A stretch of 61,485 nt of DNA, counting the filler, from Perkinsus olseni (Eukaryota): the NCBI GenBank assembly GCA_013115125.1. It is 5 parts of 5 records of this genome, joined end to end, with 100 filler letters (N's around TTAATTAATTAA, not from the genome) between each part and the next. Parts side by side here need not be neighbours in the genome. Positions count along the whole stretch, not along the records: positions 12,348 to 24,592 come from JABANN010000800.1; 4 more parts are not named here. One strand, written 5' to 3'. Every line of letters starts with the position of its first letter. Positions within the stretch are counted from its first letter, which is position 1. A program made the translations under genes and the position numbers. The notes beneath the pieces were generated by a model, which did no database searches, was not told the origin of the DNA, and saw only the letters and a list, made by a program, of their open reading frames with translations. This document shows positions 1 through 61,485 of the stretch, piece after piece.

Positions 1-69
1 CTTCATTAAATTGCTCTGGGGATTTACTAATTTGGTCTGGGGTTTTACTAAGTAGGTCTGGAAATGGTG
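1..69 (-). mobile_element. Terminus (TIR with 21-bp sub-repeats) of a probable IS630/Tc1-mariner element extending left out of the window
   Basis: Near-exact reverse complement of 12180-12247. Ends ...GGAAATGGTG then TA (70-71) and G. Internal repeat TCTGGGG(A/T)TTTACTAA at 21-bp period. Confidence 0.6.
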
Positions 70-814
70 TAGAGTTCCTGCCAAGTCGCCTTGATGGCCA
101 ACGGAAATTCGTGTTCGATGGACCCCCACCGGAACCGACTGGGTTGGATCCGCTCGCACAGATTGACAATTCCACCTTGCGCGACAAGAGGGCGAGCTTA
201 GAATTGGCTGCTAGTAAGTTGAGGTTGCCACGGCATCTTCATTTCGTCACGGAGAGCTACCTGAAGGCGAGGAGGGGTGGCAAAGAGGTATTCACGGCTA
301 TGCAAGGAGTCTGCTTGGCTCTGAGGGATACTCTGAAGGTGGAATTCGGCACAGTGAGGTCCCTCTGTGATATCTATCGCAACGTGTCTCGGACTGCCGT
401 CAACACTGCGTGGCAGCAGAGGAGGTGGGACTTCCTGAACAACGGGCCTGTTACGTACATTTCCGTGCGTTTGAGATGAGGGGATTGCATGTACAGGCAA
501 ATGCTGACGGTTTTCTTCGTCAAGTTGTTTCACGTCATGTCACCATGTGCCTGAGGCGATGTCTCGCGTTGGTGTTGTGTACTACTACCACCATAAGGCT
601 GTTGTGTTCACCGGGTTGGCTCAATACGTTGACCAGAGGCTCGTCTCGTTTTTTGTTCCGAAAGGGCTGAGAGTTTTCTCAGGACTTTTCTGCCTCGAAA
701 CGTTTGCCGTGATTTCACCTTTCAGTGCGCGTGAGAACTAGTTGGAACAGAAGAGGCGTTGATCCCTGCTGTCAGCAGGCTGCTGAGTATCTTTCAGTTC
801 GGTATTGTCCAATA

Positions 815-3800
815 ATGGAGTTCGTAGCAATTTCCAGCAAGGGTGTCGAGATCTACTCCACGGCAAGCAGCGACCCGTCGAAGCCCAAGTACGAGCTCCC
901 TACAGGTGCCAAGAGCCCTGATGGCTTTACTTACAGTAATGATGGGAGGGCAGTTGACTGAGATGAAGAGGTGGGCTTGGTAGGTCCTGATGGTTTGATG
1001 TGCGGTGTTCTCACCCAGAAGGGTGACGTTGATGTATACGACTGCACCAAAGGCTACACTAAGGTAGGGCTAGGCTCGTCTGCCTGTAGGAGGGGAAATG
1101 TATCAGATACTTACTTGCCAACAACAAGAGAGCTTCATTCGTAACTTCTACTTCTCTCCAAAGGGGACCTTCCTGGTAACTTACGAGAGATACTCCACTG
1201 AGACCCAGAAGGAGAACGTTCATGTAAGACGGGCTGCTGCGTTGAGGTTGAAGCCTGGCATCCCTCCATTCTGCCGCTTAGCTCTGGCATCTCGAGACTG
1301 GGGAGATTATATGCAGCCTCATTCTCAAGCAGTCCAATCAACGTAATACTGGGCCGTAGACGGAGGGTATCTATCATTAAGCGGTCTGTGGCATGCCATC
1401 TAGTCGCTCTCGTAGACCTGTGGCTTCTCTCTCGTCGCTGTGATCGCTCTCGTCTCTCGTCGTAGCAGTATAAATGTGGCATCTATTGCATACTGATAAT
1501 TTATATTTGATCCAGTGATACAATTATTATCATTTATTATACATCAATAATACATAGTCATTGTGACATCCAATGCGATCAGTATACATTTAAAATGTCT
1601 ACCCTCTTGATGAAGGACCTTACTCCTTCGTAGGTATGTGGCCTTGCTTCAAGTGGACCAAGGATGAGCGTGTCTGCGTTCGGATGGTCACTAATGAGCT
1701 TCATTTCCTCTCCGGTCGAAGGCCTCAACTCACTAAGGAAGCCACACTGTGGGTCTGTTGACCATTCCTGGAAGTGTAGCGCCTCGCTTTCAGGTTCAAA
1801 TTGCGGTTACCTAACATAGCCTCCTTCGAGCTCTCTCCTGACTGCAAGACTGTGGCCTGCTTTGTCGGTGAGAACAAGGGTCAGCCGGGCATGGTGAAGG
1901 TACTAACACTGGGAGGTCTCATCTCGCCTCAACCACATCTGACAGGTGTACAGCATATCGTCTGCCGATACTAAGTTGCTTGGCCAGAAGTCTTTCTTCA
2001 ATTGCCAGACATGCAGCATGGAGTGGAATAATGATGGTAGTAGCTTTGGAAGGGATTCCCTCTTCCTAGTTTTGAGCCCGGACTCTCCCAGGTACCTCCC
2101 TTCTCATGACGGTCCATCAGGAGTCAGGCAGAGGCCTGAGTCAAAACTACTACGGCAGCACAGGGTGAGTATCACCACGACTACTGTTTTCACCAATCCT
2201 CCTTGCAGGTTGTATTTCCTCCGGCCCTCCCCTATGGGACAGGCTGGCCAGAATGACCTCAGTCTCTGCACTAATAATGAACCAGTAAGGACTTCTTCAT
2301 CACAGCTTATAGAATCCACCGTTGCTCAGGCGCAAGCCTCTGCCTGGTCTCCCAACACTAACGAGTTCATCGCCTTGGTCGGTGATATGCCCCCCACTCT
2401 GTCCCTGAATGAGGGTATCAGAGGTATCATCAACTCCCCCTGCATGCCGGGTTAGACGTTCCCTCTCAGGTGTCTCCAAGGTCACCTTCGGCCGTAGTCG
2501 ACGTAACACACTCCTGTGGTCGCCAAATGGTCGATATTTCCTGTCTGGAGGCTTTGGAAACTTGCCTGGAGAGGCTGATGTTTGGGATAAGGAAAAGTGA
2601 GTGTAGGGAGTCGCCGTTGGGCTGATGGGTCCTGGCGGCTGGTTTGTCGTGAGATGTGTGCGACCCACTACAGATCTATTGTAAAAGCAACCCACTGTGC
2701 AGTAGTGGCGGCTGATCTGTAGTTATACTCGAGGAAGTGTACGGCTCGTTCCTGGCTTCAGTAATGCTTAGTATCACCAAGCTCCTCCTGAGTGGATGAG
2801 CTACCGCTACCACACCAATGCTGGCTGGCATCATTGACGATAATATCGTTACCCTTTCTGGTTTCAGGCATGTTAAGCTCACTACGATGAACCTGCCCTG
2901 TACGGTACTATCCGATTGGGGTGCAGATGGACGCACGCTCCTGACAGCGTCAATTGCTCCTAGAATGCGGTAATAGGGTTAACGTATCTTAGGTTGTTCC
3001 GGGTAAGATACGGAATGGGTTAGATATTTACTCTAGCTCTCTTTCGTCTGTGCATACCCTTAGCGCCTGTCCTCAGAGTGGATAACCATATTAAACTCCA
3101 CAACTACGACGGCCGCCAGACGCTGGAAATCCCCTTCGATGAGCTCTACTATGCTGGTTGGAGGCCCATGGATACGTAGCAGAGGGAAGGAATCTTTGCT
3201 GTGCGTTCCAAGGGTTCGCCTTCTTAGATCCTTGTTCGAGGATCTAGCACCCTCTCCGCGTGTCGTGAAGGCAGCCACGGCTGCAGCTAAGAAGGCCGCT
3301 AAGGAGCCCGGTAATCTAGGGAATCTTGTGCTCGTGCTTGCAAGATACGCACGAGCTCGAGTTCTTGGGCTGTCAGTCCGGCTACATTGTGCTTTTCCTT
3401 CAGTTGCCAAGGCTAAGGCGGCATACAAGCCCCCAAGTGGCGGAGCGTTCGCAGCTGCTTTGAGAGCTGAGCGCCACGCTATGGAGAAGACTGAGGTGAA
3501 GGTAAAATCCAAATGGTGACGTCGTTGGTCTTTGAAAGCTCATGCAATATCACTGCGTAATACAGTATCTGCCGTCATTGATCGCTTCGGGTCTGTAGGT
3601 AGAGTATCGCCCTCCGTCGAGGGCCGTTGGAGCGCCGGCTAACCTACAAGAGCTGATGAACAATCTGCCGCAGAAGCTGCCTCCAGGAATGACAGTTCCC
3701 CTCCCCCAGATGAATGGTAATAGAGTCATCGGGGCCCCTGCCTCTTGGGAAGTGGGTTGGATTGTTGTCGTGCTCGTTGTTTGCGATCAGCTAAGACTGG

Positions 3801-4365
3801 CTCTAGCTCCGCAGCCTCTCGTAACGCCCGGAAGCGTGCTAATCGTGCCGCTGCCAAGGCCGCTAAGGAGGGAGAGGAGGCAGAGCAACGTCAGAAGGCC
3901 GAGGAGGAAGAGAAGAAAGCCAAGGAGAAGCCTGCTTCTGCTGCCGAGCGGGAAGCTCATGGCGAGGAGGGCAAGCAACGTAGTGGGGCGGGGACTGGGG
4001 GATGAGGCATCACCGCTAGCGTATGTACATGATGGTATCAGCCCACTTGGTTCTCGGCGCTTTTTGCTATAGTTTTGTGAGAATTCATCGCGCGTTTCAT
4101 TTCGGCTGGCATCTGGTGTCGTCTTCGTGTCATTTGCATCCTAACCCTAGATACGACAGACGATAAGCGACTGCGCAACCTACGTAAGAAGCTGAAGGAA
4201 GTGACAGCACTGAAGACCCTCCCTTGTAAGTTACGCCTCGGTGCGCATGTTGCGATGGGTGTCCTTTCCTTAGCTGGTTCATTGAACGATGCCCAGATGG
4301 CTAAGATTGCTAATGAGAGTAACCTAGTCGAAGAGATCAAGGAGATAGAAGCGCGTCTCGGATGA
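815..4365 (+). CDS. EIF2A: Eukaryotic translation initiation factor 2A (beta-propeller), multi-exon
   Basis: Spliced peptides FYFSPKGTFLVTYE, RNTLLWSPNGRYFLSGGFGNLPGEADVWD, WGADGRTLLTASIAPRMR-VDN, AYKPP and C-terminal KRLRNLRKKLKE...EIKEIEARLG* match eIF2A architecture. Confidence 0.9.
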
Positions 4366-4560
4366 AGACTCCGTAGATCCGAACTCAGTCTCCCTTCGTT
4401 ACTGTTGTCAAGCTGATGGTTTCTCCTCAACTTCACCCATGAATTGAGTTCACAGTTGGGGGCCAAGGAACGAAACCTGTTCAATAGAGGCTTGCTCAAA
4501 AAGCCTCTGCGGTTGGGGTAAGAGTCTCAAGAAAGGTGGTGAATTGTTAGTTTGATCTGG

Positions 4561-5662
4561 ATGGTGACTTCTAACGAGGGCTCTTCCTCGTCGTCGGCAC
4601 GTGTATACCTCCCCGGAGATACGGTGCCAATCGAGGCTGGCATTGTATCGAGTTACGATCCTAATGCAGTTGGATTTGGGATAAGACTGGATGAGGATTG
4701 CCCGAGAGCTGCGGTGGCTGGTAGTGGGAAGGCTCCTGTAGCCCTATTGTCTGAGGCATGACGGCTTTTCAGGTCTACTATCTGTCGAGTCTGCTGTATC
4801 GGATACCCCGTGCATCGACAACACTCGGAAGCGCGTAAGATGGCACATTCTGATACTTGTGCCATTCTTTCGCATTGTTGTGGTCGTCAGAGGCTTCGCA
4901 TTCGCATGCCTTCTTTTTCTCTGCAGTACATCCCGAAGAGGGGCGACATGGTACTAGGCGTGGTGGTGCAGCGCACAGCAGAGTTCTATAGAGTGGACAT
5001 CAACGGTCCCACCGGCACTGCCAACTTGCCGGCTTTGGCGTTCAATGGGTACTAGTGAGGGGCCGCAGGAGTGATTGCTCATGACTTCACTTAGTGCCAC
5101 TAAGCGTCACAAGCCCAACCTCGGGCCGGGGGATCTTGTCTACTGTCACGTTACTGTAGCGGATCGTGACTTGGACGTCGAACTCAGCTGTGTGGATCCG
5201 AGTACCACTAGGGATTGGACTCATAAGGACGTGTAATAATCTCCTGATCTACAACAGCCATGTGGCAGGTGTTGCATCCTCAGGTACTTCGGACAGCTCG
5301 CTCCTGTAGAAGGTTGCTGTGGGTTGCAGGCCACAGTCCCCCTTTGGCAGGCAAAGGCCCTACAGGCTGCGAGCTCCACCGTGATGGCCAGTCTGGGGCG
5401 TCATTTCGTAAGACTGAGAGTTTGATCGGCTCCCTACAGTGGTAATCGTAGGTCTTCGAGTCGGCCGTCGGTATGAATGGTCGTTGTTGGATATCGGCCG
5501 CCGCCCCGAACGTTGCTGTGATGGTGAGTAGGATACTATCGGGCAGTCACAAGCTGAGTCAGGTAGTTGTGGCCTGGGAATTGCCTCTGACCCGCGGACT
5601 CAGCATCCTTTCAGGCTCAAATGGAGGCAATGTGCTCGAAGATGGCTAAGCAACTCACTTGA
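4561..5662 (+). CDS. RRP40: Exosome complex component RRP40 (S1/KH), multi-exon
   Basis: VYLPGD, YIPKRGDMVLGVV, YRVDING...LPALAFNG-ATKRHKPNL.PGDLVY, VELSC, FESAVGMNGRCWI. Confidence 0.92.
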
Positions 5663-6927
5663 GCAGCAGCATAGCTGTGACTTGTCAGTACCAACGTTTT
5701 CTACACGACTTGCTCTAGACTGGAGTTCAAGTTGTCGAAAGGAGGTGTGTCGTGATTAGTTGGTCCTCCTGTCAATGGTTTGAGTATTATGCTTCATGTG
5801 GTGCCGCCATCACCCTCTGCTCATAGTGGCAACAAGGCGGGAGCGTTAAAGTAAGAGGGGTGCTCTTGACCCTATAGAGCCGGTCGAGAAGTAATGCACT
5901 TTGTGCATTGCACAAGGGTGGTCACCAGGATTGGTGTAGTAAGCTAGAATGGCTGGATTATTGAAGCCTCACTAAACGCAGTCTGCTTGTGTTACGTTCA
6001 AAAAGCTCACGTCATTCAAGGCTCTCGGCTATTCTACAGGGTGCCGACTTGAGAAGAAGCCACACCTCATAAATTTCGGGACCGAACGAGTTGAGAGTTG
6101 TAACGAGCATTAATCGAGAGCTCTCGTCGAGCTCTACATAACCCCGTTTTCAGCTGCATATTACTCGCAGGTTTCACCCTCGGACTATCGAACTTAACCC
6201 GAAACCCGAAAAATCGCGAAAATCTGTTGGCAGAATCACAGAGCTCATGCCGACGCTGTGAGGCGCTGATGCTAGGTGCCGAAGGGGTTGACCCTTTTTA
6301 AGTCAGCACCCTGTAGGTGCTCCACTGCAGAGCAACTCGCTGACTTGAGTATCGTAAAACAGTTTTCGACGCAACAAGACTCGAATCGTCGTACCTGAGC
6401 CGTCAGTATTCAGACCGAGGCCGCATTGTCTCTAAATTGCCTTACTCCACCATTCAGCGTTTTCTGGCGTCAGGCTACATCATGGCTTCGATATGAGGTT
6501 GGTTTACCGGAGAACTCTCGTGAGATGTCTCCGTCGGAGGCTCTCCGTCGGTCCAATGAGTAAACTCACACGAAGTGTGAGTCTTCATGAGCGTCGCTTC
6601 TTCTGCTTCTTCCACGATACAGATTTCCACTGTGAGGCTGTAGGCTGGAGCATGGAGTAAAACTGCCACTGCATGAATCATAATTCTTCATTGACAAGAA
6701 TAACACAGCATCGCGATGAGAGTCAAAAAGGTCCGACGGATTCCCTATACAAATATTCGATGTCGGTCATCGGAGTAAAATACTAAAAGTCACTTGAGAG
6801 CTCGCCAAAGCGAGGAAAGTAGCCGCTCACTGTGCAGCTGCTCAGCTGGAGTGAGTCCTCAGAGGGCAGCGGCATTCTCAAGTGGTATTATCATAGATCG
6901 CATATGATTGTTGATATACTATCAACC

Positions 6928-7960
6928 TCACATCAAGAAGGGACCTGGATTCAGCTTCTGTTTGATGCCGTACATTAGGGACCGGGTGTCGTTGGGCGGG
7001 AGGTCAGACTGCAATACCCACGCCATGAGGCCACCCAGACCCTGATTCTTGGCGAAGTCTATCTTCTCCTGTAAGATGGGCTGGGAGTCGAAGAAGTAGC
7101 CATTGAAGGATCCATTGCCTTTGGGGTCCGCCCCATCAGCAACAAGTTTAGTATACCTTGCCTGTGCTCCAGCTTTGTTCTCACCGTACAGAGGTACCTG
7201 CACACGGAGATGTCAAATTGAATGACGGGAGTGCGAAGTGGGAGGACTCACCCCTAGGCCGAATTTGGCGGGATCCAGCTCTTCTTCGTTGATCCATTGG
7301 TTGACCATTGACTTCACCCAGGGGATGTTGGACTACCCTCTAGGGTCATTGTGGTTGTCATATCCCATCCACAGGCACATATCTACCGCACAGGTCAATG
7401 TCCTTGTAGAAGTGGTACGAGCCGCCGATTCTGAAAGATCGTTTCCAATTCAACAGGGTGTAACCCTTGACTTACGCCACCGTGACACGAGCATTCCTGC
7501 CTCCCCTTCTCACGTTGGCCCGCGTATTCTTCATAAGATCTCGGTACTTCTTCCATTCAGCTGTGCTACCGGGGAACTCCCAGTCGAAGTTGATACCATC
7601 GAATAAGTACTTCTCGAACATGTCGTTAGCGGACTCGAAGAACGCCGAGTAGACGCTTGAGTTGGCGTTGATAAAGGGAACCCCCTGGAGCATGAAGGAA
7701 ACTCTAGCATTGTGTTGGTCCGCCGCCTTGCGAGCCATACGCAGCTGGGTGTCATCAGGGAAGGCCTTTTGCAGAGCGCCAGCGGCCGAGACGGAGAACC
7801 ATCCGAAGATGAGCTCCGTCACTCCGCAACTGAACAGGTCCTGGTAGTAAGTGGCGTCTTTGCCGGCTATATCATTCTTGTCGGTGAAGTAGGCGTAGAA
7901 CTCGAAGCCACTACTTGAGCGAATGGCCGTGGCCAAGAAAAAGTTTAGGATGCTCAGCAT
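6928..7960 (-). CDS. Secreted GH18 chitinase-like glycoside hydrolase, spliced
   Basis: Signal-like MLSILNFFLATAIRSSSG; catalytic region FDGINFDWEFPG; KFGLGVPLYG across an intron; C-terminal KIDFAKNQGLGGLMAW. Confidence 0.88.
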
Positions 7961-9291
7961 TGCCTGGGAGGGTGCTGCAAGGGAATGTTTGAGGTGGGGA
8001 ATCTCCTGCGGAAAAGATTCAACTCGAAAAGAGCAGCCAGACCCCTCCAATCACACTCAACCCGCACATCCCCGACTCATATTAGATTGTGAGGGGATGG
8101 GTAGCTGGGCATGCGTGCCGCGCGACTCTTGTGCATGCGATTGCACGCGGGTACACGAGACTGAAGCTACGTAGAGTAGGAGGCATCAGCTTGGGCTATA
8201 ACCGGAGAACCGGTCAAGCATTGAGCAATGGGGCTGCTTCATGTCATCTTCCTCGGGGATCGACCACTCGGGTGAAAGGCCGTCCAGCTCGAACAATAAT
8301 ATGCATGCTAGTGTTCTCCTAGTCTCGTCTGTGGTGCGCGCCCATCGTGCTAACAGCACAAAAACTGTTCATGTGGCTCCGACGGTCGGAGTCTGATCGC
8401 ATGATTTCCTGGGTTCAACACAGTGGGGAAACTAGGGAGGCGTCTACGCGCAGACCGGTGTTGTGAGCAGAGCTTCGGATAACCGTACGCTCCGGTTCGT
8501 CGTCATTGTGGTTGCGCTGGTTGTGCTGCCACCCATACGATAGGAAACCCCTTTCGATCATAATTCACATGCGGAAGTGTTACCATACAGTCGAGCCGGA
8601 TATGAGCACACTAGGTAGTCAAGCGCGACAGTGTCTGGCTATCCATTGGGTGTAAGCTGGTGGTCCTGGGTCATTAGTCTTCATTGTGTGAGCACACCGA
8701 GGGAACCGGGCGTCCCACTCGCTATCGATTAAGATAGTGGAGCGGGTGACATGCCATGACATGTGGGCGGTGCACGAGTACTAACGCCTGCATCGGCCTG
8801 GGGGATGTAAGAGTCACACGTGAAAGGCTCAAGAGTAGGCCCTACAAAGCAGCCCTGATCCACATCAACATTTATGCGACACCCAATATGTACTCGTTGT
8901 GCAATTTATCCTACTGCACGGAACCGATTCACGATGATGCGGTTACAGCGATTCGCAGTCAGCTGATGATCCGCCGAAACTAGTAAGTCATGGATTGCTA
9001 GAACTACCGAGCTGACTCTTGTCCCGGAAGATAAACACATGGGGGAGATATCGAGAATCACTTGGGTACATCCGGCACTGCCGGGCCGGCAGATTCTCGT
9101 CAAGTGATATCGAAAGACAATAAGGTCCATCGATAAGAGCGTGAGTCACCAAGGTACCGATGAGCCATTGTGGCGTGTACTTCTTAGTACTTAGTACTAC
9201 TTCAGAGGGCATATAAGGAGTTTCTGCTCCGATTGGTGAATTTCCTCTGAGGTAACCTCGTAACCTGGCTAGCTGCTTTACTTTGTCTCTA

Positions 9292-11875
9292 ATGTCCGAG
9301 GGCCATCGATTTCCATCATCGTCGTCACATAATACGATAGCATCGCCATCAGACTGTCCAGGCGCCGCGGAAGTGCCCCTCTTAGACCCTTTTAGCGAAG
9401 AAGTGACTCCTTGCCTGGAAGGAAGGGGTTCCAGTGTAGTCCAGAGCCGCGGTGAGATGATAGTGACGCTGATGAAGCTGGCCTGGCCCCAAGTGGTCGC
9501 TACTGTAATACTAGCAGCAACTTTGTCGGCTGGCAGTACCCTCCACTTTGCAGGTTTTAACGTTGATTCCGGAAGTAATTAGTCTATCATTTGTTGGTCG
9601 CCTCGGAGACGATCGAATGATCGCTGCTGTAGGGTTGGGCAACTTATTGCTGAACTGTAATGGGACTCAGGCCTCACTCCGTTAAGTTCGGCATCGTCAG
9701 GTATTTGTGTGACAATGAGCTTGGGGCTCAGCAGCGGCATTGACACATTAGTATCCCAGGCTCATGGTCGGGGAGATCCTAACCTGGCTGCTCTGTAAGA
9801 AGTGGCAGTGAAAGATCCCCTTTCGAATCTTCGCTCTGTTCACAACTGATCGCTCGATTGTCCTCGCTGAGTAGGTATATTAACCGTGCTGAGATAACAT
9901 CTTCCCTGTATTGCTTTGCAACACTCCCGATAGCCTGGGAGGCCGAGCATATACTGATATGGTTGAACCAGGATCCAGACATCGCAGCGCTCTCGGGGCA
10001 GTACGTTCGTGGAGCCTGCATCGGAGCATGGCCGTTGTGCATGTTCAGTAGTAAATCCTACCATGGCCCGCCTTCAAGGCGGCGCCTTGTTGTTCTGGTC
10101 ATGGCATTTTCGCTACTTCAGATTGCCTTCGTAAAGTACTGAACTGCCACCGTGACCTCTACATCAACATGTACGCCTACGTCCTCGTGGTGAGTTTTCT
10201 GCTGCTCGTGCTTGCCCTACCATTCTCGGCCTCTATGGGCCCAGACTGGCCCCTTTGCGAGTATCTTTCCTCGATCCTTGTAGGTATGTTTCCATCCCCT
10301 GTGGTGTTGGCTATTCGTAGACAGATTCCGTTACGGCGTTGCTGGCGCTGGCTGGGCCATAGCAACGTCTTGGACCATCAGCTTTGTGCTTCTGTTGATG
10401 TAAGCGTTTCCCCGCCAGGATAACTTTCCGTCAGCTTCAAAAGTGCCAGCCTCTATTCCCATCTTTGGGCCACACTGGTCCCTCTTCCTACAGCTCCTGC
10501 TCATCAGATACGTTATATCCCCGTTCTGCAATTTACCTAAGGGAACGATAAGGCTACCACTGTATAAGTCTTGTTGGAGCCTTCGAGGCATCACGCGGTA
10601 AGCCAGGGCTACTTCCCGGTAAACGTAATCGAAGTTTTGCAGGAGCTCTGTTCTCAGGTACTGTCATGTGGCCTTCCCCGCCACTATTATGGTAGCACTT
10701 GACTGGTGGAGCAGTGAAATATTCAGCATGATCGTCGGCCTTCTCCGCAACACTGCACAGCTCGCTGCACATGTCGCGGCTGCAAACCTTTACAATCTAA
10801 TGTGAGTATTCGTGAATTGCCGCACGCTGATGCCTTCGATGGCAGGTACACCTTCACGCTTGGTTTGAGCAGCGCCGTGGGAATCTTAGTCGGCATATCA
10901 ATTGGAAAAGGCGACGTAAGCAGGCATGTGTTGGAGTAGAGCCGATCATGAATAGCCGATTGGAGAAAACGTTACGTTTTAAACGTATGATCTCAGGTAT
11001 CCATCGCGCGGGCTGGCTCCAGTTGTGGGTTGCTTGTTAGCGTCTTGAGTGGCGCTATGATCGGGGTTATCTTAATTCTGGGCAGCAGGTAACGTGGAAC
11101 AAATCTTACTCTCCGGCCGAGATTATGAGACCTTGCTTTGAGAGAGTGGCTCTTTACTCGTAGAAGGCAGATTCCTCCGTCACGTCTCTCGGAAGCCTGA
11201 TGGGACATAGGAGCGGAGCGGTCTTGTCGTTGAGCTCGCATTGTGTTTTTTCAGGCTTATCGCAGAACTGTATGCCCCAGGCCAAGCATCAGTACATCAC
11301 TATTTATACTACATCATTCCTATTATCGCTGTTTCTATGCTTACGAGTAGCTCTCAAGCGGCTTTGGCTGGAACGTGCAAAGTGAGGGCTGCTGCCCGGG
11401 CGTGCTGCTGTGTTTGACTGTTGCTACGGGGCTTGTGAGCATGGTACTGGATCCTCCGTCAGGGTTTGGGATATCAGAAGACGGCGGCAGTGTCCAACTT
11501 TAAAGGCCTCTATCTCATCATGCTGCCCTTAGGAACATTCCTGTGTTTGTGGGTAGGTTTGCGGATGCAATCTGGGATGCAAGCAAGTGCGTTGCTTACA
11601 AACCTGTGCGATAAGGGAGAATCACTATCGATGGGCCATTTCAGACGTCCCTCGGAGTGGCCGGAGCCTGGATAGCCAGAGTGTGTGGCACTCTTGTGGT
11701 GTCAGTACTTCTACACCGGAAGCTCTCGGCTCTTGACTGGTGAGACCTCGAGAGCGGTGACGCACGTTCCCTCTTTTCCCCATTTTCGAATCGTCCTTTC
11801 CTCAGGGGCACGATTGCTGTGAACGCCCGGGCGCGGATGAATCTCGACCGGCAAGATGTGAAGACTAACGTATGA
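9292..11875 (+). CDS. MATE family efflux transporter, multi-exon
   Basis: LMKLAWPQ, MSLGLSSGIDTLVSQAHGRG, EHILIWLNQDPDIAALSGQY, GYQKTAAVSNFKGLYLIMLPLG; many hydrophobic exons. Confidence 0.85.
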
Positions 11876-12179
11876 TGATATTGTCGAGTATTACGAAGTC
11901 ATGTTCCACTGTGATGGCAGCATTTCCCTCGTCTTATGTGTCTGCCAAGTGCCGTCAACAACGTAGCTTCTCAAGAATACTATTTTTTGTTCCCGTCATC
12001 ATCGAGAGGGGCAACAGTCACGCACGCGCCAGGGCCGCGGGACGTGCGTGTAGCCCTGACACTTTCATGGTTATGCATCTTCCATTCCTTCGGAGTAACC
12101 AAGCTGCCCGACTCCTACGGCGGAACGAAGCTGGCTGGCTAACGCCGGCGCGGAGCCTCAGCGCGGGCAAGGTCAGCTA

Positions 12180-12247
12180 CACCATTTCCAGACCTACTTA
12201 GTAAAACCCTAGACCAAATTAGTAAATCCCCAGAGCAATTTAATAAA
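12180..12247 (+). mobile_element. Terminus of a second copy of the same element, running into the gap
   Basis: C-TA (12177-12179) then CACCATTTCCAGACCTACTTAGTAAAACCC...; inverted copy of 1-69. Confidence 0.6.
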
Positions 12248-12347
12248 NNNNNNNNNNNNNNNNNNNNNNNNNNNNNNNNNNNNNNNNNNNNTTAATTAAT
12301 TAANNNNNNNNNNNNNNNNNNNNNNNNNNNNNNNNNNNNNNNNNNNN
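12248..12347. other. Assembly gap with TTAATTAATTAA linker
   Basis: N runs flank a six-frame stop linker; same structure at 24593-24692, 36907-37006 and 49200-49299. Plain N gap at 26487-26584. Confidence 0.97.
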
Positions 12348-12559
12348 CGCGCGATAACAAAGTGCGCCGATAAAAATAAATGCAAGGAAAAAGATACGCT
12401 TCGCTTTCCCGCCGTTCACACTTGCTGTACGCGCGCGCAGCTCAATTCATTGAAAATTTTCGGTAGTTACTGCAGTCTGTCGTTCCTTGAGAAGTCTTCG
12501 GGGTCTGTCTCGTGGATGTATCTTCAACTTCAGCTCGTTTAAGTGGTAATCAGCAATCA

Positions 12560-13609
12560 ATGCGTTACACCGCCCTCATCGCTGCCACCTTATCCGCATT
12601 CTTTAGTGAAGCAGTTCGTTACGACTCGACTTATAGTCCTGTTACTTGGGATGGGGAGTATCTGGCTACTTACGCATGGAATCAGTCTTACTATGCAGCG
12701 TCACCCGACCCCACCTTCATTGACTTCTTCGGGTCCCCCCAAGCGGCGAAGTACAACCGCGGTGATGTGTACCTCAACGTGGCCGATGCCTCCAACGCGG
12801 GGAAGCTCGCCAATCCCCAAGGATTGGCCCGGCTCATCCTCGACTTCCGCGAGGCTAGCGGCAGCGATGCAAGGTTCTACCTGTTCTATGGTGGTGGCGG
12901 CGGCGATGATAAAAAGTGGGCGCCCGACTTCGTTCGTGTGTTCAAGGAGTTCATTCTCCAGTACGGACATTCCGAGATGGGTCGCCTCGGTCTTAGCTTC
13001 AATGTTGAGCTTGGCCTTGATACGTGGTTCGAGATATTCCATAAAGTTGACAACATCAGGAACATCTCGGAAATCAAGGTTCACGACATTAAGGTTGATG
13101 TGACGTTGGACTACCGCAATCCAGATGAGACTCTGGTAGACAAGATCATGTACAAGGCCGATCACGTGACCGTGACCACTTTCAGCAACACGTATGAGGG
13201 CCTCCTAGACATGTTCAAGACTTTCCTCCTCGATACGTGTCCCCAATGCAACACAGACTACTACTGCAACTATAAAGCTCAGGTAACCTTCATGGCCGAG
13301 GGCAACTGCGACACGAAGTCGTGCAGTGAATCGTCGATGTGCGCTTATTACAGCTCCTGCCCTGAGGACCCCAATGGTGGCATCGGCTACGCCTACGACC
13401 AACTCACGAAGGCCTTCAACTACATCCCGGGTAACATTCTTCCCCAGTATAAGTTCGATCACTTCTTCAAACCTGGTGACACTCATTTCGGTCTCAACTT
13501 CTTCGAATGGACTGTTTGCTACTACGGTTACGAGTCCTGGTACGAGATTGATCTACCTAAGTGTGGCTGTGGTTACTTCCCTGCTTCGCAGAAGTGTCGT
13601 AATAGTTAG
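12560..13609 (+). CDS. Intronless secreted protein, paralogue A (349 aa), probable glycoside-hydrolase-like TIM barrel with Cys-rich C-terminal half
   Basis: Uninterrupted ORF; signal peptide MRYTALIAATLSAFFSEA; strong C-ending codon bias; collinear similarity to 17336-18373. Confidence 0.85.
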   Translation: MRYTALIAATLSAFFSEAVRYDSTYSPVTWDGEYLATYAWNQSYYAASPDPTFIDFFGSPQAAKYNRGDVYLNVADASNAGKLANPQGLARLILDFREASGSDARFYLFYGGGGGDDKKWAPDFVRVFKEFILQYGHSEMGRLGLSFNVELGLDTWFEIFHKVDNIRNISEIKVHDIKVDVTLDYRNPDETLVDKIMYKADHVTVTTFSNTYEGLLDMFKTFLLDTCPQCNTDYYCNYKAQVTFMAEGNCDTKSCSESSMCAYYSSCPEDPNGGIGYAYDQLTKAFNYIPGNILPQYKFDHFFKPGDTHFGLNFFEWTVCYYGYESWYEIDLPKCGCGYFPASQKCRNS

Positions 13610-14105
13610 TGTTCATATTTTTAAGTCTTAAGTCACAGTACATCGTACTCTTGGCCGAGTCCACCGGTCAAGTTTTTCTCGACTCAGATTTATTTTATTT
13701 TCCGGGAGAGAGCCCTCTAAGAATCATAGCATGGTCGAGGGTCAGATGCTGTGTAAGGTGCGTGCCGTCGAGTAAGGCAGGGGTGTGGTGCGATCCCCAA
13801 ATTTCGTCTCATCGGTTAGAGTCCGTGCTCTGGATGAGACACAGGTGACCACTTTTTAGCCGAATCCAACTTAAAAAGCAACCTTAAGGTTGTCACTTCA
13901 TTCAGTCTTGAGTTAGTTACCATCTGGAACTACCCTCTGTGGGCTACGCTGCCTGCCATACGGGTAGCCCAGAACTCCGTGGGTGCCTTGACTGGGCGGT
14001 TTTGTGCTGCATCCCTTTGGATGGTAAAGAGTTTCGCCACCTCTTGAACGAGTGAGTGAAACCGTGTAGATGCGGGCGCGCCGATACCTTGTGTGGGAAT
14101 ACCTC

Positions 14106-14217
14106 CTCCCCGCTCAGTAGAGTTCTTCTGATGCTTAGAACCGATTCTAGAATCGATTTTTACACGTAAAATGCGGTCCCAGAATCGATTATGAGTTTCG
14201 GAATTGGTTTATCGAAC
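14106..14217 (-). repeat. Dispersed GAATC/GATTC-rich repeat, copy A
   Basis: Reverse complement aligns by eye with 61139-61240 over about 100 bp and with 28105-28168. Confidence 0.7.
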
Positions 14218-14749
14218 GGTCCCTTCGAGTTTATTATCTCCCTCGACCTCGCAGGATCCGGTAAGTTGGTGGGACCTCTTACGCGTGCCGCTCCCGTAGC
14301 CTCTGTAATCGCCTTCCTTCATCACGTTGAAGAAGCGTACTACCAGCCGTAAGTCGTCACTGTCCCTGCTGAGTTGGTTCTCGAGGGGCAGGCAACGGTT
14401 GTCGAACGCGACTGTTACGCTGTAGCCTTCGTCCCTCCTATGGGTGTCCATCAGTCACATCTCGCGTCTTGGTGCATTCAACGCCACAACGAGGTTAGTC
14501 GTGACGTGGCACGCTCTCGTCAGCTCTGACGCTTCTCAGGATCCTCTCGCACCACCAGTCGTCCACCGGACTCAACCTTCTGTCCAGAAGGCCCTCGAAG
14601 ATAGCTCAAGTAACGTAGCCGTGTCGATACGTCCGCTTTTTCGGTTCTAGGTGTGCCGACACGAGAAGCAAGATTCGAGGAGATTTCCGAGGACACTCAT
14701 CAGAACAGCGACGTGGGGTTTATCAGTCTGGAAAACCGGACTGATTCCA

Positions 14750-15782
14750 TTGACCACATGGTTTTCGACTCGTGACGAACTACTTATCGTGGCAGCTCGT
14801 TTCAAGAAAGTTCATCGTCGATTCTCTTCAAGGTTCCGAGCGAGGGGCGACCAACGCCGACCGCTGCCGACCTCTTCAACTTCCACGAGAGCACTCCGCT
14901 CAGTCGGGAATCAGAAGATTCAACGACCACCATAGACCCCGTCATTTCCTCTGACATCATCGACGTCCAGCACGACGATGATGGCGCATCTGTTCCAGTC
15001 AAGGACTCTAGCTACGAGTATGACTTCGAGAGTAGCAGCTGCGAAGCCGATACTTCTAGAAGCTGTAGCGAAGACAACATTGATATTAACGCACTCGAGG
15101 AGAATGAAGCCCGAGAGAGTCTGGCCATTCACGAGGTTCAACCTAAGATTCCGCTGAGTGAGTCCTCTCAAGCGAGACACATTCCTTTGTGTAAAAGTGT
15201 TCACGGTGATGACGTGGCCGAGACGAGATACCCAAGCGATAATGAGAGAACACTTGAAAGTGCTGCGCAAGGTACGTCAACTTGCGCGAGGTTTCCACTT
15301 CAGATGACTTTACCGCTCCCCTCCCTCTCGATGGCATGGCCAAGCCGCATTGCGGGAGGTCGAAGCGTCAGCGTCGTCGAGGGAAGAGATGATTGTTGTC
15401 TATCATGTTACTTGATGAAGCATGTTGTTACTTCACTGTCATTGCACAGTACGCAGTTGAAATCTACGTGGAGTTTGTAGTCAGTCAGACTCTCGACGGG
15501 ATTTTTACAGCGATCGCTCTGACGGTCCCTGAGGTATCCTTCACTCGAATCCTCCTATATGTTCGCGACCAAATTCTGTCTGAGGAGCGACACGACTCTT
15601 TCTTCCGCTCCCACGTTACACGCTACGACGCCCTTATTGGTGCGTACAAGGTCACCACAAGTTCAAGTTCATGTTTCACTGAGTCATCCATCATAATCAC
15701 ACCGGCCTCTTTTCGAATTTCTTCTTGTGGGTCGAGGGAACTCAGCCAGCTTGCCCAGCTGTTCGCCATTTCTCTCGTCTAA
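14750..15782 (+). CDS. Hypothetical acidic Ser-rich protein, partial spliced model
   Basis: Long open frame ILFKVPSEGRPT...DPVISSDIIDVQHDDD...ESAAQ ending at a GTACG donor, followed by an exon-like EIYVEFVVSQTLDG... segment. Ends unknown. Confidence 0.3.
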
Positions 15783-17335
15783 ATCCCGAGTAGACACTGA
15801 CGATACTTCGCCTCTGACCTCCCTCAACGCCATAATGAGCATCCACTGCGACATACAGTCAGTAGTGATGATCATGCTCACTCACACCAGTTAAAGTCAG
15901 GAAGGAGTTCTCCTCGAAAATGGCCAGTCCACTCAGCGGCTAAGAGGCCAAGGCTTCTGCCGAGGGGCAGGGTCTTCCTGTAGATAATTCTGATGCTGCT
16001 GGTTGGAGGGGAAAGTCGAAAGACTGTTCAGGGTTCAACGATACCTCTAATATCCATCGGCCTCAACCCGAACTTTCGTTGCGCAAGGAACCTTGATCAG
16101 CTTGCCGCTAGTAGACGATGAGTGTATTGAGGCGGAAGGGTTGGGTTGGACTACATCAGTTACAGTTTCTTATTATGCGCCGAACGTCCTGTGTTTGCGT
16201 GCATAGCTGATTCTCCTCAAGAGAGTAAGCTTGGAAAGGTAGAAGACTTTTCACTCTTTCTCGCTTTGAGTTGACCATGAGCAACAACGGTAGAGCAACA
16301 GTTGCTGATCCAGTATAACCCCGTTACTCAGTTCGCGCGCTGTGGTGTAGCGTGCGACGGATCTAGTAGGACGTACGCAGAACGCGTTCGGAAGGGCAAT
16401 CGAATAGTATTACGTCTTGACTGAGCGAATCTGAGTCGACACCTTTAAGAAAGAGTTAATAATGAGGCTGTTTCCGTGATATACTCTACAGCCGAGTGCA
16501 CAGTCGGCGCATTTACTCGGGCTCGCCCCTCGAATCAGGATCCGCGTACCGGCCCTGCACGTGTGCGCACTGATGTTCCGAGATACTGTCAGGGACTCGA
16601 CACGCGGCTAGGGTCGATGAAGTTCAAATACATGCTAGCTGACTGCCTCCCCCACTCTTCACGACGCTTTCTTTGTGCCTCGAATTTAACTCCCGATACT
16701 CGGTTAATAGTGGCGAACTTTCGATGAGTTGTTTCCGACCTGTTGCTGTCACGCGCGTACGTTTTCTCGTGGCGCAGCACTGTTCCATGGCACCACTGCG
16801 TGCTGCTACTCGTCCCGCAGATTTCGGTCGAATTAACGCAGCGCTGCCGCGATTTTACAACAGTATCACGTTGTTCGGCCCGCACAACCTCATTGCTAAC
16901 GATTTCCATACCTGGGAGTAGATGTGGTCTCGTAACTTCTCACTCAACTTACGTGATTTCCAGGGACAGCTCCGCGAAGGGCCGCTGAAGTGCGCGATTT
17001 TCTTATCTTCTACTGCGTTGAAAGCAAATGGCTGGCCGAAAAGTAGTCTACGTGTAAAAGAGGTTCAGGAGACTGTTTTACACCGGTGGTCTTGGGCATC
17101 GGGCCTCAGAAGAGCTCGAATGACACCGGTTGGCCATCCAGTATCGCCGGGACAACTCAGTGTACTGTACATGCGTTCTGGTTGCTGTACGCATGCGCAT
17201 AGCTGAAAAGCCCCGCGGAAGCTCCAAAGAACCAGGAACTGGTTTCTTCTTAACGAACGTTACGACGCTCAGGCAACTCTCCAAGGTTTTTGCGGTAAGT
17301 TCCGTTTATTTTCAGTTCATATTCTAGCTTCTCGA

Positions 17336-18373
17336 ATGCTTTACGCTTCACTTGCCGCTGCACTGTCGTTCGTTGCCGCCGCCGCCGCCGAGGCCCACTG
17401 TATGGCTTCCTATGTATGGCAACAAGACTACTGGACGGGTAAGGACTCGTCCTACGATGACTTCTACAAAGCCCTCCGCAAGGACCACAAGTATGATGAT
17501 TACGATTGTGGTGATCTCTACGTCAACGTTGCCGATGCCTCCAATCAGGGGCACCTTGCTAACCCCAAGGGACTGGCCAAATTCATGGAAGACTACTACA
17601 AGCACAACAGCAAGGGAAGAGTGTACCTGTTCTACGCTGGTGGTGCCAAGGGGTATGATGACAAGAAGTGGGCACCCGAGTATGTGAAGACGTACACGGA
17701 GTTCGTCTACAAGTACGGCCCCAAGTACCACTGGGGACCCATCGGTATCAGCTTCGTTGACGTCGAGCTTGACGAGCATGCATGGAAGGATATTTTCCAT
17801 CACACTGATGAGATGAAACACTATCTTTACAAGCATTATAAGTACGACGTTTATGTTGATGTGCACTTCTACTACAACTACCACTACAAGCACCTGGTTG
17901 AACTGTACATGAAGCGAGCTGATCACGTTAGTGTTGCCACGTACAGCAACACTTACGAGGGTCTCATCAAACTTTACAAGTACTTCTTCAAGTATACTTT
18001 CCCTCATGCCTACGGTAAGGACTACTACAAATACAAGGCGAAGATCACCTTCGTTGGTGAGGGCAACTGCGAGAGCAAGCACTCCTGCGGGAAGACGTCC
18101 TTCTGTGCCTATTACTCTGACAAATACGATGATCCCAAGGGCGGCATCCGCTACGCTTATGACGTCTTCGAGAAGGCCGACACCTACGTTCGCCGTCACA
18201 TCCTCTCAAGGAAGCAGTACGAGCATTACTTCGAAGGCTACGGCTCCAAGTACGGCTTGAACTACTTCTATTGGGTCCAGTGCTATTACGGTAAGGACCT
18301 CTGGTACAAGGCTGGCCTCAAGCACTGTCGTAAGTACCGTTACTACTCCGACCAGTGCAGACGTCATTACTAA
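17336..18373 (+). CDS. Intronless secreted Tyr/Lys/His-rich protein, paralogue B (345 aa)
   Basis: Signal peptide MLYASLAAALSFVAAAAAEA. Shares blocks with paralogue A: GD.Y.NVADASN.G.LANP.GLA, DDKKWAP, ADHV, SNTYEGL, YKA..TF..EGNC, CAYYS, DP.GGI.YAYD, GLN.F.W..CYYG. Confidence 0.9.
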   Translation: MLYASLAAALSFVAAAAAEAHCMASYVWQQDYWTGKDSSYDDFYKALRKDHKYDDYDCGDLYVNVADASNQGHLANPKGLAKFMEDYYKHNSKGRVYLFYAGGAKGYDDKKWAPEYVKTYTEFVYKYGPKYHWGPIGISFVDVELDEHAWKDIFHHTDEMKHYLYKHYKYDVYVDVHFYYNYHYKHLVELYMKRADHVSVATYSNTYEGLIKLYKYFFKYTFPHAYGKDYYKYKAKITFVGEGNCESKHSCGKTSFCAYYSDKYDDPKGGIRYAYDVFEKADTYVRRHILSRKQYEHYFEGYGSKYGLNYFYWVQCYYGKDLWYKAGLKHCRKYRYYSDQCRRHY

Positions 18374-18608
18374 GGACTTGTCTGATGCTACGATGACAGC
18401 GTGTGTAGTCTCTTGTAACGAAACTGTACAAGATATCTTACCACGCGTTAAATCTTCACTTCTTCTTTTCAATTTTTTGTAGTAGTCGATTGATTGCAAG
18501 ACGCTTCTCGATACTCATCATCCGCTCGTTGGCAGCATGCCCGTGAGTATGGGTTTTGTCGTGTGTGGTGGATGGTTGGCAAGTTGTCGGGTCAGCAATT
18601 GTCAGCTA

Positions 18609-20222
18609 TCATCGGTTTAAACCGAAAGACCTGTTATTATAGAGCCAGTAGTATAGGTTGTACTTAAGGCTCGGAATAGTCGACAAATTTTTACGAAGGT
18701 GTTGAGTTGAAACAGTAGGGCACGATTGTTGAGCAATGAGCCAGGTCACCCGGACGACTCCTTCGGGATTGGCAACGCGAGGGACTGAGGACTCTCTGTC
18801 GGTCCACATCACAAGAATCAACGTGACTACTCGGGTTTTCAAGAAGCTTCTGCATCACTTGAGAGCGAAAGCCCTTCTCCCGTTGAGAGCGAACGTGGCA
18901 GAGTGCCAAGCTCATGTCGATGTGGCAGGTAATTTGCCGTGGAGTTCCTCTGGCACCTTTGGCAGAGAAGGGCCGGTACAATCGTCGTGATTGAGAGTCT
19001 CCTCTAACGCGTTTCTTGGCGTACGAAACTTCCTAGCAGTAGAGAAGTGCGGCCCAATTCGAATGCTCTGCCTCTTTGTAAGGAGACTTCCCACACCTAG
19101 AGGAGCCTCTTCAAGCTCCCTCATGAGCGACCTCAAGTGGCTTCCAGATTTTCTCATACCCTAAGCGAGAGGCACGCGCATCGGCAGGGGGTCGGGGTTC
19201 TCCGGAAGACCCTCTTCCTCAACCGGTTCCAATCTCGTTTGATCGAGAGCATAGCATTCCGAAGGCGATCGGTATCATTACGGGTTGTGCGTTAGCGCGC
19301 GGAATATACGCAGGAAGTAAAACAGAATTTTCCAGTTCTTTCCAAAAAAAAGTTGGAAATTCTAGAAAACTTTGTAAGTCTCACAGAAGCCCTCCCTGCA
19401 AAATTTCCCGAGTGCCTGATACGCCTCTCCTGAGCGTCTACAGCGCCACCTAAATGGAACCCCGGGGGCGCTTCTGAGATGCAAGCCAGGTCCGTTAAGC
19501 ACCCCTAGGAAGCGAATGAGACTTCCGAGGCCTCCTGGTTCACGAGTAATAACAACGGAGTGAGTTGGGTCGAGCACACAGTAGCCTTTTGTGACAGATC
19601 CGGCGGAGCACGCGTGCTGGGCGAGCGCTACTTGCAGCGCAGCTCGTCCCAGCTCCTTCTTGTCGTTGAAGCTTCCTGTGATACTCTGCTTACCAGTCTG
19701 ACTAGGTGTTGCGGGATGTAGTCTCAGCTTGGTCAAGGCCGCCGCCAATTCACGCTTCACCTGCGTCTCATGGCATGTTTCATTCATTCCCACCCTGGAT
19801 GACAGTCAGCGTTGTCACCACTCGGACGGGGTTTGAACCCCCGGTCGTTATGCTTCCTAGCGGCCCGAGGATTGGAAGAGGGTGATACTGGAAAATCTTA
19901 TTCAGGGGAGGTCTATTGAAGTACGGAATTCAGTAGTCGATTCTGAAACCGCTTTCCGTGGGAACGATCCATGCCAGAATTGATTTCAAGGCTGCTGATC
20001 AGGGCACTAGAGTGTAGGCTACGGAAAGGACGATCCCGGGGGTTCAATGGCCTCTCCTGATTTCCAAGACCACTTCATGAAGAGGCTGGCTGATTGTGAA
20101 CACAACGCCCGGGTTTTGTCATCTGGAATCAATTCTCTCATCGTCTGCCTCTTACCTTCACCGTAGCTTCTCGTCGGAGCGAGATAGGCTTTCTGTGGTC
20201 TAAACGTTACATCTTCTGCCAT
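18609..20222 (-). CDS. Hypothetical protein, multi-exon, head-to-head with the Sfi1-like gene
   Basis: Start MAEDVTFRPQKAYLAP at 20222; exon-like frames QVKRELAAALTKLRL and LRSLMRELEEAPLG. No family recognised; 3' end uncertain. Confidence 0.3.
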
Positions 20223-20337
20223 TGTGTTTTGCACGTCCTTAAATTCAATCCTGGGAGGGCTCAGGAGAGGTCCACTGAATATGGTCCGATCCCTTTTTCT
20301 GAAGACCTTCCGCTTTCTTAATGTCGATCCATCAGCC

Positions 20338-23300
20338 ATGACCACCCCGTCGGATCTGCTGGCGGAAGCCCTCCTAGCCGAGACCTTCAATACCACACCA
20401 TTCGCAACTCATGTCAACTTGCAGCTGTTGCTGGATGCCTTTGGAAAGGTACTGGAGCGGAGGGGGATTGGCAAGGCCGACGAAGGGGCAATGAAGGCCT
20501 ATCGGGCCATCCTCGCCAAGCACCGGGAGGCCTCTAAGCGATGCCGGGCGGAGCGAAAGCCTTTTCAATTCCGTCGTAGAAAGGACGTCGTCAGATCGTT
20601 CAGTTCGGTGAGCTCGATGGAGCCTCGATCGCCGCCCACTCCTGACGATTCTGAGCGGAGCGATGCGCCTCACTTCGGCTTCGAGGCAGTCTCTGTGATG
20701 GACAGTGTCGTCCAAGAGTCTCACCCTTCCACCACGCCTGGGCGCGTGAAAAAACCGGGGATGGTTATGGACGAAGTTGAAGAGATGGTATCGGTTCTAC
20801 CCAAGCTCGATGCCGCTGTAGATGGTCTTGAAGGTGTGGGTAGGGGACGCAGCCCGTCGCCCGATAGAAGTCCGGTATCGGGTCGTCGAAGGTTCGACGC
20901 CGGGAAGCTCTTTTCCTTGTCTATTCGCTGCGTGAGTCGTAGGGCTGTACTGAGGTGGCGTGAGGGAGCAATGGCACAGCGGAACAACAGGGAAGGGCTG
21001 CTGCTACTGTGGAAAAGGAGAGGGTTGAGGGCCTTTCACGCTGCTGTGATGGAGTGCAAGATGTTGCGATTTCGGGAAAAGTTGGTATCGGCGTATATTA
21101 AATCTGTACTAGGTTGCTGGAAGGAGTTCACAAGTCATCGGAAGGGCATTCGAGTCCGCGACGAGGAGCTGCTCAGCTCAGTGGAGACCATCGGGGATTT
21201 TGTGGAGGCCAACCGACTCACTCGGGCGTTCAACACGTGGCTGGATACGCTGAGATTTCGCCGGGAGTCGGACCGAAGAATCAAAAAGTTTCTGACTGGT
21301 CGAGCGGAGCGATGCATCATTAGATGGTCTCAGGTCGTGCAGGACTGTAAAAAACTGAGAGCGACGACGAGAATCTTCCGGCTGCGTCGCGGCTTGAGAG
21401 CTCTGAGGAGATTCCTTGAAGCGTCCAAGGCGGAGATCTACCGAGCGGTCGAGGTCGAACGATCGATTATGAAGCGTGCCTGGCAGCTGTGGACGCGGTA
21501 CCACTCCTGGCGGGCCGGTCTCAAGGCCTTCTACGCTACTCTCGAGCCCTCCCTCGAGACCATTCGACAGACAGCGGTCGTGAGAATGAGGAGGGGAGCG
21601 TTGAGGACTTGGCAGAGAGCCCATGAAATCAAGAGGGCTTATGATGGTGTTCGCAGGGCGGCGGTACGGAGGAGATCTGAGGCCGTCCTTCGGGAGTGGG
21701 TGACGCAACTTTTCGAGCGGCTGCATTTCCAGCGCGATTGTGTGGTCCATCTACAGAAGTGGCGGTTAGCTTTGGCGCTGCACAAGCTGGCATTTAATAG
21801 ACGGCTGGGCCTGTACAAATCGTCCGGGGTCGGGTATCTAGTCGAGAGAGGCCGACTGAGGGTGTTGGCGGGGGTATGCGACGCTTGGTTGGGGGAAGTG
21901 CGGTATCGACTAAACTGCTCACGCGTGGAGGTATGCGTCAGGCAGAGGGCGGCCACTTCTCTATTGACACGCTCCTTGGGGCACTGGCGGGCCCAGTACT
22001 CCCATCGTCTCCTCGACAGGGCACGTAATGAGATGGCTGCCCTCCAGTGGAAGCGTCGCTGTTTGTCTCGCTTTCTATCAGCCTGGCTCGGTCAGGCTGT
22101 CGATGGCCGAACCGTCCGGGAGGGCCTGTCGGTTATTTCTGGTAAAGTGAAGGGCGCTCACTTTAATGCTTGGCTCATACTGGCAGAGCTCGTCCGGGCT
22201 TCTCGTCTGAAGGTCTTAACGGTGGTCTTCGGGAACTGGTATAGAGAGAGCGCTCGAGTCCGTCGGTCGACCGTCGAAGCCGGCCAGAGGGCCGCGATCT
22301 CTCATCAACGGTTAGCGAGGATGGTTTTGTTCGGACTGAGGGACCTGGTGGGCTATCGGAGACTCTGCCGGCAAGCTGGGGTAAGGAGCAGCATCTTAGC
22401 GAAGCGAAGACGGACTCGTCTCGTCTTCGGGGAGTGGCTGGCTGCGGCCCAGTTGTGTGGTATGGGACGGAGGCTGGAATCTCGTCTGCCGCGCGTAGCT
22501 CTGCGATTGGCCTTCCATCGACTCCGATGGTTTACCGAACTCATGGGGCAGCGCGATGCCGAGGAGATGGCTCGAGCTGTTCTTTGGTATTTTCGAGCGC
22601 GTCTGGTGGCCTGGAAGAAACGGGTACGGTGGCAGAGCATCAAGAGAAGGGTTGTCGAGGGGCGTCGGAGGAAGAGGGTGAGTCTGGCCTTCGGGATCCT
22701 GGCGTGTTGGCGGGTTTACTGCCAACGGAATCGACAGGCGGCAACTCTCATACGGTTGAATTTGTATTCTGGGCGGAGCGGTGCAATTTTGAGAGCCTGG
22801 AGCGTCGCGGGGCGATCGAAGCAGATCGTGGATCGGCTCTTCGATTGTCACGTGAAACAAGTGGTTGTATCTTGCCTTGATGCATGGAAGATACAAGTAA
22901 AGTCAACAAAAGAGCTCCACGATCGACTGCAGTGTCGAGCAAGAGAGCGTTCGACTGCCCTGAAGAAGTTCGCAGCGACAGCTTGGAGAGTCGGCGTCCG
23001 TGCCAGCCGAGCAGCCGATCGTCGCCAACGTCTGAGTCTTGACGGCTGGCGCATGGTAGTAGCATCGAAGGCTCGCCTCCGCCAGAGAGCAGCGGCGGTC
23101 AGGAGAATCCGGGAAGGGAGGACGCTGAGTGGGTGGATAAGAAGGTAGTGAAGGGGAAAATCCGCAATACTCGACGAGGTCCTTCGGGCGTTCCAAAGAT
23201 TGTCATAGTTGACTGCCGTCAGGAGTCTTTGTCGGGAAGCAAGTTTCACTTTTCTCGCGAGGCCTGAGTAGCTCTCATTCACTCCGTGTCAGTTTTCGGG

Positions 23301-24528
23301 AGTCGCTGGCCCTCAACCTACGATGCGATGACTACCTTCACCTTCGTGCTACTCCGCTCCGCTCGAAGTTCCTTCGTGGGTGGTCCGGAGCTGCTAGAAA
23401 GCGCAGAGCCCTCGGGCGAGTGGAAGCCACCATCAACGCAGCAATGGAGTTCACAAGAATGGAGCTGGCCTTGGACCATTGGGCAGTGCAAACCGCGCGC
23501 GCCCAGGTCATGAACGAAATATGGCTCGTCACTGTCCCCGCGGCCCTGCTGCGATACCGAGCGAGGGAGTGCTTGGCGTACTGGAAGGCTCGAGTGAAGT
23601 CTGAGAAGTCCTCGATGAGTCGAGTGGTCATGGCGTGGCGTTACGAACTCCCTCGGATCATCGCGATGGAGCGATCGAGCGAATCCTTGGCGGTGCGGCA
23701 TCGGAGCGGGAAGGTGCTGAAGCAAGCCATGGTGGCCTTTATGATGGCTGTGGATGAGGGGAGGGAGTTGAGGAGAGCCCGCACAAGACTGGCGCTAGGC
23801 AGGTTCAGAAGGAGAGTAGCCAGTATACGAGCTCGCAGGGTTCGGTTGGGGGCCATGGCTGCGGCGAGCAGACTAAGACGTCTTGAAGCGGCCTTCGAGG
23901 GTTGGTGGAATTATCGGGTGGAAATCTCTGAAAGGCTGGAGCGATATCCTATCTGTCGACGAGGTAGATGCCGCAAGGAAATGCTCCTGGCGTATCATGA
24001 GCAAGTGGTCCTTCGACGATCGACTCTGTTGGCGTGGCGTCGTACGTGCCGGGAGAGGGCGGAGGAATCTGCTGTCAATCGGGCTGATCAGGAGATGGCG
24101 AAATTATTGGAGGTGAGTGTGCTTCGATCGGCGTGGAGGTTCATCGAAGTCCCACTTCTCAGATCGATCGACTCTTGCGGCCGGCGTTCCAAGCCATTCG
24201 AGATTCAGCGGTTAGCAGAAAATGCTTTACAGTGTGGTGCAGACGGGCGGAGCGAAGCTGGAAAGGGAGAATCTTAGGTCGAAGAGGGGATAATATCCGC
24301 CTTGGGAAGGTCTGGGCGGTCTGGGCCAAGGTAGTGCAGAATTTCGTGGCGCGCGGTAATGGTCTGTCGCAGGTCCTCGATCACATCAAGGTTCGAAACT
24401 CAACGGATAGAATACTCATGCAAAGTGTCTTTCAAACGTGGCGGGTTGGCGTGTCGGAAAATCGGCTAAAAAAGATGACAGCTTCGCTCCGCTGTTGGTG
24501 GGACCAAGAGGGGGGCGAAGAAGAATGA
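20338..24528 (+). CDS. Sfi1-like centrin-binding repeat protein; very long first exon plus later exons
   Basis: Arg-rich helical protein with recurring L/F-x-x-W units (RAFNTWL, RAWQLWT, VLREWV, FLSAWL, HFNAWL, VFGNWY, AFEGWW, VFQTWR), as in Sfi1 repeats. Confidence 0.7.
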
Positions 24529-24692
24529 GGAGTACCGTTTAGGTACGGAAGGTGAAATAGCAGCGCACAGGAGATGATGTTGTCGTTTCGGGNNNNNNNN
24601 NNNNNNNNNNNNNNNNNNNNNNNNNNNNNNNNNNNNTTAATTAATTAANNNNNNNNNNNNNNNNNNNNNNNNNNNNNNNNNNNNNNNNNNNN

Positions 24693-27600
24693 CGTGTGGT
24701 ACAATGGAGCCGTGATCAACCGCCAGGATTGCTTCGGCAAAACCACCCTGAAGGCGGCTTGGGTGGGGCATACCGACAGCACAGCTGCGCTGGGTGATTC
24801 TATCGGCACACGAGTAGCAAAGAAGGACCCGTTTATCCACAGGGAGAGCCCCGCCTGATCCTCCATCCACACCTGCGCCACATCCAATACCGATGAGAGA
24901 CCCGAGACCCCACTAGGGCTGATATCGTAGTAGCCCGAGGACCGGTCAACCACGCAGACATCCCGGCAGAAGGGGCACTTGGACTCGGTCGCTTTCTCAT
25001 CACTATCAGAGTACTTGGCGACATGTGAGGGAGTGAACATCTCCGTGACGAGGGCCGGCTCTTCGTTGCTAGCTGCAGGTAGGTCGAATCGAGGCGAACT
25101 CGCCTCTTCCTCTCGACGACTTGCAATGGGGAGCGACAAAGACGGCGCTGGTAACGGGTGGACGGAGCGGTAGTTCGTGACAACTACTGATCGACCTGCC
25201 TCGGATGCTTCGTCGGGCAGAGACTGGCTTGCACCTGAAACTCATCATCTTCAACATAACGTATCGAGCGCAAGGAGAAGCGTTCCCCCTTCTCCCGGGA
25301 AAACGAGAGGGCGGCCGAGCGGATAAATTCGACTGTGGTCCACTTCGGTTCTCTCAAGCAGTTCTGTTACCCACTACCTCCCCCACTGCGACATCTAGGA
25401 CTATCAGACTGGTAGCAGCCAAGATTATCAATACACAGACTAACGAGCAGGGAGGAAACTCTTAACCACGGATTGCGTGTACAATTCCAGTATTCACAGC
25501 TGTCTAACAACTCGAGCGCCCCTCTACGTCCCCCCACTGTGTACTACCAGCACGGCCTTGGTGCCTGCTCTCCCCGACAGAAGAGGCCGTCTGGGGCATC
25601 ATGAAGGCCCCTCCAGCTCCTCTGTACGTGACAGGTGATATCGAACTCGAGGCATCCTCCTCCGAGCCGCCAGTCTCCGTCGAGGAGCTCTTGGACATCT
25701 CCAGATGTGTTTTCCCGCTTCGCTCCGTCGACTCGAAGACGAAAACCGACCGTACCCCACCGCACACCCGAGTAAACTTCATCGAACCACTGTCCTGCTC
25801 TCGGAAGACTTCGCCGTTCCGCAGCAGAGCCAGCAGGACCACTCCCCCAGTTTCATCGCGGAAGAGCTGAATTTGCCTTAGAGGGCTCGGTAGGGCTTCA
25901 AACCGAACGCTCTTGCCGACAGTGAAGTCGCCCGGGCCGTTGAAGACGTAGGAGGTAGCTTCGGTCGAGGTAGCCACGACGACTTGGTTCCCTTCACAGG
26001 TAGCCAACGACCGCACCTCGGCAGCCGCCCAAACCTCTACACTGGCCAGCTTTGCCGTATAGTAGTCAAGTCGAGCACCCATGTCCCAAATCATCAACCG
26101 CCCACTGCTATTGAACGTAACACCATACTCCGCTAGACTGCACGCTGCCCGGACTCGACCCACTAGACGCTCATGTGCCACGTCGCCGAAGAGCCTCCAC
26201 TTGTCCCGCAGGATGCTGTAGACGGCAAAGCCCAGCTCGCCGCAGATCAAGACCCAATGGCCAGGCCGGCTCGCGAACACTCGAGGAGGCCAGTTGGTGC
26301 GCATGTACATGTGCGGGTAGGCCACGGCCTTCCACGAGCTATCCGTTCCCCTCGGCAGCAGCATTCTCTCGTGTGAAGCCAATAAAGGAACAGAAGGGCA
26401 GCTCACATCATCTCCATTGCCAGTGATGAAAGAGGGGTGCTCGAGTACAGCAGGGAACTTCACGACGTCACTTTCGTCAGAAGACCNNNNNNNNNNNNNN
26501 NNNNNNNNNNNNNNNNNNNNNNNNNNNNNNNNNNNNNNNNNNNNNNNNNNNNNNNNNNNNNNNNNNNNNNNNNNNNNNNNNNNNCCCCGTAGCCGCTTTC
26601 CTCTTCTCCGCGACCTCGGTCTCGCAGGAGCCAAACTTCGGAAATGCCCTCTACTTTAACGCTTATAGCAACGAGGCCGCTAGGCCCTCCAGCAGCGCAG
26701 GTTGCTACTACTCGATCCCTAGCCGGAGTTCCCTCGGGATGATTGGCCATAAACGACTCCGCTACTCGGGCGAGCGATCGATACTCTTCAAAAGCCAGGA
26801 TGCCATTCGCGGTCCGCTTCATCGTGGACAGGTCGACCTTGGGCGCCCGCTGTTTATAATGATCGGTGTCCAGGAGGAGTATCATGCTACTTGAAGTAGC
26901 CTCGGTCGGATAGGAAATGATGAACAATCTGTGACCAGCGCCGGGGATGAGAGAAAATCTCTCACTAGGTACGCTCAAAGTGCATTCGAGTTCGACAAGA
27001 CAGTGCAGTTGGCGTAGTTGGTGGGACCTGAGCATAAAGATTCGCCCTCAACTAGACCGAACAAGCAAGACTCGGATTCGACCCAGCAGCCTTTCGGTGA
27101 CTAGCCGGGGATATCACCCACTGAGCTAATCACACACTCTTCCCGAATAGCACCTCACATGCCGCTTAGTTCCGCCTTCATCGTCGTAGTCAGTGTCAGC
27201 CTCATCATAATCATAATCCGCCCCTCTCTTGAATTCCGCAGCATCATCTCCGAACTTCACCCGAAAGACGGCCACCAAATGCCGCGTCGACAGCTGCAAG
27301 AAGACTCTGCTAGAATCACCCGACCATGCATGTAACCTGATCGATTAATCAATCCACAACAACATGTCCTGCGCCTACTACTACCCAGTGAAGGTGGTCA
27401 GGCTCTCTTCGGCCGAGTCCAGTTCAGAGCCGGAGTGCCGAGCGTTGGGCTCTCGCAGTGTTGTACCCAGCATGGAGGCCGCACTCCTCAAACGATACAT
27501 GGGAGCCTGTTGCTGTTGGTAACCAGCTGCGTAGAATTGTGCCTGCGAACCAGATTCTGACACCTCTAGCTGATGTTTTCACTTGCAATCACACCTCTCG

Positions 27601-27770
27601 CCCTCCTAAAGTGACCACTGACAGTACTCGACCATTGGGGGCGGCTTGCATGCCCAGGATCGCAGCCGAACCGCCCGGACGATATTTGCTCAGACCGACT
27701 GATGTATTGAAGCCGAACATTGACTCTTAGGTACCGAGGCGAGAGAACTCTCCACAAAAAGGAAAACCAT
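24693..27770 (-). CDS. RIC1: RIC1 (Rab6 GEF complex subunit) homologue; 3' end lost in a gap, internal gap at 26487-26584
   Basis: WKAVAYPHMYMRTNWPPR...VLICGELGFAVYSILRDKWRLFGDVAHE matches the RIC1 signature (P..Y...NWP.R...G..G.A.YS....KW.LFG...QE). Start codon approximate. Confidence 0.78.
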
Positions 27771-28104
27771 CCTACAGAACAGAAACACTAAATCCAGTAC
27801 GATCACGCCGACCGGCCCCGTATCATTCGGTGATGGCAATACAGGCCACTGCAGTCCAAAGCAGGAAGCATCTTCACTAATAGACTATATAACGATGGTA
27901 GCCACCTTAACAACCAAACGGTTGCTCCGCGACTCCATACGAGCGACGCATACTGGCAGAAACACTTTCTTGGGCATCTACAAGCTAATCGCTCGTGATT
28001 CTGTACACCACCCTGCGTTCCGTCAGCCGAGTCATCGTCAATTTCACGCGCTCCAAAATTACATGGTTCCCTGGCATTATTGAGTTCACACATGGTCATG
28101 GTGT

Positions 28105-28168
28105 GTTCGAGAAATCAATTCTGAAACTCAAGACCGATTCTGAACCCGTATTTACGTGTGAGAATCAA
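28105..28168 (+). repeat. Dispersed GAATC/GATTC repeat, partial copy C
   Basis: GTTCGAGAAATCAATTCTGAAACTCAAGACCGATTCTGAACCCGTATTTACGTGT aligns to copies A and B. Confidence 0.6.
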
Positions 28169-28387
28169 GGTCCGGACTCGATTCAGTGAATACTCGGAAA
28201 ATACTGCGGGGAACTTCAGGCCCTTCAGGCCTCCCTCGAGCCCCTGTGAAGAGCACCACAGCCCAAAATGTCCCGCGCGCGGTTAGAACGCACGTTCGCA
28301 AGGAGTGAATCGCCTCGAAGCCGGGTGCTCGTCCACTACACCAATGATTCGAGAGTTACAGCTTCCAGCTTCCGTGTCACAGACGGG

Positions 28388-28572
28388 GTGTTCAGTAAAC
28401 CTATTCCGAAATTCAGAATACATTCCAGAATTAGTTTTGGCGAAATCGTGTTCAGTAAACTGCATCCAGAACAGATTCTGGAATGGGTTCCAGAATCAGT
28501 ACCCAACATGTTCAGTGAACTTCGGAATCGGTTCTGAAACGCATTCCAGAATGAGTTCTTTCGGAATAGGTA
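28388..28572. repeat. Degenerate 60-bp-period tandem repeat (3 units) containing a 12-bp inverted repeat
   Basis: (G/A)TGTTCAGT(A/G)AAC at 28388, 28448 and 28508; TTCCAGAAT recurs; ACCTATTCCGAA (28399) is inverted to TTCGGAATAGGT (28560). Confidence 0.7.
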
Positions 28573-28817
28573 AAACCTATGCTGAGAGTTTCGTGGCGCG
28601 TGACATCACAGCTGAGGACGGTCAATTTCGTAATGCCCATCCATAGTCCAGAGGCAATCGCCAGCGAGGATCGAACCTGGGCGGTACGAATGTCGACGCA
28701 CCCGTCTAACGCACTAGACTACTTGAATGAAGTTTGCCTGAGTTGTGTTATAACCTAGCGAAATCTTTTCTCGAGCGGCGTGCGCATCGGAAAAAACGGA
28801 TCGATCAACGGATGATC

Positions 28818-29044
28818 ATGATATTTGGTATGCGCGCACTGACCGCAGGCTGCATAATCGTGGGTTCACAATGGCAATCTTAGAGCTGACAGCTGAACCC
28901 GTCATTCTAGAACCAAACATCCGTGATTCGGCGAAACTGCAATAAACCCTACTCGATATGCGTGCCCGTGACGAGGGTAATGATATTTGGTATGCGTGCA
29001 CTGACCGCAGGCTGCATAATCGTGGGTTCACAATGGCAATCTTA
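28818..29044 (+). repeat. 65-bp direct repeat pair (28818-28882, 28980-29044)
   Basis: ATGATATTTGGTATGCG(C/T)GCACTGACCGCAGGCTGCATAATCGTGGGTTCACAATGGCAATCTTA; one mismatch. Confidence 0.95.
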
Positions 29045-31016
29045 CTAAAATGGCGTAAGACAAGAGAAGTGAGAAGAAGGCTAACATACAAGTCACCATG
29101 GAAACCAGTATGAGTAAATAGCCTGAGGATGTGCATTGACATGGTCGTGCCACGAGTCACCAGCGAGGGGGACGTGCGTGTGCGGCAGGTTCGGTCTATA
29201 CTTGGTACCAGAAAACCCGGCCGCCTCCCGGCGACGATGACGCGTATAGACCTAGGGGGATCTGGTACCATTGATCAGAGGCAGTCTGACTGATTCAGTG
29301 TTGCTCCGAATAACTGCAAAACGCAACTCCTCAACCCAACGCTTGTTGCTCAAGACTTTCGACTGAAGAGTCAGTAATGGCTGCGCAGGGCCAAAACCGA
29401 AAATAGTTCGTTTGGGCGCGCGCAGAAAACGTGCGCAGCGCAGTCGGGAGCCGTCGGGCGGTTTCGGGAGGTCACTGGTGGTAGCGGACCCGGTGCTTGG
29501 TGATAGGAGACCCATAGGCCGCGCGTCAGGGGAAAAGTGGCGGTGGCCATCGGTGGCGAGCCGAGTCATCTCAGCTGACTGACCTGCTACCACCATGAAA
29601 TCATGCACGTGTCCCGTGATACACCATTGTGTACAGTACCCACCCGGGGATCGTGCAAGGTGATGAGCACTCCGCGGAGAGAAAGCTGACGTCGAAAGCG
29701 GGCCGTGAAACCGATTCGTGTAGGATCGGGGCGTGGATGTGCAAGCAGTCTCCTGTAAACTATCGGGAGCTCAATGGTACTTTCCTACAGTGGTAAGGTT
29801 GATCCTTCCAATGCCGACAGTTAATCATCGGAGCATCAGCTCCTGCGGCGTTGATGTCCGTCCTACCCCTTGGCAACGCGATGGGCTCCGCCGGTCAGGC
29901 TCGCCGCGCCTCCGCTAACACGTTAACCGCTTTTGCTGTTTCGCCCCTATCCCCGTCCGCCACAACCGCTTCGCCCTCATGACCTCCCTCCGTTCGTTGA
30001 TGTGAAGATCGAACACTTCCGAAGGCACGGGACGTTCGATGCGAAATGCTCTTACGGCAGCGTTCCGGGGAGCGAGGAAAACTGGAAATCGTCGATGGAG
30101 GTTCGCGTCTGGAGTGAATTAAGTACCGGGGATCTTGTTCGCCCCAAAACCGGCAAGCGGGAGGGGTTTAAGGACCAGCTGGAAGGCCCAGGTTTGTTTT
30201 CAACAGGTTGTGTCACCTTTTTCATCGGCTGTTTACTGTTCCGTCATTTCGCCGCTTCCACTACTAAGTGCTGTATCGCAGGGTGCTCAAATGTGTTACC
30301 TTCCTCAGTGGTCGGCGTGCTCTTGATGGATTTCAAATACATGGTGAGAAAAGAACGTTTCATGATATTTTACCGTGCCACACTGGTCAAGATCCGATCC
30401 ATAAGCTTGATAACTCGGCCTTTGGCAAGGAGCTGGGCCATCTGGAAAAGATTACAAAAACGCTCAACAATCGCTACAGTGAACTACATGCTAGTTTTGT
30501 ATCGCTGTGGAGAGCGTGCGAGACAGTAAGAGGGACCATGACGGAGAAATGAGGAAAACTTGATAATATGTGCGATGTGCATCACGACGTGGCCAACAAG
30601 ACCACCGAGACTGTTGAGAAATTGAACTGGGGATTTAAAGAGTTTGAGGACCGCATAACGATATCCGATAGGAATGAAGAAAGTTGGGGGGGAGCCACTC
30701 TAGTCGTAGGATGCCGATCGGGGCCACAGTACTCATTTATCAAGTTATTTTGCCATTGCCGCATTGACGACGGATTGCACAACGCTGGGGAGGAGTCTGA
30801 TGATCATGATGCTGTGATAATGTATGATATTTATTGACGGTCTCTGTTGTTGAGTTCATCAAGGTGAAGTTACGATAATATTAGCAGGCCAATGCGGCAA
30901 GGCTGCCTTGCGAGGGAAGAATAGCCTAATCATAAGTTTTTATTGACGTCACATTGCGAGCCTCCGCTACTGCTACCAACCACCAGCGGCTGCGGAGCGA
31001 AGATTCCTCGAAAACT

Positions 31017-33104
31017 ATGGAGAAGGTAGTGATGGTCGTGGAGGGAAGAGAAAGGAGAGGTCTCATGCTCGGTCTTATTCAGTCGCGAGTAGTGGACATA
31101 CAAAGGGTTGACGAACTTCCAACTGTGTATGGAAGGTAATGGTACGATTCACCCGCCAGTGGGATGCTGGTGGTGATGCTAGGTCGACAGCCTCTACGGA
31201 AAGCCTAATGGACCCGACCGACGTTCACATCGCCGACGTGGCTTCGTCGCTGGGCTCCTCTGATACATCAGACGCTGGCAGTCTAGAGCACGATACCACG
31301 CGGCACAGGCATATGACCTGCGGATGGGACTCGGACGTTGACCGCTCGGTAGTACCCTTGTCAGCTGTTATGCGATGCATCGGGATTGCTCGGTCTTAGA
31401 TAGAGGACGCTGAGAGCGTCGTGACCGGTTCTGAGGCGCACACAGTGATGGAGGACTTCCCGCAGGCGGCTGAGGACGTGGATGAGCAGAGTAAACTGAC
31501 TGAGAAGGTCGGACAGTGTTGCGGGGTATCCAGCTGATAAGAAGGTTATTTGACTTTCTTAGGTACCGGAGCTTTTGGAGGCTATGAACTCATCGGCTGA
31601 ACGATTGAATGCTCTCGAGAGGGAGCTTAGCACGATTGAGAGGCGGAGACATCATCTAGCGACGGAATGGAGGAGGAGAAAGCAACAGCTTCTACCTGTA
31701 ACGCTGGGAAGGTTGGATTTGGTTATGCATTTGACCCAGTTGACGCCCCTCGGAATGAGTGTCTGAATACTCTTGCTCTCGCTGAGGGGAGAGCTGCTGA
31801 GTAGATGGTACTGAAATTGTCCTAGAAATCGCTACTATTCAATCGGATTCTGCAGCGCGCTCAACAGCCGCCCCCCATTAGGAACGTTTCGGTCGATTTT
31901 TTTCACGCCTCAAGAGTTCAGAAATAATTTAGTCCACACCCATTGGTGACTACTGTATTATATTCATGCTCAGCTCATCGGTCGATCGGTCTTGGAGAGA
32001 ACTAAGGCCTATTACGAAGCCTGTGCTGCTCTGGGAGATTCTCAACAGGTGGGCAGTGACAGTGGGAAGATCACAGCCTCGTCAATTCACTCGTATCGTT
32101 CAGGCAGTCCATGCGGCGACCGGCCAGTTCAAGAAGGCTGTGGAGGAGGTGGATAGAATAAAGAGACTTATGGCAGGGGCCGAGGAAGGTCATAATCGGA
32201 AGGGGTTGCTTTCATCTCCTAATCGACACCTTGAACGCTCCTCATCGACCAGAGCTTCTGTCCAATTCAGAGTTCGCCGTCGACGGAGAGGTTGACGATG
32301 ACGAAGCTGGGTACGTCAAAACCCGGGAGTCCTGTTCCACCGGCAGCACCGTGGGAGATGATAAAGAGTAGTACGCGCTCCTGGTTTATTACATCGATCT
32401 GCCGGGTGGATGTGTCCACTTTTGGCGGTCATACTGACAACTCACGTATTGATTATCCGTAGCTCTGTCGAGCCCAGTCCTAATGCTAAGCCGGCCAGGC
32501 CGAGAACGAGCAGTAGCATCGTTCTCAAGACTACGGACGAACAGGTCGTACCTCCACAGCCCGCAGCGCTCACAACGGCCATAGTCCTTCAGGTCCGACT
32601 GGCTGAACTCTCAGAGAAGTTACTGGCCGCTCAGTCGGCACGTGACGCTGCTGAACGCTCTTGTCTGACGAGAACATCCGAGTGAGTGCTAGCCGGCGCC
32701 CAGGCTTTTTGGGTCCTCAGAAAGTAATTGATGCTCGCTTCTCCATTGGTTAGGTACCGGTCAATTCAAATGCTCATTGCTCGGATAAGGCGGGACACAA
32801 CCGAGCGAGCTATAAAGAAGGCCGAGCCGTGGTACAGCGACTTCGCCAAGTAAGAGGCGCTCATGTCTTGCTTTTGGTATGGCCGGTTCTCAGGTCATCA
32901 GCGCTCAGCAATAAGGAGCTCGCCAAGGCTGGTAAGGTGAAGGCAGCCATTCGGGCAACGAAAAAGGAGTATCATGAGGCAATGACATCACTCGAGCGGA
33001 TATCCAATCAAGTAGCATATTCTCCACTTGACCGAGGAGGAGAAATGTGTCCGCAGGTCCACGAACTCCGGCGAGGCAGCGTCGTTGCTGAGGAGGGCAT
33101 TTAG
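31017..33104 (+). CDS. SH3BP5/Parcas/REI-1-like coiled-coil protein (putative Rab11 GEF), multi-exon
   Basis: LEAMNSSAERLNALE, RAIKKAEPWY and TKKEYHEAMTSLERISNQVHELR match SH3BP5-domain motifs. Start uncertain. Confidence 0.72.
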
Positions 33105-33192
33105 GCCTCACACGATGAGAACTGTTGGTACACTGTCGAATAGGTATTTACCATAATTGTATTATTAACTAATGTCCACTACGACCCTTGAG

Positions 33193-33219
33193 CTACTACT
33201 ACTACTACTACTACTACTA
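33193..33219. repeat. (CTA)9 microsatellite
   Basis: Perfect CTA run between the SH3BP5-like gene and the kinesin. Confidence 0.9.
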
Positions 33220-33285
33220 TTCTTCTGCTACTTCTGATATTTTAAGGCCAAATCGTTAGTCGTAGAGTTGAAGTCACTGGTCAAG

Positions 33286-36200
33286 ATGGGCAGAAACGTC
33301 CCAGCTATGACCGTCGATCAGGCAATACCGGGAATACAGGAAATACCGCCGGCCGGTGGAGATTTCAGTGTGGGCTTTTAGTGTGGTCTTGGGTGCACAC
33401 GGTAAACGGCTGTATGCCGTGTGTAGGTAGCTGTGAGAGTGAGACCTCCATTGAGGAGAGAGCTTGTGGCTCCTGGCTACTGCCATGTGGTCTCGATAAA
33501 TGGACCACAGCTAACCCTCAGCGAGGTACATCTATCAATACCATCACCTTCCACTGACTCTTCTGCTCTGTATCGTGCCACTACCGGAATTGACTTCCAC
33601 GTGGGAGTCGGCCGAGTTCAGGTTGTCTGTGCGACGCTTCCGCCGTCGAGCGGTACTTCATCCCTTCCCGAGCCCAACTTCACCCGAGGGCCAGAGCCCC
33701 ATGACCGGCATCACCAAATCCTAGCGAACCATGTTTTCACTTTTGATACCGTGTAAGGCACTGGACGAGCGCGTGGCCATTCTAGAGGGCGTGGCTCATG
33801 ATAACATCAATCCGAGCATGATCTGAGTTGATGACCATCGTAGGGAGTCTAGCAACGCGTGGCCTCCCGAATAACAAAATGATGACGCGAATCCGGCTGG
33901 CTAGGGATATGCTGTCGATACACAGCACAGCAGGGGCCTGTAGTTACAACGAGGACTCTACTCAGCCTGAGGTGTATGAGCGTACGGCTAGGAAGGCAGT
34001 GAGAAGCGTTCTACAAGGGTGGGAGACGCCAGTGAGAAACAGCCGCCGAGTAGATGGATAGGTACAACGCTACCATACTGGCGTATGGTCAGACTGGCAC
34101 TGGCAAGACGCATACGATGGAAGGCTTCGTTACGGACTACTATCATGACTCTCAAAGGGGAATCATTCCTAGAAGCATGGCGGAGATCTTCGAGTAGCAT
34201 TACGAGAAGCCGCGGCCCTGTGGACCCGCGTTGGGTCAGATACACGAGCTGTCATGACACTTCGTCGACCTTCGTCATAAGGGCCTCCTACCTACAGATC
34301 TACAATGAGACAATCTCCGATCTGCTGCCGGCCGCCGATGCAACAGCAACTCTGAGCATCCGGCAGGACAGGCGCCGGGGCGTGTACGCGAGCCGCTTCA
34401 CAGGGAAGGCAGAGCATCGGACTCCGCAGTTACGTCGATGGCTTGACCGAGTATGTCGTCCGCGAGCCCGAGGAGGTGTACACGTTGATTCGGCAAGGCA
34501 ATGCATCAAGGGCTATCGCTACTGTGAGAGGTGACGCCTGGACGAGAGTTCGACCGTGCTATTGATTCAGACAAAACTCAACGACGCCTCCTCACGATCC
34601 CACGCAGTGTTCGTGATACTTGTGGAGATGTGCGATGAGAATGGCACTGTGAAGGTGAATGCTGAGCTTCGTTGGTCATGCGTGAAGGCTGGCCGGCAGG
34701 TAGGAAAGCTGAATCTGGTGGACCTTGCCGGCAGCGAACGAGTCCGACTAACCGGTAGACCGCAACTGTCTCTTTTCTTGTTGTGATGACCATCTAATGC
34801 AGGGGCCACGGGAATCCGACTGGAGGAGTCCAAGAAGATCAATCAGTCCCTATCAGCCTTGGGGAACGTCATCGCAGCCCTCACTGAGGCCAGCCGAGGT
34901 AGGAGTGGATGATCGACTTTTAGCGTTACCAATGTTTTTACAGCGGAGGCTATGGCATCCGGTTCTGGTCGAAGCCATATCCCCTACAGAGACTCGAAAC
35001 TGACCCGGCTCTTGGAAGACTCCCTCGGTGGCAACTGTATCACCGCAATGGTTGCGATGATCTCACCGGCGGTGAGTCATCACAACACCTCCCCCTGACC
35101 ATTCGGTAGAGAGAAAGACACATGGCTGATCGCTGAGTATATTCAGTGGACTCAACCTAATCGTCTGGTCTATGCGAATCACGTTCTGAAGATTCGTGCA
35201 ATTTACCATCTCCGATGTGTACTGTACGATTCTGTTTCCACTCAAAATACGTTCTGACGGACCTCCAGCGAAACTCCAGCCGTCTGGATGCTTTGCTCCT
35301 CGGTAGGCCGAAGCCTTCGGAGAGTCGTTGTCAACACTTAAGTTCGCTAACAGGGCGAAAAGCATTCGTAACACTCCGGTGCTGAACGAGTACGTGTCGG
35401 ACCAAGAAGCCCTTATACGCAAGTAACTCAGAGAATACAGAAGTTCGGATGCGCCCTGGGAGTACAGGTACGAGGCAGAACTTCAGAGGCTGCGAAGTGA
35501 ACTGGCCCAAAAGTCGAGTGTTAGCGTGAGCGATCGACAACTACAGATGGTAATGAAGTACCCAAGAGGATCAAGGAAAAAGGTATCTTAGGTTGAAGAA
35601 GGGAGGCGACAGGCTGAACAGGACCAAGCAAAAACCTATCGTCAGTTGCAGTACGCCAGCAGGTAAGACTGGCGCACAGCGGTTCATGAAGGGTAGTTGG
35701 TAGGGAGTTTGCAAGAGAGAAGCAGTCCAACGAGGCCCTCACTGAGCGTGTTCGGCAGCTCCAGAGCCAGCTGCAGCACCCGGCTTTGAACGACGGCAAC
35801 CAGGAGTATTTGGGGCAACTACGGCAAGCCGGGGAAGCCCTGGAGAGGGAGCGTGAAGCTTTAGAGACAGACAAGCTTCAGCTGGACAGGTGGCTCTCCT
35901 TTGTGGCGAGTCGGTAGCGTGATATCTCAGGTACAAGACGCTATTGGTCAAGCAGAGAGATATCATGCTCGCACTCACCACTCGTTTGGACGACCGCGAC
36001 CAGACGGTTTTGCGGTTGCAGCGTTTGGGGGAAGATCAGGAGAAGGAGGCCCGTCGGCTCAGAGTACAGAAGTTTTCTTCGACCCACGTCCGATTGAAGG
36101 GTTGATTCGTCAGGAGAGAATCGCAGAGCTCGAGGCCGGGGAGCGGCAGAACTGCAGAACGGGGAGAACTGCTCCCTACCGGTCACCGAACGCTGATGCC

Positions 36201-36726
36201 CTCATGGACCGAATAATGCATCGGATTGGGCAAATCATATCGCCCGAAACTATAAGGGACCAGTTGCAGCAGGTAGGTTGCCTCCCTGACTGTGCCAGAC
36301 CTCATGAGACTTCAGGACATTCTTGCACTTCATCGAGAGTTGTGCCCGGATAATCACCCACTGGACTATGGCGTATGGGGGTCGAGTAACAGCAGACGAA
36401 TATACAGCAGCAGTCCCACAGAGCGTGGTAGCCTCCGGAGTGCACGCCCTTCATCAACAAGAAGCACTGCGTCACTACACGGAACCCCGACACTCTCTTC
36501 TCGCTCGAGCTACCGTCCGATGTCGCTACGCCACGCTCGTTCACGATCAGCGGACATCAGTCGTGTGTCGGCATTCTATTCTGATACCTCTCCTCACGAA
36601 CGAGGGAGTCTTTGGGCCGCCAGTTCGCCTCGAAGCCCCTCCCAGCGATCGACCGCGAGAGTAAATGTTGAGCATTTGTTAGCAAAGCGCAAGGCGGAAC
36701 TCATGATGATGAAGAATGGGTCGTAA
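33286..36726 (+). CDS. Kinesin motor protein (N-terminal motor, coiled-coil tail), multi-exon
   Basis: VAVRVRP, FTFD, P-loop [68 protein letters not shown]. Confidence 0.96.
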
Positions 36727-37006
36727 CCATTGTCACTTTTATAGTGTTAGAGTTATTGTATGACCGATTCGAATCGAATCATTCGATGGCAACTCCTAAC
36801 GAGGTGGCGTACCCCATTGCGATGAATTAGAGGACCATCCCTGAACTATTCAAAGCACGATTAAACACATTCTACAACCACAAAGAATAAGTGAATTCGT
36901 TGTTCGNNNNNNNNNNNNNNNNNNNNNNNNNNNNNNNNNNNNNNNNNNNNTTAATTAATTAANNNNNNNNNNNNNNNNNNNNNNNNNNNNNNNNNNNNNN
37001 NNNNNN

Positions 37007-38478
37007 CAGCCCATCAGCCGCCATCTTGCTTCCCGCTGTAGATTGCTGATGCTGCCCACATCCTGTCCGATATATCTGGCTTTATCGTCTCATTGATCGC
37101 CATCAAATTGAGCGCTAGGAAGCCTAATTCTGAATACACGTAGGCTGCCTTTGCTGCTCTCTGGTGCTTCTGTTACCGCCTCTTATGCTTCCTAGGTATG
37201 GGTACTGGCAGGCTGAGGTCATCGGCGCACTCTTGTCAATTATGATAATCTGGACTACCACGATTATCCTTTTTATTGAGGCCATTCAGCGATTCATCAC
37301 TCCCGAGGATGTGGAGGGGGTTGTGATGTTCAGCCTCGGGGTGAACGCCTGCCATGACGAAGTCCTTGCCTTCATTACTGTTGTTTGGATGGCAGGTTGC
37401 TGGCCTAGTCGTCAATATCATCATGATGCTAGTTCTTGGTCATAACCACAGTCATGGTCATAGTCATGGTCATAGTCATGATGACCACTCCCATGCTCAT
37501 GGTGAAGACCATACAACAGAGGATCCTCATTCTGCAGTGGAGGAAGGTGATACATTGTCTTGGTTTCCTCGCTGCCGCACTCCTCCAAGTTCCGGAAGCC
37601 TGTGAGCCGGGAATCCCTCCATACTCATCAGGTGCTGCCTCCGCCCATCATCGCCGTCGTCGTAACCTCGCCCTCGACGCAGCCTTCATCCACGTACTGG
37701 GAGATCTTGTAGCTATCCTCGCTGCTATCCATCCTATCATCATACTCCTTCGCCAGATACAATCTGTTGGGGTCGTCATAGCCGCCGCCCTCATATGGTG
37801 GAAGCCTTTCGATATCGGCTCTACCTCTGACGGTGTGTCCCACTGGAAGTATGTTGTGAACCGATTAGTCCTCGGTGCTCCTCCTCACTACTTGTTCAGT
37901 TACTTCGACCCCATCTGTACGGTCATATTCTCCGTCTTGGTTCTCCTAACAACCACTCGTAAGCCTACTCAACTGTCGCCCCTCGCACGGCATGTCGATT
38001 CATTGAGGTACCCTGAGGAGGTCTCTACGTGCCTTGATGCATAAAGCTCCCGAGCATGTGGACGTCCACCTATTGCAGACGAAACTTAGGGAGATACCAT
38101 ACGTTGATTGCGTACTGTCTACTACCGGTTCTGTGCTGCCTTCTCTCTGGTAGCTGCCATTTCGAGTAGGTTCATGACGTCCACGTATGGAATGTCGGAT
38201 CGGCCAACGCCATCTGTACTGCTCATGTCGGGCTGAAAGGATGCGACAACTGCAGTAGGATGGCCTCACCACTACAGCCGGACGTGAATACCATCACAGG
38301 TGCGGTATTGGCCGAAGCAAAGGCGGTCGCCAGCGATATGGGAATATCCCATTCGACTTTTCAACTCGAGGCATGCTCGGAGGATATCGACGAAAAGGAG
38401 AGAAGGGTGAGGAAGGAGGCAGCAGCTGGAAATCTCAAGACCTTCTTCCGTTTACTCTCAGGAGACATGTTGCCATAA
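37007..38478 (+). CDS. Cation diffusion facilitator (ZnT/MTP-type zinc transporter), 5' end lost in a gap
   Basis: [20 protein letters not shown], His-rich loop [50 protein letters not shown]. Confidence 0.93.
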
Positions 38479-38892
38479 AGATTCATGTTATACGGGAGCG
38501 TCGACCTGTGACTCCCGATCCGAAGGGCCAGTTTAGGACGCTACTGGCTTCTGCCCTTCCCCCTTCCCTCTACTTTTTCCTGTACAGTTTTTCTACCCCG
38601 TCTGCTTCTGCAGCCATCACCGCTTTTCTCCCCTTTTTCGCGTTATTTTATAGTGCGCTCTCATAGTGCCAGCAGCGCGCCCGCGGCGGCTCGCCCGTCT
38701 CACGATGGAGTCGGAGAGGGAACATCGTTCCCGCAGGCTAGAGCTGCTACTGCTGTTTCGCGATAATCATTTCGAAAATGCGGCGTTCTCAGCTCGAGAA
38801 CTAGCATGTTTCAACTCAACCCCGCGTTGTGTCGGGCAGTGGAGGGAACGTCCGAGCGTGTGATATGCCAGTAGTAGCCTGTTAGTTCCCAG

Positions 38893-39853
38893 ATGGCACT
38901 AGAGTACAACAAGGAGCTCATCAAGCAAGCGCGTCTGGGCATAATGGACGGCGAGAAGGGCGTTAAATTTCTGGCCAGTGAAGTGGCCCGGATCCAAGGT
39001 CAAGACGGGCTCAACTACAGTGAGAAGCCATACTTCAGGAGGTGAACCACTGTGTTCTCCTCTCTAACTATCTCTTGGTGCACAGCGCTCTATGGGAAGC
39101 CACATGGAAGAACAACGAGCCTGCTGTGAGGTACCTGATCGACAAGCGGGCCAATGTCAATTTCAAAGATCGAGACGGGCGGTAGGACGGCGGTAGTGTC
39201 ACCCTTCTTTTGTGGAGGCTTGTTGCAGTACGCCATTGCATGAGGCATCGCGATATGGCCACGCTGCTCTGGTGGAGCTCTTACTGGACAGCGAGGCCGA
39301 TATTGACGCGACGGACAGGTAGGCTTGGATGTCTCGGGGATCGCGATCCTCGGTGTTCTCTCAGTGCTGGGGAGACGCCGCTGTCCCAGGCCGTCAGTGG
39401 CTGTAGGCACGATGTGGTGACGTTGCTCGTTTCCAAGGGTGCCAAGTGGGTGGGGATAGTACCTTCTGTGAGTAGTGAGGAGGCTTGCAGGGTCCACACC
39501 ACGGACTCAGAAGGCATCACTGTGCAGCACTTGGCGGCGTTCGCTGGGGATCCTCGAATGGCCGACTGGCTCTTCTACAAAGGGGCCTGGAAGAACAGGT
39601 GGGTGAGTCGACGTCAGCTAGGGTGAGGATCGCTGCAATTGAAAGGTACGCGGTCGAGCATGTAGATTACCAGGAGGAAGACTCGACGGCCGGGGATGAT
39701 CTCGAGGTGGCCTTTGCCCCAGAGGGCACAGAGCAGGCAGTTGCTCAGGACGAAGGTGAGTAGCATGTCCTGCAAGAGCTTTGGAAATTCTCACCGTATG
39801 CAGGCGAGGAGCGTGATGAGGAAGCTGAGGTTACCGTGGATGAGCAAGCATAG
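38893..39853 (+). CDS. Ankyrin-repeat protein with acidic tail, multi-exon
   Basis: ANVNFKDRDGR, LHEASRYGHAALVELLLDSEADID, GETPLSQAV, GITVQHLAA. Confidence 0.88.
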
Positions 39854-39955
39854 ACTTTTGTCGTGCGGTGTCATGCAGATTTTTGGTGTCCGCTGAATTG
39901 TGTCTTGCGTTGGATACGCCATGTTCACGCATCGCAGTTCACGACGAACTTTTAA

Positions 39956-40165
39956 ATGGCAGAAGAGACATCGACAACAGTAGACTTCGATTACTCCTTC
40001 CTGTCGTATCTCACAGGCGCCCTCATAATGCTGGTCTTCGTAGTAGCCCCGATAGCAGCCATGGTGAGGGCAATTTCAACCTCTTTTTCCACTCTGCCAA
40101 TATCCCCTCCTCAGGCACTGAAGAACAAGAATACAGTCCTCGCGTTGTGGCGGCGACGATCTTGA
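39956..40165 (+). CDS. Small single-pass membrane protein (about 52 aa after one 51-nt intron)
   Basis: MAEETSTTVDFDYSFLSYLTGALIMLVFVVAPIAAM, intron GTGAGG...pyrimidine tract...CCTCAG, then ALKNKNTVLALWRRRS*. Confidence 0.55.
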   Translation: MAEETSTTVDFDYSFLSYLTGALIMLVFVVAPIAAMVRAISTSFSTLPISPPQALKNKNTVLALWRRRS

Positions 40166-40465
40166 GCTGCTGGTGTGGTTATACTATAAGTTGTACCAAT
40201 TGAACTTTCTGTGAGGTTATATCCCTCGCGTTGTCAACAGTGAGGGTATCGAGAAACGTCTTCTTTCGTCAGCTCTTGGCCGAGAGGGTGCTACTGTTGC
40301 CCCATGGGAGGACGGCCTCTCTGCCATTAGCTATCGGTAGGGCAGACTAGGGTGGAGGCGACTTTCGTAGTAGAACACAATGAAAATGTAGTCAAACATC
40401 ATGTGGTGGTGCAGAGCGAACACATATATCCCAGCCGTCTGATGGTCGGAGTAGGAATTTGGGCG

Positions 40466-42444
40466 ATGAAGAAACGTCGCGTCCTCCCACCCTTCATCCG
40501 ACTGTTGTCGGTGATGAGCCTCTTCGGTATGGTTCTGTGGTTATCGACATATTGGCAATCAATACACCATCCATCCCTCGGAAGGGATGACCCCCATCTC
40601 GAGTTGGGCGGGAAGAAGGAGGCCAATGATGGTGATCGACGCATGCAGGCCTCCAGCCGTGGCGCTGCTCGACAGCCTCCCTTCAGTCCAACTAGTCGCC
40701 TCTACCAAGACATGCCCGAAGAGCTGCCCATCACAATACACTTCCGCCGAGAGCCTTTATGTCTGCTGTAATCGAGGCAGATGTAGTAAGGCGGTTACTG
40801 ACTGTCCACCACCTTATGGGGCATGCCAATCCTGTAATACCACACGCAGTGCTCCCGCACGCCCTCAATGAGAGATAGCTAGCGTCGATACCATCAGGTT
40901 CAGTGACGGTCATCGTTAATGGGAACTCATCGGCCCCTATCGTACCGGTGGCAAACCCCACCCGTCTCTTGCTGCATTTATACGGTTTACTCAGGTACCG
41001 GTGACCACTGATGACTGTGCTATGTCGTCTATCGGGTGGATTGCAGGCTCTTCCCGCATTGGCAATGGGCTGAGCACATACTGGCATGTACGCTTGTCAT
41101 TGTACTTATCCAAGCTGTACGTCGTTCCACCTAAGGCACTCGGCGTGGCTGCTGTTACTGGCCAACCATTCCGTGGGCATGCCACTATGGGAGGCTCGAC
41201 CTTTATGGGCTATCTTCCGACTCAGTGGGACCCTCCCGACGGGTGGCGTGGTGATGCCGAGTAGGGTCCCCCATCAGCTTACCCGATCCGAGCGGCTTTA
41301 ATTAGGAAAGCGAAGGCTGCTTGTCACTGTGCTCGCCCACAATTCGCTCACGAGTGTGTCGGTGCATGGACGGAAGCCCGGGGCCTCATACGAGACTTCG
41401 TACGGCTACTGACGGGCTCCATCGGCCATACCATCCCAACCATCAGGTTAATGATACCCTCTATCGGGCTGGCCTAGCTCAGCGAGCATTGGCCGACACC
41501 CTCCCGGATGAAGTATTCCTCCATCAACGGTGTGCCTGGGAGACCCTGCTACTCCATAGTAAGACGACGAAGCTCCCCACACCGCGTCCTTCAATCCTTC
41601 CAGACCTTGTAGTGGTCACACATCACGCTTAGATATGTACGGACCGATGTCCTTCTCTGTTTTCCGTGACGCGGTAAAGTCCACAACGACAAGGGTGACG
41701 TTCATCGAGGGAAAGGCAGGAGGCTCATGGCTGTGTGACAAGGTAGGCTTTGACGAGGTGGTCAAACTTCCCCCTCGCGGACTGGGCATTGTTCTGGCTG
41801 TACTCGTCTCAGATTCGGCACAGTGTCCAAGGATACATCCGTAAATATCACCCCGATGTATCCTTCCGAGTGCTGCTTGGCGAGGATAATCCAGACTCGA
41901 TATCGATGGACTTCGCCCGGCTGGTGATCCAACCCCGTTTTTCCAGTCGTCATATTCCCTGGAATTTCGTACACGACAGGTGTACGCCCCGATACTCGTC
42001 CGAGGCCCATCATCCTTCAACCTCTGGGCTGCCTTGGCCAATCAGGGTCAGGTAGCCGCTGTAGGTCCACCTCGGACCATCATTACAGCCCATCTCAGGT
42101 CTACTCTCCCCCCAATCCTCATACGTGGGGATGGACGACGACAGACCTGGGCAGCGACTGGCACTGGGTAACTGAGGCTAGAGTCCTCACAAGAGCCATC
42201 GCAAGAGACGAGGTGAGCATTCACATCGGTTCTACCGAGAAGCGACTCCTCAGTCTTTTGGCGTGTGGCATCCATCTCTGCTTCGAATGCGATGTTGATA
42301 TATCAGCTCAACTTTCTTCGACCCAAGGAGAGCGAGCCGCCGGAGGTGGACGGAATACCGTGGACGGATGTCTTCATGGAGAGAGCTATGCCGTGGCTAC
42401 AAGAAGACCCTCGATGGTTCAAACCTATCATGAGCTTGTCTTAA
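40466..42444 (+). CDS. Type II membrane protein, putative fucosyltransferase-like (GT11-like) glycosyltransferase; may be disrupted
   Basis: Basic tail plus TM (MKKRRVLPPFIRLLSVMSLFGMVLWL); downstream exons FLHQRC, DFARLV-YAPILVRGPSSFNLWAALAN. In-frame TAA at 40769-40771 needs splicing or indicates decay. Confidence 0.45.
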
Positions 42445-43748
42445 TGTTCCTGTTCGTCGTTCATTGTTGAACTTTGGTGTTGAGCAATATGCAGTACACG
42501 TAAATTCGAGACAAGAAACATGTCAGTTCGATGCGAAGATTTGTTCACAGTCTTTCTTTGCGGGAAAAAATTTAGCGAAATTTCGCTGAAGGATTTTTCT
42601 AATTTTAAGGAAAAGATCAACCGAACTTGCATCGCCATGGACAGTGGGCGTTGGTATCGGGAAGGGGGACACCTTGGCAATGCACCGACGCCGTTGTCCC
42701 TCGACCTTAGCTGTCCCAACGCCCACTACTGTCGAGCAACCGAGCAGGGCGACGCTTGGCCGGATTTAAAGTATCGTTGCGCGCGATTACACATTCACCC
42801 GCCGTCAGTATCCCAAAAGCAGCTGACTTATGCGCAGCGCTGCTCGTAATAGCGCGCCTCGGTGATACTGGTGACTCAGCGGTATCACCGGGGTGGCGCC
42901 GAGAACGGACATCGACGGTTCCCTTAGCGGCCCCTCAGACTAGTCAACGTTAACACCGTGTATACATACAAATGATTTGCTACCTAGGAGTTAGGAAGTT
43001 GGCTCGGAGAAAGGCGCTGGCCAATTATGCCGCTCCTGGCATACTCTCCCGACCACCTGGGAAGCGGCCTCCCAGGTCGCTCCTCATGGGACACCTCAGA
43101 TGAGAGTGGAAGGGTGCCTACCGCGCAGTCGTTCAAGAGCACTGTGTTTCCTCGGGCTGAACTATGTGTCAAGGAACAGCATCGACAGCTGCAACTCGTA
43201 ACTCATCGTGCATGTCCTTCAAACGTAGAGAACCAGTGAAGTGGAAGGTCTAGCGGCGTCACCGACGAGCTGTCTTCTTTTCGCTGAAGTCACTTGCATG
43301 TTTCTACTACACATAATCTCGATACCTTGCTATATTCTGTAGGATGCCGTGAGTGATTATGTGACGGATCACTTTGGCTTCCCTCATCAACATCACATGC
43401 ACACTCTCTTTTCATAACGGCCGAGTCCGGAGAAACTATGGGACAGCTCCCTGCTCACGGACACGTAGCGGAACGACTAGCTCTTTAGTTCAGTCTAGCT
43501 GTTTAGCTCGGTCAGTTCTCGTTCCTGCACGAGCTACTTATTCGGTATGGCTCTTCGAAGCCTTCGCATTATACTATTGTTGTCATTTACTCCCGGGTGG
43601 TATGCCCTGCCACTGAGCAACCGTGTAGACGAGCTGACGATGACGAAGGGGACCAACCAGTACGACAACCTTGGCGCCTCTTCCGTGGTAGCTTTCTGAT
43701 AGTAAGGTTTTGATGATCAATGGTTGACCGTGATAGCTTCATAAACCC

Positions 43749-45014
43749 ATGTTTTTCACCCCCCTTCTCTGCGCTGTAGCTCTTCGAGCCACTGTCGCCG
43801 GTCGAGGCAGAGTCGTGCAACTCGAGCAGGAGAGCTTACCATTCCTCAGAAACGGAAGCACTGGACTTACCTTTACCTCTACTATAGGCGAGGGAAAGAT
43901 TGGTTATCATTCCCTCGACATCCACTACCATGTTTTCAGGTGAATTGAAGCACATCCAGACGCTCAGGCTCGAGAACGAGACTTCTGATCTGTTGGACTT
44001 CACTTCGATCATTGTGACCAGAGACGGTTCGGAACTGCTCGCCATCTCCGTCAATGAGGAGGAGAGCTCAGCGTGGGTCTCGGGTGTTATCCTGGCTCAT
44101 AGAGAATGTCTGAGCTGTCCGTTGTCAGAGATTTCGTCACCTTGGCCCTCCAACCCACTGGTGGTGGTCGATACAATATCTTGCAGGCAACTATAAATCC
44201 GATGCTTGGCCCCAATGGGCAGCCTTTGGTTATATCGGAAGCGCCAAGTGAGCGAATATATCCTTGGTAGCTCTCGATATTACGTACACTCTATATCATG
44301 AGAGAAGCGTCTCTTTAACAGTTTGATTCCACATTCGCGCTCGTTCCTGAAGGTGACTCACCTTAGAGGACTGCGCCAGGCGTTTCAGGGAGCCGATGGC
44401 ATCGACCTCCTCTGTGTTCAAGACGATAGAGGAGGAATTCTTGAACGACGATTGAGAACTTGAAGTTGTCGTATATTTCGTTTCAGATCGACTCCGAGGG
44501 TTCCGCGGGGACCTGCTCGCCGTCTGCAGTGAGCCTCTCATCGATTCTCCCATCCCAAGGGTCAACCCAACGGCAGATATCTATTCTGGTGGAGTGTATA
44601 ATGATAGGGATGGTATCCGCCGTTTCTTTGTTGAGGTGATCTCATCTTTTCGACGTCCATCCCTATCGCCTGAATTATCGAAATCCTTTACTCCACAAAC
44701 TTGGAACGGTGCGAGTCTCCATCACTCGAAAAACCGAATCGACTTGCTATGTATTATATGAGACCGGCGCTCTCCAGTCATCCCATGCTTTCCGACTCGG
44801 TCCTCAGTCCACTGGTGGTTATCAGCCTTCGGCTGTGGCGCAGCTCAGGAATGGTGACATTATGATAGCCTTCGTTCGAGGCGGCGATGTCGAAGACGAG
44901 GCTCGGTCGTTGAGAATTGGTTATGTAACGGCCGATGAGCTGAGAGAAGATATCGCTTCTGGAGGAACACTAAATCCACTCATCATAGCCGATTTCCAGC
45001 GAAATGATGGGTAA
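43749..45014 (+). CDS. Secreted phytase-like/esterase-like beta-propeller, possibly degenerate
   Basis: Signal peptide; GELKHIQTLRL...FTSIIVTRDGSELLAIS and YQPSAVAQLRNGDIMIAFVR...SLRIGYV resemble the bacterial 'esterase-like activity of phytase' family. Middle frame unresolved. Confidence 0.45.
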
Positions 45015-47717
45015 GTCGGGTGGTAGGGTCTGCTCAGCTCAGAACACGGATGATGTCATCGTCGTCGCTTTTCTCCTATCCGCCGCGCGGCTAAAATTCC
45101 CGAAAAATGTGAGACATTCGGTTTGTCGATGACAGTGTCATTATAACACCGTCAAAGGGGCTTTTGCCGCTTTCGCCGGCCAGTGCTTCGCTTCGCTATT
45201 TTTACCGGTCGCCAAAAGACGGTGCTTGGATAGGTTCAATATTGCTGTTCAATCGGGGCTGGCCGTGCGGGAAGATAACGAGGGTCGAGTATTCGTCTAC
45301 AGCATGAGTGACGACTTTTTCGTAAGAAGGTTTAACGACGACCATTCGTGAATACTCCCATTTTGTAATTTTCAGAAACCATTTCAGACGCTGCTCACGA
45401 CTTTCGAGTGGAGACCTAAGCGACGCCGTCATCGTAGATAGCTTCCTTGGCTTGGGGTTCCGTCTGATCAATACGAGACTAGTTACTAGCATGAGTGAGC
45501 CTCGCAGCAATCAGCAGGCTCGTATGCTTCTCCCTTTCGTACCATCTTCAGCATACATACAAAGTGTGCAATCTCGACTGCGTAGAACTTCGTCTCGCGT
45601 CTTCTCATTTCTCACTTATCATCACAACCACTCAGAACGGGCCACTCGGAGTGACTCGTCTCATCTCGGTAGCAGCCACTGCTGCACTTTTGCTGAAGAC
45701 AATTCTTGTGTTGTAACAACTATATGCTGTGGGGTGGGAAGAATATTTCTTCCTCGGTTTCTATATAAAAGGAATATACCTACGTATATAATCAACTGTT
45801 TGAGCGGAGTAAGTGGAGTAACGGTGATTATGCCGTGTAACAGAAATGTCTGTCCCTTTAGCAGGGTTTGCCACTACGAGAATTTCAGGAGATGAATTCT
45901 CCTGATCACCATCACCGTCGGGCATCAGCGGTGGCTCGTTTTAGTTAGCTTAAGTGACCATGACAAATTGTCGTTGACGGCGCCGTCCTAGTGCCGGTGC
46001 CAAAGGTGCTTGCGTGTGTCCGATTTGCAGCCAACCGTACGTCAGTTTACTTTGAACTTATCAACTATTCGATCTATTAGCGAGATTATCTCTATCTTAA
46101 TAAGAAATCTCGCCGAGATACCTATTATTTCTGTGGTTAGTTAGCTACCCGAATAGAGGGGAGTCCCGCCAGAGGAACCTCATAACTTTCCTTCACCCGG
46201 ACAACGCGATACGGTACGACACAGTTCGGGCTCAGTTCCTCGAACATCTCATTGAAGAATGCATTACGATACGCGAAAGAAGCCGTGAAAGAGGTATCTT
46301 CTCACGGTAAGGTAAGGGTGCATGGTCACCAGGGTGCAGCGTCACTAATTATCGACCAGGGCCTGGTCGATGTTCAGTCATCACATCGCGCAGGTGAGTA
46401 CAATTCTTTTCCCCCCGAAAGCATACAGCACGAGACTCCATCGGATTTTTTCCTTCACGGAGATTCCAGGGCATTGACGGCTTGCTCACACTAAAACGCT
46501 GATATTCTTTGGTGTACGTAACGGTGTACCAATAAGAGACCGCGTAACCTGTAGTACAGTACTGAATCTTCGTACCGCCTGTTACGAACAGTTCGACATG
46601 AAAGCCGATCCTGACCTTGACAGTAACGGTTCATTGTGATTAGCCTATTAACGTCGTCATCTTCTTCTACCCAAACAACTGTGAGAACGCAAAAGTTGGA
46701 TCAGTCGAGGGAAATTGAGAATTGCATATGATGTGAGTCGGCTCCGCGATATCGGCAGTGGACTCTGAATCGACAGAGGAACACCACAATCAAAAATACC
46801 AATACTGGCAGTCCCTACACTGCAGACTGGCACGCGCATATCGGACAACGGCCCCTTCTTTTCGACCAATCATCAATGCATTCCCCACAGAAGGAGTGAT
46901 GACATCCTTCCACTGTAGAGGGATCCTTCATCGTACCCTGAATGACTCAATTCTATTATACGGCCAGGCCGACTCAACCTACCGGATAGGTGGTGCCGCA
47001 GAGTTCATCAGAAATCTCATCGCCATCGGTGTTCGTTCTGACGTGATAATGGCAGCCTTTGGCGTGTGAAACGCAAGACCGATTTGGGGCGCACCCGGAC
47101 AAAAAATTTCCGTCTCTTTCCTGGGAAATGACCAGTGGGGATGTAAATGGTATCTTCTGAGCTCAGCTCTGTGACTCATTTCGGTTGATTTTCCTCATGC
47201 AAGCAAATCTCGGGCAGATAGTAGTGCCTCCCCAACTCCTACTCCTCAGCCTCCAGACAGGAATCTGCGATGACCCTGAGTCGACCTAAGATACTCACCA
47301 TTAGGTGACGATGTAGATGATGAATCAAATTGATATCGTGCCACATAGGGTGTTTCGCTTGTTACCTGCAGCAAGAGTCAGCCTAAGATACTTCGGCACC
47401 GCGGTTATATTATGAGCTTGGTCATGCACTGGGGGTGGCCTCCTCCCCACCCTGATGATAATGCCCGGGTCCAGTCGTATATCCATCTCGGTTTAGAGGC
47501 AGCAGGGAAGACATCATCGCTACGACACAAACAATCAGCCAATCAACAACTGAGATTGATGATGTCTTTGTCGGAGAAGGCGATACGTTACCGACTTGTG
47601 ATTGCGAACATAGCATCGAAGTCTTGCCGGCTTTGAAACAACCCGTCATCGACTTTCCTCAGCTCATCACTCGAGCAGGGAAAGAACAACTGTACAAAGA
47701 CTGCAGACTCCAATCTG

Positions 47718-48333
47718 CGTTGTCAACAGTGAGGGTCCGATAAAGCTCTCTTCGCGAGAGTCCTTGACCCAGAGGGCGCTGATGTTGCCCTCGGAAGGCT
47801 TTCCTCTCAGTAGCCCTCCATAAAGCTGACTAGTTTGCAGGCAGCTTGCGTCGCAGAACACGGTGAAAGTGTTGTCAAGCATCGTTTGCTAGTCAAGAGT
47901 GGGCTATGCGTCCCGGCTCTCTCCTGGTTGAAGCAGAAGTCTTGAATCGGGTTGAGAGAAGTGAAGAAACGATGCGTCCATCCAATCTTCATCCGACTGA
48001 TTGATGATGAAACTCTTTGGGATGGTACTGTTGATATCGACATGTCGGCAATCGCTTCGAGGACATGACCCTTATCTCAAGTTGGGAGAGGGGGAAGGAG
48101 GCTGATGATGGTGATCGCCGCATGCAGGCCTCCAGCCGTGGCGCTGCTCGACAGCCAACTGACTACAGCCAACTGACTACAGCCTTCAGTCCAACTGGAC
48201 CAGTAGAGGTGACCAGGTCACCTCTACCAAGACATGCCCGAAGAGCTGCCCATCGCAATACACTTCCGCCGAGAGCCTTTATGTCTGCTGTAGTCGAGGC
48301 AGATGTAGTAAGGCGGTTACTGACTGTCCACCA
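47718..48333 (+). pseudogene. Degenerate duplicate of 40228-40812 (upstream region and 5' end of the type II membrane gene)
   Basis: Shared CGTTGTCAACAGTGAGGGT start and near-identical GDRRMQASSRGAARQP and YQDMPEELPI-coding blocks; ATG replaced by GTG; internal AACTGACTACAGCC duplication. Confidence 0.8.
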
Positions 48334-48664
48334 AAAGGAGTATGGACGGCGTATGATGGTGACCGTTCGTTGACGAGTGGTGGTAGTCATTGAACAGAGT
48401 GTTTTTAGTTATGATGTCGAGTGTTGTGTTGGCCGAAGTCTTTTTTGACGGGCTCGGTGTAAGCAGAGGTTTGGGTGCCGGGAGGTAGGCCACAGAAACC
48501 CAGCCATCCACGGATTGTAGATGTGGAGAGGCTAGCTTTCAGTGACCTATTGGATAACCGCAACAACTGCATGTTGTTGTCGGGCATCCACACCCCCAAC
48601 CTCTGCATCATGGGAATTTCGTGCGCCCAGATCTCGGTCATTACCACCTCTGAATTAATCGTGT

Positions 48665-48737
48665 GCCTTCTTAGCTTAGTTGGTAGAGCACCCGCTTAGT
48701 AAGCGGGAGGTCGTCGGTTCAACTCCGGCAGAAGGCT
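48665..48737 (+). tRNA. tRNA-Thr(AGT), array copy 1
   Basis: Full cloverleaf: acceptor GCCTTCT/AGAAGGC, anticodon arm CCCGC-TTAGTAA-GCGGG, T loop TTCAACT. Confidence 0.97.
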
Positions 48738-48900
48738 ATGGATGCAGTTGTTTACTGCCCCTTTTGAAGGGAAAAATTACTGAAATTTTGCTAAAGAGTT
48801 TTCACAAATTCTGCCAGAATTTCTTGAACCACTTCAGTTGTAGCGGTTTTCGTTTCGTGCGCCCAGATTTCGATCATTACCACCTCTGAGTTTAGCGCGT

Positions 48901-48973
48901 GCCTTCTTAGCTTAGTTGGTAGAGCACCCGCTTAGTAAGCGGGAGGTCGTCGGTCCAACTCCGGCAGAAGGCT
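48901..48973 (+). tRNA. tRNA-Thr(AGT), array copy 2 with T-loop variant
   Basis: Identical to copy 1 except T loop TCCAACT (T55C, within the B box). Confidence 0.88.
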
Positions 48974-49133
48974 ATGGATGCAGTTGTTTACTGCCCTCCT
49001 GAAGGGAAAAATTTCCGAAATTTTGCTAAAGAGTTTTCACAAATTCTGCCAGAATTTCTTGAACCACTTATTTGTAACGGTTTACGTTTCGTGCGCCCAG
49101 AATTCGATCATTACACCTCTGAGTTAAGCGCGT

Positions 49134-49199
49134 GCCTTCTTAGCTTAGTTGGTAGAGCACCCGCTTAGTAAGCGGGAGGTCGTCGGTTCGACTCCGGCA
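49134..49199 (+). tRNA. tRNA-Thr(AGT), array copy 3, truncated by the gap
   Basis: Same sequence with T loop TTCGACT; ends at the N run. Confidence 0.9.
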
Positions 49200-49299
49200 N
49201 NNNNNNNNNNNNNNNNNNNNNNNNNNNNNNNNNNNNNNNNNNNTTAATTAATTAANNNNNNNNNNNNNNNNNNNNNNNNNNNNNNNNNNNNNNNNNNNN

Positions 49300-49840
49300 A
49301 TCGGTTGTTGCCTTGGGCCTGTAGAAGTTGTTGAACGTACAAGGCCCTCTTGCCCAAGTTAACCTCATTGTTTGCTGTTTCGGGCTCGAAGTGAACTTGC
49401 TTCACTGTGTAAGTCAGACCGTGCATGGACTTGCGTACAGCATCCGCACTAATTTCGAGGCCTTCATGCGCGTCCTTCAAGGCCTGAGTAAGTTGGCGGA
49501 CTGTTGTTGTGCTATGACGTGAGAGGTAGTCCACTATGAAGTTCTTGTGTTCCTCGGTGATCTTGCTGTGCCTGGCTCCACCTTTGGGCTTGAAAACGGG
49601 CAAGTCGTCAACGATTTCCTTCTTGGCCCAAGCGCGGACAGTGGGCGTCTTCACACCATTGGCTTTAGCTATAGCCCTCCAATCCCCTCCAGTGCGACGA
49701 GCCGCCATTATCCTGGCCTTGGCAGAGTCGGAAACTTTTTTGTAAGGCCCCCTGCGCTGCAGCGGGGGAGTGTGAGCCACATTCTCGGGATCTTCTTCGG
49801 GTTGGATTTCGGGGCCAACGACGGCTTCTTGATGATCCAT
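49300..49840 (-). CDS. IS630/Tc1-mariner transposase, N-terminal DNA-binding region (catalytic domain presumably in the gap)
   Basis: Intronless; HTH WRAIAKANGVKTPTVRAW, linker KGGARHSKITEEH, second HTH TTTVRQLTQAL...ISADAVRK, then YTVKQVHFEP. Confidence 0.85.
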
Positions 49841-50313
49841 GAGAGTGAAGCGAAAAAAACGAATAGTATGCTAATGAGTACATTCTCTTTTCAACGCGGT
49901 GCTACACAGATCGCCGGCGACGCCGGCGATAATACCTGGCGGCGCCAGGCTGGCGCTCTGGGGCAAGAGACTTTCAATTGCACGTACAGGATTCCCTAAG
50001 ATACTGTCGTGCACTGGCGCGCAGTTGTGTCAGGCTGAGAATCGCAGCGGGAAGATTTCCGGTATGGCTCAAGTTGACCTCCCGAAATTGATGTCCTTAT
50101 CGGCGAAATTGATTTCCTTAATCATGAAATTGCGTGCCTTATTCGCGGAATTGATTTCCTTATTTAAGGCCTGCCGCTAAAATGACTTCCTTATCCGCCA
50201 ATTGTATCCCCCCATCTCGACCCTACCGCCAATTTGCTTTCTCCAAACGCTAACGTGAAATCCTCGACCCCCAAATAGGCGGCCTTATCCGCCAAATAGA
50301 TTTCTGAATGGTA
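49300..50313 (-). mobile_element. IS630/Tc1-mariner DNA transposon, 5' part
   Basis: Terminus (minus strand) C-TA|TACCATTCAGAAATC, 21-bp subterminal repeats (AAATTGATTTCCTTA type) at 50085-50160, then the transposase ORF. Confidence 0.75.
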
Positions 50314-50419
50314 TAGTAGCATGATGCCTTCTCAGTTATACTTCTGCCCGTTCAGTAAGAGTTGGTATGAACGCGTCTGTCTGTGACTCCTGAATCTGCG
50401 CTACTCTCCTATCACTCAC

Positions 50420-52387
50420 CGGTGGTCGTGCCTGGGTCTAGGGGATCTCCAACTTTCAACTTGGAAGCTTCAGAAACGAGCGCTAATGCGAACTCGTCGT
50501 AAATGTCCTCGTGGATGAGCAGACGAGACCCGCAAAGGCAAATCTGGGAAAGATACGCCGCAGCGCGCAGAAGAATGGAAGCCACTCACTTGACCCGAGT
50601 TGGCAAAGGCGCTTCGGATGACCGTAGGCATCATGCGGGCTCCTTTGATTGGGGCGTCCCTCCATATTATAGTAGCATTCTTACCGCCAAGCTCGAGGGA
50701 CACTTTCTTCAAGTGCGGGGCGGCGAGCTGACATATGACCCTCCGACACAGCGGTGACCAGGGAGCACTTACGGAGGCGATCCTGCGGCCTGTGGCGGTC
50801 CCGCCGGTGAACGAGATGGCGCTTACCGACGGATGAGTGCAGAGGACATCGCCAAGATCCTGGCCTGAGAATTCTTGCGTCAACGAAGATATCCAGGAGA
50901 GAATCTTTCACCTTTGCCATTCACCACGTTGATGACTCCCTTCAATTTAGGTCCGATTGTCGAATTAGATGCAATCAGACCGACTAGTTTGGCGAGAGTA
51001 GACGGGGCGAGCTCAGTGGGCTTACAAACGCACGCGTTGCCACTGGCTATGCCTGACTGGTGGCACTGAAGCCAACTCTTTCGAAGAGGCCCTACAGGGA
51101 GCGATTTTCCATGTCATCAAGTAAAGAGGGAGGTTCCAGGGAGCTATCAAAACGCAGACTCCCAACGGGCTCCTTCTAGTGTAGCTGAGAACGTCTGAAA
51201 TGGGGTGTTGTGGACAGTCTTCATTGGTGGCGGCAGCACTTGCCTGGCCTCTGTGAGCTAGTCGAAGTCTCCTGAACTCGCAACTTCGCCGCGAAGTAGC
51301 GGAAGTTTTCCTCAACTCGGGAGATGTCCACATGGCGAGACTGAGTAGGGCGCTACCGCATGAGCATTCCTACGAACCAGCAGAGCGAGATGATAACTAG
51401 ATGGGAACTTGATGATATGAACATATCTCGCGGTCTATCGTTATACACGGGTGGTCCCTCGTGAACCCTTACTGACCACAGTCAATGGCTTGCCAGTATC
51501 CGCGGTCTCTAGCCTCGCAAGCTCTTCCTTATTCTCCGAAACTAGATCCGCAATTGTCTCCAGCACTGCTGCCCGTTCAGTACGGCTCATCTTGGGCCAG
51601 GGGCCTAAACCACGTCACCTCAGCAACAGGAAACCTCCAGTGGCCCGAAGGCGGAAACTGTCGAATGACAAGACCTTTCGATGGCTCTATAACATTGAGA
51701 CATTTACTCGCCCTAGAGTGAGGCCGCTATGCCAGCGGCCGCTTGAAAATACCATACTAGTGAGTAAAGACAGCAGTTCGGTGGTACGGTCGTGATAGGG
51801 ACATCAAGTTGTCGTATCAAGAGGCCAGTTTGGCGGAGAGCTTCGAGTAGGAGGGTCAATTCCGCCAATGAGGAGCCTAATATCATAAAAGCCTGATATG
51901 ATATCACGGCTAATAGACTTCTCAATGGTATAGAGACAACGCTAGCTGCAAGTGGTAAGGCGTAATGGAGATGGACCCGCCGATCTGCTTTCTCACCATT
52001 TTTAAAAGCCACGTCCGCTGCCTCAATTGCAGTCTGGCCATCCTCCGCGACCGAGGCCCTGACATATCCATTCAGCTCGCCAGTGGCCGGATTCACGTTC
52101 TTCAAAAGCCAGTTGGATTCACTGGGTACATTCGCGCCTGTAAAGTAGCAAAGATGAAACACTGACACAGCGGAGCGATGCAGCACTACCATCAATGAAG
52201 TTCTCTATTATCGGCAACCCCGCTCCAGCCTCGGCCGCGGGTATCCTCTCGGGGACGTTGGGCGGCAGGACAAGGAATCTTTCGCCCTCCCTCGACTCAG
52301 AAGGAATCTGCTGATGAATACACGTAGACGGGCAGGGATAAACCACTGCTTGGTACCGTATCTTTCAGGTCGACCTGTTCCAACCAT
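50420..52387 (-). CDS. Aldehyde dehydrogenase, ALDH8A1/2-aminomuconate semialdehyde dehydrogenase-like; C-terminal part missing
   Basis: [64 protein letters not shown]; last recognisable exon ends [12 protein letters not shown]. Confidence 0.88.
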
Positions 52388-52769
52388 GGTGATGATAGGG
52401 GTATATGATACTCGATATCAGTGTTCGACATAAAAAGGCCACAGAGTTGCTACCGAGGAACCCTGTCCACTGCGAGGGCCTAACCCGCGATTATTGAAAC
52501 GCAGTACACTGTAAATCGGTAAGGGGAAATATTAATCCGCAGAACTCGATGGTATGAACACCGACAGATATTATCCCACAATCGACTTGATCATGCGAAG
52601 CCGCACCAACTCTACCAACTGCCAACACCTAGATGTGGATACCGAAAAACAACCAAGACTCAGAACCTAGCGACGCTCGCACTACACAGAATTGGCTCAC
52701 TGCCTCTCTACAAGTGACAAAAATACTGGACAAGGACAATGCAATGTTATATATCTCGTTATTAGCGTA

Positions 52770-55513
52770 GCCCGAGGAACGGGCGTCTCAGGAAGCTCAG
52801 CTGCCGCTGGCATGGGCGCTCTTGTTGCTGCTGAGGAGCAGCATAGCCGCCGCCGAGGCTACGACCACGCCGCTCATGACAGCCTGGTTGAACTGGGAGG
52901 ACAATCGCCGTTCATGTCTTCGGCGTTCCATACGAAGGTAGAACTTATTGGACAGCAGCCGGGCTCGATCGATGAGCAGCAGCGAGCAACTCTCTATTAT
53001 AACCATTCGGAGGAACTCTGCTGATGTGGACGGATGGCCATCAAACCTCGGCATGGTGTAACTGCCAGGCGGGGATACGAGGAGTGTGTAGAATAGCGGT
53101 ACGAAGAGGCAAAGATGTGGTATGCGCTCCGAAGAAACTTTCGTACTAGGGAAGCTCACAATCACATTGATGCGAAGATCCATCGAAGACCGCAGCCTCG
53201 CCAGGCGTAATTACTCCCCGCGTTTCTATGCTACTTCCCCTACTACAACCCACCTACCGGGAATCCTGTTCTTCGTGACTGCTGGCTTGATCCAATACTA
53301 ACGGACACTGGAGCACCTGAGATGACCTCGCAGAGTTTCCAATATCATCTTCCAAAGTTACTTGCGCCAGCAGTCCAACTGTGGCCGATTCTGTCACTGT
53401 AGCATGTGAGCTTGATGGGGTCATCCCAGCCAATTGATCCGCACTCTGAGGACGCCCATTCAAGAGCTCCCGTTTCACAGCCCCATTGCTGCTGCTACTA
53501 CTACCTCTCTTAACGACCGCTCATCGTTCCCTTCAGTTACGGCGTCTCCAGCTCCCATTGGAAGGGTGTCAGCCCGAGGTGGCCGAATGTACGTATTAAA
53601 ATCATCAAGCTCATGACCATCACCCTCCGCGGCTCCCTCTCCCTCCACCTGGTGACGCGAACTACGCTCTTCCAGCAGCAGCCGCTGCTTACCGATAAGT
53701 CCGGGCGGGGCAGCAGGGACATCCGACTACAAGTTGCCTCGGAACCCGCGGCCCTGCTGCTCTGAGGTGGTCTGTGAGGGGGTACGTCCACCGGCGATGA
53801 TGACGATTCATGAACAGCTGCTTGCTCTCCGCAGTACAGCGCTGCGAAGGGACCCGTCGATACAGACGATCCTTCGACTGCTGCTTACCCCCATCTGTCT
53901 CCCCTTCTCTTGCCAGCAGGGGGTTCCCCGCTAGTGGCGTTGGGCAGCCAGAGGAGGCGAGAGTTGGTATCGGAGAACAGTCGCCATCACCCTCCTCCGA
54001 CTCCCTCGTAACGCTCCAACCGTTCTCACTCGTGCCTGGAAGGAACGCCCGTCACCGGTGCGAAAGCGGTGGGGAAAATTCCGGCGGATAGATATTCACA
54101 TTAAGGGTATGCAAAAAACGCGGCGATTCAGACTCTATCCTGGTCTCTGTCTGTGTCGTACATCATAGCTGCCTCAAAAGAAATAACGGTAGGGCATTCA
54201 CAAAAAAGGCTGATCGGCGGACGGTCAAGAAAATGACGCGACGATTTCCGAGCGATCCACTTCGTTTTCGGGCCTCCGACAAGCTCCGAGTCTCACCCCT
54301 AGAAGTAGTGGAGGTCCCTACAGCGCCGCCCTGGACCTCGTCTGGCGTAACTCCCGTCGCCACTGAGGACCCACCGTTATCGCGGTCCGCACTAGTAGCC
54401 GTGTACGACCGTACACCGTACCAGTCTTCGAAGACTGCTACCTGGGAAAGAATAGGAGCTAAGTGGACTGGGAGGGTCGACAGACTGCACGATCCGAGGA
54501 AAGTAAAATCCTTCCATTCGGAGAGCATCATGACGCGGTCAATTTATTGGGCAAGACCAAAGCTCGACTGAGAGATAGACCGAGGGACGATACCTGAGTG
54601 GTCGTCCCCTCTACGAGACTTTTTGTTAAGACAAGATCCCCAGTGGTAATTTGACATACAGGCGTTCGAAGGGAGCGATACCTTGCGACCAAAAGCCCTG
54701 CGAAATTATTGATAGCGCGGGGACTATGATCACACGCGTATCTTCTAGCGGCGGCAGCGGCGAGGTGGACCGAGAGAGGGAAGCAGTGGACCTACCTTAG
54801 CCGCCAGGAGGGACTGGCGTACCGATGCCCTGATAACTGACAGCTCGAACCGACTAACTTGATCTACCTTCGTTATTATCGGCACCTGAGCCTTCCGCTA
54901 CTGACACCGTCATCATCCACTTAGCCTACCAAGTTCGTCAACCTCCCAACGCCCTGCATGACATCCACGGGAAGGTCCATGCTCCCCACCGGAGCCGCTC
55001 TTACCAAAAACAAGCACACCTGTACAGCAGTACACGCTCCATCACCCTTAGCCCGGCCCGCACGTGAATGCGGTCGTCGGGGAGCGATTGCCCTCGTTGC
55101 CAGCCGCCAACACAGGGCGGCCTCTGGTGGCGCTGTGGACTGTGTCTGGCCCTTCTGCGACGACTGCGGTAGGCCAACAGCTCCATCTCGAGGCTCTCTA
55201 CAAGCTGCGGTGACACGTCCATGGACTCGGTCTGGCAGTAGAGCAGCATAGCCGAGGAGCCTCCCAAGGGCGGCGCTGTAACTCACAATGGTAACTTGAA
55301 AGCTGATCGCGGCTGGCTTGTCTGTGACTTGGTAGATCCGCTGAGGCCCCAGGGAACTCTGACGCGACCCGACCTCGACCCACTGAGTGGAAGGAGCCGT
55401 ACGACAGACAATTGGTGGGTGACAGCGCTGATGAAGCCCATGCGTACTGGCGAGCCTAGCAGGGAATTGAAACGCCCTTTCATTGGCCCGGGTTCAAACC
55501 CACGGAGGTCCAT
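52770..55513 (-). CDS. Hypothetical multi-exon gene or genes
   Basis: Series of minus-strand exon-like frames (VSPQLVESLEMELLAYR, MMLSEWKDFTFLG, LLIDRARLLSNKFYLR). No family recognised; boundaries uncertain. Confidence 0.3.
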
Positions 55514-55699
55514 GATTCACACACAGAAAAGACGGTAATGCGCGCGATGGTGGCCCCCGGTATCAGATTGGCCCGAGCCTTACCGAGCGCATCATTCTCT
55601 CTCTGAGGGTCGACTTGCCAACGCCAGGCTTGCCCACTGATCAGAGAAAGGACTCGCAAATAGCAGGGCGTATCATCTCAGAAAATATCTTCCACGCAC

Positions 55700-56580
55700 G
55701 TACCCAAAGCTGCCACATGGCATTCACACCCTCCCTCTTAAACGATTCAACCCCCAGCTGCGGGCCCCCTACCTAGAAGAATATTGAGCCGGCACCCAGT
55801 GGCTCTGAATCGCCACTTGTTCTGCTTTTCTAGTTTCTGCAGCACGGTAGCTGCTGCCGCGTCACTGGACGCATCATCAGCGAGCCTCAGATCACGAGAC
55901 ATGATCGTACCTATGTCGGAGGGCAGCCACATCAAAAGCAGATAAGCATCTATCAAACACCATCAACAGCGTTTTTTCAGGTCCACCGGACACTTCGACG
56001 GGGGAAAGTCACTAAGGTGATACTGCAAGGGCCGTCAGGGACGCGGGCCAGCCATGAGGCCTCATACCGGCCGCTCTCGAGTACCGGGCGCCGGGGCCGT
56101 AGCAAGAGGAAACTCAGCGGCCAACGAGAATTTTGTCAATGACCCCTCTCTAGTGTCGCTAAAGGCCCTTTCCGATAGAAGTTAACGACGAGCAAGCGCC
56201 CGCTAGCATGGATATGAGCATCCCCGCCTACTAAGGGAACTAAGGTCATCGTAGGTGCTCTGATGCGACGGGGGCGCTGCTGGCGCTGCTGCCCCTGACC
56301 TCGACACTGGTGACGCATCACCCCCCTCCTCGATAGGACGGGTGTCTTCGGGGTGAAAGCTCGGCGAGATCTTCTCAGAGCCGGAAGATAAGGCGTCCAA
56401 CCCCGGTCTGTAGCACACAGAATCCCATCCGACCACAGACGCCGCGCGCCACGAAATTCGTCCACACTGCAGATCGCATGCTAGCCTCGGTTATGACCTC
56501 CGTCCCTCCTCCTGTCCGCTAGCTGCCGTCGCGCTAGGGCGTTTGCCCTCTTGCGCAGGACCGAAGAAGTAGGAGAACAT
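55700..56580 (-). CDS. Hypothetical protein, multi-exon
   Basis: Start MFSYFFGPAQEG about 190 bp after the UBC stop; exon-like LIDAYLLLMWLPSDIG...LQKLEKQNKW. Confidence 0.3.
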
Positions 56581-56767
56581 CGACAACTCTAGGTAACCCT
56601 CATACCTGCACAATCCCCCATCAACGGCGGTATTGACAGAACGCAAGACTTCTGAGAGCACCCTGTTGCCAAACCGAAACCAGGCATTCCAGCAATCGTG
56701 CTGTGAAACAACACCACAGCAATGGGACAGGCAGTAGCTGGGCACCAGCTGCGTTCGGCAGGCTCGT

Positions 56768-58035
56768 TCAACCCTCCAGTAGGCTGTTCAGGGCAACAGT
56801 TTCATCCCAATTGTGCGTCTCTAAGGCCTTCACCACTTGCTCTCGAGGGAAGCCCATATCGCACACATTTTTTATCTGAGAGGAGCTCATCAACTCCGTA
56901 AAAGAACGAAGTCTTCCCAGTGGGAAGTTCCCACCTTCTCCTCATGGGGCGCCTGAGCCTCCACGCACGCAAAGGTGGCCGTCCAGTACTTGGCCGTTTG
57001 GTTGAACAACGCCCGATCAGATTTGTACCTGAGAACTCCGACACTCCGAGGTAGGCGGTGATGGTCACTGGTATCACATATTAGCAACTTCCGCGTCTTG
57101 CGGATCATCAGGCTCGGCACACGAAAGAAGGGCCTGGAAAGGGAAAGGCGGTGACTTCCACTGTCGAACCTTCAACTGCCACCAAACTGATACGAAAATC
57201 CGAATACCATCTACCGAAATTCTCATGACCTTACAAGAGGTAAGGTCGGAGACGCCGTGCGACGTCTCCTGAGCACCCCCCACCAGCGCGCATGAGACTG
57301 TTCAATAGGAAGCGTTACGACAAGGCCCGGCCGAGCCAGGACACGAATATGCGTGATCGGGCATATGGCTGCTCTTTTACCTGAATGCTGAGAAGGGCCG
57401 TACGGATGGTTAACGCCGGGGACCATTCCTTGCCCAGAACATCGAGGCAAATAGCACCTACGGAAATCGTCCGGGCGCGCGCTTTTTACATCGCGGGTTA
57501 ATACTACCAGTCTGCGAGCTGATATTAGGATGCCATATTTTGGTATCAAACTTCATCTTCGGTGGGGTGTATCTGGTACAAAAGTTAATGTGGTTGGGTA
57601 AGGAGTGGTATGGCTCGTATTACGGATAGTCAGCAGGGATGGTGATGTCAATAACGAAGTGGCCTCCTTCGTATGGCGTGCCCGGCGGTCCGTCCAAGTG
57701 GCCCTGATATGCAAATATCAAAGTCTAACCGCGCGCCACGAAATCTCGAATCACGAAAAAAGGTAGCGCCCCAGTCGAGTGGTTGATGATTAAGAATGAA
57801 GAGAAAAGGAGGTAGCAGGGATAGAACCCGCGACCTCTAGACCTATACCACCTTCCAATGTGTTAGATCATCTCCCACAGTATCAGCATTTATCGAACTC
57901 TCCTCTGACTGCGAACGGATGTCATCGAGCTCCTTATTGAGCCGCTTTTGCTCTCGAGCCTGAAGAGACGGTGACCTATTTCGAATCTTGCGAGCTCGAC
58001 CTAAAGATGTGCACCGTTCTTACTTTCATAGACAT
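56768..58035 (-). CDS. UBC1: Ubiquitin-conjugating enzyme E2 with C-terminal UBA (UBC1/UBE2K type), multi-exon
   Basis: KRLNKEL, DLTHWKGHLDGPPGTPYEGGHF, PPKMKFDTKIWHPNISSQTG, AEPDDPQDAEVA, TAKYWT, UBA MGFPREQVVKALETHNWD. First exon junction unresolved. Confidence 0.92.
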
Positions 58036-58204
58036 GGTAGAAAATCAGCAAAAAACTCCAACTGTACCAGCAACTGCAAAAACAGTATTCCTGACTCGCT
58101 TCGCTCCGCCTTCACATACCACAACAAAACCCTGTAAGCCCATGAAACTTGGCATTATATCAAATTATTGGTACCAATACTACAGTGCATAATCGTACCA
58201 TACA

Positions 58205-59735
58205 TCAGCCGGGATCTATCTGATCTGGGTTGGGACCCTCGCACGCCGGACATACTCGCCAGGACCCCGATGGCAGTGGTAAGGTACCTGAGTCGCCTTG
58301 GGTCCACGCAGCCACGCGATCAAAATCGGTAATTCTAGCAACGCTACCGAGATTCGTGTTTAGGATAAGGCATAGCCAAAGGACATCTAAGATGTTGGGA
58401 ATTTCAGAGGCGGAGCCTGTTTCGAAAGAGCCCGATGAGACTGTCCCCACTGTTGACCCTAGATTCGGTGAGGTCCCACCAAGACGCGTAACAGCTAGCG
58501 CTGGCACTAATCTATGCGGTGCCTTAAATGCGTCGAATCTGCAAGAACCCCGGCAAATCGATACCGCCGAACGCAGTAATCGTCAGTGAAGATTATGCTG
58601 CTCTATCTGGACCGTTCACGAAGATCCTCACACTCGCCCTGCGGGCCCAGTATTACACCAGGGACACTTGCGACCGCCATCTCCCACTTCATCATCATCG
58701 CTACTATCCGATAGTTCTATAATCCTCCGCTCTGACGGTGCGGTGGAACAGGAACCTCCAGCAGAGGTACTCGGCTGCATTGCCGATGATTCTGCCAACG
58801 CCTCGAGCCGCTTCTGTGCAGCGGTCGTCTTGGAACCTGATCAATTCGGAGATTGCCCAAATGGATCCTTGCGTGATCACTAGTATGAAGATGCGCGTAC
58901 CCTACTGGGACTGGCGAAGAGCACTACAATTGCTGTTGATCTGGGCGCTGCATAGGTCCACAGCGAAAGGGAGGTCTAACGAGTCTTGCTACCTTCGCTC
59001 CGCTTTCTCTTTTTCCCTCTATCAAGTCCACTATCACTACTGGGACTACTGATAGGAGGGGAGTCATCAGGACCATCGTCGTGAGTATCGCAAAGCCGAG
59101 CATCTCTCATGCGTCGCTCCGCCGCCATCCTGTAAAATGACGTCAATCACAAGCCCCCGAAGCCAATATAGATGAGAAATTACCAGACCGTTAGACAAAC
59201 CCACGAGACCGATCAGCCGGCACCAACAAGCGGGCAGGAAGTGGGAACCCGGATGCCACAGAAACCACCCGACAGATTGCGCTAGTTGAAACTTTCACAG
59301 ACTTAAAAAGTGTTACGAATTACATATGCGCAGACCATCAGCGGAGTTAATCGAACAAAATTAGAATCCTCTCAATGATTTCACGATACTCTAGAGACCT
59401 CAAAAAACTTGGACAGACGAACAACTCGATCAACATCGATCGGAAACCTCCATTTCGACTTTCCGGATAGGGTCATAGGAGCGACACCACTCCAGATCAC
59501 ATCAAAGGCGAGTTCGCTCATCTGGACCAGAAGTTGTGACTCCCCTCCACGGAAGATTACCTGGCCAGTTCCCTCTGCGGTAGTTCACCATAAGCCTTCT
59601 TGTCTCCACCCAGCTTCCTCCCTCGGCCCCGCTTTATCCTAGGCTTCCTAGAGGTCCTTTTAGTCGACTGTTTCCGACCAACTCCCGGGCTAAACTCCAC
59701 CAGTGTGTCTGTCGCTGCTGTGGCGGATGTCCCAT
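58205..59735 (-). CDS. Hypothetical multi-exon gene
   Basis: Exon-like frames DGTSATAATD...KPRIKRGRGRK...ELAR (ends at GTAAT) and ITQGSIWAISELIRFQ...YLCWRFLF. Function and limits unknown. Confidence 0.3.
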
Positions 59736-61138
59736 CTGAATGCAGAACGACGAAAGTGAACCAATGGAAAGCCTAGCTTACGCGCTCAGACAGCAGGAAA
59801 ACGAACCAAGTATTTGGAAACCTGAATAGCACTACTATTCCCTTCCACGGTTATCCGAAGATCCGCAGAATGTACGCGTCCAATGTCAGAGTCTAGCCAG
59901 CGAAGGAACTACGGTGAAGATCCAGTTGTAAGGCGCCGAGGGTGATCCAAGTTGCCGAGAGGAAGAGACACCGTCAAGATATGCAGTCTGAAATACTTGT
60001 AAATCACACCGTACGAAAACCCCTATTATCGAGGGGGCCACAGACTACATTGAATAGTATCAACTCTGCCACCACGCTTGGCCTAAAAATGATCGCAATT
60101 TCCACATGAATATGAAATTGGGAAGCCGTAAAAATGCACAGTCTGGGAGGCCTACATATTTCACTGTTGCAAAAACTCCGAAATTTTAGTGGGAAAGCAT
60201 TAACCGTGTCGTCGAGATTTTTCTGAACTTTGCCGCAATCTCGATATGACTATGCAAGTATCGAAAACTTGCTCCTCCCAGTTTCAGCTTCGACTGGGTT
60301 ATACCTGTAGCGCCAGCGGCGGGACGATGAGGTCTCCTATTAATGAGGTCCAACGATAGCGGATGACCAAGTATAAGGACCTCACACTCTGCTTTGATAG
60401 AGTCCAAACACTTGTAGAAGGTAGCGTTATGAGGGCCGTAGGAGTTGTGGACTAACTCGTGTAGTACTGTACCTTACACGAGAGGAAAAGGTCATCATCA
60501 CCAGTCTAACCGACTACGACCGCCAAATTATTCCTATTTTTATAACGGCTTTGATGCACTACTCAGTCGGTCAGTAAGCGTTTGGGTCTAACAGGGGGCG
60601 CGCGCGGCTCGAATAGCAATAAATTCATGCCATCGCTGTCTAATCATATCGAGCGCGCCTCTACACACCACCACGACCCTCGAAATCTTTTCTTAACCAA
60701 CTTCAACCATTCGCAGGTATCCTACTACTACTACAACAACTATTACGAGTGGTATCTATCGAGAGAATTGTTCACTATTATTACCAAGCACATCCATGTA
60801 CGACAGGAAGTGGCCAGGGTCCTTGTTGCGTCGAAGGCGTATCTTTACCGCTAGCCCACGATTGACATTGAGACCAAGTAGTCTGTTGTTCTTCGGGACA
60901 AACTCCATCATATGCGCTACTCTCCTGAAGGACACTTGAACACGTCGATAGTGGTGCTAGTAGTAGTACCATCGTCGCCTCTTCATTATGGGAATGACTA
61001 GCTGCGCAGCGCTGTTGAGCATGCGTTGTGCTTTGTCGTCATCCCTCAGGCCTAGAGTGGACACCTGAGAACAACTATAAGCGGGGTTACCTCCTACTAC
61101 GACAGAAACCTCAGTAGAGCGTGGTGCTGGTCAACACA

Positions 61139-61240
61139 CCAACTCTGAAACTCAAAATTGATTCTGAAGCCGCATCTTACGCATGAAAATCAATTCCAGA
61201 ATCGATTTTCAGTTTCAGAATTACTCTGCTCCGCGGGGAG
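61139..61240 (+). repeat. Dispersed GAATC/GATTC-rich repeat, copy B
   Basis: Collinear with the reverse complement of 14106-14207 through to ...ACTCT(G/A)CT..GCGGGGAG. Confidence 0.7.
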
Positions 61241-61485
61241 AGTAACATCATGGACGACTACTGCTGTCACTAATTCTAATCCGTCATATTCATACGCCCG
61301 GGGTTTAGTCAACAATAGCGAAAACACAGTCACGCTCCCTCACTTGAGCATAGTAGCACGTTAAAGACACAGACACGTCGCACGGTGACGCCGAGAATCA
61401 AAGTGCCCCAAGAAAAAAACTGATTAAAGATATTTATGTGTAGGACTCGTACACAATTTTTCAAGGCCATATTCGCATGCTGTGG

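What the first reader, a model, noticed from the sequence alone, without database searches (positions are those of the whole stretch)
12560..18373. Pair of intronless secreted paralogues with a cryptic glycoside-hydrolase-like barrel
Seen: two signal-peptide proteins of about 350 aa, collinear, with conserved cysteines, no introns among intron-rich neighbours, and strong codon bias. Inference: eight strand-like segments (SYVW, LYVNVAD, VYLFY, ISFVDVE/LSFNVE, VDV, DHVSVATY, KITFVGE, GLNYFYW) follow the GH18-like (beta/alpha)8 pattern, with Glu kept after strand 4. I cannot assign a named family. Candidate highly expressed, lineage-specific wall-building or remodelling family, possibly of bacterial or retroposed origin.
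Basis: partly seen in the sequence, partly recalled or inferred. Interest (0 to 1): 0.75.

Follow-up and report, generated by a model that had tools for sequence, protein, structure and literature searches.

The report
Secreted chitinase-like barrel gene pair
Two neighbouring intronless genes of the clam parasite Perkinsus olseni encode secreted proteins with a very divergent chitinase-like barrel fold whose catalytic residues are decaying, so they are more likely sugar-binding or wall proteins than working enzymes.

Summary
Two intact single-exon ORFs (12560-13609, 349 aa, "A"; 17336-18373, 345 aa, "B") are 43% identical paralogues with signal-peptide-like N-termini. Named relatives are all Perkinsus, so the window is P. 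olseni.

Pfam, NCBIfam and PDB sequence searches find nothing.

Foldseek hits are mostly GH18 chitinases and non-catalytic GH18-like proteins, but TM is only about 0.45-0.58. A profile comparison with 74 bacterial GH18 domains scores 31.1 against 12.5-19.8 for 30 shuffles. It aligns three GH18 hallmark motifs in register.

The wider family has Perkinsus long forms and 61 unnamed metagenome proteins. It keeps D-x-E, the strand-6 Tyr and a strand-7 Glu almost invariantly. The Perkinsus-only subclade holding A and B does not: the strand-4 Glu survives in 3 of 9 members, and A's 86% relative has Gly.

B is compositionally extreme (Tyr 16%, Lys 11%, His 6%; pI 8.7, versus 4.8 for A). No relative was confirmed in bacterial genomes, and a shared upstream motif argues against retroposition. 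Function is inferred, not shown.

The parts
12560..13609 (+). Gene A: single-exon CDS, 349 aa, acidic (mature pI 4.77), 11 Cys, two N-x-S/T sequons
12560..12613 (+). A: predicted signal peptide (about 18 aa, cleavage site inferred by eye after SEA)
   Evidence: (pLDDT <50); no dedicated predictor run
12989..13012 (+). A strand 4 and its C-terminal end 'GLSFNVEL': N148-V-E150 where the wider family has D-V-E-H and GH18 has D-W-E
13163..13189 (+). A strand 6 'HVTVTTFSN': F208 replaces the family and GH18 Tyr; N210 is kept
13280..13309 (+). A strand 7 'QVTFMAEGNC': E247 is kept (61 of 62 in the long-form clade)
17336..18373 (+). Gene B: single-exon CDS, 345 aa, Tyr 16.2% / Lys 11.0% / His 5.8%, basic (mature pI 8.70), 8 Cys, C-x-x-C pair lost
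17336..17395 (+). B: predicted signal peptide (about 20 aa) with a poly-Ala run that is one Ala shorter than in database entry P0001
17741..17770 (+). B strand 4 'IGISFVDVEL': D142-V-E144 is kept, with a one-residue insertion
17924..17950 (+). B strand 6 'HVSVATYSN': Y203 is kept, the only one of 9 subclade members to keep it
18041..18070 (+). B strand 7 'KITFVGEGNC': E242 is kept
12422..12439 (+). Upstream element TTGCTGTACGCGCGCGCA, 138 nt before the ATG of A; candidate shared promoter or regulatory motif
17182..17199 (+). Upstream element TTGCTGTACGCATGCGCA, 154 nt before the ATG of B (16 of 18 identical to the copy before A)

Best explanation
A and B are tandemly duplicated, intronless Perkinsus olseni genes. 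They encode secreted, cysteine-rich proteins with a (beta/alpha)8 barrel fold.

They belong to a family absent from Pfam and NCBIfam. I judge it a very divergent offshoot of the GH18 chitinase-like barrels. Its long-form clade keeps equivalents of the GH18 strand-3 motif (TYGD against SxGG), the strand-4 D-x-E and the strand-6 M-x-Y. It also has an extra invariant Glu on strand 7. Those long forms are probably real glycosidases acting on a GlcNAc-type polymer.

A and B sit in a Perkinsus-only subclade. This subclade lost the N-terminal linker, evolved fast, and no longer conserves the catalytic positions.

The most likely working mode is therefore like the non-catalytic GH18 relatives (concanavalin B, XAIP, YKL-40). 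The barrel groove would bind a glycan of the parasite wall or surface, or of the host, without cutting it. B has been further remodelled into a basic, Tyr/Lys/His-rich surface that suits adhesion or cross-linking in a wall.

Shown: the genes, their paralogy, the predicted fold, the distribution, and the pattern of residue loss. Inferred: GH18 homology (weak sequence signal, moderate structural signal), secretion, the non-catalytic binding or structural role, and any link to the wall.
For: Genes and paralogy.

Fold: model of A on 70 sequences has pLDDT 91.7 and pTM 0.87, with eight alternating strands and helices. Model of B on 5 sequences has pLDDT 70.1 and pTM 0.76, with the same topology.

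Structural neighbours: 242 PDB hits at E<=1e-3. The top hit is concanavalin B 6caf (E=1.5e-6, TM 0.46/0.54). By my reading of the descriptions, 40 of the 46 listed rows are GH18 enzymes or GH18-like non-enzymes (SleL, hevamine, XAIP, haementhin, YKL-40 and others). lean the same way.

Language-model neighbours: GH18 clusters at 0.88-0.89, which is a lead only.

Profile comparison: the family against 74 bacterial GH18 domains scores 31.1 (P=0.004) over 117 columns. It aligns TYGD with SxGG, SFDVE with DIDWE, and MxYRN with MtYD. The reversed control scores 18.4. 0 of 30 block shuffles reach the real score (range 12.5-19.8).

Conservation in 62 long-form sequences: D 62/62, E 61/62, Tyr 61/62, strand-7 Glu 61/62.

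Erosion in the 9 short forms:
- strand-4 Glu: E in 3, D in 2, A in 2, G in 1, K in 1
- strand-4 Asp: kept in 2
- strand-6 Tyr: kept in 1 (B)
- strand-7 Glu: kept in 5
(P0094 read by eye). A keeps 36 and B 35 of the 61 columns that are >=85% conserved in the long forms. The short forms alone give no GH18 signal (score 19.7).

B composition and charge.

Database label: UniRef names two P. marinus orthologues 'Chitinase'.
Against: GH18 homology:
- No Pfam GH18 match even at E<=10 for A and B, or at E<=1 for 24 relatives.
- hhalign probability is only 8.5%, and global alignment fails.
- Foldseek TM on the query is below 0.5 with rmsd of about 7 A. Other barrels appear with similar scores: MTHFR, GH113, GH53, GH5, GH79, PgaB.
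- Block shuffling destroys the beta/alpha order, so any barrel family might beat that control.

Non-catalytic reading:
- A and B themselves keep both Glu residues, and B keeps the full D-x-E plus Tyr. One or both could still be enzymes.
- Several columns that changed from the long forms are conserved within the subclade (D180, V193, T226, N/D313). That could mean a new specificity rather than loss of function.

Other gaps:
- No expression, localisation or activity data were found.
Confidence: 0.5

Rival explanations
1. A and B are active glycoside hydrolases (chitinase-like or wall-remodelling enzymes). The strand-4 Glu acts as the acid, and changes elsewhere in the groove reflect a new substrate.
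For: Both keep the strand-4 Glu and the strand-7 Glu, and B keeps D-x-E plus the strand-6 Tyr. Some subclade-specific columns are conserved. A canonical GH18 gene lies 4.5 kb away. UniRef labels the orthologues 'Chitinase'.
Against: The Glu is replaced in 6 of 9 subclade members, including Gly in the 86%-identical relative of A and Lys in the P. marinus orthologue. A has Asn for the Asp and Phe for the Tyr; I recall from the literature that in GH18 enzymes both substitutions cripple catalysis. B replaces several otherwise conserved groove residues by Tyr: R88, position 179 and position 312.
Confidence: 0.28
2. The family is not GH18-like. It is a retaining glycosidase of the 4/7 type (clan GH-A), with an acid/base Glu on strand 4 and a nucleophile Glu on strand 7.
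For: Both Glu residues are 61/62 conserved in the long forms. GH113, GH53, GH5, GH2 and GH79 barrels appear among the Foldseek hits.
Against: These hits rank below the GH18 hits in the confident model. By my recollection, clan GH-A has an Asn just before the acid/base Glu; this family has V-E. The profile comparison aligns three GH18 motifs in register. No profile of a GH-A family was available for a matching test.
Confidence: 0.12
3. A and B are host-directed secreted effectors. Like the plant GH18-like inhibitors (XAIP), they would bind and block host enzymes, or mask parasite glycans from clam lectins.
For: XAIP-II, XAIP-III and haementhin are among the best structural matches (TM on target 0.55-0.58). 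The proteins look secreted, evolve fast and are lineage-specific, and catalytic residues are decaying.
Against: No direct evidence exists. The structural similarity is generic, and no host partner is known. No interaction test was run.
Confidence: 0.08
4. The pair arose by horizontal transfer from bacteria or by retroposition, which would explain the lack of introns.
For: Both genes are intronless among several split neighbours. Long-form relatives carry a bacterial-looking lipobox-like G-C after the N-terminal hydrophobic stretch.
Against: Zero relatives were confirmed in one genome per 185,579 bacterial and archaeal species; the scan needs exact matches to two peptide patterns. The named relatives are all Perkinsus. 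In the rooted tree the pair nests among Perkinsus long forms. A and B share an upstream element outside the CDS. No poly-A remnant is evident after either stop codon.
Confidence: 0.05

Closest known systems
GH18 chitinases, class III type (hevamine, ScCTS1) and bacterial GH18 (SleL, ChiB)
   Same: Eight-stranded barrel. They are the best Foldseek matches. In the wider family, the strand-3, strand-4 (D-x-E) and strand-6 (M-x-Y) motifs align in register with the GH18 profile.
   Different: No Pfam PF00704 match. Only the last D-x-E of the DxxDxDxE motif is present. There is an extra invariant Glu on strand 7, a C-x-x-C, and a Cys-rich C-terminal extension. TM is below 0.5 on the query. In A the Asp is Asn and the Tyr is Phe.
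Non-catalytic GH18-like proteins: concanavalin B, XAIP / haementhin, tamarind chitinase-like lectin, YKL-40 and its SPx-40 orthologues
   Same: They hold the top structural match (6caf) and many others. Like the A/B subclade, they keep a barrel scaffold while catalytic residues are replaced.
   Different: There is no detectable sequence similarity. A and B themselves still carry the strand-4 Glu. Ligands and partners are unknown here.
The canonical GH18 gene in the same window (exons 7472-8050 and 6928-7212, minus strand)
   Same: Same organism and neighbourhood. Its 'GINFDWE' aligns with the family's 'GISFDVE'.
   Different: It matches Pfam GH18 (E=8.8e-10) and has introns. Its profile-to-sequence similarity to the A/B family is weak (P=0.018).
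Tyrosine-rich wall proteins of coccidian oocysts and Tyr/Lys/His-rich trematode eggshell or mussel adhesive proteins (recalled, not retrieved here)
   Same: B has 16% Tyr, 11% Lys and 6% His, and a basic pI. I recall this composition from proteins hardened by dityrosine or quinone cross-links.
   Different: As I recall, those proteins are mostly disordered or repetitive. B is predicted to be a folded barrel. No cross-linking evidence exists.

Membership tests
GH18 (Pfam PF00704, CAZy clan GH-K) | (beta/alpha)8 barrel catalytic domain | tested here: met
   AlphaFold2 models give eight strands alternating with helices. A: pLDDT 91.7, pTM 0.87. B: pLDDT 70.1. These are predictions, not experiments.
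GH18 (Pfam PF00704, CAZy clan GH-K) | Match to the family's sequence model at its curated threshold | tested here: not met
   0 Pfam families at E<=10 for A and B. No GH18 hit at E<=1 in 24 relatives. 0 NCBIfam hits at E<=10 for 5 proteins. 0 PDB sequence hits for B, and only noise for the family profile.
GH18 (Pfam PF00704, CAZy clan GH-K) | DxxDxDxE motif ending strand 4, with the catalytic Glu (motif recalled from the literature) | tested here: inconclusive
   The long forms have S-F-D-V-E, so only the final D-x-E (D 62/62, E 61/62). B has D-V-E and A has N-V-E. The Glu is kept in 3 of 9 short forms.
GH18 (Pfam PF00704, CAZy clan GH-K) | Strand-6 M-x-Y-D/N Tyr and strand-3 S-x-G-G (recalled) | tested here: inconclusive
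   hhalign aligns MxYRN with MtYD and TYGD with SvGG. The Tyr is 61/62 in the long forms but is kept in only 1 of 9 short forms (B).
GH18 (Pfam PF00704, CAZy clan GH-K) | Significant profile-profile or structural similarity | tested here: inconclusive
   hhalign score 31.1, P=0.004, probability 8.5%; shuffles 12.5-19.8 and reversed control 18.4. Best Foldseek E=1.5e-6 but TM 0.46/0.54.
GH18 (Pfam PF00704, CAZy clan GH-K) | Hydrolysis of chitin or another GlcNAc-containing glycan | not testable with these tools
No publication was found for the locus tags.
Clan GH-A (4/7 superfamily) retaining glycosidases | Glu at the end of strand 4 and Glu at the end of strand 7 | tested here: met
   E150 and E247 in A; E144 and E242 in B; 61/62 each in the long forms. 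Their spatial relation was not examined because no coordinates were available.
Clan GH-A (4/7 superfamily) retaining glycosidases | Asn immediately before the acid/base Glu (N-E-P type motif, recalled) | tested here: not met
   The residue before the Glu is Val (D-V-E-H in long forms, N-V-E-L in A).
Chitinase-like lectins / GH18 pseudo-enzymes | GH18-type barrel with catalytic residues substituted, and glycan or protein binding instead of hydrolysis | tested here: inconclusive
   The substitution pattern in the subclade fits. The top structural hits are such proteins. Binding was not testable, and A and B keep the Glu.
Bacterial lipoproteins (considered for the long-form relatives only) | Lipobox [LVI][ASTVI][GAS]C after an N-terminal hydrophobic segment, in a bacterium with Lgt/Lsp (recalled) | tested here: inconclusive
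   A lipobox-like [GAS]C was found by regex in 43 of 62 N-termini, with about 8 more by eye, including Perkinsus P0086-P0088 and P0093. No bacterial relative was confirmed. A and B lack the motif.

The most novel reading that the evidence does not exclude
The Perkinsus short forms are enzyme barrels turned into building blocks. B, with 56 Tyr, 38 Lys and 20 His on a folded barrel and a basic charge, would be a cross-linkable 'brick' of the thick prezoosporangium or trophozoite wall, hardened by dityrosine or quinone chemistry. It would possibly pair electrostatically with its acidic neighbour A.

Their long-form ancestors would be eukaryotic proteins tethered to the cell surface by a lipid on a conserved N-terminal Cys exposed by signal-peptide cleavage. 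That device looks bacterial but here sits in Perkinsea.
Probability: 0.12. Interest if true: 0.7.

Novelty: new variant of a known kind. Interest (0 to 1): 0.45.

Why it matters
- The parasite: Perkinsus olseni is a major parasite of farmed clams. From the papers I read, little is reported about the molecules of its wall and surface (passages only).
- Databases: this family is invisible to Pfam and NCBIfam and carries only an automatic 'Chitinase' label in UniRef. Defining it as a divergent GH18-like barrel family, with a probably catalytic long form and a decaying short form, corrects that label.
- Markers: the family gives candidate wall or surface markers, and a sequence signature for uncultured relatives in metagenomes.
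- Evolution: it is a clean natural example of an enzyme scaffold drifting to a non-catalytic role.

Tried and rejected
- Sequence searches of A, B and relatives against Pfam, NCBIfam and PDB found nothing useful.
The source organisms of the unnamed proteins, including P0007 and P0010, therefore stay unknown.
The genomic context of the 61 metagenome relatives, and whether they are eukaryotic, could not be checked.
- The bacterial and archaeal genome scan with the family alignment gave 22 pattern matches and 0 relatives. A second attempt with alignment A3 failed for lack of a conserved stretch.
- tblastn of the window's GH18 exon against plasmids, meant to harvest GH18 sequences, gave no match. 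GH18 domains were harvested from bacterial genomes by a degenerate motif instead.
- hhalign in global mode failed (score 2.9). The short forms alone gave no signal (19.7).
- The AU test of a recent A+B duplication was indecisive (p=0.08). The age of the duplication is open.
- Literature searches by locus tag and by topic found nothing on these proteins. The P. marinus EST paper has no mention of chitin, cell wall or glycosyl hydrolase in its main text; its supplements were not opened.
- No complex prediction was run, because I do not claim that A and B bind.


Full report
WHAT IS THERE

They are collinear paralogues with 138/324 identities (43%) and E=1e-85. The window holds no third copy.

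Each begins with a hydrophobic, signal-peptide-like segment that the structure models leave disordered. No dedicated signal-peptide predictor was available. Both ORFs align end to end with full-length homologues, so they have no introns.

Several neighbours are clearly split. A Pfam-positive GH18 gene has exons at 7472-8050 and 6928-7212 (-). An aldehyde dehydrogenase has exons at 50473-50907 and 51025-51369 (-). There are also kinesin, eIF2A and ankyrin fragments. Two long unbroken ORFs also occur.

Codon bias exists but is moderate. ENC is 49.1 and 43.8, against 47-61 for nine other ORFs or exons. A-ending codons are only 7-8%, and TTC:TTT is 25:1 and 16:0.

ORGANISM AND DISTRIBUTION

B is 100% identical to a Perkinsus olseni hypothetical protein (P0001), apart from one extra Ala in that entry's poly-Ala run. 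No identical entry was returned for A. Its best hit is a P. olseni protein at 85-86% identity (P0002). Next come P. marinus Pmar_PMAR003265 (55%) and Pmar_PMAR007343 (49%), both named 'Chitinase' by UniRef, and a P. chesapeaki protein (55%).

An exhaustive HMMER pass over 1.84 billion representatives with A found 33 proteins at E<=1e-3 and 18 at E<=1e-10. A search with the distant member P0017 gave 61 proteins. The only ones with an organism name are 5 Perkinsus proteins. The rest are unnamed metagenome predictions on contigs up to 230 kb.

A pattern-plus-tblastn scan of one genome per 185,579 bacterial and archaeal species gave 22 pattern matches and 0 confirmed relatives. That scan depends on two exact peptide patterns. 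The identity of the uncultured carriers therefore stays open.

FAMILY STRUCTURE

A 76-sequence tree splits the family in two.
- Short forms: 9 sequences, support 100, stem 2.87.
- Long forms: 67 sequences. They comprise Perkinsus long forms plus a single 61-member metagenome clade (support 99).

With five metagenome sequences as outgroup, all Perkinsus sequences group together (100/100), and the short forms nest among the Perkinsus long forms on a long stem (1.52). The root is assumed, not shown.

A has orthologue-like partners in P. marinus and P. chesapeaki. B sits on a long branch (0.94-1.58) with deviant composition, and I found no closer relative. Forcing A, P0002 and B together costs 10.7 log-likelihood units (p-AU 0.08). 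The age of the duplication is therefore unresolved.

An 18-nt element, TTGCTGTACGCNNGCGCA, occurs only twice in the window: 138 nt before the ATG of A and 154 nt before the ATG of B. The expected count is 0.09, and 0 of 100 shuffles gave two matches. The pattern was derived from these two sites, so that statistic is post hoc. It still argues for a DNA-level duplication that carried upstream sequence, not retroposition.

FOLD

With only five sequences, B folds as a barrel at modest confidence (pLDDT 70.1, pTM 0.76). With 70 sequences, A gives pLDDT 91.7 and pTM 0.87, with strands at 34-39, 70-76, 106-111, 143-148, 178-184, 202-207, 241-247 and 310-312 alternating with helices.

RELATION TO KNOWN FAMILIES

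Pfam (E<=10), NCBIfam (E<=10) and PDB sequence or profile searches are empty or give noise.

Foldseek with the confident model gives 242 PDB hits at E<=1e-3. The top hit is concanavalin B (E=1.5e-6, TM 0.46 on query and 0.54 on target). By my reading, 40 of 46 listed rows are GH18 chitinases or GH18-like non-enzymes. The lower-confidence model and the viral library lean the same way. Both also list MTHFR, GH113, GH53, GH5 and other barrels at similar scores. TM stays below 0.5 on the query, so this is a lean towards GH18, not a proof. The language-model atlas points to GH18 clusters at 0.88-0.89, below the level the tool calls more than a lead.

For a direct test I harvested 116 bacterial loci carrying the DGxDxDWE motif, extracted 74 GH18 domains and ran hhalign.
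- The family profile scores 31.1 (P=0.004, probability 8.5%) over 117 columns.
- It places TYGD on SxGG, SFDVE on DIDWE, and MxYRN on MtYD.
- The reversed alignment scores 18.4, and 30 block shuffles score 12.5-19.8.
- The window's own GH18 exon aligns GINFDWE to GISFDVE at P=0.018.
- The short forms alone score 19.7, which is no signal.

I conclude that the family is probably a very remote GH18-type barrel. It fails the family's sequence-model test, so I do not file it as a GH18 member.

ACTIVE-SITE POSITIONS

In 62 long forms the strand-4 Asp is 62/62, the strand-4 Glu 61/62, the strand-6 Tyr 61/62 and a strand-7 Glu 61/62. That is what purifying selection on catalysis would give. It fits the GH18 D-x-E/Tyr pattern (recalled) with an additional carboxylate. 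Alternatively it fits a 4/7-type pair of Glu residues, but the Asn expected before the acid/base Glu is absent.

In the 9 short forms (P0094 read by eye):
- The strand-4 Glu is E in 3 (A, B, P0007), D in 2, A in 2, G in 1 (P0002, 86% identical to A) and K in 1 (P0094).
- The strand-4 Asp survives in 2 (B, P0007).
- The strand-6 Tyr survives in 1 (B).
- The strand-7 Glu survives in 5.

A keeps 36 and B 35 of the 61 columns that are >=85% conserved in the long forms. What is kept is mostly Gly, Asp, Ser and Cys framework positions. Some changed columns are uniform within the short forms (D180, V193, T226, N/D313), so the groove is altered rather than simply decayed.

PECULIARITIES OF B

B has Tyr 16.2%, Lys 11.0% and His 5.8%. 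A has 8.3%, 5.2% and 1.7%, and eight other relatives have 3.6-8.2% Tyr. Of its residues, 27 Tyr, 25 Lys and 15 His are found in no other short form at that column. Some replace otherwise conserved residues: R88, position 179, position 312, and the C-x-x-C pair. Mature B is basic (pI 8.70, +9) and mature A is acidic (pI 4.77, -15).

INTERPRETATION

The best-supported reading is that A and B are secreted GH18-like barrels of a Perkinsus-specific, fast-evolving subfamily under relaxed or redirected constraint at the catalytic positions. They would act by binding a glycan, or as wall or surface components, as the non-catalytic GH18 relatives do. The long forms are the likely enzymes. I put this at about 0.5.

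The main rival, at about 0.28, is that A and/or B (B above all) still hydrolyse a glycan. A host-directed inhibitor or masking role, a GH-A-type mechanism, and a bacterial or retroposed origin are less likely.

No expression, localisation or biochemical data were found. Locus-tag searches and topic searches gave nothing. For the papers opened I saw passages only: PMC8062965, PMC7398310, PMC3942036, and PMC2868825, which had zero hits in its main text.

LIMITS

- Model coordinates could not be inspected, so groove geometry and disulfide pairing are not shown.
- The GH18 motifs and the chemistry of Tyr-rich wall proteins are recalled knowledge, not retrieved here.
- The block-shuffle control does not exclude a generic barrel signal.
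- The carriers of the metagenome relatives are unknown.

Noticed in passing
window 6928-8050 (- strand): A canonical GH18 chitinase gene with introns. The exon at 7472-8050 matches Pfam PF00704 positions 4-139 (E=8.8e-10) and carries 'DGINFDWE'. The exon at 6928-7212 matches positions 286-317 ('GGLMAWVLQSD'). The middle of the domain (profile 140-285) was not located in the roughly 260 nt between them. It lies about 4.5 kb upstream of gene A, so a true GH18 sits next to the two GH18-like genes.
   Followed up: partly
related proteins, not in the window: P0086-P0088, P0093 (Perkinsus) and most metagenome long forms: Long-form relatives carry a bacterial-lipobox-like [GAS]-Cys after the N-terminal hydrophobic segment. 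The regex found it in 43 of 62, with about 8 more by eye. A 20-85 aa Ser/Thr/Pro/Gly-rich linker follows. The long forms have 11 conserved Cys, an odd number, in alignment A4. A conserved N-terminal Cys in a eukaryote suggests lipid anchoring, or a bacterial past. No bacterial relative was confirmed.
   Followed up: partly
window 12701-13204 (-) and 17348-18205 (-): Long antisense open frames lie across both genes: 167 and 285 codons stop to stop. This is most simply a by-product of the sense-strand codon bias (few A-ending codons) and not evidence of antisense genes.
   Followed up: partly
window 17375-17392: The GCC-repeat poly-Ala run in B's signal peptide is one Ala shorter than in database entry P0001. 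This is a length polymorphism between assemblies or haplotypes.
   Followed up: no
window 48665-49199 (+): A tandem array of three tRNA genes spaced about 236-239 nt apart. Two are tRNA-Thr(AGT). The third matches the tRNA model only partially and abuts a masked run.
   Followed up: no
window 12248-12347, 24593-24692, 36907-37006, 49200-49299; also 26487-26584: Paired 44-nt runs of N, separated by 12 nt, recur every 12.3 kb or so. There is also one 98-nt run. The regular spacing looks like masking or an assembly artefact, not biology. One pair lies about 210 nt upstream of gene A, so part of its upstream region is unreadable.
   Followed up: no
window 20188-24277 (+): Two long open frames (986 and 354 codons) sit in a GC-richer stretch (0.56-0.58) with strong positive GC skew. 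Neither has a Pfam match. They may be one large gene of unknown function.
   Followed up: no
window 13610-17335: The 3.7-kb spacer between A and B holds a 234-codon open frame (14776-15480, +) with no Pfam match and only a chance-level similarity to B (E=0.30). Whether it is a gene was not resolved.
   Followed up: partly

What the first reader, a model, noticed from the sequence alone, without database searches (positions are those of the whole stretch)
17336..18373. Paralogue B is enriched in Tyr/Lys/His: candidate cross-linkable wall or adhesive protein
Hand count: about 56 Tyr, 38 Lys and 20 His in 345 aa (about one third), against about 29 Tyr in paralogue A. YK/KY/KHY motifs fill the variable positions while the core is kept. 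Known: Tyr-rich proteins form dityrosine/DOPA cross-links in coccidian oocyst walls, and Tyr/Lys/His-rich proteins serve as mussel adhesives and metal-binding matrices. Inference: an enzyme-like scaffold co-opted as a structural, quinone-tanned or metal-binding wall component.
Basis: partly seen in the sequence, partly recalled or inferred. Interest (0 to 1): 0.72.

Follow-up and report, generated by a model that had tools for sequence, protein, structure and literature searches.

The report
Tyrosine-coated chitinase-like secreted Perkinsus protein
A mollusc parasite (Perkinsus olseni) expresses a secreted, barrel-shaped, chitinase-like protein in which one residue in six is tyrosine, a make-up that suggests it sticks to or is cross-linked into the parasite's wall, though that role is untested.

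Summary
The ORF 17336-18373(+) encodes 345 aa with 56 Tyr, 38 Lys and 20 His (33%). Paralogue A (12560-13609) has 29 Tyr. The bias sits at the amino-acid level: A at codon position 2 is 49%, at position 3 only 7%. It is dispersed, not repeat-borne, and is kept in a second allele. The gene belongs to Perkinsus olseni. RNA contigs carry the Perkinsus spliced-leader tail at an AG acceptor 22 nt upstream of the ATG, so it yields a mature, intronless mRNA.

The protein has a signal peptide and folds confidently (pLDDT 89.6) as a (beta/alpha)8 barrel. Its family has no Pfam model and is found only in Perkinsus and unnamed eukaryotic metagenome contigs. The nearest fold is GH18 chitinase-like.

Lys and His sit almost entirely at polar columns. 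Of the 56 Tyr, 31 sit at conserved-Tyr or hydrophobic columns, so "only variable positions" is half right. B keeps the candidate catalytic D-x-E/Tyr/Glu set that paralogue A has lost, so it is not clearly a dead enzyme.

Best reading (0.4): an extracellular GH18-like protein immobilised in the wall or matrix through an adhesive or cross-linkable Tyr/Lys/His coat. Wall location and cross-links are untested.

The parts
17314..17315 (+). AG trans-splice acceptor of paralogue B (spliced-leader addition site), preceded by a T-rich tract
   Evidence: Contigs of runs X8, X4 and X2 begin to match at 17314. X8 and X4 carry the loose end CTTGGCTCA just before it. The genome reads AG here. CTTGGCTCA plus AG equals the 3' end of PmaSL1, ACCGTAGCCATCTTGGCTCAAG (PMC3101222, passage read).
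17336..18373 (+). Coding sequence of paralogue B: 345 aa plus TAA, no intron; 56 Tyr, 38 Lys, 20 His
   Evidence: RNA-run contigs cover it colinearly without a joint. It is identical to a Perkinsus olseni database protein (P0059, 100%; P0001, 346 aa with one extra Ala).
17336..17398 (+). Signal-peptide-like N-terminus (MLYASLAAALSFVAAAAAEAH) containing a GCC/poly-Ala run (17375-17390) of variable length
   Evidence: Hydrophobic Ala/Leu stretch read directly from the sequence. It is the only segment with pLDDT under 50 in the deep model (residues 6-18). GCC x5.3. A GCC insertion after 17374 occurs in the contigs of X8 and X9. Alleles carry AAAEA, AAAAAEA or AAAAAAEA. No signal-peptide predictor was available, so this is an inference.
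17759..17767 (+). D142-V143-E144 at the end of beta-strand 4: candidate catalytic D-x-E, aligned with the GH18 D-x-E
   Evidence: Translation check. In the family, the D142 column is Asp in 22 of 32 rows and the E144 column is Glu in 25 of 32. hhalign puts IGISFDVE in register with the GH18 motif DGINFDWE (low probability). B has one extra residue (V141) just before the motif.
17816..17893 (+). Densest Tyr/Lys/His stretch, residues 161-186 (KHYLYKHYKYDVYVDVHFYYNYHYKH): end of helix 4, strand 5, loop 5, start of helix 5
   Evidence: The best 25-residue windows hold 17 Y/K/H, 9 of them Tyr. Translation check. pLDDT is 92-97 in this part of the model.
17942..17944 (+). Y203 after strand 6, aligned with the GH18 'MxYD' tyrosine
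   Evidence: The column is Tyr in 20 of 32 rows, Phe in 10 and Ile in 2.
18059..18061 (+). E242 at the end of strand 7 (family motif KITIMVE)
   Evidence: Glu in 27 of 32 rows.
18374..18688 (+). 3' untranslated region of B (about 305-315 nt)
   Evidence: RNA-run contigs end at 18679 (X8), 18684 (X9), 18688 (X4) and 18505 (X2). Contigs cannot define an exact 3' end.
12532..13870 (+). Paralogue A transcript: AG acceptor at 12532-12533, CDS 12560-13609 (349 aa plus TAG, 29 Tyr, pI 4.8), 3' UTR to about 13863-13870
   Evidence: The same spliced-leader tail, CTTGGCTCA, precedes 12532 in X9.
6928..8050 (-). Neighbouring true GH18 chitinase gene in at least two exon-like ORFs (7472-8050 with DGINFDWE; 6928-7212 with the GH18 C-terminus)
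   Evidence: PF00704 scores 39.2 bits (cut-off 29.6) on 7475-8050(-) and 23 bits on 6928-7212(-). ORFs listed. The product is 93% identical to a protein a source names 'chitinase [Perkinsus olseni]'. This is context, not part of the B gene.

Best explanation
Paralogue B is a real, expressed, intronless gene of the mollusc parasite Perkinsus olseni. It encodes a secreted protein of about 39.6 kDa that folds as a (beta/alpha)8 barrel. The family has no Pfam model and is known only from Perkinsus and unidentified microbial eukaryotes. Its nearest known fold is GH18 (chitinases and chitinase-like proteins).

In the B lineage, selection on amino acids, not mutation bias, put Tyr, Lys and His on the helices and loops that wrap the barrel. 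It also turned many Phe into Tyr. This changed an acidic protein (pI 4.8 in A) into a basic one (pI 8.6-8.7). Strands 1-4 and 6 of the barrel and the candidate catalytic set D142-x-E144, Y203 and E242 were left in place.

My best reading is that B works outside the cell as a glycan-binding or glycan-cleaving barrel held in the parasite's wall or surrounding matrix by its Tyr/Lys/His coat. The first holding mechanism would be non-covalent adhesion: cation-pi, hydrogen-bond and charge contacts with anionic or sugar polymers. The second, possible mechanism would be oxidative Tyr-Tyr or quinone-Lys/His cross-links, as in coccidian KY-rich wall proteins.

Shown here: composition, selection level, transcript maturity, fold class, conservation of motifs. 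Inferred: secretion, catalytic residues (by weak analogy to GH18), surface exposure (proxy only), wall location, any cross-linking.
For: 1. The composition is extreme and specific. Tyr is 16.2% against a family mean of 4.9% (z 7.8). Only 21 of 56 Tyr, 6 of 38 Lys and 3 of 20 His are matched by the same residue in A.
2. The bias is at the amino-acid level. Codon position 2 is 49.3% A while position 3 is 6.7% A. There are no tandem repeats.
3. It is maintained. A second allele (P0058, 95% identical) has Y55/K38/H21. Of its 16 substitutions, 11 create or remove a Y, K or H, so positions turn over while the totals hold.
4. It is expressed as mature mRNA. RNA-run contigs cover 17314 to about 18685 with the spliced-leader tail at an AG acceptor and nothing in the A-B spacer. 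The SL sequence comes from PMC3101222. 20 of the 24 listed runs, from 12 studies, hold the stretch.
6. Gains lie outside the barrel core. None occur in strands 1-4 and 6. Of the 114 Y/K/H, 10 are in strands, which make up 47 of 345 residues. Lys (29 of 38) and His (17 of 20) sit at family-polar columns.
7. pI rises from 4.79 to 8.62, or 8.70 for the mature part.
8. A signal-like N-terminus of variable poly-Ala length and 8 Cys point to an extracellular protein.
9. There is precedent in alveolates. Eimeria EtSWP1 is a wall protein with a Lys/Tyr-rich ('KY-rich') region at 7.1% Tyr, and GAM56/82 are Tyr-rich wall precursors (PMC4776368, passages read).
10. B keeps D142/E144/Y203/E242, as do 19 of 32 family rows, so a glycan-directed function is plausible.
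Against: No result here places the protein in a wall or shows any modified Tyr.

The known Tyr-rich wall proteins (GAM56, EtSWP1) are intrinsically disordered and are processed. B is predicted to be a compact globule.

31 of 56 Tyr sit at Tyr-conserved or hydrophobic family columns (for example F116, Phe in 25 of 25 others; F120, 23 of 25; V/I191; L298). Many may therefore be partly buried and unavailable for cross-links unless the protein unfolds or is cut. This burial estimate is a column proxy, because model coordinates could not be read.

Retention of the candidate catalytic residues fits a plain soluble enzyme equally well.

The one-residue insertion (V141) before D142 may shift the strand-4 register.

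The RNA runs are coded, so life stage is unknown and no link to resting stages can be claimed. Contig depth cannot rank expression.

The GH18 link is weak at sequence level: no PF00704 hit, hhalign probability 7%, and GH5/GH1 folds score only about 1.5 Z lower.
Confidence: 0.4

Rival explanations
1. B is a freely soluble secreted glycosidase or lectin. The Tyr/Lys/His coat only tunes charge and affinity, for example for acidic host mucins or sulfated glycans or for stacking on sugars. There is no immobilisation or covalent cross-linking.
For: B keeps D142-x-E144, Y203 and E242, which paralogue A has partly lost. It has a compact, high-confidence barrel and a GH18-like fold. pI shifts from 4.8 to 8.6. 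Several loops on the C-terminal side of the strands, where TIM-barrel active sites lie, also gained Tyr or His (L5 is YNYHY). A true GH18 chitinase gene lies 4.5 kb away, so glycan-active secreted genes cluster here.
Against: A charge shift does not need 16% Tyr or about 11 Phe-to-Tyr changes at hydrophobic columns. The turnover of Y/K/H positions between alleles with constant totals looks like selection on bulk composition rather than on a defined binding site. No activity or ligand is known for any family member: no Pfam, NCBIfam or PDB sequence match.
Confidence: 0.25
2. B is a sacrificial tyrosine-rich decoy. Secreted around the parasite, it soaks up host phenoloxidase activity or reactive oxygen, chlorine or nitrogen species that would otherwise hit parasite surface proteins. 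It may also help build the capsule seen around parasites in clams.
For: This needs bulk Tyr/His/Lys content rather than fixed positions, which fits the allele turnover and the Phe-to-Tyr changes. The protein is secreted (inferred) and expressed. That bivalve haemocytes use phenoloxidase and oxidants against Perkinsus is my recollection and was not checked in a paper here.
Against: No evidence from any call bears on host interaction. A folded barrel with conserved motif residues is an elaborate carrier for a mere sink. No orthologue with this composition is seen in P. marinus or P. chesapeaki, which face similar host defences.
Confidence: 0.12
3. The composition has no function of its own. B is a redundant duplicate drifting under relaxed constraint, and the Tyr/Lys/His excess is a by-product.
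For: B has no orthologue closer than 50% identity outside P. olseni among the 42 library hits. Its stem branch is long (0.98 changes per site). It lost the near-invariant CxxC pair and R88.
Against: The ORF is intact and transcribed as mature mRNA. The fold is predicted with pLDDT 89.6. All 10 family-invariant residues and the D/E/Y/E set are kept. The change is strongly directional (codon position 2 A 49%, position 3 A 7%) and is held in two alleles. The branch is no longer than that of the P. marinus pair (0.85 + 0.16).
Confidence: 0.1
4. B is a non-enzymatic reserve or metal-binding protein. It would be a GH18-fold storage globulin like narbonin or concanavalin B, here stocking Tyr, Lys and His or chelating metals through His and Tyr.
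Against: His residues are scattered, with no HxH or His-cluster motif beyond HH at 155-156. The signal peptide suggests export rather than storage. The candidate catalytic residues are retained.
Confidence: 0.08

Closest known systems
Glycoside hydrolase family 18 (chitinases and chitinase-like proteins; Pfam PF00704), including non-catalytic members (narbonin 1nar, concanavalin B 6caf/1cnv, XIP-I 1om0, tamarind lectin 4b16)
   Different: There is no sequence-level membership. PF00704 gives no hit at E<=1 for B, A and 19 relatives, while the neighbouring true GH18 ORF scores 39.2 bits. hhalign probability is only 7%. The two upstream Asp of DxxDxDxE are absent (Gly/Ile and Ser), and the Asp after the strand-6 Tyr is Arg or Ser. 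There is a Cys-rich C-terminal extension. GH5/GH1 folds score only about 1.5 Z lower. No GH18 protein known to me has 16% Tyr (recollection, not searched).
Cwp19 of Clostridioides difficile (5oq2, glycoside-hydrolase-like TIM barrel, peptidoglycan hydrolase) and the spore cortex-lytic enzyme SleL (4s3j)
   Different: They are bacterial, with 12-14% identity, no detectable sequence relation and no unusual composition reported in the hit titles.
Coccidian tyrosine-rich wall proteins (Eimeria GAM56, GAM82, EtSWP1)
   Same: These are alveolate proteins with signal peptides and Tyr-rich, in EtSWP1 Lys/Tyr-rich ('KY-rich'), sequence. They are known or proposed to be cross-linked into resistant walls (PMC4776368, passages read). 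B has 20 YK/KY neighbours, more than shuffles give.
   Different: They are intrinsically disordered, their Tyr is concentrated in one region, and they are processed by proteolysis. EtSWP1 has 7.1% Tyr. B is a globular barrel with 16.2% Tyr dispersed over the whole chain and is not homologous to them: all 42 library relatives belong to the barrel family.
DOPA/quinone-tanned and adhesive proteins (mussel foot proteins, trematode eggshell precursors) and extensin Tyr-Lys-Tyr-Lys cross-link motifs; all recalled, not checked in a call
   Same: They share a basic, Tyr- plus Lys- (and His-) rich make-up. B contains one YKYK and five Y[K/H]Y motifs.
   Different: Those proteins are repetitive and disordered and often rich in Gly or Hyp. 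B has no repeats and a confident fold. No tyrosinase or peroxidase partner was sought or found here.

Membership tests
GH18 (Pfam PF00704 Glyco_hydro_18) | Sequence match to the family HMM at its gathering score | tested here: not met
   No Pfam family at E<=1 for B and A or for 19 relatives (no PF00704 among them). Positive control: the neighbouring ORF 7475-8050(-) scores 39.2 bits against the 29.6 cut-off.
GH18 (Pfam PF00704 Glyco_hydro_18) | (beta/alpha)8 barrel most similar to solved GH18 structures | tested here: met
GH18 (Pfam PF00704 Glyco_hydro_18) | DxxDxDxE catalytic motif on strand 4 | tested here: not met
   B reads P-I-G-I-S-F-V-D-V-E. Only the terminal D-x-E is present, and the two upstream Asp are replaced across the whole family. 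The register with DGINFDWE comes from hhalign at low probability (1.1% and 7%).
GH18 (Pfam PF00704 Glyco_hydro_18) | Strand-6 'MxYD' Tyr-Asp pair | tested here: inconclusive
   The Tyr is present in B (Y203) and in 20 of 32 rows. The following residue is Ser in B and Arg or Ser in most rows, not Asp.
GH18 (Pfam PF00704 Glyco_hydro_18) | Chitinase or chito-oligosaccharide-binding activity | not testable with these tools
   The only hint is an automatic UniRef name, 'Chitinase', on four relatives (P0006, P0007, P0048, P0063).
Unnamed Perkinsus/protist barrel family (this protein's own family) | Significant sequence similarity over the full length, with shared invariant residues | tested here: met
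   The profile search gave 42 proteins at E<=1e-3 and 33 at E<=1e-10. Ten residues are invariant in 32 rows: G59, D60, D67, L80, S139, M192, D196, A235, C245, C257. All named members are Perkinsus. Unnamed ones lie on eukaryote-like contigs next to cyclin, Mod_r and AAA genes.
Coccidian Tyr-rich wall proteins (GAM56/GAM82/EtSWP1 type) | Tyr-rich (KY-rich) secreted protein | tested here: met
   16.2% Tyr and 11% Lys, with YK/KY above shuffles. EtSWP1 has 7.1% Tyr. The signal peptide is inferred from the sequence only.
Coccidian Tyr-rich wall proteins (GAM56/GAM82/EtSWP1 type) | Intrinsic disorder, with Tyr concentrated in one region | tested here: not met
   pLDDT is at least 85 in every 10-residue block after the signal peptide. 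Tyr is spread over all helices and the C-terminus.
Coccidian Tyr-rich wall proteins (GAM56/GAM82/EtSWP1 type) | Wall localisation and dityrosine cross-links | not testable with these tools
   Needs microscopy and mass spectrometry.
DOPA adhesive / quinone-tanned proteins (mussel foot, trematode eggshell) | Tandem-repeat, low-complexity architecture | tested here: not met
   TRF finds only GCC x5.3 and ACTACA x3.2 in 17200-18700.
DOPA adhesive / quinone-tanned proteins (mussel foot, trematode eggshell) | Post-translational Tyr-to-DOPA conversion | not testable with these tools
A partner oxidase was not sought, because no whole genome is held for this window.

The most novel reading that the evidence does not exclude
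A globular, possibly still active GH18-like TIM barrel has been re-coated with about one-third Tyr/Lys/His so that whole folded enzymes serve as oxidatively tanned bricks of the Perkinsus wall. That would be a new kind of protist wall component: folded, not disordered like coccidian GAM/SWP proteins. It could help explain the chemical toughness of Perkinsus resting-stage walls and offer a parasite-specific marker or target.
Probability: 0.2. Interest if true: 0.75.

Novelty: new variant of a known kind. Interest (0 to 1): 0.55.

Why it matters
Perkinsus olseni is a major pathogen of farmed clams, and the make-up of its walls is poorly known at the molecular level. Searches of the held library found no paper that treats this family or tyrosine-rich Perkinsus proteins. 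The accession search found no paper at all. The other searches gave listings in which no title or abstract concerned this family.

If B is wall-bound or cross-linked, it would extend the 'tyrosine-rich wall protein' principle from coccidian oocysts to Perkinsozoa, and to a folded enzyme scaffold. It would also give a testable handle (tagging, UV fluorescence, dityrosine mass spectrometry) on wall assembly.

Whatever its role, the protein is a clean natural example of a stable fold tolerating 16% Tyr and a pI shift of about 4 units. Its family is an unannotated, GH18-like group of secreted protist proteins that deserves a family model.

Tried and rejected
- Whole-genome search was not possible; no genome is held for this window.
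- Sequence searches gave no family name. These were Pfam, NCBIfam and PDB sequences with the 5- and 26-row profiles.
- The ESM Atlas gave only unnamed TIM-barrel-like clusters (0.93-0.94), with GH18 clusters at 0.88, below its own trust line.
- A 'longer' homologue search with the neighbouring GH18 exon found nothing. The 'near' search gave 9 Perkinsus GH18 proteins, 6 of which were used to build profile A4.
- I suspected the unnamed relatives were bacterial lipoproteins because of '...GC' after the N-terminal hydrophobic stretch. A scan of 185,579 prokaryote species genomes found none (one peptide pattern, 26 candidate stretches, 0 confirmed). The metagenome contigs instead carry eukaryotic neighbours. 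The idea is rejected.
- The AU test does not reject a P. olseni-specific A/B duplication (p 0.108). The free tree places B outside the other A-type rows with weak support. The age of the duplication is left open.
I used family-column hydrophobicity and secondary structure as a proxy.
- Contig depths of A and B in the RNA runs were not used to rank expression, as the tool warns against it. The lack of cover between the genes is noted only as consistent with two separate mRNAs.
- Earlier scan notes held nothing on this place or sequence.
Full report
OBSERVATION. A machine count gives 56 Tyr (16.2%), 38 Lys (11.0%) and 20 His (5.8%), together 114 of 345 residues, with 10 YK, 10 KY and 2 KHY. 'Paralogue A' lies 3.7 kb upstream, with its CDS at 12560-13609. 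Its protein is 349 aa with 29 Tyr, 18 Lys and 6 His. The two proteins are 42% identical over 324 aligned residues (E 2e-79).

IS IT MORE THAN CHANCE OR A DNA ARTEFACT? Against the 25 other family members I could align, Tyr averages 4.9% (sd 1.4, maximum 8.3%, which is paralogue A). B lies 7.8 sd out. Even with p set to 8.3% the binomial tail is 1.2e-6. Lys (z 4.7) and His (z 5.3) are also the highest or near the highest. Among 93 stop-to-stop ORFs of at least 110 aa in the window the median Tyr is 2.0%, and this ORF ranks first.

The bias is not mutational. Adenine makes up 49.3% of second codon positions in B (35.5% in A) but only 6.7% of third positions (8.0% in A). The UTRs and flanks are unbiased, and both genes prefer C/G-ending codons (TAC 44, TAT 12). 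It is not repeat-borne: Tandem Repeats Finder reports only the GCC run of the signal peptide and a 19-nt ACTACA trace. YK/KY neighbours are somewhat more frequent than composition predicts (20 against 12.95 +/- 3.1; 2.1% of 5000 shuffles reach 20). YxY and YY are not enriched. The 283-aa antisense ORF at 17348-18199 is a mirror effect of a sense strand full of NAN codons.

WHOSE GENE, AND IS IT USED? The protein is identical to a database entry that its sources name 'hypothetical protein [Perkinsus olseni]'. A 346-aa form carries one more Ala. 20 of 24 listed public runs, from 12 studies, hold the stretch, and two of them are on record as RNA libraries.

I laid four runs on 12348-19000. Their contigs cover 17314 to about 18685 (B) and 12532 to about 13865 (A), with no joints and nothing in between. 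In three run-gene combinations the contig carries nine extra letters, CTTGGCTCA, immediately before a genomic AG (17314-15 and 12532-33). CTTGGCTCA plus AG is the 3' end of the Perkinsus spliced leader PmaSL1, ACCGTAGCCATCTTGGCTCAAG (PMC3101222, passages read).

So both paralogues give mature, trans-spliced, intronless mRNAs. B has a 20-nt 5' UTR after the leader and a 3' UTR of about 310 nt. For A, the trans-splice site fixes the start at ATG 12560 rather than the upstream GTG listed. The run identities are coded, so I cannot say which life stage was sampled, and contig depth cannot rank the two genes.

WHAT KIND OF PROTEIN? There is no Pfam, NCBIfam or PDB-sequence match for B, A or their relatives. 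A profile search of 1.84 billion representatives found 42 relatives at E<=1e-3, 33 of them at E<=1e-10. Every relative that carries a name is from P. olseni, P. marinus or P. chesapeaki, often as adjacent gene pairs (Pmar_PMAR007343/007345; FOL47_010061/010062). Four bear an automatic UniRef name, 'Chitinase'.

The unnamed relatives come from metagenomes. The six loci I could fetch are eukaryote-like. One has two tandem family copies followed by a double-AAA ATPase. Another is flanked by cyclin, Mod_r (ESCRT-I) and glycerophosphate-oxidase genes. A scan of prokaryote species genomes found none.

With a 32-row alignment AlphaFold2 predicts B at mean pLDDT 89.6 and pTM 0.88. Eight strands (22-27, 61-67, 96-101, 136-141, 172-179, 197-201, 236-242, 304-309) alternate with helices, giving a (beta/alpha)8 barrel. 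Only the signal-like residues 6-18 fall below 50. The first 5-row model had the same topology at pLDDT 70.

A TEST OF THE GH18 LINK. By chance the window holds a true GH18 gene 4.5 kb upstream of A on the other strand. ORF 7475-8050(-) scores 39.2 bits on PF00704 and carries DGINFDWE. ORF 6928-7212(-) has the GH18 C-terminus. I built a profile of six Perkinsus GH18 proteins and compared it with the 26-row family profile. hhalign gives only 7% probability (pairwise E 0.005). However, the 112 aligned columns run from strand 3 to strand 6 in register, placing IGISFDVE on DGINFDWE and ADSALMMxYRN on IDMCLWMGYDN (the single-sequence comparison found the same strand-4 match at 1.1%). I treat this as a lead: distant kinship with GH18 is plausible but not shown, and family membership by HMM is not met.

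CANDIDATE ACTIVE-SITE RESIDUES. In the 32-row alignment:
- The column of B's D142 is Asp in 22 rows and Asn in 10.
- E144 is Glu in 25.
- Y203 is Tyr in 20, Phe in 10 and Ile in 2.
- E242 is Glu in 27.

19 of 32 rows have all four. Within the Perkinsus clade that holds A and B (13 rows in this alignment) only B and its allele have all four. All five A-type P. olseni rows and the P. marinus and P. chesapeaki pairs have Asn at 142 and Phe or Ile at 203, and some also lack Glu at 144 or 242. So, if the GH18 analogy holds, B is the more enzyme-like of the two paralogues, the opposite of what 'co-opted scaffold' suggests.

Three caveats apply. Y203 could be one more product of B's general Phe-to-Tyr trend. 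B has an extra residue (V141) just before D142. The catalytic assignment rests on the weak alignment above.

WHERE DID THE TYR, LYS AND HIS GO? Only 21 of B's 56 Tyr, 6 of its 38 Lys and 3 of its 20 His are matched by the same residue in A; 11 Tyr replace a Phe of A. By secondary-structure element, gains relative to A fall in helices 0 and 2-7, the connecting loops and the C-terminal helices. There are none in strands 1-4 and 6. Strand 5 gained two Tyr and one His, strand 7 one Lys, and strand 8 one Tyr. 10 of the 114 Y/K/H lie in strands, which make up 47 of 345 residues. The densest stretch is residues 161-186, with 17 Y/K/H in 25 residues.

Model coordinates are not returned, so I used the make-up of each family column as a proxy for burial:
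- Lys: 29 of 38 at polar columns.
- His: 17 of 20 at polar columns.
- Tyr: 11 at Tyr-majority columns, 20 at hydrophobic or aromatic columns (for example F116, Phe in 25 of 25 others; F120, 23 of 25; V/I191; L298), 18 at polar columns, 5 mixed and 2 unalignable.

B also departs from four near-invariant positions: R88Y, F116Y, and both Cys of a conserved CxxC (C222F and C225). The replacement at 225 was read as Tyr in the 26-row alignment and Ala in the 32-row alignment.

Another third of the Tyr are conservative swaps at positions that are probably at least partly buried. That pattern looks like pressure for Tyr wherever the fold tolerates it, not only on the surface. The net effect is a pI of 8.62 (8.70 for the mature part) against 4.79 for A.

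IS THE STATE MAINTAINED, AND HOW OLD IS IT? A second allele in other P. olseni assemblies (P0058, 343 aa, 95% identical) has 55 Tyr, 38 Lys and 21 His. Of its 16 substitutions, 11 create or destroy a Tyr, Lys or His (Y97N, Y165H, D229Y, N76H, R332H, H155D, H344E, K78D, K219E, T121K, Q340K). The positions turn over while the totals stay. This rests on one allele pair, so it is suggestive only.

In a maximum-likelihood tree, B sits on a stem of 0.98 changes per site inside an 11-row clade with the A-type proteins of the three species. Its position relative to them is unresolved, and its composition violates the model. An AU test does not reject B as sister of P. olseni A (p 0.108). No protein closer than 50% identity to B exists outside P. 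olseni among the 42 library hits. B's stem is no longer than that of the P. marinus pair (0.85 + 0.16), so it is the direction of change, not the amount, that is odd.

MECHANISM. What is shown:
- A secreted-type, compact GH18-like barrel, made from a mature mRNA.
- A composition driven to one-third Tyr/Lys/His by amino-acid-level selection.
- A basic charge.
- An intact set of family-invariant and candidate catalytic residues.

What I infer, with confidence about 0.4: the protein acts outside the cell on or next to a glycan, and its coat serves to hold it there. The holding would be by adhesion and possibly by oxidative cross-links of Tyr with Tyr, Lys or His. Alveolate precedent exists. Eimeria wall proteins GAM56/82 are Tyr-rich, and the sporocyst-wall protein EtSWP1 has a Lys/Tyr-rich region at 7.1% Tyr. 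Those proteins, however, are disordered and processed (PMC4776368, passages).

The main rival (0.25) is a soluble enzyme or lectin whose coat only tunes charge and affinity. Lesser rivals are an oxidant or phenoloxidase decoy (0.12), functionless drift (0.10) and a storage or metal-binding protein (0.08). Evidence against my reading is that nothing here shows wall location or modified Tyr, that many Tyr may be buried, and that the retained motif fits a plain enzyme just as well.

LITERATURE. Searches of the held library were run for:
- Perkinsus with 'cell wall protein', 'tyrosine-rich', 'cell wall' plus 'secretome', proteome/extracellular products, and chitinase/chitin.
- The P. marinus accession numbers of the family.

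No paper on this family or on Tyr-rich Perkinsus proteins came up. I saw only listings, except for the papers below.
- PMC8062965: passages only. [quoted passage not shown] 2002.
- PMC3101222: passages only.
- PMC4776368: passages only.

No supplements were opened. Statements about mussel foot proteins, trematode eggshell proteins, extensin YKYK motifs, GH18 catalytic chemistry and bivalve phenoloxidase are recalled, not checked.

VERDICT. The move away from enzymology is not supported, and the wall or tanning role is untested. The protein is a new compositional variant within an unannotated GH18-like protist family. The case is interesting but rests on composition and fold, with no functional data.

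Noticed in passing
window 6928-8050 (-): A true GH18 chitinase gene (PF00704, 39.2 bits; catalytic DGINFDWE intact) lies in at least two exon-like ORFs, 4.5 kb upstream of paralogue A on the opposite strand. Its product is 93% identical to a protein a source names 'chitinase [Perkinsus olseni]'. Perkinsus has several such paralogues. It may form a small cluster of secreted glycan-active genes with A and B.
   Followed up: partly
window 12532-12533 and 17314-17315: Spliced-leader acceptor AGs of both paralogues are revealed by the 9-nt tail CTTGGCTCA on RNA-run contigs. The site shows that the annotated-style GTG start at 12512 for A cannot be used, because it lies upstream of the trans-splice site.
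   Followed up: yes
window 20188-23145 (+) and 23213-24274 (+): Very long ORFs (986 and 354 aa, stop to stop) rich in Arg/Ala/Leu/Trp have no Pfam match. In some public P. olseni assemblies the gene model of B is fused to this downstream gene (581- and 1336-aa models, P0055 and P0057). This also pulled unrelated fragments (P0054, P0056, P0060, P0061) into B's 90% cluster.
   Followed up: partly
window 17348-18199 (-): A 283-aa, Val-rich antisense ORF overlaps B. It is a mirror effect of a sense strand in which half of the codons are NAN, so the antisense frame has few stops. It is not evidence of a gene.
   Followed up: partly
window 12248-12347, 24593-24692, 26487-26584, 36907-37006, 49200-49299: Runs of N occur, mostly as pairs of 44 N separated by 12 bases. 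One pair sits just upstream of paralogue A, so A's promoter-side neighbourhood is partly unreadable.
   Followed up: no
L004:1-2029 and L003:778-2019: Unnamed metagenome relatives of the family keep the full SFDVEH / MxYRN / KITIMVE motifs. In L004 they stand in tandem, like the Perkinsus pairs. Their neighbours are eukaryotic housekeeping genes (double-AAA ATPase; cyclin, Mod_r/ESCRT-I, glycerophosphate oxidase C-terminus) on gene-dense, apparently intron-poor contigs of unidentified protists. In L005 the match spans 1564 nt for 327 residues, which suggests introns there.
   Followed up: partly
window 50473-51369 (-), 33992-34531 (+), 39186-39623 (+), 1943-2452 (+): Exon-like ORFs match Pfam families: aldehyde dehydrogenase (two pieces), kinesin motor, ankyrin repeats and eIF2A. 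These are ordinary eukaryotic genes, and no oxidase (peroxidase, tyrosinase, laccase) was found among the 74 ORFs scanned.
   Followed up: no
family alignment A5, columns of B residues 142, 144, 203, 242: Within Perkinsus the family splits. One group has the full D-x-E/Tyr/Glu set (P0008, P0033/P0076 and B). Another has lost parts of it (all A-type proteins; P0003, P0004, P0006). This suggests repeated conversion to non-catalytic forms, as in GH18 chi-lectins.
   Followed up: partly
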